Positions 1-64,000 of a stretch of DNA of 64,000 nucleotides are shown here, piece by piece. Positions within the stretch are counted from its first letter, which is position 1. Every line of letters starts with the position of its first letter. The stretch covers positions 302,436,001-302,500,000 of the forward strand of contig CM097883.1 in assembly GCA_044892505.1 (NCBI GenBank), written 5' to 3'. The notes under the pieces were generated by a model, which saw only the letters and a program-made list of their open reading frames with translations, made no database searches and was not told the DNA's origin. The stretch comes from Schmidtea nova (taxonomy: Eukaryota). Position numbers and translations under genes: made by a program.

Positions 1-630
1 ATTAGGCCGTTTCATTCCTGCTTAGAGCATACTGGTATTGAAAAGAAAATTAGAGCCATTAAAAATGAATTTTAATGGCCAGCATTGGATAAAGAGATAC
101 CGAAAGTTATTATAACATGTAAGGAATGTTTATTTAATAAAAACTTAAACGGACAAATGAAAGCACCTTTACAAAACATTGTAGGTGAAAGACTATTCCA
201 GATTATTGGAATCGATATAACAGAACCCTTTAAAGCAACAACGGGGGTTACAAATATATACTAGAAATTATTGATTATTTCTCGACTTATATAAGCTTAA
301 TACCAATGACAACGACAGATGCACCGAAGATTGCACAAGAATAATGGAGAAATTAAATATCAAACTTCGGTGTACCCGAGAGAATACACTCTGATTTTGG
401 AAGTAACTTTCAATCACAAATTTATCTTGAATACTGCAAAATCTTGGGTATTCAAAAAGCCTTCACTTCACCATATTAATCGCAAAGGGATGGACTGGTA
501 GAAAGATTATTTGGAACGGCTAAAAGTATGATAGGCGCGGTTTTGGAAGAAAGGAAGACGTGGGATTGGAGCACGATTCTACCAACCAGAGTTTGAGCTA
601 AGAAGCACTAAACAGAAAACCACAACGTTT
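1..630 (+). pseudogene. Decayed Ty3/gypsy integrase fragment (older, unrelated element)
   Basis: Hand translation across frameshifts and stops gives HTGIEK..F*WPALDKEI..TCKEC (HHCC zinc finger), GIDITEPF, IIDYFS, FGVPERIHSDFGSNFQS and DGLVERLF (DDE core). Several in-frame stops. Confidence 0.85.
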
Positions 631-944
631 AATCGGAAAAGCAGTTCAAAGTCATTGTGAATTTTTACAAAGGCTTGTCATTGTCAGAAAATATATCAGA
701 GATTTGAATTAACTGTAATTTCAGATAAAATTTTCTGTGTTGGGTTATTTTTGTGAATCATTCTTAGGAACACCAAAGAGTCAGATAAATAGCACTGACT
801 AAAATTGAATAAATATCCAACAAGTTTAAAATTAATAATAGTTAAAAATAATAATAATAATTAAAAACAAAAAATTATTGTTAAAAATAGTAATAACTTT
901 TTTAAAATGGTGTTTACTTAATTGAAAATTGGCACTTAAAAATA

Positions 945-1099
945 TAGGTATCCCTCGAGTTACACGGTTAATTGGTTCCACGTAATTCGAGACTCAGAAT
1001 TAGTGCAAACTACAATATGGAGTTTCAATATACCGTATTTTCTTTTTAAATAAAAATTGGTCCAAAACTGCGCAACTCAAGTAACTCAAGGGATACCCG
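945..1099. mobile_element. Short MITE-like relic with pogo/Tigger-like inverted ends
   Basis: GGTATCCCTCGAGTTAC (947-963) and GTAACTCAAGGGATACC (1081-1097) are 16/17 reverse complements. TA on the left only, so the TSD is not clean. Confidence 0.5.
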
Positions 1100-1847
1100 T
1101 GCAAACAAATATTTACTTTATTTAAACAAAAATTAAAATAAACCAATTGCAATTATTGTAAGCAATGCTATGAACAATAAATAAACAATTTAATTATTTG
1201 TACAAAAATTCTCTTTCAATTGATTCAAATAGTTAAATATCATATTTTTAAACAAAATTTACATTAAACTTAAACCAATTTTTCTTCTCTTTTTCAACAA
1301 AATAATTTTTTTTAACAATTCAGAATAAAATCCATTTTTTGTAAATCAAAATTTTTAAAAATTAATAGTTTTAAAAAGGTTATTACACCCATCCTCGATT
1401 TACATGAAAGTTATGTTCCACGTTAAAGCGATACTGCGTAAATTGAAATCAAGGAAATAATTTTGAAATCAAGGAATAATTAGTAAATAGGTTAGAAAAT
1501 CGAGAATTGAAATCAAGGAATAATTAAAAATATTTAAACATCGTAAAAACCACACAATTATATTTAAAAATCAAAACAGATCCAGAAGCCACACTACTTC
1601 TAATATTTTCTCATTTTTTAATAGTGCGCATGGTAGATTCATTCATTCCACTGATGTGCAACCATCTCCATTTAACAAACGATCCAAAATTTCAATCTTT
1701 GTTTCTAAGAAATTATATTTCTCTTACGGTTACCTTTTGATCCTGTATTCAATTTTCTGTGTAGAATAAACTTTTCATTCAAAGTATTGTGAAATTAATA
1801 AAAATATTATAAGACACGGATTAAACGACTTCAAAGCATATTGAAAA

Positions 1848-1851
1848 CAAA
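1848..1851. repeat. 4-bp target-site duplication CAAA (partner at 31444-31447)
   Basis: ttgaaaa-CAAA-[TGTTGGG ... CCCAGCA]-CAAA-tatg. Confidence 0.85.
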
Positions 1852-2199
1852 TGTTGGGCCCACCAATTGGTCTAAAAAGGCAAAAATATTGTACTAATTT
1901 AAACAATAAATACAAATAATAACCACAAAAACATTCGAAAAACCTAAATTAAAAATTAAAATAAAATAATAAATAATAATTACTAAATTTCCAGCAAAGG
2001 AAGAAAATCAAATTGACACGAGAACGAGCAGTATGGGGGTCTGAAATAAGAAAATTACAAATAAAATCAAATAAAAGTACAATTAATTGGTTAATTACTT
2101 GAAAAATCGGGACCACCCAGCGAGAAATCTGAACCGGAAATTTAAAATGGTTTATATTAAAATAAAATAACAAAATTACTTTGATGGACGGCCGGATCC

Positions 2200-2235
2200 T
2201 GATTGGTCAATCTGACCAACTGGATCAGTATAAAT
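2200..2235 (+). promoter_or_regulatory. Candidate LTR promoter: inverted CCAAT-like pair plus TATA box (copy at 28725-28760)
   Basis: GATTGG and TTGGTCA-atc-TGACCAA (2203-2219) followed by TATAAATA at 2229-2236. Motif-based only. Confidence 0.55.
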
Positions 2236-3154
2236 ACCAATCCAAAAATCATAAAAACAACACCTAAAACTTAGCTACCGAACTGATCTATCATAGTCAG
2301 TTACATCAACTTTGATACGACAAATATTGTGTAAAATTTTGGAAACGCTGCATCTTGGATTTTAAGAGTAAATTTTGTTGTATTGTATTTGCATTAATTT
2401 TATGATATGTTTTACATGATTCCCATTCATTTCATTTTATTTAATATAATTTATTACTATTAATTGCTCTATTTTTCTTATGCTATTATTTTATGATATG
2501 ATATGATAAATATACTTCCTCAGTAGCTCACGCTGCGAGGGAGTAAGCCGTAAATGTGGGATTTCACCGTTCCACAAGATGGTGAGCAGAGTTTTATTGG
2601 TATTTGTATTTAATTCTATTTTTATCAGAGGTTTAACTTTACGGTGAAGTTGTGCAGGGACAAGGACACGGGTAAAATTAGTAGACAGTATTTAACATTA
2701 GTTAAGTAACATTCGATCAGACAGGAGAGAATAAACTACAGTATCAATGATCATGTCAACTAAATCGATTTCGCATATGCACACGATTTTTTCGAATCCA
2801 CATAGCTGATCGAAATAATGTCCGGACACACCGAGACGATTTCGACATTTCAACGATAGTTTCAATTAAGATATAAATAACAACATAATCAGATCGACAC
2901 TACTGATTGAATAAGTGAAATCGTAACCTGATCGCTGTAAATAGCGCAGGTGATAATATGTAAAATTTTAATAAACATATCCCGATCGCTGTATATAGCG
3001 ACGGTGTTAATTGAATAGCTTAGAAAATATTTTTATTCCTCCTTTTCCTATTTTTTTTTGTTTGTTGATCAACGAGAAGAGCACATTTCATTAGGTCTCA
3101 CCAAAAATTGCGGATTTGTCACAGTAAATTCCATTAGCATTATTATTTTCTCAG

Positions 3155-3655
3155 ATGGAATCAACGATACTGGATGAATTTCTAACAACCCAACGTCATG
3201 TGGCACGGGTCGAAAATCCTCCAATCCGGACGCAACAGAAGAAATTGAAGTCGCTTCCACAGGAACTTCTCAGAACGCTAAATGCGTTGAGGTATAAATG
3301 GAGACGGGAACTAGGAAAGAAATGTCCATTTTCGATTTGGGCCGGTGGATTAGATACCATCATATATCGTGGAGGCCCCGGATGGGAAATTCAGGACAAA
3401 AGAGACCGGGAGACGACAGCTCCATTCATCATAGTGGTGACAGACCGCGAAGGAAATCCAACGACAGTGATCCATTGGGGATATGTCTCACCGCTCAAGT
3501 TGCTTCACTTTGGGTTGATTCCGAACCACCTACCGAAAACGTGCCAAGGGCGTCCCAAACTAAACTGTTCGATGGCTCACATCCGACGAGATCCAGTCAA
3601 TCACGGGTTGCATATTACCCCCGTTCACGGCCTCAAGCGAAGCGTTTTTCACTAA
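3155..3655 (+). CDS. LTR-encoded ORF A, 166 aa, unknown function
   Basis: ATG directly after acceptor-like ttattattttctcAG. GC-richer, coding-like island in an AT-rich LTR. No family recognised. Confidence 0.6.
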   Translation: MESTILDEFLTTQRHVARVENPPIRTQQKKLKSLPQELLRTLNALRYKWRRELGKKCPFSIWAGGLDTIIYRGGPGWEIQDKRDRETTAPFIIVVTDREGNPTTVIHWGYVSPLKLLHFGLIPNHLPKTCQGRPKLNCSMAHIRRDPVNHGLHITPVHGLKRSVFH

Positions 3656-3839
3656 ACGTTATATTCACATTTTTATGAACTAAACTATTTCCATAAATTA
3701 AATGGTATTGATCTGTGTTTGGCTTGTTCTTAGTTAAATTTATTTCTATTTATTTAATCATATAATTTTTACACTCGACGGATAATATTAATCGTTGGTA
3801 ACATAATTGCTGCATCATAAAATGGGTTTGTTATTTAGT

Positions 3840-4430
3840 ATGACGGAAACTAGCCAACAGCGAGAATTGGACAAGGCGTGGAGAATCCGCCGAGCCTTAG
3901 AAAAGGAGCTAAATCAGGAAAAAGCATTACGAGCCAAGGCAGAAGCTCAGATTCAGTATTTACGGACCAGCTGGTTCGCCCCAGCCCGTATGAAAGAGCA
4001 GATGAGTCGGACGGAAAGGGCTCAAAAGACAGCTGACGATTATCGCACCGAATGGGAAGCAACAAAAATTGAGTTGCGCCGATGTCTCCATTCGGTGACG
4101 ACTTCATTTATCGAGTCCGAATTGAAAGCACAAATCCGACCTATCACCTACCAGAAATGGGTAGGAGAACAGAAAGTGGCCTGCTCGGTCAGTACGGACA
4201 CCGATGGGCTCGAGGCAACAACAGTGCAGAGTCGGGTGGAAACCACCCCTGTACCAAACCCCGTCGGAAAAACGAACAAGCGAAAACGAATCGGCTCCAA
4301 ACGCCGTCGCCAAAGAAAGCTGTTCTCTCAGCAGCTACAAGCACAAGTAACCACGATGGCAGAGATGTCGGAAGCCGAGTGGTTATCAGAGATATTCCCT
4401 CCCGAAGGAATTTTCAAAGAATTTCTGTAG
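3840..4430 (+). CDS. LTR-encoded ORF B, 196 aa from first ATG; coiled coil plus Arg/Lys-rich motif
   Basis: ttgttatttAG-T-ATG start. N-terminal heptad-like region and KTNKRKRIGSKRRRQRK (4269-4319). The track start at 3807 is a TTG. Confidence 0.7.
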   Translation: MTETSQQRELDKAWRIRRALEKELNQEKALRAKAEAQIQYLRTSWFAPARMKEQMSRTERAQKTADDYRTEWEATKIELRRCLHSVTTSFIESELKAQIRPITYQKWVGEQKVACSVSTDTDGLEATTVQSRVETTPVPNPVGKTNKRKRIGSKRRRQRKLFSQQLQAQVTTMAEMSEAEWLSEIFPPEGIFKEFL

Positions 4431-4924
4431 CAGATAGAATCATAATATGATGTCAGATTTTGGAGTTAATTAAATCTTTGCTGGTCTTGTTTTTTTGTTG
4501 TTGTTATTTCCTAGGTATTTCTTTCGATTACATAATTCATATAATTAAATTTAAATTACACGTCACACAAACGAAAGGAGTAGCGATAAAGGATTTAAAT
4601 ATTATCAAATTCGTAGTTTCGTTTTGCTTGTTTTTTCGTTTTTATGGTAAATACATAGCCTCACACGCACAAAATAGAACAATAATTGCGTAAGTCCTTC
4701 TACGGCCGCGTGAACCCGTAAACATAAAGGGGGAGTAGTCCTAGCAATAGTGCTCACCTGCCCCTCATTGTTTAGCCACCCTGCGCATCACCAACTTGGT
4801 TATCAAGGGAAATAACCAAGGGCGCTCGAGTGTAACTTACGACTATTTATGCATGATCATGGATGGGAGATCCCTAGCCATCATTAAAATTTTTACCAAC
4901 CCGTCCATGAACCCAGCATAAATT

Positions 4925-4942
4925 TGGGGGCTCAGCCGGGAT
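4925..4942 (+). promoter_or_regulatory. Primer-binding site, tRNA-Pro type
   Basis: TGGGGGCTCAGCCGGGAT, 6 nt after the 5' LTR; 16/18 identical to the classic tRNA-Pro PBS TGGGGGCTCGTCCGGGAT of MLV. Confidence 0.85.
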
Positions 4943-5298
4943 CAACTTCGTTTTATCGGAAAAATGTGAATGCAAAATCTGCAGAGAAGTTTAAAATGCT
5001 CGTGTCGTGTGAATAAATTTAATAAAAACAGAAAATTTGTAATTAAATCTAAATTATGTACAAAAATAAACAACAAACACAACAGCAAATAAAAGTAAAG
5101 TTATAAAAATCGAATGCATGCATAAATAATTTGTCGGGACGACAATTTTCGGAAACACGGGGAGAGTAAATAAATGCTAAAAGATGCAAAACGAAACATA
5201 TTACTACTTTAAATAAATATTAAAAGACACAAAACGAGACATATTACTACTTTAAAATTATAAAAACAACAAAGTTAAAACGATTATTTATTCAGCAA

Positions 5299-5760
5299 AT
5301 GGAGGAAAAACTGAAAGAAATCGAAGAATTTCTCAACACAGAAAGCGAAACATTAGCAACAATTGGCAAGAAAATAAACCGATTTAGAGAACTTGATTTT
5401 CAAGAACCCACAACACAGACCGAGGAAACAGATGAATTAATAAAGATAACAGAAAGAACAAGTAAAATCGACATAAAAACCCGCTACAAATGGTACCGAG
5501 CACGACTAGAGAATGCGGAGCTAAACATTAGATGCAGACAAATAGAACAACAATTAACCCCAACATACAATCGATGGAGGGCGCAAGGGGTAGAAGCAGC
5601 GAAAAAATACCGACAGTGCTATATATGTGAAAACAACGAGACACAAATTATGTTTTTACCTTGCGGACATTTCCGTTTTTGTAAGATCTGTGCCAACAAG
5701 CGTGACCGGTGTCCGATGTGCAACTTTACTGTGAATGAAAAAATTATGGTTTATTTGTAA
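5299..5760 (+). CDS. 153-aa protein with C-terminal IAP/MDM2-type C3HC4 RING finger (E3 ligase-like)
   Basis: CYICENNETQIMFLPCGHFRFCKICANKRDRCPMCNFTVNEKIMVYL* has the spacing and extreme C-terminal position of XIAP/cIAP RINGs. No BIR seen. Acceptor tttattcAG-caa-ATG. Confidence 0.9.
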   Translation: MEEKLKEIEEFLNTESETLATIGKKINRFRELDFQEPTTQTEETDELIKITERTSKIDIKTRYKWYRARLENAELNIRCRQIEQQLTPTYNRWRAQGVEAAKKYRQCYICENNETQIMFLPCGHFRFCKICANKRDRCPMCNFTVNEKIMVYL

Positions 5761-6237
5761 TAAATGTTTAGAGTTGATTAGTAAAAGGTCGAATGGTGAA
5801 TCATGGGAACAATCATTGTATTTAAATAATTTTTGAGCTACTGCAAAGTAGTCCGATAAGAATCCATTGGGGGGTACCGATTGATCAACCTAGTCAGGGT
5901 GTATAGAAAGGGGCCCATCGCAAATGTTGGAAAGTTTTTGTGATGTGATTGATCACCACATCCTGCATTAATAGACCAACGCGATCTTTTTGTATATTGT
6001 GGTTGGGGAGAGAGACAGGGAAATCTTGATGGAGTAAAGCGCGCATAAGAAAATAAATAAAAAGTTGAAGCAGACTGATCAGGAATTAGTTATGATAGAA
6101 TAAGGAGATAAATGACAATTTTTGAAAGAATAAAAGGTGCATAGTCAGCTCGCATAGAAGTAGTTATAACTCAGCTGAGAAATTTTAATCGCTAGCGAAG
6201 TAGGGAATTGTGATTAACCGGTTAAGTAAAGTTATAA

Positions 6238-6528
6238 GAGATTTGTCCCTTGAAACAAAGGGTTATGAGATTTGTCCCTTGAAACAAAGGGTTAGGAGAT
6301 TTGTCCCTTGAAACAAAGGGTTATGAGATTTGTCCCTTGAAACAAAGGGTTAGGAGATTTGTCCCTTGAAACAAAGGGTTATGAGATTTGTCCCTTGAAA
6401 CAAAGGGTTAGGAGATTTGTCCCTTGAAACAAAGGGTTAGGAGATTTGTCCCTTGAAACAAAGGGTTATTAGAGTTGTCCCTTGAAACAAAGGGTTATTA
6501 GCGGTTTGTCCCTTGAAAAAAAGGGTTG
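6238..6528. repeat. Tandem array of 10 x 29-bp hairpin-forming units
   Basis: GAGATTTGTCCCTTGAAACAAAGGGTTA(T/G), starts 29 bp apart from 6238 to 6441, then two degenerate copies. Confidence 0.95.
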
Positions 6529-6569
6529 AGGCCAACGAGCCTTATTGAATGACCTAGCTAGGCGTTATA

Positions 6570-6762
6570 GAGAGATTAAATTGAGGCCAATAGAGCCATT
6601 TGAGAGATTAAATTGAGGCCAATAGAGCCATTTGAGAGATAAAATTGAGGCCAATAGAGCCATTTGAGAGAGTAAAATGAGGCCAATAAAGCCAGGAGAG
6701 ATATTAAAATGAGGCCAATAGAGCCATGTGAGATATAAAATTGAGGCCAAAAGAGCCATAGT
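6570..6762. repeat. Tandem array of 6 x about 32-bp units each containing GGCCAAT/GGCCAAA
   Basis: GAGAGATTAAATTGAGGCCAATAGAGCCATTT at 6570, 6602 and 6634, with degenerate copies at about 6666, 6696 and 6730. Confidence 0.93.
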
Positions 6763-7336
6763 GGATTATAGAGATATCCGGATAAATAGTAACAGAGGGA
6801 ATATAGACCCATAGTGTAATCGTCGACGAGATTTAGAATAGTGCGCACTAGTAGTTAAGAAATGCGAGTAAAGCTGATTATGCAACCTTAAATAAAGCAT
6901 GCAAGGAGAATAGAAAAAATTTGGGCTGACCGGAGCAACCGGCAGAATGAGTAAAACAATTGCTAGCAGGGAATAATGAATAGAAATGATAAAATAATGA
7001 TAAACGAGTCAGAAAGACTCAGGGAATTAGAGCGCTCGAGCGACCAATAAATTGGGAAACTGTGGGAAAAGTAATTGATTTGTTAAAACATAGATAATTA
7101 TTACGACATAAATAGATAATTGTGACCAGTCTATAGATAAATTAAATAGACTAAAAATAAAGGGGAATCTGGGAATTGGGAAATAATGAAAACCCAGTAA
7201 TAAGTAATCCCGAAAGAAAGGGAATAAAAGCGTGACGATAACAATAATGTATCGTTGAGGACCTTTGTATTTTAGATATACAAATCAATCAAATCAATCA
7301 ATCAAGCAAGAAGAATCAGAACACGATAAGAGATAG

Positions 7337-9019
7337 GACAAGAAAATTGAGTATACAAAAGTAATCCCCTTGAGAAAAGGAGCAAAGAGTGTCGTAGTAA
7401 AACCAACGGAAAAGAAAGTCGGCAGCAATATTAATAAAAAAGACAAAATTAGTACTACAACAAAAACAGCAAAAAAGCAGAAAGCCGGCAAAGATAACAA
7501 CAAGAACCCACAAGGGAGTAAAGCGAGGAAGATAATAAGAGATAAATCGATTATCGAAAACGATAAATTGTCAGTAGTAAGCAACAGCTCAAGTAACAAA
7601 GAAAACCAAACGGAACCCAAGGAGAACCAAACAAGTGAAATTGAAATCGACGAAACTAACAACGATAATATCGAAGAAATAGAACACGAGATAGAACAAG
7701 AAGGAGAAACCGACGAAACTAACAACGATAATATCGAAGAAGTAGAAAACGAGGTAGAACCAGAGGTAGAAATCAACGAGAGTGATAACGAAAGTATAAT
7801 ATCGGATAACGAAGTAATAAGAGAAACAGAAAGCGATTCAAGCTCGAGTGAAACAGAAGACGAACATAACAACGAACTAGAAACAAGAGGAAACGAAAGT
7901 AAAATAACTCAAGACAGCGGAATTGAAATGGGTGAACCAAGAGAAGAAATAAAGGATAAATTTTCAGGAGAACCGTTTAACGGAGATGCGAGTAAATTAG
8001 AAACCTTTTTAAAGGAATTTGGCATATTCGTGGAAGTATGCAAGTGGAAAGCGGAAACAACAGTAAGCAGAATTCAATTATATTTGAAAGATAGTGCATT
8101 GGACCTATATTTGGAAGCGAAAAATGGTACCAATCCACCTACAAGCTGGTCAGCGATAAAGGATTTTTTCCAACAAACATTTGGAATAAATAAAGTGCTA
8201 AGCGAGGCATTCATAGAATTTTCAATGAGGAAACAAAAGATGAATGAATCTAATGCGGTATACGCGAGCGAACTGAAAAAATTAGCAAAATCGGTATTCA
8301 AGGATGGAGGTCCAATAAACGAGGAGTTAATGGCAGCCATCTTCATAGGAGGATTAAGAAGACCCGACATAAGAGCGCAAGTGGGATGCCAAGGATGCAA
8401 AACCATAGATCAAGCGTTAGAAACAGCTAACAGATTCGAATTACATATGATAGGAAGTGAGGGCAGAATTTATTTAGCCATGGACACAGCACAAAACGAA
8501 CCAGAAGTAAACCTCAACAATCACATTCCAAATTCGCAACAATTAAACCGACCACCCCCTCAACGAAGGAATGAAGGAAATAAAGTGCAGAACTTTGGAA
8601 ACCAAAACAATTACAACCCTCAAGGACAAACAAAACAATGTAAAACATGCGGGAAGTTGGGACACTGGCAGCAAGAATGCTATCAAAATTTGAATTGCGG
8701 AAAATGTGGAGTTAAAGGACATTCGGAGAGTAGATGTTCTACGATAATCTGTTTTAATTGCGGACGACCTAGTCACTATTCAAGAAATTGCGGACAAAAA
8801 AGTAATCAACGAGGAAACTGGCAGAGTAATGGGAACCGACCAAATTACGGAAATCAAACAAACACCGTAAACCGACAAGATTATGGGAACCAACAAGTCA
8901 ATAATAACAATAGTCAGAACAAAACTACCACCAAAGAAATACATTTGATGCAAGAAGTTCAAAGGTTGACGGAACTGATAAACAATACGACGAGAGGAAA
9001 TCCGCAAACCAATCAATAG
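7337..9019 (+). CDS. gag: Gag (acidic/basic N-terminal extension, capsid-like domain, three CCHC zinc knuckles)
   Basis: Frame open from 7337; first ATG only at 7928. Capsid-like FNGDASKLETFL..RKQKMNES..YASEL. Knuckles CKTCGKLGHWQQEC, CGKCGVKGHSESRC and CFNCGRPSHYSRNC (about 8639-8785). Confidence 0.93.
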   Translation, partial: DKKIEYTKVIPLRKGAKSVVVKPTEKKVGSNINKKDKISTTTKTAKKQKAGKDNNKNPQGSKARKIIRDKSIIENDKLSVVSNSSSNKENQTEPKENQTSEIEIDETNNDNIEEIEHEIEQEGETDETNNDNIEEVENEVEPEVEINESDNESIISDNEVIRETESDSSSSETEDEHNNELETRGNESKITQDSGIEMGEPREEIKDKFSGEPFNGDASKLETFLKEFGIFVEVCKWKAETTVSRIQLYLKDSALDLYLEAKNGTNPPTSWSAIKDFFQQTFGINKVLSEAFIEFSMRKQKMNESNAVYASELKKLAKSVFKDGGPINEELMAAIFIGGLRRPDIRAQVGCQGCKTIDQALETANRFELHMIGSEGRIYLAMDTAQNEPEVNLNNHIPNSQQLNRPPPQRRNEGNKVQNFGNQNNYNPQGQTKQCKTCGKLGHWQQECYQNLNCGKCGVKGHSESRCSTIICFNCGRPSHYSRNCGQKSNQRGNWQSNGNRPNYGNQTNTVNRQDYGNQQVNNNNSQNKTTTKEIHLMQEVQRLTELINNTTRGNPQTNQ

Positions 9020-9028
9020 CAAATTAGC

Positions 9029-12000
9029 ATGATGAGGAAAATAGAAAGCGAAAACGAACGATTGAATCGAGAAAGTCAAGCACGACACGCTCAGGAATGG
9101 GCAAGAATACAAAGAGAGGATGAACAAAAACAACAAGAAAGAGAGCGACAACCTCTAAGAATTAACATGCTAAGAGAAACAAACCAAACAGACACTCGCG
9201 AGAAAGAAACCACACCGGAAATAAATTCGATAAACCCGAATCCAACTGACAATGAAAGTCGAAAAGGAGTAATACAGGATGAGGGGGAAGCAGAAAAGGA
9301 AATAGAAAAGGAAGTGGAAACTGAGATAAACCAGGAAGAGAGGAAGGAGATTTGGAAAAGAGGAATGATGGTAATCATGCCCAACAAATCCGTGTTTAGA
9401 TTCCAGTATAACGTAAAAGAAGAAGTGGGAATATTATTCAACAAAGTAAACCAGATGGTTCCAGGAGTAACGAAACTGCCCAGAGAAGCGTTCTTACAAA
9501 TAGAAGGTGTGCCAAAAGTAAAGTTGGAATTAACGGATATATGGGAAAACTTGGGAGTAGTAGAAACAAAAAGAAACGTGATGATTATTAAAGAAATAGA
9601 ACCAGAAGAAATTCCACCACCAATACGTCACGAAACCCGAATCAGGCGAATATTTGAAGGAAAAATGATAAGAAGACGTTTAAAAGAGATAGACGAGTTG
9701 GGAAAGAAAATGGAAAAAGTCGAAGTAATAGAGGACAAAAATGAACTAACACCAGAAATCAACAAAAACAAAACAAAACCCACGGAGAATATACAAGGGG
9801 AAACGAACCAAACAGCACATATTAATATGTTAAGAAATACCACCAGAGAGTTCTCCGATGAAGAAGAAGATAGTGACATCAGTAGCCTAGCAGGAGACAT
9901 ATTAAATGAACCCGAAGACGAAAATAAAGAGAGAGAAGTAATAAAGACCTCAGAACCTACACAGATAAAAGTAGATGAAATCCAGAAATTACTAGATAAC
10001 TCGCTAGAAGTAATATATAACGAAGAGTTCATGGACAAGAAACAATATCGGAAATTCATGAAAGCATTATTACAAATGAACTACAAAGAATGGTTACAAG
10101 ACCGGGAAGTAGACATGTTAAATCGATACGTAAGGAAATTAATAGAGGAACCACTCCTCAATTACACCATCTCAATAATAATAAATACATCTACACCAAG
10201 AATCTGGATCAAAACTCCATTTACAGACGATATCTACAGATGGGTGGAGGACAGGCTAGGGAGCTCATATAAAAACAAATTCATCTATTCGCAGAATAGA
10301 CTCGTAAAGAAAAGAACGCACTTAGTAGAAACAGGTAAATGGCCAGGAGAAATAACCCTGTTATCAATATGTGACGAAAAGGAAGAAGAGAACCTACAAG
10401 AAGTTGCAAAGGAGGCAAACACGTGCTTCGAAAGGAGAATAGAACCTCGGTTAGAATACGCGAAAGAACGAGTCTTACGAAAGAATCTAAATTCCCTGAT
10501 AGAACAAATCATACCACAAGTCAAAAAACATAGAAAAGAGTTAATGAGAAGCGAATACGAGAAATTGAAACGATGTATTGAGTGCATACGTGACACAAGT
10601 CACACGAGATGGTCACAAATCTCACACGACAAATTAATCGCAAAAATGGGAAAAACAATGTTCAGACAAGGGAAAATAACAGATCTAAAAATTTCAGTGG
10701 AATTGCCTAATGAAGACACCAAAGAAATTGAAGTAGTAGCGGATTGCACCATTAAAGAATTAATAAATGTCATCAACGAGACACTAGTGCAAAGAGAACC
10801 CGAAGACGAATGGGAAGACGACATAATCATACAATATAACGAACATGTATTATGGGATCACGATGAGAGACGACTATATAAAATCGGTATATGGGATAAT
10901 CACCAAACCATCCACGTTATCAGAATGGACGATACACCCAGAGAAACTGCTAAAGATGAGAAAAGAGAACGGGAACGACGGAAAGAAGTTGTGCGCAAAT
11001 TACAACAAATAGTAGAAATCTATCGAAATTGGCGAACTTGGCCAGAGTGGGAAAATGTATTAGAAGAACTCAATCTCAACAGACGAATACGAACACCCGT
11101 AGAAAAACAATGGAACGAGAAAGGAAAATGTTGGGAACCAAAAGAAGGGGAATATGAAGAAGAATATGAAAGAGGAATGGAAGATGACTGCGAACCAGAA
11201 ATGAGAAGGGTTTGCATGGTGACAAGGAAAGCTACGCCAATAGACCTAGATGGACCAGAAACAGCGGCTATATGGTTAGAAAAGGAAAAGCAAAAAACGG
11301 AAGAATTTGTCGAAATATTAAAAACTAATGCGCACGGTAAGAGAAAAGTAATAAAAGGTCTCGCAGATTTTTTCGTGGTTAATGGAGAAGATATAACATG
11401 CTTGCGTAAAGTGGCAAAAGCAATCGCAGAATATAAAAGAGTCAACGAATGGTGTCCGGAACAACTAGACCACGTAATTAGGAAATGGAGAAATCAAGAA
11501 TTCTCGCAAGAAATTCCACAAAAAGTACATTTAAGAATAATATATCCAAACAAGGATAAGGAAGAGCTTTGGGTAGGAATAGCAGAAAAAATTCGAGATA
11601 TTAAAAAGAAATTGAGATACGAACCACCGTTCCATTTACAACACCAAGGACGATCATTAGATAACAGTTTAGAAATTGGAATAACGCCAGCACAACTAGA
11701 CCTCATGAATACCCTGACAGTAGAAGCAATAGCGGGTCAACCATTGAAACGTAAAGAAGAAAACCATAAACCACACGGAAGTATAAGTACGCCGAGCCCG
11801 ATGAAATCAGTACTAACACCAGGGACAAGTTCGAGACGATCTGAGACAACACCCAGAGAAACCAGAGAAAGGACTCCACCACAACCATACGACGTGGACG
11901 AAATTTTAACGGATAGCGACGATATGATAGAAGAATTAACCGAATTAACAAGGGAAAAAGACGATAACATTTTCGAAAGAATACAAGAATTACCTACGAC

Positions 12001-15000
12001 AATACAAGTAACCAACACCGGAGAAACAGAAGTCGAAGAAGAAATAATAATAGAAGAAATAAACGATTTGACAGAAGACGAAACGAGAGGGGCGAATGTC
12101 GAAAATGTACAATTAACCCAAGAAATGGAAAGATGGTTAGAAGAAAGAGCTAACGAACCAAGAGATGTCACGGAAGAAACAGGACGGGCAACAAGGTTTG
12201 TGGAAACAGGTACAGGAATGGATAGACGACCTCGAGGTAGACCCAAGACAGATCCAGCAACTGTAGTTATAAGAAATAAAGATGAAAAGAGACAAGATCA
12301 ATGGGAATTATGCTTAAGGAAACTAAATAAAATTGCGGAGATGAAAGAAAAAGAGACAACACCAATATGTCAAGGGGAGGAATGGATATCGAAAACAATA
12401 ATGGAAATATTGGCAATAATTGATCCGGAATTGAGAAAATACTGGCGGATAACTGAGATAAGCGAAAAGGCGAAGTCACTATACAGCGCAATCTCCCCCA
12501 TCTTACCGGAATTCATAAAAGAAAAGACGAAGTCAAATCATTTAGACTGGCAAGGAACCACTACGTTAATAAAGAAACTGACAGAAGGAGCGGAAACAGA
12601 TAACAAATACGTAATAGCCATTGCATACACGATCTACAATCTGTTGACACTGAGTAGAGGTCGACCAAAACCCACTGCATTAGAGAGACATATAAAAAAT
12701 ACCGCAAAGATTATAGCTAGAGAAATAGAACCTTACGTCATTAACAAAGGAGGATGGGAAACATTTATAAAAACTAACCAGAAGAAAACGCAAGCGAAGA
12801 ATATGAAGAAGAAATTCGAAAAAATATTGGAAGAGTTAGAAAAAGAACAAGCAGAAACAGGAAACGCGAAGTCATCAATGAATTTGAGCTCTATAATAAT
12901 GATGATGTTGATATGGATGATTAGCACCGATAGCGCAACAGCATTCGAAGTGTTTGATTGCGACCAAATGAAGTTAGGAGAAAAGTATTCATTGAGAGGT
13001 ACGGAGCAATGTAAAGATGCAACTCCAGTAGAGTTGCAAAAGATTAAAAAAGAACAATGGTACCACGTGTATCAAGAAGCAGAACTCATAAAGACAATGG
13101 TGAATGAATGTAAGGTGCAGAAGACGAGATTCGCATTTTACTGCGGGAGAGGACATTATTCAGCAATTGTCATGCCAGGAACGGAAAGAGAACCAATCGT
13201 GTTACAAGGAGAGGACTGCGAAGCACTGTTTAAACATGGAGAAGTAACAACAAGAGATAAAATCAAGATAAGAGGAAAGCCAGGAATGATGCTGCAACAG
13301 ACATACTATGTAGCAGGACGGATTACGGGAGGAGAAGGATATTGTCAAGGAGAAACCTACCCGATATTCGGAGTACCCGCAACTAACTTAGTGGTGATGG
13401 ATACGTATATAGTCGAATTAAAAAGCTATGAAGCATTCTTCGAACCAACAACGGGAGAAATGAAAACGTTATCCATGTGTAAAATCGACAGGAGCATGTG
13501 TCAAACGGGAATGTCAACATTAGTATACAAACCAAAGGTGAACGAATGTCAATTACAACTGCTACAAGGAGCACAGTTCGACGAAATTCAAGGAAAGACA
13601 TTCCAGGAAGAAGACGATGACGACAAAGCTAGAGCAAAGCACCTCAAGGAAGCTTTGGAGAATAAAAGACAATTGAAACCAGATCATAGGGAAAAACGGA
13701 TAGAGATGAGAGCCACACCAACAGTATTGATAACCACAAATCAGGATGTGGGAATGAGATTCATAAAAGGGAAAGCAACCCTTAAGTGTAGTACAACGGT
13801 ATACGAAACAAATTATCCAGGAATATATGTGTCAAAACAAGAAGTACCAAATGCGAAACCCAAAATCGACACAATGGATATCAAACTACACCTGTATGTG
13901 AATAATAAAATGGATTTCCTATTCCATAGAGGACAAGCCTCATTACAAAAAGTGTACTACGATCTGATAAACAATGATTGTATACTGAATCGAGAAATAT
14001 TAAAGACAAAGTTGGCCGTAGCGATTACGAATCCAGATAGCGCGATGCCATTATTACCACTGAGAGAAGGACATTTCGGAAGAGTGGTTGGAGAAGCAAT
14101 GTATGTATACATTTGCGAAAAGACACACGCGTCGCTAGCAGCAACAACGCAGTTGAAACCTGGAACCTGTACAAACGAGTTGGAAATCGATTACAAAGGA
14201 AAAGTACGATACGTTCAACCAGTGACGAGAATCATCAATCCACCAGGGTTTGAACCAAATCCATTCAACTGTAGTAATGCGTATGGACCACTTTATCAGA
14301 AACCAGATGGTAAATGGGTTATGTTCCCAGGAAGATCCGAAGTGATAGCACCAAGAGAATTCGAGCTAATGCAGTTGTCAAAGGATAGGCAATTCAGCGA
14401 CGTAGATGTCTCAAACAACGGAATATATAGTCCAAAGGATTTAGAAGCAGCAAGGCAGAATATATTATTTCCAGCGAGAAGAGAAGCATTACTGTCAAAT
14501 ATCGTAACGATAACGGGAGGAACGGATTATCGAGAAGGACCGAATTATGAACTGTTGTTGTCACCAGCACATTTCAAGAAAGCCACGGAAAATATGATGA
14601 AAGCAATGTGGGGAAGATTCCTGATATTTGGACAAATGATGGCTGGAATACTGGGGGTCATATTAATAATCCAAATCGTCAGAGTGATAATAACGCAAAT
14701 GTTAGCGTGTTTCGATATCTACAAGAGAGAAAAGAAAGTGAATTGGAAAATGGTAGTAGGGTTTTTACCATTCCTTGCGAAAACAATGGTGTTGCACGGA
14801 CACTCAAAAGATATCCATCGAATAAAAAGACTCCTAAAGATACTAGCAAAAATGAAGGGAACAGATGAAGAAGTAGGACGAAAATTTAAAAAGATAATGA
14901 ATGACGAACAAGCAAGACAACAGCTCAAGAGAGAAAGAAAAGGTTTATGGGAGAGGGTGAAAGGATATAAAACCCAAAATGATTCGAGTGACGACGATGA

Positions 15001-18000
15001 TGACGATGACGACTATAAGGGAGGACAAGTGTATAAGAACCAAGCACCGCAATACATCGAAAAGAATCCAGCCGACGCATGGAAATGTTACGCACCTCCA
15101 CCAACCATGTATCAAGAACCACTACAAGGAGGAAAAAATAGCACGATGCAAATGATGCCAATGACAAATGTATACCCCATGATACCAGAAGATTATAAAA
15201 TGAGAAGATGTAGAAGCGTAGATCCACAAGGAGATACACACACGATCGCAGTGATGTCATCAAACACAGGTCCAGTATTAACCACGACAATAGAGATTAA
15301 CGGAAGAGAAATCGAAGCAATGATCGACACTGGAGCAAATATTTCCGCCATCGATATCAAATGGATACCACAAGAGCAAAGACGGGAAATAGAAAGGACA
15401 AACGTCCATGTAATTGCATGTAGCAAAGAAGTTGTAGAAGTAGCAGGAAGATGGTGGGTAAAAATACGCCACTTAAATACAGAAATCGATACGTACGTAG
15501 CAGTCATACCAGCATTAAGCGTACCTTGCATTATCGGAACAGATTTGATGCCAGCGTTATTTAAAGAAATCGTAATCGATCTCGGAACAATGAGATTAAA
15601 GGATCGCACCGGACAAATATGCGCAATAGAAGCCAAGGTAACGAGTTCAAAGCAAATGATAATACCGGCAAGAAAGGAAAAAATATGTTACGTAAAAATA
15701 GATCCGACAATCCAAGGCGATATGATTTTCGAACCAAGTAAGAGATTCGAGAAAAGAAAAGCGTTGCCAATGGCAAGAGGACTAGTCAACATAAACGATA
15801 ATGGGGAAATCCCAATAAACGTAGTAAATTTCGACGAGGAGGATAAAATAATCTACGAAAACGAAAGACTAGGTAAACTAACCCCAATGATGGATATCGA
15901 AATACCAATAGAAGGGGCAGAGAAAGATAAAGAACCAACCTGGAATATCGATAGTGAATTATTAAATGAGGAGCAAAAGAAGCAGTTAGAAAAACTTCTG
16001 ATAGAGTATAAGGACATATTTGCAGCATCCGATTTAGATCTAGGAACATGTGATGTCACGTTACATACAATACCATTAACAGATGAAACACCAATTGCAT
16101 TAAGGCCGTACAAACTAGCGGAAGCACAGAAAGCAGTAGCAGAAGCAGAAGTGAAGAAAATGTTGGATGCAGAAGTAATCGAACCAAGTTGCTCACCCTG
16201 GCAATTTCCAGTGGTAATGGTAAAGAAGAAAGACGGAACACAGAGATTCTGCATAGACTACCGAAGATTGAATACAGTAACAAAACGAGATACTTACCCA
16301 TTACCAGACATCAACGAAATGCTACTAACATTACAGGGAGCAGCATATTTTACATCACTAGATCTGAAAAGCGGATACTGGCAAATAAAAATGAAGGAAG
16401 AAGATAAAGAGAAAACTGCCTTTACCATCGGTAGAGACCTATATCAATTTCGAAAGATGCCCTTTGGATTAACAAACGCACCAGCATCATTTCAGAGATG
16501 CATGAATTTCGTCACCCATGGAATAAAGCAGTGTATGGTCTACATCGACGATTTATTAATCTACTCTAGCACGTTTGAACAACACATACAGGATATTCGA
16601 GATGTATTCGTTAGACTTAGACAATGGAAGTTAAAACTCAAGCCATCCAAATGCGATTGGGCAAAAGAAAAGGTTACATTTTTAGGACATATAGTGTCAG
16701 CAAAAGGAAAAGAACCGGATCCTAGAAACATCGACAAGGTAAAAGAATGTCCAGTACCAAAAACAATAACCCAGATACAAGAGTTTCTTGGATTGTGTGG
16801 ATACTATAGAAAGTTTATTAAAGATTACGCCGGAATCGCAAAGCCTATACAGGAGCTGGTAAAGAAAGATGTATCATTCATATGGGGAGATGAACAGCAA
16901 ACAGCCTTCGAGACATTAAGAGATAAACTGATAACCGCACCCATATTAGTACACCCAGACTTCAAGAAGCCATTCTTACTTGCAACAGATGCAAGCGGAT
17001 ATGCAGCAGGAGCAGTATTAGGACAATACGACGACGAAGGAAAAGAACGGGTAATCGGATATTATAGCCGGACATTCAAAAAGCATGAGAAAAATTACTC
17101 AGTAACAGAGCGAGAAGCATTAGCAATTATACTAGCAATTAAACACTTTAAATATTTATTATGGGGACACATCATCTGCATAACAACAGATCACCAACCG
17201 CTTGTATGGTTAGGACAGCACAAGGAAACATCCAGTAGATTAATGCGATGGGCAATGCAGCTACAGGAGTACTCACCAGACATAAAATTTAAATCAGGAC
17301 GAGCGAATGCGAATGCAGACTGTATGTCAAGACTGACATTTCCGGAATTAACCGATCCTGATGTACAACGAATTTGTGTATTAATAGCAGAAGATTTAGA
17401 TTTTAGTGAGTTAAAGAAAGATCAACAGGAAGACAAAGAATTAGGACAGATCATAGAGTTCCTAACATCTCGAAATATGGAAGTATTCAAGGATAATAAG
17501 GAATTAAAGGAACATATAGGAAAGTATCAACATCGATATATAATAAATAAAGGATGGTTGTTAATACAAGATGGTGAAAAGAGATTGATGTGTTTACCGG
17601 AAAACAGAAGGAAAGAGATAATGACCCAATACCACGATGGAAAATTAGGAGGTCATATGTCAGAGAAAAAGACAATAAATCGTATGAGACAAAAATATCA
17701 TTGGCGAACAATGGAGGAAGATATTAAAGAATGGATTAAAAATTGTCTAACTTGCGCAACCAGAAAGGATAGTGGGAAGAAATGGAAAAACCCGCTACAA
17801 CCAATGCCAATACCAGCAGAGCCAATGACAACTATAGCAATGGACGTAATAGGACCATTACCAGAAAGTTTAAACGGAAATATTTATATATTGGTAATAA
17901 CGGATTACCTGACGAAATTCCCGGAAGCATTTGCCATGCAAGATCAAAAAGCAAAAACCGTAGCAAAAATTCTAGTGGAAGAAATATGTTGCAGATACGG

Positions 18001-21000
18001 AACTCCAAAACAAATACTCACAGACCAAGGAACTAATTTTATGAGCGAGTTATTGAACGAGGTGACAAACTATTTCAGAATAGCAAAATTGAGAACTTCA
18101 CCATATCACCCGCAAACGAATGGACAAACGGAGCGATTCAATGGTACATTGATTAGAATGTTATCAAATTACGTCAGCAGACATCAAACTGACTGGGACG
18201 AGTACATAAAATTATGCTTAATGGCATACCGAATGTCGATACATGCAGCAACAAAACTAAGCCCATTTCAACTTATGTATGGGAGAGAATGCAACATGCC
18301 CATAGATTTGGAGTATCAACCACCATTATCCCAATATATGGAAGATGACGACTACGTAACCAAATTCAAAGAAAGAATGCAGGAAATATGGAAAACGGCA
18401 GAACTAAACATTAAATTTTATCAGGAAAGTTATAAGGATTTGCACGACCAAAAGAAAAATGTTAAAGCGAACGATCTAAAACCAGGAGATTGGGTGATAA
18501 TAGAAACTCCCGAAATAATACCAGGAACGGTTAAGAAACTCCAAAGACCTGGAAGAGGACCTTATGAAATTATATACAAAAAGGACAATAATGTCAAAGT
18601 TAAGCTGATAAACCGACCATTAATACGACCCATATATGTAAACACCTGCAGATGTAAGAAGGTGCCTAAAACGATAACTACAACACCAGAGAATCGAATA
18701 ATAACCAGATCACAAACAGCCAGGATAAATATGCTCAGAGCAAACACAAGCGAAGACGACAAAGCAGAAATAAGGCAAAAAGAAATCAGAAATATAGAAA
18801 TCATATTGAAGGCGAGAGAGATAATGGGAAGATGGCATGTTAAAGACGAAGTAGGCATATCAAGGGACATTAGACATATAATTAGCCGTTACGCACAAGG
18901 ATTACCAACCGAACCAATTATTTCTGAATTATTGGAAAAAATCCCTGAAATACTCTTATTGAAAGATGTAGGAGGACAACCAGCCTTACACAATGCGATA
19001 GAGTGTAAAAACATTGAAAGAGCAAAAGAATTCCTAAAAATCGCAAAAGAAACAAACCAAAACTTGGACGTAGGGAATCGTGAACAAGAAACTCCATTAA
19101 TGACAGCCGCAATCCACCAAGCAGATAAAGAAATGGTAGATTTATTGATAAAAGCCCATTTCAGTTGGACAGAACGAGATAGAGAAGACAAAACAGTGCT
19201 AAATCACGTAATATGGAGTTCTCACCAACCAATGCTTAAATACATAATAACTAACTCCACGTGGGAAATAGACGAACTAGTAAAAGGAGACATTATCAAA
19301 GAGGCAATCAAAATTGGTAAATGCAACACGATCCGTAAGTTAATCAAATGGAAACGACCAGAAGATGATACATGGGTCTTAGACATAAACGAAGTATACA
19401 GCGAAGGACAAAACGCGCTGTTAAGATATCTTTTGAAATTTACTTGTGATCAGAAGACATTACTAACCGTATTAGACAGAGGAAACATAAACATCACAAA
19501 GAATGAAGAAGAATACAAATTCGATATAGAGAAGGAAGCCTTATTCAACAAGATTAGGAAATGGTGTGCGAAACCACTTGATAAACTAATAACATACAAA
19601 GACATAAACAATTTTAACGATAAATACCAGACGATAGTAAGTGAGTATGAGGAATTAGTAAAAATCTTAAACCATCCCGAAAAATGCAAACAGGTTTTAG
19701 AGAAAAAAGAAAGAGAAAGTAACAAGAAACTCACACCACTCTTCAAAGCAGAAGCACCATACCAAGCTAGACTAGATGCGATACAAGAAAAAGCAAAGGA
19801 GTTGCTACCGGAATTCGAGAATTGTAAACACGCATTAGAAATACTCGGTGCATTAGTTGAAAAAGTACACGCATACGCAAAAGGAACATACAATGGTAAC
19901 GATATAACGACTTTAAAAAAGGAGATGCCAGTAACATTTTTACTACCAAAGGACGGAATAATGCCCATACATAGAGCTCTACGAAATGGCAAAGATAAAA
20001 AAGTAATGGAAATTGCAAGAGTAATGCTAAACTGCGGAAGCAACATGAATATGGTAGACGAGAAAGGAGATACACTCATGATATTTGCAGCAAGGGCTAA
20101 AACAAAAACAAAGGTGTTGGAAGAACTATACAAAGCAGGTGCAGGACTTACAGGAAAGACAGATAAAGATAATTCAATTTTGGATGTAGCATTACTAACA
20201 CATAATTGGGAAATGGTCAACTTCATTAAAACAATCTCAAATCAGGAAGAAATAGATTACCTAACTGATACGGTCAAGAAACCCAGTGTACTAACAATGA
20301 TGCATAATGTCGAACTAACAGAAGCAATACTTACGTGGATAAATCCGAATACTAACGAACCAGCATTCAGGATTAATGAGTTTACAGAACATAACCAAAA
20401 CTGGTGTATAAGAAGTGCCTTAATAACATATAAATGGCCAGAGATATTGAAGATGTTTATGGAAAGAAAGGATCTAAGAATCACAAACAGCCCGAAAGAA
20501 GAAAAATACACAGGCAAATGGAAAGAATTGATGAAGACATACATCAACAATTGGATCAAGGCCAAAAAGGAAATCTTAGAATATAAATCCACTAACAAAG
20601 TAATACCGGAGCATGTAGAAACACAAGAATTTGAGGCAAGTAATCTAACGACATTAGCATATGCAAAATTGATAGAAGAAATCAATGTCGAGGACGACAT
20701 TTTCGACGAGCCAGGGGGAGATGACAATACAGACAGTGACGACGATAACAACTCAGAAAATTCGAACGATCAAGAACCACCCGATAAAGAGGAAAACGAG
20801 AGAAAAGACAAGAAACGAGACAAAGAAGAAAAGAAAAATGAAGACGAAAAACAAAAAAATGAAGAGGGAGAACAAAGAGACAAAGGAGATAAAAATGACA
20901 CCCAACGAACAGGTTACAAATCAACCATAAAACCATTCTTCAAACCAGAGTTACTATTATTAACAGTGATTTTAACGTTAGTTAACCCAAGTCAAGGAAT

Positions 21001-23278
21001 GACATGTGAAGAAAGGGCAATAATACAAATAAAAAACGCAAAAGGAATCGAACGAGTATGTTGGTCAAAAAAGGACAAAATCACGGAACAAAATAGTCCG
21101 ATGGATTGCAGAATCTCAGAACACGAGCAAGAAATCATAGAGATCAATGACTTAGATCTAAATACCTGGTACAAAATATGCACCGTTAGAAAACAAAAGC
21201 ATCCAAGATCACACAACACAATCGCATGTGCAAAATACCAAACACCTAAAGCAGCCATGACAATACAACAGTCACCCAAAGGAGATTACATCATCGGAAA
21301 ATGTGGAAGAACAGAGACACAAGGAACAGAAAACAAAAAACCCCAGGCAATAGATAAGCAAACAACACCAACCCTACGAATTACAATAGAGAGGCCCGAA
21401 GCAAGAGTTGCCACAAACGAAACCGAAAGAGTGACTTACCAAATGGAAGTATTATGTTTAGCACTCATACTAATAATGATAAAACGATTAGAGGAAGGAA
21501 TAGAAATTGAAACTATGACAATAACAGAAGTAGAAGATACACAGAATACTAACATAAAATGTTGGGCGAGGAATAACGAGGAAATCGGCGTAAATGAAAT
21601 AAGGAAAAGTCGAAAACCAACAACAAATAAAGTAATTAAAGTATCCGAAGTAAAAGCAGATAAGATGTATAAACTATGCCTATTAGAAAAAGAGACAAAC
21701 AAGAAAGGTACCACAAAATGTAAAACATTTCAACCCGGAGAAGTAATAAAGTTCAGAAGGAGAACGAGGAAGAGAAATAAACAAATCAAGCGGAAAGTAA
21801 ACATAACATTAGAAATAAAAGAGATAGAACCAAATGTGAAAAGAGTATGCTGGAGGAAGTACGAAAAAGAAGTAAATAAAAGAACGACACCACAATGTCG
21901 AACAAAAACAGGAACAACGACGATTCAAATAAAAGGTTTAGAAAGTAAACAAACCTACGAAATATGTTTGGTAAAGAAAAATGATCAGATAACGGTAAAC
22001 GACCTAGAATGCGGAATATATACAACTTCATCCGGAACAAGAACCAAAACGTTAACACGGAAAAATAAAAGGAAACAACAAAACAAAGGAAAACCGAAGT
22101 ACACCACTACCTTTAAAAACAATAAACAACCAACAAACCAAGAAGTTACGACGAAACCCGAGAGAAAAACATCAGCAACTCTAACATTATGGAAAATAGA
22201 GAATAAAACATTGGAAATATGTTGGATAATAGTACAGAAACATATAAGAAGACAATCAAGAGAGTGCAGAAAAACAAATAAAGAAATCAAGATCGAAAAA
22301 CTACAATTTAATAGCGAGTACGAAGTATGCGCAATAGAAAAAATGGACGCACTAGGAAACCAACAAGAAAGATGCGAAACCTACTATACACCAGCAAACG
22401 CGACATCAAAAGGAGTAGCAAGGAAAATCGAATTCAAGGAACTAAGCCAAACGAATGAACAAATGGACGCAGAAAAAACAATAACCGACCCTCAAGCAAA
22501 ATGGACACCCGAAGAAGTTATCAAAGAAGTAAAAAGAAAGCAAGAGGAACGAGAACAATTAATGAGAAAACTAAAAGGACAATACGGAATAATGTTCAAC
22601 CAAAGCAAATCTATACAAACAGACGAGAATAAACAAATCAAAGAATTAATTGGCTTAGGAATATTAACAGCGACCATACCAGTAATAATCGCCTTATCAG
22701 CTATATGGATACGCAAGATAAACCCAAGAAAATCAACAACCCAATGGCTAAATATAGATAATACAAGCCATGGAGTAGAAATACTAGAAGAAAAAGCACG
22801 AGAAGAAACAAATAAGAAAGAAACAAAAAGCGGAAAACTAGGAATAAACAACGAAGACAAGGAAATAAAAGAGATTAAAGGAGAAGAGAAAAAATATGAA
22901 AGGCGAACCAGAAGCCTACCGCAGAGTTCAAAATGGTTGGGTCTAACAGTAATACTGACATTAATCAATAGGGAAGAAGCAACAAACCTACAAGCAGGGA
23001 TAAAAATAGTAAATGTCCAGGAGGTCGAGAAAATATGCTGGAGTAGAGAGGATGAACCAATTGGGAAGGATAACCCACTAAAATGTATAATCAGAAAATC
23101 CGACCAGGATATAGTACGAATAGAAGGGATGGATAGAGGAATCATGCATCGGATATGCATAATAGGAAAGGAAAAGAAGTCGGGGCTACCTAAGACAGTC
23201 GTATGTCAAAAATATGAAACGCCCAGACTTGAGTGGTATAAAGTAAAACCAACAAAGAAAAGATCAAAAACACAATAG
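9029..23278 (+). CDS. pol: 4749-aa polyprotein (UBL-Bcl2-like-Env-PR-RT-RH-INT-ANK-FN3/TM)
   Basis: Uninterrupted 14.25-kb ORF in the same frame as gag; domains listed separately below. Confidence 0.97.
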   Translation: MMRKIESENERLNRESQARHAQEWARIQREDEQKQQERERQPLRINMLRETNQTDTREKETTPEINSINPNPTDNESRKGVIQDEGEAEKEIEKEVETEINQEERKEIWKRGMMVIMPNKSVFRFQYNVKEEVGILFNKVNQMVPGVTKLPREAFLQIEGVPKVKLELTDIWENLGVVETKRNVMIIKEIEPEEIPPPIRHETRIRRIFEGKMIRRRLKEIDELGKKMEKVEVIEDKNELTPEINKNKTKPTENIQGETNQTAHINMLRNTTREFSDEEEDSDISSLAGDILNEPEDENKEREVIKTSEPTQIKVDEIQKLLDNSLEVIYNEEFMDKKQYRKFMKALLQMNYKEWLQDREVDMLNRYVRKLIEEPLLNYTISIIINTSTPRIWIKTPFTDDIYRWVEDRLGSSYKNKFIYSQNRLVKKRTHLVETGKWPGEITLLSICDEKEEENLQEVAKEANTCFERRIEPRLEYAKERVLRKNLNSLIEQIIPQVKKHRKELMRSEYEKLKRCIECIRDTSHTRWSQISHDKLIAKMGKTMFRQGKITDLKISVELPNEDTKEIEVVADCTIKELINVINETLVQREPEDEWEDDIIIQYNEHVLWDHDERRLYKIGIWDNHQTIHVIRMDDTPRETAKDEKRERERRKEVVRKLQQIVEIYRNWRTWPEWENVLEELNLNRRIRTPVEKQWNEKGKCWEPKEGEYEEEYERGMEDDCEPEMRRVCMVTRKATPIDLDGPETAAIWLEKEKQKTEEFVEILKTNAHGKRKVIKGLADFFVVNGEDITCLRKVAKAIAEYKRVNEWCPEQLDHVIRKWRNQEFSQEIPQKVHLRIIYPNKDKEELWVGIAEKIRDIKKKLRYEPPFHLQHQGRSLDNSLEIGITPAQLDLMNTLTVEAIAGQPLKRKEENHKPHGSISTPSPMKSVLTPGTSSRRSETTPRETRERTPPQPYDVDEILTDSDDMIEELTELTREKDDNIFERIQELPTTIQVTNTGETEVEEEIIIEEINDLTEDETRGANVENVQLTQEMERWLEERANEPRDVTEETGRATRFVETGTGMDRRPRGRPKTDPATVVIRNKDEKRQDQWELCLRKLNKIAEMKEKETTPICQGEEWISKTIMEILAIIDPELRKYWRITEISEKAKSLYSAISPILPEFIKEKTKSNHLDWQGTTTLIKKLTEGAETDNKYVIAIAYTIYNLLTLSRGRPKPTALERHIKNTAKIIAREIEPYVINKGGWETFIKTNQKKTQAKNMKKKFEKILEELEKEQAETGNAKSSMNLSSIIMMMLIWMISTDSATAFEVFDCDQMKLGEKYSLRGTEQCKDATPVELQKIKKEQWYHVYQEAELIKTMVNECKVQKTRFAFYCGRGHYSAIVMPGTEREPIVLQGEDCEALFKHGEVTTRDKIKIRGKPGMMLQQTYYVAGRITGGEGYCQGETYPIFGVPATNLVVMDTYIVELKSYEAFFEPTTGEMKTLSMCKIDRSMCQTGMSTLVYKPKVNECQLQLLQGAQFDEIQGKTFQEEDDDDKARAKHLKEALENKRQLKPDHREKRIEMRATPTVLITTNQDVGMRFIKGKATLKCSTTVYETNYPGIYVSKQEVPNAKPKIDTMDIKLHLYVNNKMDFLFHRGQASLQKVYYDLINNDCILNREILKTKLAVAITNPDSAMPLLPLREGHFGRVVGEAMYVYICEKTHASLAATTQLKPGTCTNELEIDYKGKVRYVQPVTRIINPPGFEPNPFNCSNAYGPLYQKPDGKWVMFPGRSEVIAPREFELMQLSKDRQFSDVDVSNNGIYSPKDLEAARQNILFPARREALLSNIVTITGGTDYREGPNYELLLSPAHFKKATENMMKAMWGRFLIFGQMMAGILGVILIIQIVRVIITQMLACFDIYKREKKVNWKMVVGFLPFLAKTMVLHGHSKDIHRIKRLLKILAKMKGTDEEVGRKFKKIMNDEQARQQLKRERKGLWERVKGYKTQNDSSDDDDDDDDYKGGQVYKNQAPQYIEKNPADAWKCYAPPPTMYQEPLQGGKNSTMQMMPMTNVYPMIPEDYKMRRCRSVDPQGDTHTIAVMSSNTGPVLTTTIEINGREIEAMIDTGANISAIDIKWIPQEQRREIERTNVHVIACSKEVVEVAGRWWVKIRHLNTEIDTYVAVIPALSVPCIIGTDLMPALFKEIVIDLGTMRLKDRTGQICAIEAKVTSSKQMIIPARKEKICYVKIDPTIQGDMIFEPSKRFEKRKALPMARGLVNINDNGEIPINVVNFDEEDKIIYENERLGKLTPMMDIEIPIEGAEKDKEPTWNIDSELLNEEQKKQLEKLLIEYKDIFAASDLDLGTCDVTLHTIPLTDETPIALRPYKLAEAQKAVAEAEVKKMLDAEVIEPSCSPWQFPVVMVKKKDGTQRFCIDYRRLNTVTKRDTYPLPDINEMLLTLQGAAYFTSLDLKSGYWQIKMKEEDKEKTAFTIGRDLYQFRKMPFGLTNAPASFQRCMNFVTHGIKQCMVYIDDLLIYSSTFEQHIQDIRDVFVRLRQWKLKLKPSKCDWAKEKVTFLGHIVSAKGKEPDPRNIDKVKECPVPKTITQIQEFLGLCGYYRKFIKDYAGIAKPIQELVKKDVSFIWGDEQQTAFETLRDKLITAPILVHPDFKKPFLLATDASGYAAGAVLGQYDDEGKERVIGYYSRTFKKHEKNYSVTEREALAIILAIKHFKYLLWGHIICITTDHQPLVWLGQHKETSSRLMRWAMQLQEYSPDIKFKSGRANANADCMSRLTFPELTDPDVQRICVLIAEDLDFSELKKDQQEDKELGQIIEFLTSRNMEVFKDNKELKEHIGKYQHRYIINKGWLLIQDGEKRLMCLPENRRKEIMTQYHDGKLGGHMSEKKTINRMRQKYHWRTMEEDIKEWIKNCLTCATRKDSGKKWKNPLQPMPIPAEPMTTIAMDVIGPLPESLNGNIYILVITDYLTKFPEAFAMQDQKAKTVAKILVEEICCRYGTPKQILTDQGTNFMSELLNEVTNYFRIAKLRTSPYHPQTNGQTERFNGTLIRMLSNYVSRHQTDWDEYIKLCLMAYRMSIHAATKLSPFQLMYGRECNMPIDLEYQPPLSQYMEDDDYVTKFKERMQEIWKTAELNIKFYQESYKDLHDQKKNVKANDLKPGDWVIIETPEIIPGTVKKLQRPGRGPYEIIYKKDNNVKVKLINRPLIRPIYVNTCRCKKVPKTITTTPENRIITRSQTARINMLRANTSEDDKAEIRQKEIRNIEIILKAREIMGRWHVKDEVGISRDIRHIISRYAQGLPTEPIISELLEKIPEILLLKDVGGQPALHNAIECKNIERAKEFLKIAKETNQNLDVGNREQETPLMTAAIHQADKEMVDLLIKAHFSWTERDREDKTVLNHVIWSSHQPMLKYIITNSTWEIDELVKGDIIKEAIKIGKCNTIRKLIKWKRPEDDTWVLDINEVYSEGQNALLRYLLKFTCDQKTLLTVLDRGNINITKNEEEYKFDIEKEALFNKIRKWCAKPLDKLITYKDINNFNDKYQTIVSEYEELVKILNHPEKCKQVLEKKERESNKKLTPLFKAEAPYQARLDAIQEKAKELLPEFENCKHALEILGALVEKVHAYAKGTYNGNDITTLKKEMPVTFLLPKDGIMPIHRALRNGKDKKVMEIARVMLNCGSNMNMVDEKGDTLMIFAARAKTKTKVLEELYKAGAGLTGKTDKDNSILDVALLTHNWEMVNFIKTISNQEEIDYLTDTVKKPSVLTMMHNVELTEAILTWINPNTNEPAFRINEFTEHNQNWCIRSALITYKWPEILKMFMERKDLRITNSPKEEKYTGKWKELMKTYINNWIKAKKEILEYKSTNKVIPEHVETQEFEASNLTTLAYAKLIEEINVEDDIFDEPGGDDNTDSDDDNNSENSNDQEPPDKEENERKDKKRDKEEKKNEDEKQKNEEGEQRDKGDKNDTQRTGYKSTIKPFFKPELLLLTVILTLVNPSQGMTCEERAIIQIKNAKGIERVCWSKKDKITEQNSPMDCRISEHEQEIIEINDLDLNTWYKICTVRKQKHPRSHNTIACAKYQTPKAAMTIQQSPKGDYIIGKCGRTETQGTENKKPQAIDKQTTPTLRITIERPEARVATNETERVTYQMEVLCLALILIMIKRLEEGIEIETMTITEVEDTQNTNIKCWARNNEEIGVNEIRKSRKPTTNKVIKVSEVKADKMYKLCLLEKETNKKGTTKCKTFQPGEVIKFRRRTRKRNKQIKRKVNITLEIKEIEPNVKRVCWRKYEKEVNKRTTPQCRTKTGTTTIQIKGLESKQTYEICLVKKNDQITVNDLECGIYTTSSGTRTKTLTRKNKRKQQNKGKPKYTTTFKNNKQPTNQEVTTKPERKTSATLTLWKIENKTLEICWIIVQKHIRRQSRECRKTNKEIKIEKLQFNSEYEVCAIEKMDALGNQQERCETYYTPANATSKGVARKIEFKELSQTNEQMDAEKTITDPQAKWTPEEVIKEVKRKQEEREQLMRKLKGQYGIMFNQSKSIQTDENKQIKELIGLGILTATIPVIIALSAIWIRKINPRKSTTQWLNIDNTSHGVEILEEKAREETNKKETKSGKLGINNEDKEIKEIKGEEKKYERRTRSLPQSSKWLGLTVILTLINREEATNLQAGIKIVNVQEVEKICWSREDEPIGKDNPLKCIIRKSDQDIVRIEGMDRGIMHRICIIGKEKKSGLPKTVVCQKYETPRLEWYKVKPTKKRSKTQ
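9365..11727 (+). CDS. Three ubiquitin-like segments in the polyprotein N-terminus (about 9365-9595, 10688-10930, 11525-11727)
   Basis: Beta-beta-helix-beta pattern, e.g. KISVELPNEDTKEIEVVADCTIKELI..IIIQYNEHVL..LYKIGI..TIHVI and VHLRIIYPN..KIRDIKKKL..LQHQGRSLDNS. By eye only; no C-terminal GG. Confidence 0.55.
12302..12782 (+). CDS. Bcl-2-like helical domain within the polyprotein
   Basis: EIEPYVINKGGWETFI resembles BH2 (Bcl-xL HLEPWIQENGGWDTFV). A hydrophobic alpha5-like segment lies about 50 aa upstream, without the canonical NWGR. Confidence 0.65.
12878..14800 (+). CDS. env: Envelope-like class III fusion glycoprotein (chuvirus / herpes gB-like) embedded in the polyprotein
   Basis: Internal signal peptide MNLSSIIMMMLIWMISTDSATA, then FEVFDC..C..YHVYQ..ECKVQKTR..FYCG, about 14 ectodomain Cys, VGEAMYVYIC..C..EL, GIYS..DL..ILFP, and TM WGRFLIFGQMMAGILGVILIIQIV (about 14610-14705). 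This motif order matches chuvirus-type glycoproteins as I know them. Confidence 0.82.
15245..15615 (+). CDS. Aspartic protease domain
   Basis: INGREIEAMIDTGANISAI (DTG at 15326) and downstream IIGTDL flap motif. Confidence 0.95.
15940..17330 (+). CDS. Reverse transcriptase plus RNase H
   Basis: SPWQFPVVMVKKKDG..RFCIDYRRLN, LDLKSGYWQ, MPFGLTNAPASFQ, YIDD (16541), LGH; RNase H ATDASG..EREALA..TDHQPL. Confidence 0.98.
17372..18720 (+). CDS. Integrase (HHCC, DDE, GPY)
   Basis: YHDGKLGGH..CLTC; AMDVIGPL, TDQGTNF, NGQTERFN; GRGPYEI. No chromodomain seen. Confidence 0.97.
18960..20240 (+). CDS. Ankyrin-repeat region fused after integrase
   Basis: GGQPALHNAI, QETPLMTAAI..MVDLLI, DKTVLNHVI, DGIMPIHRAL, GDTLMIFAA..LEELYKAGA, DNSILDVALL: two clusters of degenerate TPLHxA repeats. 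Confidence 0.85.
20940..23278 (+). CDS. Signal/TM-flanked array of Cys-containing FN3-like repeats (polyprotein C-terminus)
   Basis: Five repeats of about 75 aa with pattern (I/V)CW..C..I.I..L....Y.(I/L/V)C..C..(Y/F).T. Hydrophobic segments LLLLTVILTLV, VLCLALILIMI, LIGLGILTATIPVIIALSAIWI and WLGLTVILTLI. Confidence 0.7.
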
Positions 23279-24396
23279 ATCGACCAGCAACTCAGAAGGA
23301 AAATACAACGAACAAACCAAGAGAAGGGAAGAGAAGCACCAATAAAACGAGAGAAAGAATATCACCCCAACAGGAGTGCGTATGCATAGCATTAATACTA
23401 GCAATGTCCAAACGTTTCGACAGAGGAATAATAATAGAACAAATGGCTATAACAATAAGAAAAACAAGCAGCGCCAAACTATGCTGGGGAACATACAACG
23501 AACCAAGGAAAGAATACCAAGTTCAGACAAGCGACGAATCACGAACAAACAAGGAAATCGAAATACAAGAAATACAAATGAATGAAGAAGGAAGTATATG
23601 TATATGGGAGAAAGGAACCCAAGAAGATCAACCCGGAATAGAAAATTGCAAGACATTCCAAAAAGGAGAAACTCTGAAATTCGATGAAGAAGAACTAACT
23701 AAAACAGAAAGAACTCTGACATTAACAGGACTCGATCAGACAGTTAAAGGAATATGTTGGACAAAACATAAACCAGAAGTGGAAGAAGACAACCTAACCC
23801 ACTGTAAAGAAATAAAGAATAAAGAAAAAGTCGAATTAAAGAAAATGGAAGTAAATAGGACATACGCGATATGTACCTTCACCAGAAAAGGTTCAGAAAA
23901 ACCAGAATGCGGATTATATCAGATCTCAGAGAAACTACCACAACAGACCGAACCAGGAGGCGTAGAAAACCAGACAACGAAAAATGACGTCAAACAACTA
24001 CTAAACCGCCATTGGTCTACACAAGAAGTAATGAACAAAGTCAAGAATCAAGTGCAGAAGGAGAAGAAGCCAGAGGCTCAAACCCAAAATGAGATAAAAG
24101 CGAATCAGAATAAAATCAAAGCAACAAACCATGGAAAACCAGTAATAGGACTAATCAGTATAGGAATATTAATAGCATATGGAATACTGACGACAAGCAT
24201 AATAGTATATTGGAGATACAGAAAGAAAAACAAAGCGACAGCCATACAATGGCCAGATATCAAAATTATGAAACAAGGAATAGAAATACCAGAAGAGATA
24301 CAAAAAGAATTTCAAAGAAGAACGAAAGGTAAAGAATTCTGGAAACAAATAGAAGATGAAGAACGATACGAAGAAAAGACGATAATGATGGTATAG
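23242..24396 (+). CDS. Frameshifted continuation of the FN3-like/TM cassette (two more repeats plus TM)
   Basis: Frame open from 23242, overlapping the polyprotein end. CVCIALILAMSKRFDRGI parallels VLCLALILIMIKRLEEGI in the main ORF. TM VIGLISIGILIAYGILTTSIIVYW-RYRKK. Confidence 0.8.
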   Translation, partial: SKTNKEKIKNTIDRPATQKENTTNKPREGKRSTNKTRERISPQQECVCIALILAMSKRFDRGIIIEQMAITIRKTSSAKLCWGTYNEPRKEYQVQTSDESRTNKEIEIQEIQMNEEGSICIWEKGTQEDQPGIENCKTFQKGETLKFDEEELTKTERTLTLTGLDQTVKGICWTKHKPEVEEDNLTHCKEIKNKEKVELKKMEVNRTYAICTFTRKGSEKPECGLYQISEKLPQQTEPGGVENQTTKNDVKQLLNRHWSTQEVMNKVKNQVQKEKKPEAQTQNEIKANQNKIKATNHGKPVIGLISIGILIAYGILTTSIIVYWRYRKKNKATAIQWPDIKIMKQGIEIPEEIQKEFQRRTKGKEFWKQIEDEERYEEKTIMMV

Positions 24397-24522
24397 GGGC
24401 GGATTATGACTGTAAATAATAGTGTAAATAACAAAGCATTACCGTAATAGTATGGGTATCGATATTATAAAAAATTGTAAAAAGATAGAAAAGCAAAGTA
24501 AATAATGTATATAATTTAGAAA

Positions 24523-24879
24523 ATGACCGAACAGGACGAAACAACCGAAATAACTATGGCTATGAGATGGAAAGCACAATGCGATTTATTAGTACGAACA
24601 GTCAACTCATTACAGAACCAATTAGCGGAAAAACAAATGTTACTATCAGAAAGTTATAACAATTGTTTCGAACAATTACACAGAATAGAGGAACAACAAA
24701 GAGCGATAACTGAACTCACCAGAGAAAATCAAAATATAAGCAATATCAATCAAAGACAAGCAATAGAAATAAACCATTTAACACGAGGAGAAAGAGAAGA
24801 ATCCGAAGAAGGATGGATGAGTTGGGTAATAAATAGATTAAACAACGAAGCGGAACCAGATTCAACGAATGAGCCATAG
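24523..24879 (+). CDS. 118-aa coiled-coil protein, unknown
   Basis: ataatttAG-aaa-ATG start; heptad-like Q/E/L-rich core; same A-rich codon style as the element. Confidence 0.65.
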   Translation: MTEQDETTEITMAMRWKAQCDLLVRTVNSLQNQLAEKQMLLSESYNNCFEQLHRIEEQQRAITELTRENQNISNINQRQAIEINHLTRGEREESEEGWMSWVINRLNNEAEPDSTNEP

Positions 24880-24971
24880 ATAAATAAAGCGGAAAATTGT
24901 AAATATGTAAAAATAAAAACAAGAAAAATCAAAAATAAATGACAAGTCGAATGTATATATTATTGTAGAAA

Positions 24972-26348
24972 ATGGACAGAGAAGAACGAATAATCGAAAT
25001 TTTGAGACTAGAAAACAGAAAATGGAGCAAGAGACTCACATGCGGGAAATGTAACAATTTACTACGAGAACCCAGACAAACGATATGTGGATGTAGAATA
25101 TGTGCAAAATGTATACAAGAATTAGATGCAACAGGAATAACAACATGCCCAGAATGTAAAGAAGGAAGAATAGTGTTGGACGAAACCAGAACGGACAAAG
25201 CAACCCAAAGAGAAATTATGAGCACCACAACGGAGTGCGTAAATACACCTTGTACATGGCAAAGACAAATAAGTAATCTAGAAAACCATATGGAAAAGTG
25301 CGAGGAGAAAAGAACCGAATGCGAGAAGTGCCAACAGACAATAATTCTAAAGAAGAGAGAACAACACAAGGACGAATGTAAAGAAGAAGAAATCGCATGC
25401 GAATACTGCCAAACTCGAGAAACAAGGAGGAAAATTGAAGAAGAACACTTGAATATAACGGAAGAGAAAGTATGCGGACAATATACAAGCAAATGTCCAA
25501 ACAAGTGCGAAATAACAGAAGAAATAAAGTTACATGAACATTGGAAAGTATGTACCGAAAGACCAAGGGAATGTCCATATAATAAACAGGGATGTAAGGA
25601 GAAGCGGACGCGGAAAACAATGAAACAACACCTAGAAGAAGCAGCACTAATGCATGTGGAAATGACAAACGAAACGACAAAAGAAACGGAACAGACAATC
25701 CAGAAATTAGAAAAAGAAGTAGAATCACATAAGATAATGATGAGTTTACTACTAGAAACAAGAGAGCAGTTTGAACTAACCCGCCAAAGAATGGAAGAAA
25801 AAATAATAGCCATAGAAGAACTGGGAAAAGGAATGAAAATACAATATAATCAATTAATACGAGAAATTGACGAAAGAAGGGACTTACCAATTGCACCTTA
25901 CTTATGGAAAATAACAGATTTCCGAGACAAACTAACAGAAGCCCGAAATATGACTAAAACAGCAGTAATAAGCCCACCATTTTATTTATGGAAAAATGGG
26001 GTAAAAATAAGATTGAAGGTCTACCCAAATGGAGACGGAAGAGGACAAGGAACACACGTGTCAATATTTTTCTCGTTATGTAAAGGAGAATACGATGACC
26101 TAATAGAATGGCCCTTGAAAGTAGGAGTCATTATAAGAATCAAAAGTATAGGAAAACCAGTGGAAAAGTTCTTCGAGACAGACAAACATACGAGTACGAG
26201 TGAAAAACCAACAACAGAATGCGGACTAGCAGCAGGAGAACCAATGTTTATAAGGAAAGAAAACCTATGGGAACGACTATACGAGGACACTTTATACATA
26301 GAGATGGAGAAACACGAGAAAACGGATAGAAAAGGATGGTTGGCGTAA
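24972..26348 (+). CDS. Full-length intronless TRAF-family protein (RING, about 5 TRAF zinc fingers, coiled coil, MATH)
   Basis: CGKCNNLLREPRQTICGCRICAKC..CPEC; zinc-finger units such as CPNKC..HWKVC and CPYNKQGC..MKQHL; MATH YLWKITDF..SPPFY..YPNGDGRGQGTHVSIF..GEYDDLIEWP. Confidence 0.95.
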   Translation: MDREERIIEILRLENRKWSKRLTCGKCNNLLREPRQTICGCRICAKCIQELDATGITTCPECKEGRIVLDETRTDKATQREIMSTTTECVNTPCTWQRQISNLENHMEKCEEKRTECEKCQQTIILKKREQHKDECKEEEIACEYCQTRETRRKIEEEHLNITEEKVCGQYTSKCPNKCEITEEIKLHEHWKVCTERPRECPYNKQGCKEKRTRKTMKQHLEEAALMHVEMTNETTKETEQTIQKLEKEVESHKIMMSLLLETREQFELTRQRMEEKIIAIEELGKGMKIQYNQLIREIDERRDLPIAPYLWKITDFRDKLTEARNMTKTAVISPPFYLWKNGVKIRLKVYPNGDGRGQGTHVSIFFSLCKGEYDDLIEWPLKVGVIIRIKSIGKPVEKFFETDKHTSTSEKPTTECGLAAGEPMFIRKENLWERLYEDTLYIEMEKHEKTDRKGWLA

Positions 26349-26460
26349 TGAAGGAAGTGACCATGTAAATAAACTGTATAAAACAATATGAAATAACAAA
26401 TAATCAAAAACAATAAAAATAAAAACTGATTAAATATTCTCTTTATCTGTAATTATAGAA

Positions 26461-27522
26461 ATGGGAAATATAGAAGTAACCTTACAAGAAGTAACCGTAC
26501 ATCAAGACGAAATGATCAGAAATCACATGGAGCAGATTGGGATATGGATTCACGCCTATTATCGAAAACAGGAGGAATTAGAAAGACAAACCCAAGCACT
26601 AAGAGAAGCCGAGAAAACGAATCAAAGAAGTCGAGAAAAAATAGAAGAAGTCTACAAACTGCTAAGACAACAAAACGAATACTACAAAGGGATGATGAAA
26701 GAGCGACGAGAGGATAGGGATAGACAACAGATAAAAACAGACCATAAGATTCAGTCAATCACAGAACAAGCAAGATATTGGAAAAAAGAGGCAAAAGACT
26801 CTTACAAGGAAGCAAGGGAGATAATAGAACGAACAGCGTACAGCGATGATTGGAAACTGTTTAAAGAGATCGATGAATTAAAAGAAGAATTAGGGAAAAA
26901 GATCAGTCAAGAAGCGTCAAATAAAGTATGGAGTAAGAAAAGACAACAATTCATCAGGGAACAAGCCAAGAAAATTAAAGAATTAACTTATCAAGTACAA
27001 AGAATGGGAGAAGATTTAGCCAATCAAGAACAATTAAAAGGTATGCTGACCGGAATGTGGAATCACAAGGAAGAAAACATGAAAAGAGACATAAATGGAT
27101 ACCAAGGAGAGATTACCCAGAAGAAAATAGAATTAAAAAGAACTAAAGAAAGACTGGAAGAAACGAGGCAGAGTTATGAAGAGAACATAACCAATTTGAC
27201 AAAAGAAAACGAAGAACTGAGGAAAAAGCTGACAGAGAAACCAATACCAACAAAAGAAACAAGTATCACAGCAGCAGTGACCGAAATGATAGAGAAGGAG
27301 GAGAGACAGAAAAAATTGACAGAACTAGAAAAACAAATAGAAACCCTAACAGAGCAGGCAAACTATCTGGAATACTTATTAGACGAAGAGATCCAGATAT
27401 CCCACACATACCGAGAGGAAGTGGAAATGTGGAGGAGTACGGTAATATGGATGCCGCTCCCCATAAACCAAGTGGAACCTCAAGACGAAGGTTTTCACGA
27501 ACCTAACGAAACCCTCGTGTAA
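26461..27522 (+). CDS. 353-aa long coiled-coil protein, unknown
   Basis: ctttatctgtaattatAG-aa-ATG start; E/K/Q/R-rich helical composition throughout. Confidence 0.75.
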   Translation: MGNIEVTLQEVTVHQDEMIRNHMEQIGIWIHAYYRKQEELERQTQALREAEKTNQRSREKIEEVYKLLRQQNEYYKGMMKERREDRDRQQIKTDHKIQSITEQARYWKKEAKDSYKEAREIIERTAYSDDWKLFKEIDELKEELGKKISQEASNKVWSKKRQQFIREQAKKIKELTYQVQRMGEDLANQEQLKGMLTGMWNHKEENMKRDINGYQGEITQKKIELKRTKERLEETRQSYEENITNLTKENEELRKKLTEKPIPTKETSITAAVTEMIEKEERQKKLTELEKQIETLTEQANYLEYLLDEEIQISHTYREEVEMWRSTVIWMPLPINQVEPQDEGFHEPNETLV

Positions 27523-27597
27523 ATGAGCGGAAACCAATTGTAAATAAATTATGTAAAATAAAAAGTGTCAAGCCGTATTGACCGATGTATAAAAGAG

Positions 27598-64000: not shown

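Follow-up and report, generated by a model that had tools for sequence, protein, structure and literature searches.

Can a retrotransposon's long terminal repeat (LTR) hold protein-coding genes downstream of its own transcription start? To our knowledge, R and U5 are taken as short and non-coding, and the LTR genes on record come from U3. If genes also lay past the cap site, reverse transcriptase would have to be able, as a matter of routine, to copy kilobases ahead of the first strand transfer, and solo LTRs could scatter complete protein-coding genes, beyond promoters alone. Such genes would in addition answer how a 27-kb RNA passes its many splice and poly(A) signals. The question arises from an LTR in Schmidtea nova in which a first-pass annotation had proposed two apparently spliced genes. 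The window, the whole stretch of DNA analyzed, is 64,000 nt long, and positions are numbered along it.

Organization of the element

The LTR belongs to a 29.6-kb Burro-like Ty3/gypsy element of 29,592 bp, with an internal region of 23,458 bp, arranged as follows.

1852..4918, forward strand: 5' LTR, 3067 bp, TG..CA ends, flanked by the CAAA duplication
4925..4942, forward strand: PBS-like 18-mer starting TGG, 6 nt past the LTR end
5299..5760, forward strand: accessory RING-finger ORF, 153 aa, acceptor 3 nt before the ATG
7928..9019, forward strand: gag, 363 aa, reached via an acceptor at 7275 and a 652-nt ATG-free leader
9029..23278, forward strand: polyprotein, 4,749 aa, with fusion glycoprotein, PR, RT, RH, IN and ankyrin repeats
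23404..28158, forward strand: five downstream accessory ORFs, one TRAF-like, with spacers of 75-126 nt
28377..31443, forward strand: 3' LTR, 3,067 bp, carrying copies of ORF A and ORF B

The LTRs form a direct repeat with 99.74% identity over 3073 nt. Their ends are exact (TG 1852 to CA 4918, and 28377 to 31443), with seven substitutions between the copies and a 4-bp target duplication (CAAA) around the element. Membership of Ty3/gypsy is indicated by the paired TG..CA LTRs, the target duplication and the PBS, together with the domain order PR-RT-RH-IN (PR 2086, RT 2398, RH 2644, IN 2857-3028) and an RT for which the best of 12 matches was Ty3 RT (E 4e-90). The PBS-like 18-mer is presumably of the tRNA-Pro type; no tRNA gene was found in the window. 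A short AGGGG run, without a long purine tract, lies ~12 nt upstream of the 3' LTR. Rfam gave no match in 1800-7400, and the LTR contains no minus-strand ORF of >85 aa.

A single stop, at 9017-9019, separates gag from the 4,749-aa polyprotein, which is read in the same frame. Gag matched Retrotrans_gag (E 1e-4) and zf-CCHC in two stretches, with three CCHC knuckles discernible by eye, and its 652-nt leader was ATG-free in only 2 of 1000 shuffles. An env-like fusion glycoprotein (PF24664, E 2e-70, residues 1559-1899) lies in frame between gag and PR, and all five weak matches between PR and RT were to dUTPase or dCTP deaminase (E 0.37-0.71). The TRAF ORF (24972-26348) is separate, and four of the accessory-ORF spacers carry TGTAAATA 15-27 nt past the stop. 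No BCL2 or ubiquitin match was found in the element's proteins.

Two open reading frames within the LTR

The frames under study, each with a second frame open across it, are the following.

3155..3655, forward strand: ORF A, 166 aa, ATG immediately preceded by an acceptor
3298..3678, forward strand: overlapping +2-frame ORF over ORF A, 126 aa
3840..4430, forward strand: ORF B, 196 aa, ATG just after an acceptor
4073..4450, forward strand: overlapping +2-frame open stretch over ORF B, 125 codons, or 122 aa from the ATG at 4082
29680-30165, forward strand: ORF A copy in the 3' LTR, 161 aa, in-frame stop at codon 162
30365-30955, forward strand: ORF B copy in the 3' LTR, 196 aa

Both LTRs had been credited with ORFs of 166 and 196 aa, which holds for ORF B and for the 5' copy of ORF A but not for the shortened 3' copy of ORF A. 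ORF B could also start at an in-frame ATG at 3822, giving 202 aa. Such frames are rarely produced by chance. Two or more ORFs of at least 166 aa appeared in none of 1000 global shuffles of the LTR and in none of 1000 block shuffles, which were run at two block sizes. When each segment was shuffled on its own, the frame stayed open in 22 of 2000 shuffles for ORF A and in 10 of 2000 for ORF B. The overlapping frames are likewise longer than synonymous shuffles would predict (P 0.006 over ORF A; P 0.015 over ORF B).

The acceptors that the first-pass annotation had placed before each ORF are present: CAG directly precedes the ATG at 3155, and TAG lies one base before the ATG at 3840. A threshold picked after the sites had been seen (YAG 0-3 nt before the ATG, with 7 or more T in 20 nt) is passed by 6 of 10 ORF starts, ORF A and ORF B among them, compared with 0 of 44 other ATGs in the LTR and, among the other ATGs of the internal region, 3 of 511. 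GC islands of ~50% coincide with both ORFs, and T-rich tracts coincide with the putative introns. Each ORF is also followed by a possible 3'-end signal.

3697..3702, forward strand: candidate poly(A) signal ATTAAA, 42 nt past the ORF A stop, then a GT/T-rich tract
4469..4474, forward strand: candidate poly(A) signal ATTAAA, 39 nt past the ORF B stop, then a GT/T-rich tract

Such proximity is not rare in itself: in 19% of shuffles for ORF A and 15% for ORF B, a hexamer fell no more than 60 nt past the stop. The stretch 1852-28376 contains 123 A[AT]TAAA hexamers; those at 3697, 4469 and 2970 have the T-richest downstream sequence. These T-rich tracts could instead be polypyrimidine tracts.

It is very unlikely that the ORFs are non-functional by-products of a GC-rich structured RNA or of recent foreign capture, with incidental splice-like signals. 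Such an origin would fit the lack of homologues and folds described below, the shortening of one ORF A copy, and the GC content at fourfold sites, which is 0.52 in ORF A and ORF B versus 0.30 in the internal ORFs and 0.32 in host spectrin blocks (P 8e-5 for the latter). However, composition-matched shuffles seldom keep such frames open, the RING and TRAF ORFs share the acceptor geometry, and folding across the ORFs is only slightly stronger than in shuffled sequence (z 1.4 to -0.7 for ORF A; best -2.7 for ORF B). Differences between the LTRs were rejected as a selection test: in ORF B three of four changes are silent (P 0.11), the single change in ORF A is the stop five codons early, and these changes probably arose after insertion. 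A 5'-to-3' rise of A at fourfold sites was also considered as a sign of long residence in the LTR and rejected; over all 19 segments rho was 0.41 (P 0.08), it reached 0.66 (P 0.004) only with the last two segments dropped, and the rise fails to separate U3 from R/U5.

Neither protein has a recognizable relative in the libraries searched. For protein A, none of 17 candidates from a word-index search was a homologue, and a full HMMER scan of 1.84 billion sequences gave two matches, to proteins of 1,503 and 7,046 aa, both rejected as artefacts of summed repeats, in which the best individual segments scored 20 and 27 bits. Pfam gave protein A one sub-cutoff match (Flexi_CP_N, E 0.037), PHROGs no match and PDB nothing below E 1. 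For protein B, none of 62 candidates was a homologue, the best Atlas score was 0.87 with low recognition, the best PDB match was tau (E 0.14), and no viral fold reached E 0.001 among the 500 matches listed. Little weight attaches to these negative results, since for the TRAF ORF, too, that library contains nothing closely related, the best match being 25% identical. Neither protein matched anything else in the window; a weak low-complexity match between the ORF B overlap frame and the polyprotein (E 0.001) was rejected.

The fold prediction for protein A was unusable (pLDDT 33). Protein B, with long N-terminal helices, 11 K/R in residues 144-160 and an acidic-hydrophobic C terminus, gave a pTM of 0.25, so any view of its function rests on composition. 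Rev, Rex, Rem and Tas are encoded by small spliced genes with overlapping frames, and combine a basic patch with helical and acidic segments. The likeness of protein B to them is compositional only, with no sequence or fold similarity detected. A Rev/Rex-type export factor would be expected to combine an arginine-rich RNA-binding motif, an export signal, a response element and export activity; protein B has the basic patch, and the RNA over 2700-3010 is structured (z -3.0). We tentatively regard protein B as most likely a nuclear regulator, either Rev/Rex-like (promoting read-through past poly(A) and splice signals, or export of unspliced RNA) or a Tas-like activator, although the odds are somewhat against this assignment.

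Promoter, RNA ends and the position of the genes

The location of ORF A and ORF B in U3, R or U5 depends on where the genomic RNA begins and ends. The relevant features are as follows.

1852..2258, forward strand: predicted U3, A-rich, its boundary placed 30 nt past the TATA
2259..2367, forward strand: putative leader exon 1, no ATG, with donor GTAAAT at 2368 leading into a T-rich 156-nt intron
2524..2581, forward strand: putative leader exon 2, alternative donors at 2543 and 2582
2582..2628, forward strand: intron candidate, 47 nt, T-rich
2629..2671, forward strand: putative exon 3, 43 nt, donor GTAAAA at 2672
2921..3010, forward strand: hairpin with AATAAA (2970) in its loop, z -4.2, and TGTA-type motifs at 2936, 2959 and 2990
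4659..4689, forward strand: putative exon, 31 nt, ATG-free, with donor GTAAGT (4690) at its end and the PBS further downstream

The TATA-like sequence noted at 2229 is present: TATAAATA lies there, 29 nt past an NF-Y-type CCAAT box, a pairing found in 10 of 1000 LTR shuffles. Three such boxes (1864, 2084 and 2200; as many in 25 of 1000 shuffles) are all that the LTR contains, and all are upstream of 2229. A second TATAAATA occurs at 2872, and weaker TATA-like words occur at 4540-4594. With a start near 2259, R plus U5 would span ~2,660 nt by arithmetic, in agreement with the ~2.6 kb estimated previously.

Donors GTAAGC at 2543 and GTGAGC at 2582 are where they had been reported, and the GTAAGT reported at 4689 begins at 4690; these three are the only GT[AG]AG hexamers in the LTR. 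Their description as strong suits 4690, which is joint top among 144 GT sites by a simple U1 match, but not 2543 and 2582, which tie at ranks 11-20 and, like 2368, are mid-ranked. Donor 2543 would give a 19-nt, ATG-free form of leader exon 2, and donor 2582 a form ending in ATG; the exon 2 acceptor and the 2543 donor pair within one stem (z -3.7). The absence of ATG from leader exon 1 is weak on its own, being shared by 71 of 1000 shuffles. Short introns in the LTR are plausible, because host intron candidates measure 50-73 nt. Donor 4690, downstream of which there is no T-rich sequence, likely serves the internal genes.

The hairpin at 2921..3010 is the best candidate for the end of R, with cleavage at ~2985-3005. 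Two TGTA[ACT]ATA motifs accompany AATAAA 2970 (1 of 2000 shuffles), and the same motif follows four internal ORFs. No other AATAAA occurs between 2971 and 4918. On these motifs the R/U5 boundary is best placed near 2990, which would put both ORFs in U5 and require a strong-stop DNA of at least 1.9 kb and up to 2.7 kb. We give about an even chance to an architecture in which ORF A and ORF B are genuine genes that lie in U5, past the main promoter, and are cis-spliced.

In this architecture a complex, Burro-like Ty3/gypsy element would have its LTR as its early transcription unit. RNA polymerase II would start ~30 nt past the TATA at 2229, and short non-coding leader exons would be cis-spliced to the acceptor at the ATG of either ORF A or ORF B, each mRNA terminating at its own signal ~40 nt past the stop. 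The genomic RNA would share this start and end at the hairpin-presented AATAAA 2970 of the 3' LTR, giving an R of ~0.73 kb, a U5 of ~1.9 kb holding both genes and a strong-stop DNA of 1.9-2.7 kb. In the 5' LTR, AATAAA 2970 would be intronic and past four donors, and, by analogy with foamy viruses, U1 binding or splicing could suppress it. ORF A and ORF B, being closest to the promoter, would be expressed first. The LTR is thus probably more than a bare switch, serving as a control cassette that acts early.

Every model considered requires read-through of three poly(A)-like sites in one LTR, and other placements of the RNA ends would move the genes. With the same promoter, the genomic RNA could end after ORF B (4469 or 4544), so that both genes would lie in a 2.2-2.3-kb R and be present at both RNA ends; U5 would be ~0.35-0.43 kb and an early strand transfer would avoid a very long strong-stop DNA. 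The exceptionally long strong-stop DNA proposed in the first-pass annotation therefore follows from an R end at ~2990, whereas a genome ending at ~4490 would need only ~0.43 kb. We consider this later end improbable. The signal at 4469 does tie for the T-richest downstream sequence among the 123 hexamers, 2970 is intronic and could be skipped in both LTRs, and for rice Retrosat2 the annotation gives an R of 2 kb (PMC3485330, available portion). Nevertheless, 2970 is canonical, is met first and sits in a hairpin loop with the element's TGTA-type motif, whereas 4469 and 4544 are ATTAAA without TGTAAATA.

A similarly low probability attaches to a U3 location, as for mouse mammary tumor virus (MMTV) sag, in which the promoter at 2229 would serve accessory mRNAs only. 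The genomic RNA would then start at ~4570-4625, with 4690 as the major donor in a short R, an end near ATTAAA 4883 and a strong-stop DNA of ~0.3 kb. Consistent with this are the rank of 4690 as the best donor, the TATA-like words at 4540, 4550 and 4594, the AATAAA near the 3' end of Sushi-clade LTRs, the existence of two-promoter LTRs (BARE), and the whole sag ORF within MMTV U3 (PMC12789967, as far as available). However, the LTR has no NF-Y-type box after 2210 and no TATAAA after 3293, and past 4883 the sequence is T-poor (0.25-0.28) and would leave a U5 of ~15 nt.

The acceptors could also be spliced-leader trans-splicing sites, with an operon cut at the 3'-end signals and re-capped by a host spliced-leader RNA. 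Such processing would be compatible with a U5 or an R location, as only the mRNA 5' ends change. The internal spacers are of the expected kind, measuring 75-126 nt and carrying 3'-end motifs ahead of an acceptor placed at the ATG, and flatworm operon spacing peaks near 100 bp in Macrostomum (PMC8629364, available sections). However, ORF A and ORF B have upstream cis donors, which reportedly outcompete the spliced leader (PMC4558846, available sections), and the A-B spacer is 184 nt; we regard trans-splicing as a minor contender, a little below the two previous placements.

Returning to genes in U5, acceptors and 3' ends are laid out in the internal accessory ORFs as they are in ORF A and ORF B, which suggests one promoter with staged RNA processing. 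A bolder and rather unlikely extension is that two immediate-early genes (perhaps four with the overlapping frames) reside in U5 and are copied via a strong-stop DNA of ~2-2.7 kb, that the whole 30-kb genome is expressed from one promoter by staged alternative splicing and polyadenylation like a DNA-virus late unit, and that each solo LTR is an autonomous expressed cassette for a trans-acting regulator. If true, regulators from solo LTRs could influence other copies, as well as host RNA processing, in trans. The first-pass proposal that each solo LTR would leave a promoter-plus-two-gene cassette is sustained insofar as a promoter, spliced-looking genes and poly(A)-like signals all lie inside the LTR, but no solo LTR exists in the 64,000-nt window, where the LTR is present as two copies only. 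In addition, some tapeworm solo LTRs give mostly short R-only RNAs, so the presence of the cassette's parts does not guarantee expression.

Comparison with known systems

A literature search whose scope did not extend to the two main Burro papers found no published case of LTR genes lying past the cap site. PMC6673714 does speak of “ORFs within the LTRs”, but these are ORFs between LTRs, not inside them, and the phrase was rejected as a precedent. MMTV sag (with rem exon 2) and HIV-1 nef resemble ORF A and ORF B in having coding sequence in the LTR that is reached by splicing, and sag lies wholly within the LTR (PMC12789967, available portion). Both sag and nef are in U3, upstream of the cap site, whereas the present ORFs appear to be downstream of it, number two and each have a candidate 3' end of their own inside the LTR.

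Retroviral R regions measure 15-250 nt. The long R plus U5, called exceptional in the first-pass annotation, has a precedent of ~3 kb in rice Retrosat2/RIRE3, whose boundaries are likewise motif-based (PMC3485330, available sections). Further points of likeness are an LTR of >3 kb whose initial 250 nt contain CCAAT and TATA, and several poly(A) signals; that element differs in carrying an extra ORF0 upstream of gag-pol, and the available sections describe no coding in the LTR.

The foamy virus LTR is alike in having donors upstream of the poly(A) signal and PBS. Foamy R and U5 are short and are not known to be coding. The RT in the present element is Ty3-like (E 4e-90 versus 2e-31 or weaker for foamy-type Pol chains). 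According to the available part of PMC3694450, the major foamy donor precedes the poly(A) signal that R contains, and U1 binding and RNA structure could select the 3' LTR site, as they could here.

Also among the closest systems are the Burro/GYPSM1 planarian giants (PMC6431247, available text), which share the size class (29.6 kb with an internal 23.5 kb here) and the giant polyprotein, where PR-RT-RH-IN is preceded in frame by a fusion glycoprotein. Ankyrin repeats, modules of the MATH/TRAF and RING types and accessory ORFs are likewise common to both. Both the ankyrin-repeat and MATH/TRAF traits were found. The Burro BIR trait was not found (0 of 12 proteins matched a BIR model at E 0.1), and the ORF at 5299 is RING only. 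Burro Gag has two or three CCHC knuckles, as gag does here; Burro also has BCL2-like, ubiquitin-like and dUTPase-like segments, of which only the weak dUTPase or dCTP deaminase matches turned up in this element. As described there, Burro has one giant ORF1 beginning with Gag, whereas here one in-frame stop splits gag from the polyprotein and TRAF is a separate downstream ORF. Burro internal regions reach 25 kb and totals exceed 30 kb, and the present element (23,458 and 29,592 bp) falls just under 30 kb. The text of PMC6431247, as distinct from its figure, makes no mention in its available part of ORFs inside Burro LTRs. Burro1 is reported, second-hand, to support planarian stem cells and regeneration; LTR-borne regulators, if present, would therefore be direct candidates for such host effects.

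Structure and affinity of the element

Self-comparison of the window identified a single long direct repeat (99.74% identity), the copies of which differ by seven substitutions and form the LTRs of a giant Ty3/gypsy element of 29,592 bp without any N. The features discussed are as follows:

1852-4918: 5' LTR, TG start, CA end
3155-3655: ORF A, 166 aa, within the 5' LTR
3840-4430: ORF B, 196 aa, within the 5' LTR
28377-31443: 3' LTR, TG start, CA end
34345-61721, minus strand: host beta-spectrin-like gene (spectrin repeats, PH domain)

The element is bordered by a 4-bp target duplication (CAAA). A primer-binding-site-like word with a TGG start, presumably of the tRNA-Pro type, lies 6 nt beyond the 5' LTR (gap at 4919-4924), and a long polypurine tract is absent just upstream of the 3' LTR (28350-28376). 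The interior contains a RING ORF (5299-5760), gag, a 4,749-aa polyprotein and five more ORFs, one of them TRAF-like (24972-26348). The polyprotein carries a fusion glycoprotein followed by PR-RT-RH-IN, as well as ankyrin repeats, and Ty3 is nearest to its RT among solved structures. Size class, in-frame env, ankyrin and TRAF are shared with the published description of planarian Burro (PMC6431247), whereas the stop between gag and polyprotein and the absence of a BIR match are not; by this likeness, the element appears Burro-like.

A single in-frame stop with CAA on either side separates gag and polyprotein (9017-9031), and the next 12 nt contain both an AG and an in-frame ATG. CAA on both sides of a stop is a leaky context, and polyprotein expression by read-through or from a separate spliced mRNA is therefore possible. 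Upstream of the gag ATG, 197 stop-free and ATG-free codons in the gag frame (7337-7927), first basic and then acidic, are a possible non-AUG extension of gag. The five accessory ORFs at 23404-28158, with spacers of 75-126 nt, acceptors at their ATGs and TGTAAATA or AATAAA past their stops, resemble an operon or adenovirus in layout; flatworm operon spacers are given as ~100 bp (PMC8629364).

Other features of the interior include repeated, weakly Fn3-like domains at 21350-24400, accompanied by hydrophobic segments both where the polyprotein ends and in the ORF that follows it, two short tandem arrays between the RING ORF and gag (6231-6770; units of ~29-31 and 32 nt) and a BH2-like word (BCL2 family), found by eye upstream of the env region (12700-12790) and unsupported by PDB or Pfam search. 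The plus strand is strongly A-rich and T-poor across 5299-28158; fourfold-site A increases along most of the interior, and the skew is absent from the LTR after 2350. The host spectrin gene is convergent with the element, its 3' end lying ~3 kb from the 3' LTR, and a 177-bp satellite (~55 copies, 94-98% identity) lies between its exons (36542-46400). At 1-620 lies a decayed integrase fragment of another retroelement, with 32% identity to the integrase of the element.

Coding evidence for ORF A and ORF B

The first-pass annotation had claimed apparently spliced protein-coding genes within the LTR; both ORFs lie where it had placed them, and the feature holds up, in a fuller form than described there. 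Under three randomisation schemes, none of 1,000 shuffled LTRs contained two ORFs of at least 166 aa, and shuffles of each segment's own sequence stayed open in 22/2000 (ORF A) and 10/2000 (ORF B) cases. The ORFs coincide with islands of ~50% GC with T-rich tracts between them. In the 3' LTR, ORF A is cut short by a stop at codon 162.

Over both ORFs the +2 frame is also long and open (126 codons in A, P 0.006; 125 in B, P 0.015; versus synonymous shuffles), terminating 20-23 nt past the main stop. Between the LTR copies, three of the four changes in the main frame of ORF B are silent, and the three changes within its overlap frame all alter residues, a contrast that is not significant (P 0.11) and probably reflects drift after insertion. 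Fourfold-site GC is 0.52 in A and B versus 0.30 in internal ORFs and 0.32 in host spectrin blocks, which hold some intron; this composition may stem from long LTR residence, overlapping coding or a foreign origin. Searches of PHROGs, PDB and other libraries found no homologue of either ORF, in a library without any close kin of the element (best match of the TRAF ORF, 25% identity). Two apparent matches were rejected as artefacts of repeats.

Splicing signals and proposed LTR boundaries

A pyrimidine-AG at most 3 nt from the ATG with at least seven T in the preceding 20 nt, a threshold chosen post hoc with the sites already seen, marks the starts of six of the 10 ORFs, namely A, B, RING and three of those further downstream, as well as 0/44 other LTR ATGs and 3/511 other internal ATGs. 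The only three GT[AG]AG words in the LTR are the donors proposed earlier at 2543, 2582 and 4689, the last of which is actually at 4690. All three had been called strong; in a simple U1 match over 144 GT sites, this holds for 4690 (joint first), while 2543 and 2582 are mid-ranked. Two further donors (2368, 2672) and three acceptors (2523, 2628, 4658) are proposed, which would set leader exons of ~109, 19 or 58, 43 and 31 nt. The exon 2 acceptor and the 2543 donor base-pair within one stem (z -3.7). A 47-nt LTR intron is plausible, since the oppositely oriented host spectrin gene has frame-consistent intron candidates of 50, 63 and 73 nt, although these were inferred without transcripts and could be made out clearly in only part of the 11 exon pairs examined. 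Acceptor 7275 is followed by 652 ATG-free nt (2/1000 shuffles), so that gag, too, is likely to be expressed from a spliced transcript.

The LTR has three NF-Y-type CCAAT boxes (three boxes, 25/1000 shuffles; box-TATA pair, 10/1000), all of them upstream of the TATA at 2229. The final AATAAA of the LTR (2970) lies within the loop of a hairpin of 90 nt (z -4.2), flanked by two TGTA[ACT]ATA motifs (1/2000 shuffles), a motif whose TGTAAATA form recurs 15-27 nt past the stops of four internal ORFs. Among 123 A[AT]TAAA words in 1852-28376, those with the T-richest downstream sequence are at 3697, 4469 and 2970, the first two lying 42 nt past ORF A and 39 nt past ORF B. The simplest reading is a U3 of ~0.41 kb, an R of ~0.73 kb and a U5 of ~1.9 kb that contains both genes, with separate 3' ends. 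However, the T-rich sequence downstream may instead represent polypyrimidine tracts, 15-19% of shuffles place a hexamer equally close to the stop, a second TATAAATA lies at 2872, with weaker TATA-like words between 4540 and 4594, and read-through of these signals in one LTR is required, as in every model.

Proposed regulation and comparison with known elements

In the 5' LTR, the 2970 signal is intronic, downstream of four donors. In foamy viruses, U1 on the upstream donor suppresses the 5' poly(A) site, and a change in RNA structure frees that of the 3' LTR (PMC3694450); by analogy, the 2970 signal would be silenced in the 5' LTR and used in the 3' LTR. Full-length RNA would, in addition, have to run past the candidate 3' ends that follow A, B, RING and the downstream ORFs, so that a regulator would be needed. 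Of all the genes, A and B lie closest downstream of the promoter, and ORF B has two long predicted helices (pTM 0.25), 11 K/R among residues 144-160 and a tail that is acidic and hydrophobic. Basic patch, helices and acidic tail are traits of the Rev/Rex and Tas families. Given the need for a regulator, the position of A and B and these features, we tentatively propose that ORF B might be a Rev/Rex-like or Tas-like regulator; similarity of ORF B to Rev/Rex or Tas was not detected, and the predicted fold of ORF A was unusable.

The whole case is built on motifs in one element. Reviews assign extra ORFs to the internal region (PMC7264820, PMC5408684, PMC12786077), and the portions covered of PMC8532177, PMC11410931, PMC13465017 and PMC6673714 do not mention genes in Burro LTRs. 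No report of gypsy genes in R/U5 was found in a search that missed Grohme 2018, Lee 2026, figures and supplements; these main Burro papers may already annotate LTR ORFs. The literature covered offers no example of two genes with separate processing that lie beyond the cap site. In tapeworms, 38 solo LTR loci divide into 16 with short R-only RNAs and 22 with read-through (PMC4558846). LTRs of animal gypsy elements have mean lengths of 174-695 nt, depending on the set (PMC3601003), and retroviral R spans 15-250 nt (PMC12789967). Coding LTRs and long LTRs are already known: the whole sag ORF of MMTV lies within U3 and the U3 of HIV-1 includes part of nef (PMC12789967), and a long R+U5 is not without precedent, as that of rice Retrosat2 is ~3 kb, as inferred from motifs (PMC3485330).

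Follow-up and report, generated by a model that had tools for sequence, protein, structure and literature searches.

A giant LTR retroelement of the planarian Schmidtea nova belongs to a family that carries its envelope gene (env) in the middle of one Gag-Env-Pol open reading frame (ORF). The reading we favour, with a probability of roughly 0.7, is that env encodes a gB-like fusogen threaded into the endoplasmic reticulum (ER) by an internal signal, with protease (PR), reverse transcriptase (RT) and integrase (IN) held on its cytosolic tail until a protease cut. The in-frame layout with env before pol is not new: it was reported for planarian Burro elements by Arkhipova and Yushenova in 2019 (PMC6431247), and GAG-ENV-POL elements with gB-type envs have been catalogued in flatworms, nematodes and bryozoans (PMC13524379), so the novelty implied by an earlier sequence-only reading of this DNA does not hold. 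What we add is a conserved internal signal-like segment, purifying selection on env like that on RT, and a likely recent exchange of env between subfamilies.

The element and its class

The window (the whole 64,000-nucleotide stretch analysed) contains an element of 29,592 bp; all features described here are on the forward strand. Its 5' LTR (1852-4918) is 3067 bp long with TG...CA ends and differs at 7 positions from the 3' LTR (28377-31443). A 4-bp target-site duplication, CAAA, flanks the pair at 1848-1851 and 31444-31447, and the primer-binding site (4925-4942) presumably resembles tRNA-Pro. LTR ends, duplication and primer-binding site are those of Ty3/gypsy elements (Metaviridae), as are the PR-RT-RH-IN order of pol and its gypsy-type Pfam domains. 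Judged by its sequence and the published layout, the element is a planarian Burro-type giant Ty3/gypsy LTR element. The 29.6 kb total and the LTR length fit the size of Burro (roughly 30 kb, of which the internal region takes up to 25 kb), and Burro1-4/GYPSM1 share with the family long LTRs, a single ORF of about 5,000 aa with N-terminal Gag, an in-frame env that follows what is here a probable BCL2-like region and precedes PR, a dUTPase-like position between PR and RT, ankyrin repeats and a MATH/TRAF module (PMC6431247). A BEL/Pao identity is disfavoured solely by the Pfam profiles and the Burro match, the domain order being common to BEL/Pao.

Five Pfam domains, RVP, RVT_1, RT_RNaseH, Integrase_H2C2 and rve, follow env in one frame with it. 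The aspartic protease (DTG) lies at 15284-15556 and RT (YIDD), RNase H and integrase, in Ty3/gypsy order, at 16220-18112. Farther along the same ORF are ankyrin repeats (18986-19255, Pfam) and, at 20927-22705, a second signal-like segment, TM-like segments and Fn3-like repeats that are a lead only (scores 0.83-0.85, below the reliable range). The separate env ORF 3' of integrase that characterizes the canonical errantivirus/retrovirus layout is not the arrangement of this element.

One reading frame from Gag to Pol

Gag (7928-9016) matches CCHC knuckles at E 2.8e-7 and Retrotrans_gag at E 1.4e-4, the latter below the cut-off. A stop codon at 9017-9019 separates it from the rest of the polyprotein, an open frame of 4749 aa (9029-23278) in register with Gag. 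Of 39 sister copies retrieved, 38 could be aligned at that codon and none carries the stop, which is therefore a lesion private to the window copy, interrupting an ORF that encodes one Gag-Env-Pol polyprotein in the family. The same count rules out programmed read-through. The family thus has the Burro ORF, about 5,000 aa from Gag to ankyrin repeats with env between the probable BCL2-like region and PR, broken in the window copy by one private stop. The sequence-only reading had placed env upstream of PR and in frame inside a Pol polyprotein; position and frame stand, but the ORF takes in Gag as well and does not encode Pol separately.

Directly upstream of env, position, a GGW motif and the relatives point to a probable Bcl-2-like domain (12417-12800). 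This segment matches relative P0006 at E 6e-8; relative L048 gives a weak Bcl-2 match (E 1.4e-4). Searches of PDB, Pfam and Atlas returned no direct match to the window domain, and weak Pfam matches to BCL2-like and Ubl/SUMO-like motifs upstream of env occur in L048 alone, with none for the window.

Predicted signal, ectodomain and membrane segments

Env begins with a signal-peptide-like segment (12878-12943), a hydrophobic stretch that starts at residue 1284 (base 12878) and closes with an A-x-A motif at residue 1305, after which signal peptidase is predicted to cut; the signal and TM calls are based on hydropathy and conservation. A hydrophobic segment precedes the first cysteine motif in all 16 Burro-type sequences reaching that far, as judged by eye, and by sequence comparison the conserved segment is an addition to the published Burro layout. 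The methionine that opens it is present in 39 of 40 copies of the window subfamily and in 0 of 16 copies of a sister subfamily, so that 12878 is weakened as a candidate for an env start of its own.

The predicted fusion ectodomain (12944-14614, residues 1306-1862) contains 14 cysteines, each of them conserved in 90% or more of 109 aligned homologues, a single N-glycosylation sequon at residue 1747, and a furin-like REKR at 13688-13699 that is kept in 53 of 56 copies. It is followed by a predicted stop-transfer transmembrane helix (14636-14710), which includes the strongest 19-residue hydrophobic window in the whole ORF (residues 1870-1888, 14636-14692). A second conserved apolar segment (14738-14794) is predicted to lie on the cytosolic face of the membrane, leaving one span. 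It could instead be a second span, which would place Pol in the lumen; this is countered only by necessity and by an insertion score that, on a crude scale, is unfavourable in all 23 sequences scored. The putative cytosolic tail or linker (14801-15259) ends in a candidate protease cleavage site (residues 2073-2076), found with a motif tuned by eye and identical in 40 of 40 copies of the window subfamily and 15 of 16 of the sister subfamily. Hydropathy, Pfam and the open frame at 9029-23278 thus confirm the earlier description of a signal-like segment, Cys-rich ectodomain and TM running on into PR-RT-RH-INT without a stop.

A predicted class III fusogen

Several lines of evidence support the earlier assignment of this env to the class III, chuvirus/gB-like fusogens. 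Pfam places Monjiviricetes_fusion (PF24664) in 12878-14899 at E 3.9e-73, and the disulfide pattern is conserved. In a profile search against PDB sequences, gB accounted for 38 of 41 rows (best E 1.5e-4); a single-sequence PDB search with the ectodomain gave no relevant match. The structure model of the ectodomain (pLDDT 90, pTM 0.71) found herpesvirus gB as its best PDB match (E 1.1e-13) and chu-like virus G as its best BFVD match (E 2e-36, TM-score up to 0.71). The PDB matches have TM-scores of just 0.37-0.44 and rmsd above 11 A; low scores would be expected for a long hinged monomer, yet the fit is not tight. The sequence family, model and structural matches together support class III, and the env product is predicted to be a gB-like fusogen. 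In published comparisons, Burro env matches mononegavirus glycoproteins (PMC6431247), and flatworm GAG-ENV-POL envs are classed as gB-type (PMC13524379). Chuvirus/Monjiviricetes G and herpesvirus gB share with the window env the Pfam family, cysteine pattern, predicted fold and a long central helix, but in them (for example P0028, P0029, P0031 and P0032) the signal is N-terminal and the type I protein stands alone; the window env has an internal signal and a tail that runs on into Pol.

Conservation across copies and families

All 39 close copies have env and PR in a single frame, and 33 of them have no stop between the two. The 25 stop sites among these copies are all singletons, and no frameshift was found among them between 12878 and 15625. 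In a distant family, whose env is 36-38% identical, the env-PR order is kept at 7 of 7 places and the single frame at 6, the seventh having a frameshift between env and RT. Other copies therefore keep the order that the sequence-only reading had described, without a shared stop or frameshift separating env from pol. Among 20 scanned relatives, env is followed by PR or RT within one ORF in 11; of the other nine, five are stand-alone or BEL-like envs, and the remaining four, possibly fragments, stop within env or shortly beyond it. Relative P0002 stops about 100 residues past the TM. Env without Pol was not upheld as an arrangement: at 20 loci chosen for having an env word without a PR word (from about 23 spotted by eye within the opening 100 of a list of 170 places; 17 belong to a diverged sister subfamily), PR still follows env in 19, in frame in 16 and stop-free in 11.

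Env is under purifying selection, like RT. The ratio of non-synonymous to synonymous counts, taken against one reference and so not independent, is 0.11 for the ectodomain, 0.02 for the TM, 0.10 for PR and 0.08 for the dUTPase-like region plus RT, against 0.77 for the N-terminal region; the counts for the signal segment are 6/67.

A likely exchange of env between subfamilies

The two subfamilies are about 78% identical overall, yet their ectodomains are 98% identical. At four-fold sites, identity is 81-90% over ectodomain and TM and 30-58% elsewhere, and the borders of the high-identity block are sharp and fall at module ends; the tail beyond it is variable (68-73% identity). Sequence comparison thus points to a likely recent cassette swap of the mature Env module. 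Constraint at the nucleotide level, from RNA structure or an overlapping signal, might give the same appearance, and the p-distance within the window subfamily is slightly lower for env (0.027) than for RT (0.050); within the sister subfamily, however, env is as diverse as RT (0.049 and 0.041), and the confinement of four-fold identity to ectodomain and TM, with borders coinciding with module ends, makes such constraint very improbable. PMC13524379 views env exchange as mostly ancient, whereas the likely swap here is between sister subfamilies.

A proposed assembly route and its alternatives

On the favoured reading, the internal signal would thread Env into the ER. A signal peptidase cut after residue 1305 would produce two halves seated on one membrane: Gag-(Ubl)-(Bcl-2-like), with the signal segment as its anchor, and Env-Pol, a type I membrane protein. 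Protease, RT and integrase would, in keeping with the Pol tethering of the sequence-only reading, be held on the Env cytosolic tail until the element's protease released them, probably by a cut just upstream of PR that frees Pol during maturation. Particles would enter the secretory pathway by budding, with their envelope already in place, and the element would spread from cell to cell as an endogenous virus. The 1:1 ratio of Env to Pol in the sequence-only reading must be extended: because Gag is part of the fusion, full-length RNA would yield Gag, Env and Pol at 1:1:1. A stronger version, which we offer tentatively and with the odds against it, is that Burro elements are actively infectious endogenous viruses that assemble in the manner of an RNA-virus polyprotein threaded through a membrane. 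Signal peptidase would divide their single chain into a Gag anchored in the membrane and a type I Env-Pol protein, the ER would be the common assembly site of capsid, fusogen and enzymes in a fixed ratio, and the mature Env module would be exchanged cleanly, under selection, among subfamilies that coexist, in the manner of a host-range cassette.

The 1:1:1 ratio is awkward for capsid assembly, and a spliced or early-terminated gag RNA may therefore exist. Capsids normally need Gag in excess, and Drosophila copia produces a spliced gag RNA. A single-ORF gypsy element, Cer1, likewise yields a spliced product (PMC10309623). If splicing or early termination gave Gag-only or Env-only products, tethered Pol and the fixed ratio would belong to a minor species; but because 33 of 39 copies lack a stop downstream of the TM, an env message would read on into Pol unless an intron were removed, and the signal Met is unconserved between subfamilies, so we consider this unlikely. 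Somewhat more credible, though doubtful, is that the predicted topology holds while the tail is severed by the protease nearly immediately, Pol being soluble and packaged through RNA or Gag and the fusion reflecting only genome economy without coupling of enzymes to budding sites. The conserved candidate site just upstream of PR and the variability of the tail would suit early cleavage; retroviral-type proteases, however, require dimerization and usually act late in assembly.

We judge it improbable that env is a passenger in decay or is retained for a use other than infection (budding inside the cell, cell-cell fusion or service as an immune decoy). In favour of this, the likely position of the first fusion loop (ectodomain residues 68-72, placed from the secondary structure of the model) is not strongly hydrophobic. 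Against this, env is under RT-like purifying selection, all 14 cysteines and, in nearly all copies, the furin-like site are kept, and it is precisely the mature Env module that was likely exchanged; together these exclude a decaying passenger, though not a non-infectious use.

Comparison with known systems

Retroviruses make Env from its own RNA and carry Pol on Gag; if the proposed assembly route is true, this element has a retroelement life cycle unlike theirs. That env is under strong selection and was probably exchanged recently suggests continuing cell-to-cell movement, in an animal whose adults keep pluripotent stem cells. Atlas virus (Belpaoviridae; PMC9094657) also has Env inside one polyprotein, but it is a BEL/Pao element in the order Gag-Pol-Env, with a class II env after integrase and Pol off the Env tail. 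BEL/Pao elements with chuvirus-like env (PMC7642597) share the env family of the window element, as seen for mosquito BEL/Pao, but there too env follows integrase and Pol is off the Env tail.

Also close are the gB-type GAG-ENV-POL errantiviruses, including Smed_errantivirus_1-6, which share Ty3/gypsy pol, a gB-type env upstream of pol and flatworm hosts (PMC13524379). By eye, domains I-II of the window env are most like Smed_errantivirus_5/6, and L048, which represents a third family in genome G000, is very close to Smed_errantivirus_1. The terms "fused", "in-frame", "single ORF" and "Burro" do not occur in the main text of PMC13524379, so the topology of one polyprotein is not discussed there. 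The Burro section of PMC6431247 likened Burro env to gypsy Env, without mention of a signal segment, topology or env exchange. The literature searched held no account of Burro env topology or a subfamily swap; subscription journals lay outside it, so this is weak evidence of absence.

Burro RNA increases upon smedwi-2 knockdown (PMC8532177). Contigs of two runs of unknown kind contain low-depth joints only, none with canonical splice ends spanning env, and are not counted as evidence. The TRAF module varies in position: it is a downstream accessory ORF in the window element (24969-26348, with zf-TRAF, MATH and a weak RING match), lies inside ORF1 in Burro1, and forms an upstream ORF in Dugesia tigrina (PMC6431247).

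Element structure

The element is a giant Burro-type Ty3/gypsy LTR retrotransposon of 29,592 bp, flanked by a 4-bp duplication and bounded by two 3067-bp LTRs (1852-4918 and 28377-31443) that have TG...CA ends and differ from each other at 7 of 3067 positions. A primer-binding site, which we take to be that of tRNA-Pro, follows the 5' LTR, and the leader between it and gag carries tandem repeats of 29-31 bp (6170-6770). Gag (7928-9016) shares its frame with a forward-strand ORF of 4749 amino acids (9029-23278), in which Pfam places protease (PR), reverse transcriptase (RT), RNase H, integrase and then ankyrin repeats 3' of env in the same frame. The sequence-only reading, in which a signal, a cysteine-rich ectodomain and a transmembrane segment (TM) are followed in one frame by these enzymes, agrees with the ORF, hydropathy and Pfam data.

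That observation is real and was correctly classed, and this kind of element has already been described. PMC13524379 reports GAG-ENV-POL elements with a gB-type env from nematodes, bryozoans and flatworms, six of them from Schmidtea mediterranea, and suggests env recombination within a host. The conserved internal signal, the evidence of selection and the module-exact env swap are added here. In size and domain list the element matches the planarian Burro elements (PMC6431247); Burro RNA rises upon smedwi-2 knockdown (PMC8532177). Atlas virus (PMC9094657) likewise carries env within one polyprotein, but its env follows Pol and is class II, whereas the env studied here precedes Pol and is predicted to be class III.

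Predicted fold of env

A hydrophobic signal-like stretch runs from residue 1284 of the long ORF (base 12878) to an A-x-A motif at residue 1305. Residues 1306-1862 contain 14 cysteines, each conserved across 90% or more of the 109 homologues in the alignment, and residues 1870-1888 are the most hydrophobic 19-residue window of the entire ORF. The Pfam family PF24664 (Monjiviricetes_fusion) matches 12878-14899 with an expect score of 3.9e-73. When a profile of the homologue alignment was compared with PDB sequences, 38 of the 41 rows returned were herpesvirus gB, the best at E 1.5e-4, and the remaining three were huntingtin. The AlphaFold2 model of the ectodomain, built from a 98-row alignment (pLDDT 90, pTM 0.71), has a beta-rich N-terminal half and a central helix of 48 residues. 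Its best Foldseek matches were gB in the PDB (E 1.1e-13, TM about 0.4) and chu-like virus glycoproteins in BFVD (E 2e-36, TM up to 0.71). The sequence profile and predicted fold thus support the class III, chuvirus/gB-like assignment proposed from the sequence alone.

Predicted topology and processing

All 16 Burro-type sequences that are long enough carry a hydrophobic segment ahead of their first cysteine motif; in four stand-alone relatives it lies at the N-terminus. Because none of 16 sister-subfamily copies has a methionine at the signal start, the segment from residue 1284 is read here as an internal signal. In 21 of 23 sequences one segment scored as spanning the membrane, and a second conserved apolar segment scored unfavourably in all 23, on a crude scale. 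With a single span, PR, RT, RNase H and integrase would be cytosolic and carried on the Env tail. An assembly route with Pol tethered to Env is plausible. A candidate protease site just 5' of PR, a motif picked by eye, is identical in 40/40 window-subfamily and 15/16 sister copies. A furin-like REKR in a low-confidence loop is kept in 39/40 and 14/16 copies, respectively, and is absent from the distant family. Within 12417-12943 a probable Bcl-2-like domain is followed by the signal segment, so after cleavage this segment could hold the domain in the membrane by its C-terminus, the way cellular Bcl-2 proteins are anchored.

Conservation of order, frame and sequence

A DNA search yielded 897 candidates, of which 40 were scored and 39, besides the window, were compared. 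In 39/39 of these copies env and PR lie in one frame, and the env-PR stretch is free of stops in 33/39; the 25 stop sites are each confined to one copy, and no frameshift was found in the aligned copies across 12878-15625. The order seen in the window is thus kept in other copies. Because this set is biased toward good matches across the env-PR junction, exact words were also counted (env word, 170 places; PR word, 153). At 20 places with the env word but lacking the PR word, PR still follows env in 19 and is in frame in 16. The distant family (env 36-38% identity, RT 53%) has the identical domain order at 7/7 places and one frame at 6/7, and env precedes PR or RT within one ORF in 11 of 20 proteins scanned from wider searches. 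Several distant relatives (P0003-P0007 and P0017) have two or three aspartic-protease-like domains 3' of env.

Ratios of non-synonymous to synonymous changes, counted against the window and not independent, stood at 0.11 and 0.09 in the ectodomain and the signal, 0.10 in PR and 0.08 in the dUTPase-like region plus RT; the TM region had a lower value (0.02) and the N-terminal region a much higher one (0.77).

None of the 38 other copies aligned has the stop that separates gag from the long ORF (9017-9019), which indicates that the family encodes a single Gag-Env-Pol chain of about 5,100 amino acids; the window copy is broken after gag. The proposed 1:1 production of Env and Pol would extend to Gag: the full-length RNA would give 1:1:1. 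The stop is private to the window copy despite the few LTR differences; this copy was probably either copied with help from others or broken soon after insertion.

Probable exchange of env between subfamilies

Seventeen of the 20 extra loci belong to a sister subfamily with about 78% overall identity to the window's own. In four loci scored in detail, amino-acid identity between the two subfamilies is 98% over the ectodomain, with 81-85% identity at four-fold sites; by the same two measures RT shows 92-93% and 38-39%, and the Bcl-2-like region 67-69% and 30-40%. The mean between-subfamily p-distance is 0.068 over ectodomain plus TM and 0.21-0.30 elsewhere, and the borders of the low-divergence block lie at the module ends, near 12950-12960 and 14810-14830. 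Against the copies L053-L071, window positions 12950-14820 (ectodomain plus TM) are nearly identical and the rest differs by about 22-30%. In trees of 26 sequences the between-group distance is 0.10 for env versus 0.39 for RT, and each subfamily is monophyletic in both. These sequence comparisons suggest that an env cassette was likely exchanged between the subfamilies; the simplest reading would place the exchange after the backbone split and before the radiation of each subfamily's present copies. Contig depth is roughly doubled over env in contigs of two sequencing runs, for which the exchange may be the reason.

Accessory genes and repeats

An ORF at 24969-26348, TRAF-like by Pfam, resembles a full-length TRAF (a weak RING, zf-TRAF and MATH) and is likely an immune or apoptosis modulator. 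Two further ORFs 5' of the 3' LTR (26434-27522 and 27562-28158), one coiled-coil-like and one with a TM-like stretch, had no clear family match. Past the integrase and ankyrin repeats of the long ORF, Fn3-like repeats lie amid signal-like and TM-like segments (20927-23278 and 23242-24396), so a second surface protein may be part of the same polyprotein, after the ankyrin repeats; a signal-like and a TM segment also follow integrase in the distant family. Outside the element, about 55 copies of a 177-bp satellite occupy 36542-46400. Elsewhere in the genome (G000:C1:590.85-590.96 Mb), four near-identical copies (L005, L007, L008 and L009) spaced by ~33 kb form a tandem array of whole elements.

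Follow-up and report, generated by a model that had tools for sequence, protein, structure and literature searches.

Two tandem cassettes of FN3-like repeats at the polyprotein end of a giant Ty3/gypsy retrotransposon of Schmidtea nova

One question about giant retrotransposons that carry an env gene, such as Burro, is whether they really pass between cells or hosts. In the window, the whole stretch of 64,000 nucleotides of S. nova DNA that was analysed, an element of this kind ends its polyprotein with seven repeats at 20940..24396, four in a first cassette (R1-R4) and three in a second one (R5-R7). A sequence-only reading had described them as Cys-bridged, FN3-like parts of two duplicated membrane-protein cassettes, and had proposed that they form a second surface system, possibly of attachment proteins that partner the fusogen or of decoy receptors. 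What the repeats are, how they are placed in the membrane and what they may do for the element is considered here.

The element and its known counterparts

The cassettes lie within a Burro-like Ty3/gypsy LTR retrotransposon of 29,592 bp (29.6 kb), which inserted recently; its features are listed in Table 1. It is assigned to Ty3/gypsy (Metaviridae-like) by its TG...CA LTRs, target-site duplication, primer-binding site (PBS) and PR-RT-RH-IN order. The PBS-like sequence is presumably of the tRNA-Pro type. It was not found in the PBS table of PMC13524379. The gag ORF stops at a TAG, in the same frame as a big ORF (9020-23278). Within the latter, the gB-type fusogen has its own internal signal and TM, and is 33-39% identical to those of relatives; the ankyrin-repeat region is followed by an acidic, charged linker. 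The FN3-like cassettes form the C-terminal end of this gag, gB-type fusogen, pol and ankyrin polyprotein, with a TRAF gene downstream.

Table 1. Features of the element and of the two cassettes. Positions refer to the window.
Feature	Position	Strand	Evidence or remark
Target-site duplication, 4 bp	1848-1851 and 31444-31447		
5' LTR, 3067 bp, TG...CA	1852..4918	+	7 mismatches vs 3' LTR within LTR
PBS-like sequence, starts TGG	4925..4942	+	6 nt past LTR
Upstream accessory ORF, C-terminal C3HC4 RING	5224..5760	+	Pfam zf-C3HC4_3 E 1.4e-11
gag ORF, CCHC knuckles	7337..9019	+	blastp to relatives' Gag
gB-type / Monjiviricetes class III fusogen inside polyprotein	12884..14692	+	PF24664 E 7e-71; hydropathy
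Pol: protease, dUTPase-like (weak), RT, RNase H, integrase	15200..18799	+	
Ankyrin-repeat region, end approximate	18986..20480	+	Ank_2 E 1e-15
Leader L1	20951..20998	+	basic n-region, 11-residue h-region, small residues at -3/-1 in c-region
FN3-like repeat R1	20999..21247	+	AlphaFold2 pLDDT 84; Foldseek and VIA-align FN3 matches
Inner hydrophobic segment H2, 11 residues	21449..21481	+	one Cys
FN3-like repeat R2, without second Cys	21497..21733	+	repeat alignment, shuffle test
FN3-like repeat R3	21794..22027	+	strongly basic linkers on both sides; ESM Atlas fn3 0.90; Pfam fn3 E 0.12
FN3-like repeat R4, no separate counterpart in cassette 2	22172..22390	+	repeat alignment, shuffle test
TM1, 22 apolar residues	22646..22711	+	after 84-residue stalk; basic C-terminal flank
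Conserved tail motif 1, predicted cytoplasmic	22742..22792	+	8/17 residues identical to tail 2
Leader L2, 11-residue h-region	22934..22966	+	9/13 identical to L1; poor peptidase site
FN3-like repeat R5, R1 paralogue	22976..23224	+	z 24.6 (R1/R5)
Frame change, overlap of big ORF and -1 frame ORF	23242..23278	+	
Inner hydrophobic segment H2', H2 paralogue	23377..23409	+	two Cys
FN3-like repeat R6, R2 paralogue, without second Cys	23425..23664	+	z 17.4 (R2/R6)
FN3-like repeat R7, R3 paralogue	23704..23931	+	z 12.6 (R3/R7); Pfam Fn3_ELFN E 0.097
TM2, 25 apolar residues	24139..24213	+	basic C-terminal flank
Tail 2 with conserved motif, up to stop codon, predicted cytoplasmic	24247..24396	+	
TRAF homologue: RING, TRAF zinc fingers, coiled coil, MATH	24969..26348	+	MATH_2 E 1.5e-21; zf-TRAF E 3.8e-7
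3' LTR	28377..31443	+	7 mismatches vs 5' LTR

The name Burro, or GYPSM1, is used for giant planarian elements of the gypsy type (Jurka 2007 and Grohme 2018, both as summarised in PMC6431247), which have been called possible proviruses and whose cargo consists mostly of apoptosis and ubiquitin domains. As described there, they resemble the element in their size of about 30 kb, long LTRs and a polyprotein of about 4,800 aa. Both carry a mononegavirus-like env that lies between gag and pol in the Pol frame (PF24664 in the window), ankyrins, RING and MATH/TRAF cargo, and tandem repeats near the 5' end. The dUTPase-like segment that Burro has between PR and RT is weak in the window, all five matches being to dUTPase or dCTP deaminase at E 0.13-0.43. 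Unlike in Burro, the TRAF is a separate downstream ORF and a TAG stands between gag and the big ORF. Pfam scans of the window's 14 protein segments yielded no BIR, a Burro domain; the element gave no match to the BCL2-like domain of Burro cargo and a weak one in the ubiquitin-like search (Ubiquitin_4, E 0.11). No named Burro protein was found among the Pol matches, where the closest relatives are unnamed records.

GAG-ENV-POL errantiviruses with an HSV gB-type Env are reported from Nematoda, Bryozoa and Platyhelminthes (PMC13524379). They share with the window a Ty3/gypsy Pol, a gB-type Env between gag and pol and intact LTRs, but measure about 11-18 kb, among the table rows consulted, versus 29.6 kb. 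The words fibronectin, FN3, immunoglobulin and signal peptide do not occur in the main text of PMC6431247, nor do fibronectin, immunoglobulin, ankyrin, TRAF, Burro or attachment in that of PMC13524379, though the figures of both papers may label further domains. The type of element is already known, while literature searches listed no paper that describes its surface-protein module.

Seven repeats in two cassettes and their fold

R1-R5 are encoded in ORF 9020-23278, R6 and R7 in ORF 23242-24396. Alignment of the seven repeats gave four invariant columns (C, W, C and C), at 17-30% identity to R1. Three cysteines are invariant, and a fourth, the second in order, is present in five repeats out of seven, being missing from R2 and R6. 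Most repeat pairs (17/21) scored above all of 1000 shuffles, and the remaining four were reached by 1, 3, 12 and 28 shuffles. The best pairs across cassettes are R1/R5, R2/R6 and R3/R7, with the z values of Table 1, and the proposed arrangement of seven repeats in two duplicated cassettes is borne out. The "Cys-bridged" part of the description holds for the conservation of the cysteines, with the exception of the second one in R2 and R6; bridging itself is suggested by this conservation, together with the adjacency of the strands.

When the cassettes were compared with each other by blastp, E values of 3e-35 and 4e-21 were obtained, whereas the best-matching pieces of DNA reach only some 70% identity over 74-84 nt. 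About half of the residues conserved between cassettes use different codons. The cassette frame has no stop in 790 codons, versus 42 and 89 in the other frames. These sequence comparisons support a duplication that predates the insertion, and conservation of both copies at the protein level, in agreement with the earlier view of an old duplication with both copies kept.

Folding was evaluated by using AlphaFold2, which modelled R1 as the sole confident repeat (two of five models above pLDDT 80). R1 was trimmed at the predicted signal site, and its model comprises six strands; strand A is absent, and the alignment to FN3 begins at about strand B. The top Foldseek matches were all FN3 domains or monobodies, with a probability of 1.0 but E values of at least 0.012. 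VIA-align produced a Z of 8.5 and an rmsd of 2.3 over 71 residues to sDscam FNIII3, and nearly all of its top 50 were FN3. In a profile search with the repeats, 41 of 43 matches carry Pfam fn3 above its cut-off, and HHalign against bacterial FN3 repeats gave P 72, with a score of 30 versus at most 13 in 20 column shuffles. None of the seven repeats reached the gathering cut-off of Pfam fn3 (PF00041), the best of them, R3, coming to E 0.12. All together, models and profiles support FN3-type sandwiches, six-stranded in the R1 model, as the expectation of beta-sandwiches had it.

The bacterial matches (best E 6e-9) are built from many weak domains and were read as generic fold matches rather than as the sign of a bacterial donor. 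A search of PDB sequences with the repeat profile gave four matches, all with E of at least 0.9, and BFVD gave none at E <= 0.001. Walleye retrovirus Env (BFVD ranks 9 and 12, E 0.09) was dropped as a precedent, since FN3 in epsilonretroviral Env found no support in the papers checked. LRR-FN3 receptors (FLRT, LRFN, LRRN, ELFN) have an F-G disulfide, which links a strand-G Cys to one that follows the Tyr of strand F. The window repeats are similar in Cys placement, and R7 weakly matches Fn3_ELFN, but they have no LRR, an extra Cys-Trp and, in the R1 model, no strand A. No sequence match to these receptors was significant, and thus no host donor is identified.

Hydrophobic segments, topology and frame change

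The leaders, inner hydrophobic segments, TM helices and tails previously described are all present, including both tail motifs. Leaders and inner segments have apolar cores of 11 residues, versus 22 and 25 in TM1 and TM2. The ten residues that follow TM1 and TM2 include 4 and 5 basic ones and no acidic one, the positive flank expected of a TM. Signal peptidase sites follow the -3/-1 rule. By this rule L1 is probably an internal signal peptide with a good cleavage site; it resembles the internal signal of Env (KD19 1.57 versus 1.45). L2, the weakest of the hydrophobic segments, has an acidic residue at -3. Release from the polyprotein by signal peptidase, as the sequence-only reading had suggested, is plausible, given a good site in L1 and a poor one in L2. 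L1 and L2 share more identity than do the domains of the two cassettes (31%). A generic signal would not be expected to show this, and a structural role is suggested. The tail motif is likewise conserved between cassettes at 8/17 residues, versus 28% for the TMs.

Cysteines account for 3.0-4.0% of the repeat regions and are lacking from the two tails. The linkers are very basic (10 K/R to 1 D/E and 15 K/R to 2 D/E). N-glycosylation sequons are not enriched in the cassettes (5 versus 4.7 expected, and 5 versus 2.9), and no furin site (R-x-K/R-R) was found in them. TM1 and TM2, with their basic flanks, the likeness of L1 to the Env signal and the restriction of cysteines to the repeat regions rather than the tails speak for repeats in the lumen. 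H2, however, is preceded by acidic residues and followed by Lys-Arg, the charge pattern of a stop-transfer segment, so that R2-R4 could lie in the cytosol. A luminal topology is therefore only presumed, the 11-residue segment inside each cassette leaving it uncertain.

Both cassettes are real, but cassette 2 is not continuous as first described. The big ORF closes with L2 and R5, and what follows is encoded in the -1 frame ORF 23242-24396. No canonical slippery site (X-XXY-YYZ) is present in 23100-23278, the ORF as a whole having 13; neither leader is preceded by a Met, and H2' has none either. Programmed frameshifting and separate initiation are thus unsupported. A single indel is compatible with damage after insertion, or with an assembly error in an A-rich tract. 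Since the change splits cassette 2 in the present copy, R6, R7 and TM2 may go unmade.

A post-integrase slot and its possible function

The window's Pol and its 14 closest relatives (P0072, P0073, P0079, P0082, P0083, P0087, P0089, P0094-P0098, P0105 and P0068) form one clade (FastTree support 1.0). They are 40-45% identical to it in Pol, and env precedes pol in 13 of them, P0095 beginning inside Pol. An internal signal, an ectodomain and a TM follow the integrase in 11/14 relatives (12/14 by eye), versus 4/102 other Pol matches, by a hydropathy threshold that was chosen after seeing the tails and that the window's leaders, weaker than the relatives' signals, would fail. The four other matches with a post-integrase hydrophobic pair gave no Pfam Env match.

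The ectodomains in this position vary in type (FN3-like, Ig, Cys-helical) and in repeat number. Relatives have a single cassette made of 1-3 domains, which are FN3-like, Cys-helical or Ig, versus two FN3-like cassettes in the window; they also have another Cys pattern and stronger signal peptides, and their tails, read by eye, revealed no shared motif, nor was an inner hydrophobic segment seen. The Cys-motif comparison rests on 16 domains from 10 proteins, after 8 of 24 motif matches, located in protease, TM or other non-domain sequence, had been removed by eye. ESM Atlas calls FN3 in relatives at 0.83-0.86, with no Pfam fn3 at E 0.01, so that FN3 is only a lead there. No sequence homology was detected between the window's repeats and the domains of its relatives (P 0.65 by HHalign; E 13 with the relatives' HMM), and a shared origin is thus not demonstrated. 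In 120 Pol matches, no domain scored above 5 bits with the repeat HMM. No homologue of cassette 1, from H2 to tail, was found among 7942 candidates of near length, nor, as weak evidence, of the repeat alignment among 7998 scored candidates of longer length. The best reading of these sequences is a clade-wide, variable slot for a second surface glycoprotein after the integrase, which would here be expanded and duplicated. The idea of a second surface system is supported by this clade-wide arrangement, its place being downstream of pol.

As to function, we give an even chance to the view that the cassettes are two tandem paralogous type I membrane glycoproteins, carried as C-terminal polyprotein cargo and serving attachment or adhesion for the fusogen. 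After the cytosolic Pol and ankyrin stretch, L1 would reopen the ER translocon, a step taken further upstream in the chain by the internal signal of the gB-type Env, and would then be cut by signal peptidase. In the lumen, R1-R4 would become FN3-type sandwiches stabilised by disulfides; the short H2 would pass through and TM1 would anchor the protein. L2 would start cassette 2 likewise. In the slot common to the clade, the cassette proteins would travel with Env to the cell surface and to budding particles, and would bring the fusogen to target cells, possibly by binding of glycosaminoglycans through the basic linkers. Class III fusogens of rhabdo-like viruses work alone, which counts against an attachment partner.

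The main rival, which we consider unlikely but serious, is that the proteins modulate immunity in the expressing cell, as decoy or mimic receptors whose tails recruit adaptors such as the element's TRAF; they would then act with the RING, ankyrin and other apoptosis/ubiquitin cargo rather than in entry. The TRAF gene just downstream, the RING gene upstream and the bias of Burro cargo (PMC6431247) fit this, as do the tail motif, better kept than the TMs, and the Ig domain found in the slot of one relative. FN3 pairs build the ectodomains of cytokine receptors, which are among the fold matches. However, the motif is not apparent by eye in relatives' tails, no clear TRAF-binding consensus was seen in tail 2, and co-translation with Env and Pol fits a particle component. 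Less probable still is a mixed or cytosolic topology, with H2 as a real membrane stop, or L1 and H2 as folded strands, and the repeats partly forming a cytosolic scaffold or nucleic-acid-binding module. The charge pattern of H2, the basic linkers, the L1/L2 conservation and the unenriched sequons agree with it, and the four hydrophobic segments lie about 10 residues before the first modelled strand, in the place of FN3 strand A. If L and H2 both spanned the membrane, though, the paralogues R2 and R6 would fall on opposite sides. Eleven apolar residues are far below the true TMs (crude sums of 6.5 and 8.2 versus -0.1 and -1.2), all seven repeats keep conserved Cys pairs, relatives carry plain signal-ectodomain-TM proteins at the same position, and AlphaFold2, at low confidence (pLDDT 52 for H2 with R2), made H2 a helix rather than strand A.

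LTR elements often duplicate segments, and the cassettes might be mere passengers, derived from a host FN3 receptor of which a fragment was captured and multiplied by template switching, now functionless and beginning to decay. The frame change without a slippery site and the failure to find a homologue are in line with this, but Cys and Trp that stay invariant at 17-38% identity, conserved residues whose codons diverge synonymously, the 790-codon open frame and the clade-wide slot make it very improbable.

Entry systems with two glycoproteins are known in paramyxoviruses (H/HN/G and F) and herpesviruses (gC/gD and gB). By analogy, we tentatively suggest a two-component entry, in which a conserved class III fusogen would be joined by a separately anchored attachment glycoprotein after the integrase, swappable between FN3 arrays, Ig and Cys-helical domains, here in a doubled, truncated and disulfide-locked FN3 variant. 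It is conceivable, if doubtful, that Burro-like giant enveloped retrovirus-like agents thus split binding from fusion as those viruses do, an arrangement undescribed for retroelements. In Atlas virus (PMC9094657), GN/GC similarly place a variable attachment protein beside a conserved fusogen and, as in phleboviruses, the former is freed from a polyprotein by a host peptidase. Atlas is, however, a Bel/Pao element with a class II fusogen, GN is adjacent to GC and FN3 topology occurs only in GC domain III, whereas in the window all of Pol separates the candidate partner from the class III fusogen.

An element with a fusogen that also encodes duplicated, probably cell-surface FN3-like proteins hints at an overlooked function in attachment or host manipulation. 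It would extend the polyprotein strategy, with a chain that crosses the ER for Env, returns to the cytosol for Pol and crosses again for one or two glycoproteins. A conserved slot whose ectodomains are exchangeable acts as would be expected of a protein under diversifying pressure that binds receptors or faces the immune system, and may provide handles by which extracellular spread and cell tropism can be tested.

Layout of the host element

Self-comparison of the window identified direct repeats 99.74% identical. These are the LTRs of an element of 29,592 bp in total, which has a PBS-like site and a target duplication of 4 bp. The two LTRs differ at 7 of 3067 bp, so the insertion is recent. 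The element contains a RING ORF and gag, which terminates in TAG, followed by a large ORF. This ORF encodes a fusogen of the Monjiviricetes/gB type (PF24664, E 7e-71) as well as PR-RT-RH-IN and ankyrins, and takes in most of the repeat cassettes. A second ORF follows, and 3' of it lie a TRAF homologue, coiled-coil sequences and a small membrane ORF. The context of the gag stop is one which we take to resemble leaky readthrough signals. In several relatives gag, env and pol share a single ORF, so either readthrough is programmed here or the stop is a nonsense change private to this copy.

Features of the element and its surroundings (window positions)
Feature	Positions	Size	Remarks
5' LTR	1852-4918		TG...CA ends
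LTR ORF	3128-3655	175 codons	copy also in 3' LTR
LTR ORF	3807-4430	207 codons	copy also in 3' LTR
Tandem repeat	6238-6527	29 bp, ~10 copies	5' leader, RING ORF to gag
Tandem repeat	6570-6759	32 bp, ~6 copies	5' leader, RING ORF to gag
gag stop (TAG)	9014-9025		CAA-TAG-CAA, in frame with large ORF
Large ORF	9020-23278	4752 codons	same frame as gag
Possible ubiquitin-like segments	10670-10999		farther upstream of Env, as in Burro
Possible BCL2-like segment	12380-12799		just upstream of Env signal, as in Burro
Second ORF	23242-24396	384 codons	-1 frame
Coiled-coil-like ORF	24520-24879		before TRAF gene
TRAF homologue, complete	24969-26348		RING, zinc fingers, coiled coil, MATH
Coiled-coil-like ORF	26434-27522		after TRAF gene
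Small predicted type I membrane protein, the third	27562-28158		signal, helical ectodomain, TM, basic tail; directly before 3' LTR
3' LTR	28377-31443		TG...CA ends
Satellite array	36500-46398	177 bp, ~56 copies	97% match; 5 kb past element

Pfam returned no significant match for the small membrane protein or the LTR ORFs, and the BCL2-like and ubiquitin-like segments were unconfirmed by Pfam or PDB searches.

In the available text of both papers, the element agrees with the planarian Burro elements described in PMC6431247 and with the GAG-ENV-POL gB-type errantiviruses of PMC13524379, where its class and env position are already published. It is called Burro-like, not Burro, because the likeness was judged from the published description rather than from a named Burro sequence. 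Term searches of these texts found no post-integrase membrane protein and no FN3 repeats; nor were these described in the literature searched, which was covered as listings and abstract beginnings. Passages of PMC13238120, PMC2717909, PMC9967133, 10.1101/2021.11.05.467493 and PMC3315495 were covered as well.

Seven repeats in two cassettes

The repeat cassettes are a real feature. The first consists of a leader (L1), repeat R1, an inner hydrophobic segment (H2), R2-R4, a transmembrane helix (TM1) and a tail; the second of L2, R5, H2', R6-R7, TM2 and a tail. C, W, C, C are invariant across the alignment of the seven repeats, and 17 of the 21 repeat pairs beat all 1000 shuffles, the weakest pair being reached by 28. 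The top-scoring pairs run across the cassettes in order (R1/R5, R2/R6, R3/R7), and leaders, inner segments, TMs and tails pair likewise, so the cassette was duplicated as a single unit, and R4 was either added to one copy or deleted from the other. Domain identity between cassettes is 27-37%, the DNA barely aligns, and in about half of the residues that are conserved the codons differ; the duplication is therefore much older than the present insertion, with both copies kept at the protein level. The sequence-only reading, which had proposed seven repeats in two anciently duplicated, retained cassettes, is borne out on these points. It had overlooked that the frame of cassette 2 shifts between R5 and H2'. 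A canonical slippery heptamer is absent there, so the simplest explanation of the change, in the one copy examined, is an indel private to it or an error of assembly.

Pfam scores of the repeats are below threshold (fn3 E 0.12, Fn3_ELFN 0.097, Fn3_Dep-1 0.086). Several other lines agree on an FN3-type fold, as first proposed. A repeat profile retrieved 43 proteins out of 1.84 billion, 41 of them with Pfam fn3 above cut-off; HHalign of the window repeats against those of the retrieved proteins scored 30 (shuffles at most 13); and R3 adjoins fn3 clusters in the ESM Atlas (0.90). AlphaFold2 folds R1 as a six-stranded sandwich (pLDDT 84, confident in 2 of 5 models), and both Foldseek (E at least 0.012) and VIA-align (Z 8.5, rmsd 2.3, 71 residues) rank FN3 domains as its best matches. 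The alignment of the model begins at about strand B, so R1 as cut lacks strand A. Judging by adjacency, the Cys pairs would join strands C-C' and F-G. The C' cysteine is missing in R2 and R6, exactly the two repeats preceded by a Cys-bearing hydrophobic segment, which suggests that H2 is bonded to its domain; a low-confidence AlphaFold2 model of H2 plus R2 (pLDDT 52) has H2 helical.

The post-integrase slot in relatives

Since homologue searches detected no homologues of the cassettes, relatives were sought by Pol, and the best 120 of 302 matches were analyzed. The 14 best full-length RT-RH matches among them form one clade with the window (FastTree support 1.0), in which the window is basal. 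The tree is midpoint-rooted and comprises 36 sequences: besides the window it includes P0095, 16 carriers of PF24664 and 18 of the 86 background sequences. By a fixed hydropathy rule, picked after the tails were viewed, a signal-TM pair follows integrase in 11/14 clade relatives, versus 4/102 other matches with an integrase match among the best 120 (4/46 when the tail is 250 aa or longer). This lends weight to the second surface system that the sequence-only reading had placed where env normally lies. By eye, 12/14 qualify; in P0105 a signal and an Ig domain are present but no TM was found, and P0068 has neither feature.

Ten relatives carry one to three domains each with an FN3-like E-F motif, and two a Cys-rich, helical-looking domain. 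That the relatives' domains are FN3 is a lead only (ESM Atlas 0.83-0.86, HHalign P 17): Pfam fn3 is absent from them and their sequence does not match the window repeats. Slot and architecture are conserved across the clade; sequence is not.

The relatives P0068, P0073, P0079, P0083, P0089, P0094, P0095 and P0096 have at least two aspartic-protease-like domains, located around env and downstream of integrase. Four gypsy polyproteins outside the clade (P0149, P0157, P0158, P0163) have post-integrase tails of 760-1200 residues with hydrophobic pairs; these gave no Pfam Env match and are possibly unrecognised envelope proteins.

Topology and proposed function

TM1 and TM2 are true anchors, and each has a basic flank on its C-terminal side. 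In L1, H2, L2 and H2' the apolar run is only 11 residues, the length of a signal h-region; L1 combines a basic n-region with a good cleavage site, and its hydrophobicity equals that of the internal signal which Env has in the same polyprotein. The simplest consistent prediction is signal, luminal repeats, TM and tail, two times over. Against it stand the stop-transfer-like charges of H2, the poor peptidase site of L2, the unusual L1/L2 conservation (9/13), unenriched sequons and the very basic linkers of cassette 1. We consider a partly cytosolic topology unlikely; if H2 too spanned the membrane, the paralogues R2 and R6 would end up on opposite sides.

The preferred interpretation, to which we give about an even chance, is a second surface glycoprotein that signal peptidase would free from the polyprotein, and that would serve attachment or adhesion beside the fusogen. 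It is favoured because the cassettes are co-translated with Env and Pol, the protein is kept clade-wide while its ectodomain changes, and the basic linkers could bind glycosaminoglycans. The main rival reading, in which a decoy or mimic receptor acts together with the cargo of TRAF, RING and ankyrin domains, seems rather doubtful, and cargo without function seems very improbable. For the attachment or adhesion factor, the closest working analogy is the two-glycoprotein entry system GN/GC of Atlas virus, as given in the available text of PMC9094657; the likeness may indicate a possible way of working, not family membership.

Follow-up and report, generated by a model that had tools for sequence, protein, structure and literature searches.

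A full-length TRAF gene carried as accessory cargo by giant retroelements of the planarian Schmidtea nova

A 64,000-nucleotide stretch of the Schmidtea nova genome (contig CM097883.1, positions 302,436,001 to 302,500,000; hereafter the window) contains a retroelement in which one open reading frame (ORF) reads as an entire TRAF. The locus raises the question of whether such a gene is a stray passenger of one copy or a maintained part of the element, and, if maintained, where it came from and what it might do for its carrier.

The TRAF gene and the element around it

The ORF at 24972–26348 (forward strand) encodes 458 stop-free amino acids in the order RING, five zinc fingers, coiled coil, and MATH domain, the complete set that a preliminary description of the locus had named and that Pfam, PDB, AlphaFold2, and cysteine patterns now confirm. 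Pfam recognises MATH_2 (E 1.5e-21), TRAF-mep_MATH (3e-19), and zf-TRAF (4e-7), with RING models giving weak matches (E 0.02–0.08). Against PDB, the MATH part matches the MATH domains of TRAF3/5/2 (E 1e-23 to 1e-20) and the N-terminal half matches the RING–zinc finger regions of TRAF6/5/2 (E 3e-13 to 1e-9). The AlphaFold2 model, built on a 96-row alignment, has a mean pLDDT of 94.5 and shows a helix at residues 225–302 and a MATH sandwich. The parts of the protein are as follows, all on the forward strand:

25041–25157 (+): RING with eight Cys, residues 24–62 (Cys pattern; aligns to TRAF2/5/6 RINGs)
25236–25655 (+): five TRAF-type zinc fingers, residues 89–228 (Pfam and five patterns)
25644–25877 (+): coiled coil, residues 225–302 (AlphaFold2 model)
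25746–25784 (+): 13-residue coiled-coil patch, residues 259–271, identical in four element subfamilies
25893–26315 (+): MATH/TRAF-C domain, residues 308–448 (Pfam, PDB, AlphaFold2)

By the domain criteria of MATH, eight-ligand RING, zinc fingers, and coiled coil, the protein is a TRAF of the TRAF2/3/5 type. Seven of the RING cysteines are present in 34 of 34 element copies and the eighth in 33.

The gene lies in an element of 29.6 kb with two 3067-bp LTRs that differ at 7 positions, and a 4-bp target duplication, CAAA, stands on both sides; the insertion is young. Its remaining features are:

1852–4918 (+): 5′ LTR, 3067 bp, TG...CA, 7 differences from the 3′ LTR
5299–5760 (+): 153-aa accessory ORF whose C-terminal RING is of IAP type; BIR absent (best matches cIAP2/XIAP RING, E 8e-10)
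7337–9019 (+): gag frame with CCHC knuckles (Pfam)
9020–23278 (+): 4752-codon polyprotein with env-like fusion glycoprotein, protease, RT, RNase H, integrase, and ankyrin repeats (Pfam)
23242–24396 (+): membrane-anchored tail frame, a single frame with the polyprotein in a distant subfamily
24523–24879 (+): 118-aa coiled-coil-like accessory ORF (dN/dS 0.08–0.12; 52% identity in the distant subfamily)
24950–24968 (+): predicted splice acceptor, T-rich, ending in TAG 3 nt before the TRAF ATG (sequence pattern, conserved)
26461–27522 (+): 353-aa coiled-coil accessory ORF (dN/dS 0.05–0.09; acceptor-like site 2 nt before the ATG)
27598–28158 (+): 186-aa ORF with a hydrophobic N terminus and a membrane-spanning-like stretch (homolog in the distant subfamily)
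28377–31443 (+): 3′ LTR, 3067 bp, pairing with the 5′ LTR

The polyprotein matches Monjiviricetes_fusion (E 2e-70), RVT_1, rve, and Ank_2 in Pfam. Its env-like region lies between gag and PR-RT-RH-IN in one giant frame, with the ankyrin repeats following the integrase. The tail frame at 23242–24396 is probably the end of the polyprotein, severed in the window copy by a private frameshift near 23.26 kb; an indel near 23260, at the boundary of the polyprotein and ORF3, sets this copy apart from all 34 copies compared with it. The 153-aa IAP-type RING ORF is retained in all four TRAF-bearing subfamilies at 47–73% identity, its helical N-terminal part being conserved.

Several further observations concern the element and its surroundings. 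A block of ~1.45 kb at about 22790–24245, missing from two closer sister subfamilies, resembles a duplicated Cys/Trp-patterned repeat module with a membrane anchor, the first copy of the module having no Pfam match. Five nucleotides past the 5′ LTR is a primer-binding-site-like sequence (4924–4941), which we take to resemble a tRNA-Pro primer site. ORFs of 166–202 aa occur within the LTRs (3128–4430 and 29653–30955) without a convincing Pfam match, and short tandem repeats with units of about 29–32 nt occupy 6231–6770 between the RING ORF and gag. Further downstream, a satellite array of about 10 kb begins at 36542, with 55 copies of a 177-bp unit, a strong G and A skew, and 94–98% identity among the units listed.

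The published planarian Ty3/Gypsy giants Burro and GYPSM1 are likewise about 30 kb long, with multi-kb LTRs and accessory ORFs (PMC6431247), and they share with the window element the env between gag and pol in a huge frame, the ankyrin repeats, and a cargo of RING and MATH_TRAF_C domains. By this architecture and its planarian affinity, rather than by comparison with the Burro1–4 reference sequences, the element appears to be of Burro type. It belongs to a sister lineage of Burro1 rather than to Burro1, since its 5′ ORF is RING-only and lacks the BIR. Searches of Pfam, PDB, and the atlas gave no match to a Bcl-2-like motif in the element; the published detection, in the Burro polyprotein, used other methods. 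In Burro1 the MATH_TRAF_C domain is inside the polyprotein, and in an element of D. tigrina it is in an upstream accessory ORF (PMC6431247); here, by contrast, a whole RING–zinc finger–coiled coil–MATH gene forms a separate ORF downstream of pol.

Copies, subfamilies and selection

A genome search with the TRAF DNA gave 547 candidates, the 40 best-scored of which are all full length at 95–100%. In each of the 29 TRAF copies retrieved besides the window's own, the flanks are element sequence. A second set consisted of the 39 best non-self integrase matches among 1566 candidates, with the 10 kb downstream of each being read; as these copies were picked by integrase, their selection is independent of TRAF presence. 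The gene is present in 34 of the 39, four break off before it, and one holds about 90% of it. Its frame is open in 24 of those 34 copies and broken in the other 10. The TRAF is thus multi-copy cargo, as proposed, and not a peculiarity of a single copy.

An 18-mer from the MATH region has 337 exact matches in the genome. Twenty more of these places, sampled by hand among those that head the list for one chromosome, were all in element context and included two more subfamilies at 77% and 72% DNA identity. A fourth subfamily, at 52% protein identity and with 122 18-mer matches, shows an identical gene order at the four loci checked. The TRAF therefore stands at the same place in the same gene order in four subfamilies, the other three being 77%, 71%, and 52% identical in protein to the window. 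A fifth family, with 244 18-mer matches and two loci checked (L065 and L066), carries MATH alone within the polyprotein, so that the published polyprotein-MATH form also exists in the present genome; a search for a BIR upstream of the polyprotein in this family turned up nothing but a RING homolog, seen in two copies. A full-length TRAF is a standard, fixed accessory cargo of these elements.

Within single copies (L002–L030), divergence from the window differs gene by gene—L003, for example, has a dS of 0 in the small ORF and of 0.09 in the TRAF—which suggests recombination among active elements. Near-identical copies about 33 kb apart (L023–L025) and 14 kb apart (L020–L021) are apparently tandem arrays or local duplications.

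Selection was assessed by counting estimates of dN/dS, in which variants are not independent as the copies look like mosaics. Among 27 distinct TRAF-picked copies, the mean pairwise TRAF dN/dS is 0.11, the first three regions being used for this pairwise analysis. In the integrase-picked set, variants common to several copies comprise 129 synonymous and 58 non-synonymous changes, again with a dN/dS of 0.11, which rises to 0.16 when transitions are weighted 5-fold. Controls in shifted frames give 0.9–2.0, and all five regions are constrained. By region, the within-family values are 0.12–0.17 for the RING, 0.15–0.23 for the zinc fingers, 0.07–0.11 for the coiled coil, and 0.06–0.08 for MATH. The gene is accordingly under functional constraint (dN/dS 0.11–0.16) and far from neutral evolution. 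Singleton variants are laxer (0.36–0.54), and, because of this and of the 10 broken copies among 34, selection seems to act chiefly during replication, with constraint along replicating lineages and decay of copies after insertion.

Between subfamilies, where dS is near or above 1, the TRAF dN/dS is 0.14–0.18 (0.26–0.47 weighted). The RING gives 0.18–0.45 (0.40–0.85 weighted) and is the laxest part in three comparisons among closer subfamilies. Its zinc ligands are kept and its surface varies between subfamilies, so that RING ligase activity is not assured. The best-conserved stretch of the protein is the coiled-coil patch at residues 259–271, identical in four subfamilies and missing from the aligned host TRAFs. 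The constraint acts on the protein, since synonymous changes lie underneath, and we infer that the patch may be a docking site. In a MATH loop, a Cys-Tyr pair kept by host TRAFs is changed in the element TRAFs and is variable among subfamilies. This loop presumably lines the receptor groove; the alteration would fit changed or lost receptor binding and hence also a decoy.

Host origin and the planarian TRAF count

The proposed capture from the host is borne out by phylogeny. In full-length trees, the element TRAFs form one group (100/100) joined by two unnamed proteins, P0034 and P0051 (98/98), and the whole is nested in the triclad TRAF clade (100/99). An AU test rejects a grouping with TRAF2/3-like proteins from outside the flatworms (p 0.001). 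The closest named full-length proteins are the TRAFs of Dendrocoelum and Dugesia. With these triclad TRAF2/3-like proteins (Dendrocoelum lacteum TRAF-2/-4/-5 and Dugesia japonica TRAF-2-like A), the element TRAF has in common the domain order, the all-Cys RING core, a long third zinc finger, and a length of about 450–490 aa, but it is only 28–36% identical to them and differs in its A-rich recoding, its own coiled-coil patch, and its altered MATH loop. As the trees place it among planarian TRAFs, the gene appears to be an old capture from a planarian host. No direct donor was found among the TRAFs compared, and a metagenome scan for relatives of P0034/P0051 returned only a distant locus, at 27%. 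In a MATH-only tree the polyprotein-MATH form joins the element TRAFs (97/89 under LG; 94/88 under a mixture model), favouring a single capture that would include the polyprotein MATH. The origin trees have long branches and a flagged composition bias. For MATH alone, the AU test does not reject a link of the element TRAFs to the host tandem cluster described below (p 0.08).

Three traits of the gene had been remarked on beforehand, and they differ in what they signify. The recoding to the element's A-rich style is real: fourfold-degenerate sites of the TRAF are 69% A and 4% T, matching the element's pol (67/9) and differing from 11 host-type TRAF ORFs (25–41% A, 20–45% T). The RING does carry Cys where His was expected, in 34 of 34 element copies, but this is not specific to the element: the same Cys occurs in 8 of the 11 host-type ORFs (the other three have no RING match) and in three named TRAFs of Dendrocoelum lacteum, and is therefore a planarian host trait. 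A scan of 175 proteins found Cys in 27, His in 83, and no match in 65. Since host planarian TRAFs have it, the Cys is rejected as an inactivating change. The lack of introns, finally, is true of the element TRAF but does not prove a retroposed mRNA. A single frame also spans RING to MATH in six host-type TRAFs (L031, L035, L036, L037, L050, and L064), whose skew is low and whose surroundings show no Burro gene order, and intron absence is thus uninformative on the route of capture. RNA is the usual capture route for LTR elements.

It had also been suggested that TRAF expansions in planarians could be partly element cargo. Element copies do dominate genomic MATH counts, with at least 703 exact 18-mer MATH places in the element families. 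However, when the top 150 of 2419 scored MATH candidates were sorted by position, 73 proved host-type. A large host TRAF/MATH cluster at 405–455 Mb of one contig (C2), with many tandem genes and its own clade, accounts for 63 of the 73; the tally was counted by hand, with 36 distinct host-type places examined. Given this real host cluster (63 of the 150 best MATH matches), the published expansion in planarian transcripts (PMC6109357, in part) needs no element to explain it. Both expansions, host cluster and element cargo, are real, and planarian TRAF gene counts and RNAi designs must separate the element loci—at least about 700—from host genes. In several host-type TRAFs the RING exon and the MATH exon are separate. 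Decayed pol or env fragments lie near a few host-type loci (L055–57, L068, L072, L073, and L076).

Predicted expression signals and proposed function

An acceptor-like T-rich YAG precedes the ATG by 2–3 nt in four of the five accessory ORFs, compared with 2 of 461 internal ATGs. Ahead of the TRAF, the acceptor AG is retained in 18 of the 19 sampled copies covering it, among subfamilies 72–77% identical in DNA, and an acceptor-like site persists in all four subfamilies. The four 3′ spacers measure 75–126 nt (24397–24522, 24880–24971, 26349–26460, and 27523–27597 in the window). The motif TGTANATA is found 7 times within the 405 nt of these spacers and 0 times in 20.9 kb of coding sequence, and none of 2000 shuffles reaches 7. 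Its sites stand just after stops and just before acceptors, and we take it to resemble a Pumilio element or a UGUA 3′-end signal. Acceptors and spacers would fit splicing from a leader or spliced-leader processing. In Macrostomum, operon spacers peak near 100 bp (PMC8629364, in part). A spliced genomic copy was not seen, none of 122 exact TRAF-start places lacking the acceptor T's. Reads from four runs of one study cover the element evenly and, among the joints listed (15 of 45), show none at a predicted acceptor, which has no bearing on expression.

On balance we lean, with modest confidence, towards the view that this conserved, host-related TRAF acts as a rewired adaptor that promotes the survival of whichever cell the element is active in. 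It would be made from a spliced single-gene message via the acceptor directly before its ATG, would trimerise as other TRAFs do, and would receive a partner on the invariant coiled-coil patch. Together with the element's IAP-type RING protein, it would bias host TRAF/TAK1-p38/TBK1 signalling against apoptosis and inflammatory damage, whereby the host cell would survive long enough for the element to be copied. This reading is preferred because planarian host TRAFs are required for cell survival, their knockdown raising cleaved caspase-3 (PMC7586133, in part), because planarian traf2-1 dampens infection damage (PMC4993586, in part), and because the Burro1 IAP reportedly protects stem cells from apoptosis (Lee et al. 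2026, as told in part of PMC13465017). As an output, NF-kB is doubtful; TAK1-p38/JNK or TBK1 would be likelier, since clear NF-kB homologs are not identified in S. mediterranea according to part of PMC13563047.

A predicted complex of the TRAF coiled coil–MATH trimer with the IAP-type RING protein scored a median of 0.17 against a mark of 0.34, which is evidence neither way. Some observations may count against the pro-survival adaptor. In mammals the BIR domain binds TRAF2, and the absence of a BIR from the element's IAP-type ORF may argue against a TRAF–IAP partnership. The lack of a match to Burro's Bcl-2-like motif in the Pfam, PDB, and atlas searches may be counted here too. The RING is also the least constrained part between subfamilies, and a viral TRAF can be pro-apoptotic, as is ISKNV ORF111L, a protein of 296 aa with RING, coiled coil, and MATH (PMC3352826, in part).

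Possible, though unlikely, is that the protein serves instead as an immune decoy or dominant-negative, joining host TRAF trimers or tying up their partners and so silencing a TBK1/TAK1 defence against the element. Classical dominant-negative TRAFs lack the RING and zinc fingers; here both are retained with nearly invariant ligands and within-family dN/dS of 0.12–0.23, and the dominant-negative role initially suggested is, in its classical form, not supported. The changed and variable MATH loop and the RING relaxed between subfamilies would nevertheless suit a decoy, as would the related family with MATH alone in its polyprotein, the classic decoy form. TBK1, moreover, restricts the expression of foreign DNA in planarians and induces TRAFs there (PMC13563047, in part). 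Loss of host TRAF, however, kills planarian cells, which would harm the element itself (PMC7586133, in part).

It is improbable that the role is internal to the element, with the TRAF binding the element's own membrane and coiled-coil proteins for private signalling or particle trafficking and having little contact with the host. The most conserved stretch is indeed an element-specific coiled-coil patch missing from host TRAFs, and the coiled-coil and membrane ORFs beside the TRAF are retained in the same order across four subfamilies, but the polyprotein-MATH family has no coiled coil. Distinctly improbable is a mutualism at the level of the host, in which copies are kept as an extra TRAF supply for stem cells: the Burro1 IAP offers a precedent (Lee et al. 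2026, per the account in part of PMC13465017), yet inserted copies decay (10 broken among 34; dN/dS of 0.36–0.54 for singletons), and the 20 further sampled loci are all in element context, with no lone domesticated copy seen. A benefit to the host could coexist with the pro-survival adaptor. A neutral passenger from a recent capture is hardly credible and is refuted by a dN/dS far below 1 with frame controls, within the family and between subfamilies, by full recoding, and by retention of the gene in subfamilies separated by a dS near or above 1; no support for it was found.

Building on the pro-survival adaptor, a wider scenario may be sketched, which as a whole we regard as speculative. A Burro ancestor would have taken one whole planarian TRAF, remodelled its coiled coil as a private site for docking, and assembled a self-contained survival module from TRAF, IAP-type ligase, and membrane proteins, with each gene spliced out of an array resembling an operon; Burro1's MATH-only form would then have arisen later, through reduction of that one capture to a decoy.

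Parts of this picture are already known, namely MATH cargo in Burro (PMC6431247) and viral TRAFs (PMC3352826, in part). The novelty implied by the preliminary description was thus overstated. The megalocytivirus TRAF (ISKNV ORF111L) and TRAF-like proteins of giant viruses resemble the present case in having a virus-like carrier and host death signalling as the target, but their carriers are DNA viruses and ORF111L is pro-apoptotic (PMC3352826, in part). Viral proteins account for 48 structure matches to the element TRAF at E up to 0.001, and, the named ones being only 10–29% identical, separate captures in viruses and Burro are indicated. The B-IAP of Burro1 is likewise a regulator of cell death that a Burro element carries and that derives from a host; it is a different gene, and its function has been tested (Lee et al. 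2026, via part of PMC13465017). The literature searched held no account of a full-length Burro TRAF, though Grohme 2018, Jurka 2007, and Lee et al. 2026 may contain one, and no description was found there of selection on a Burro TRAF, its phylogeny, or an element-specific invariant coiled-coil patch.

What had been a domain label in Burro annotations becomes a gene open to testing: an entire signalling adaptor of the host, selected over long divergence, beside an IAP-type ligase. As such, it bears on the question of whether the retroelements of planarians, in the manner of complex viruses, manipulate immunity and the survival of stem cells.
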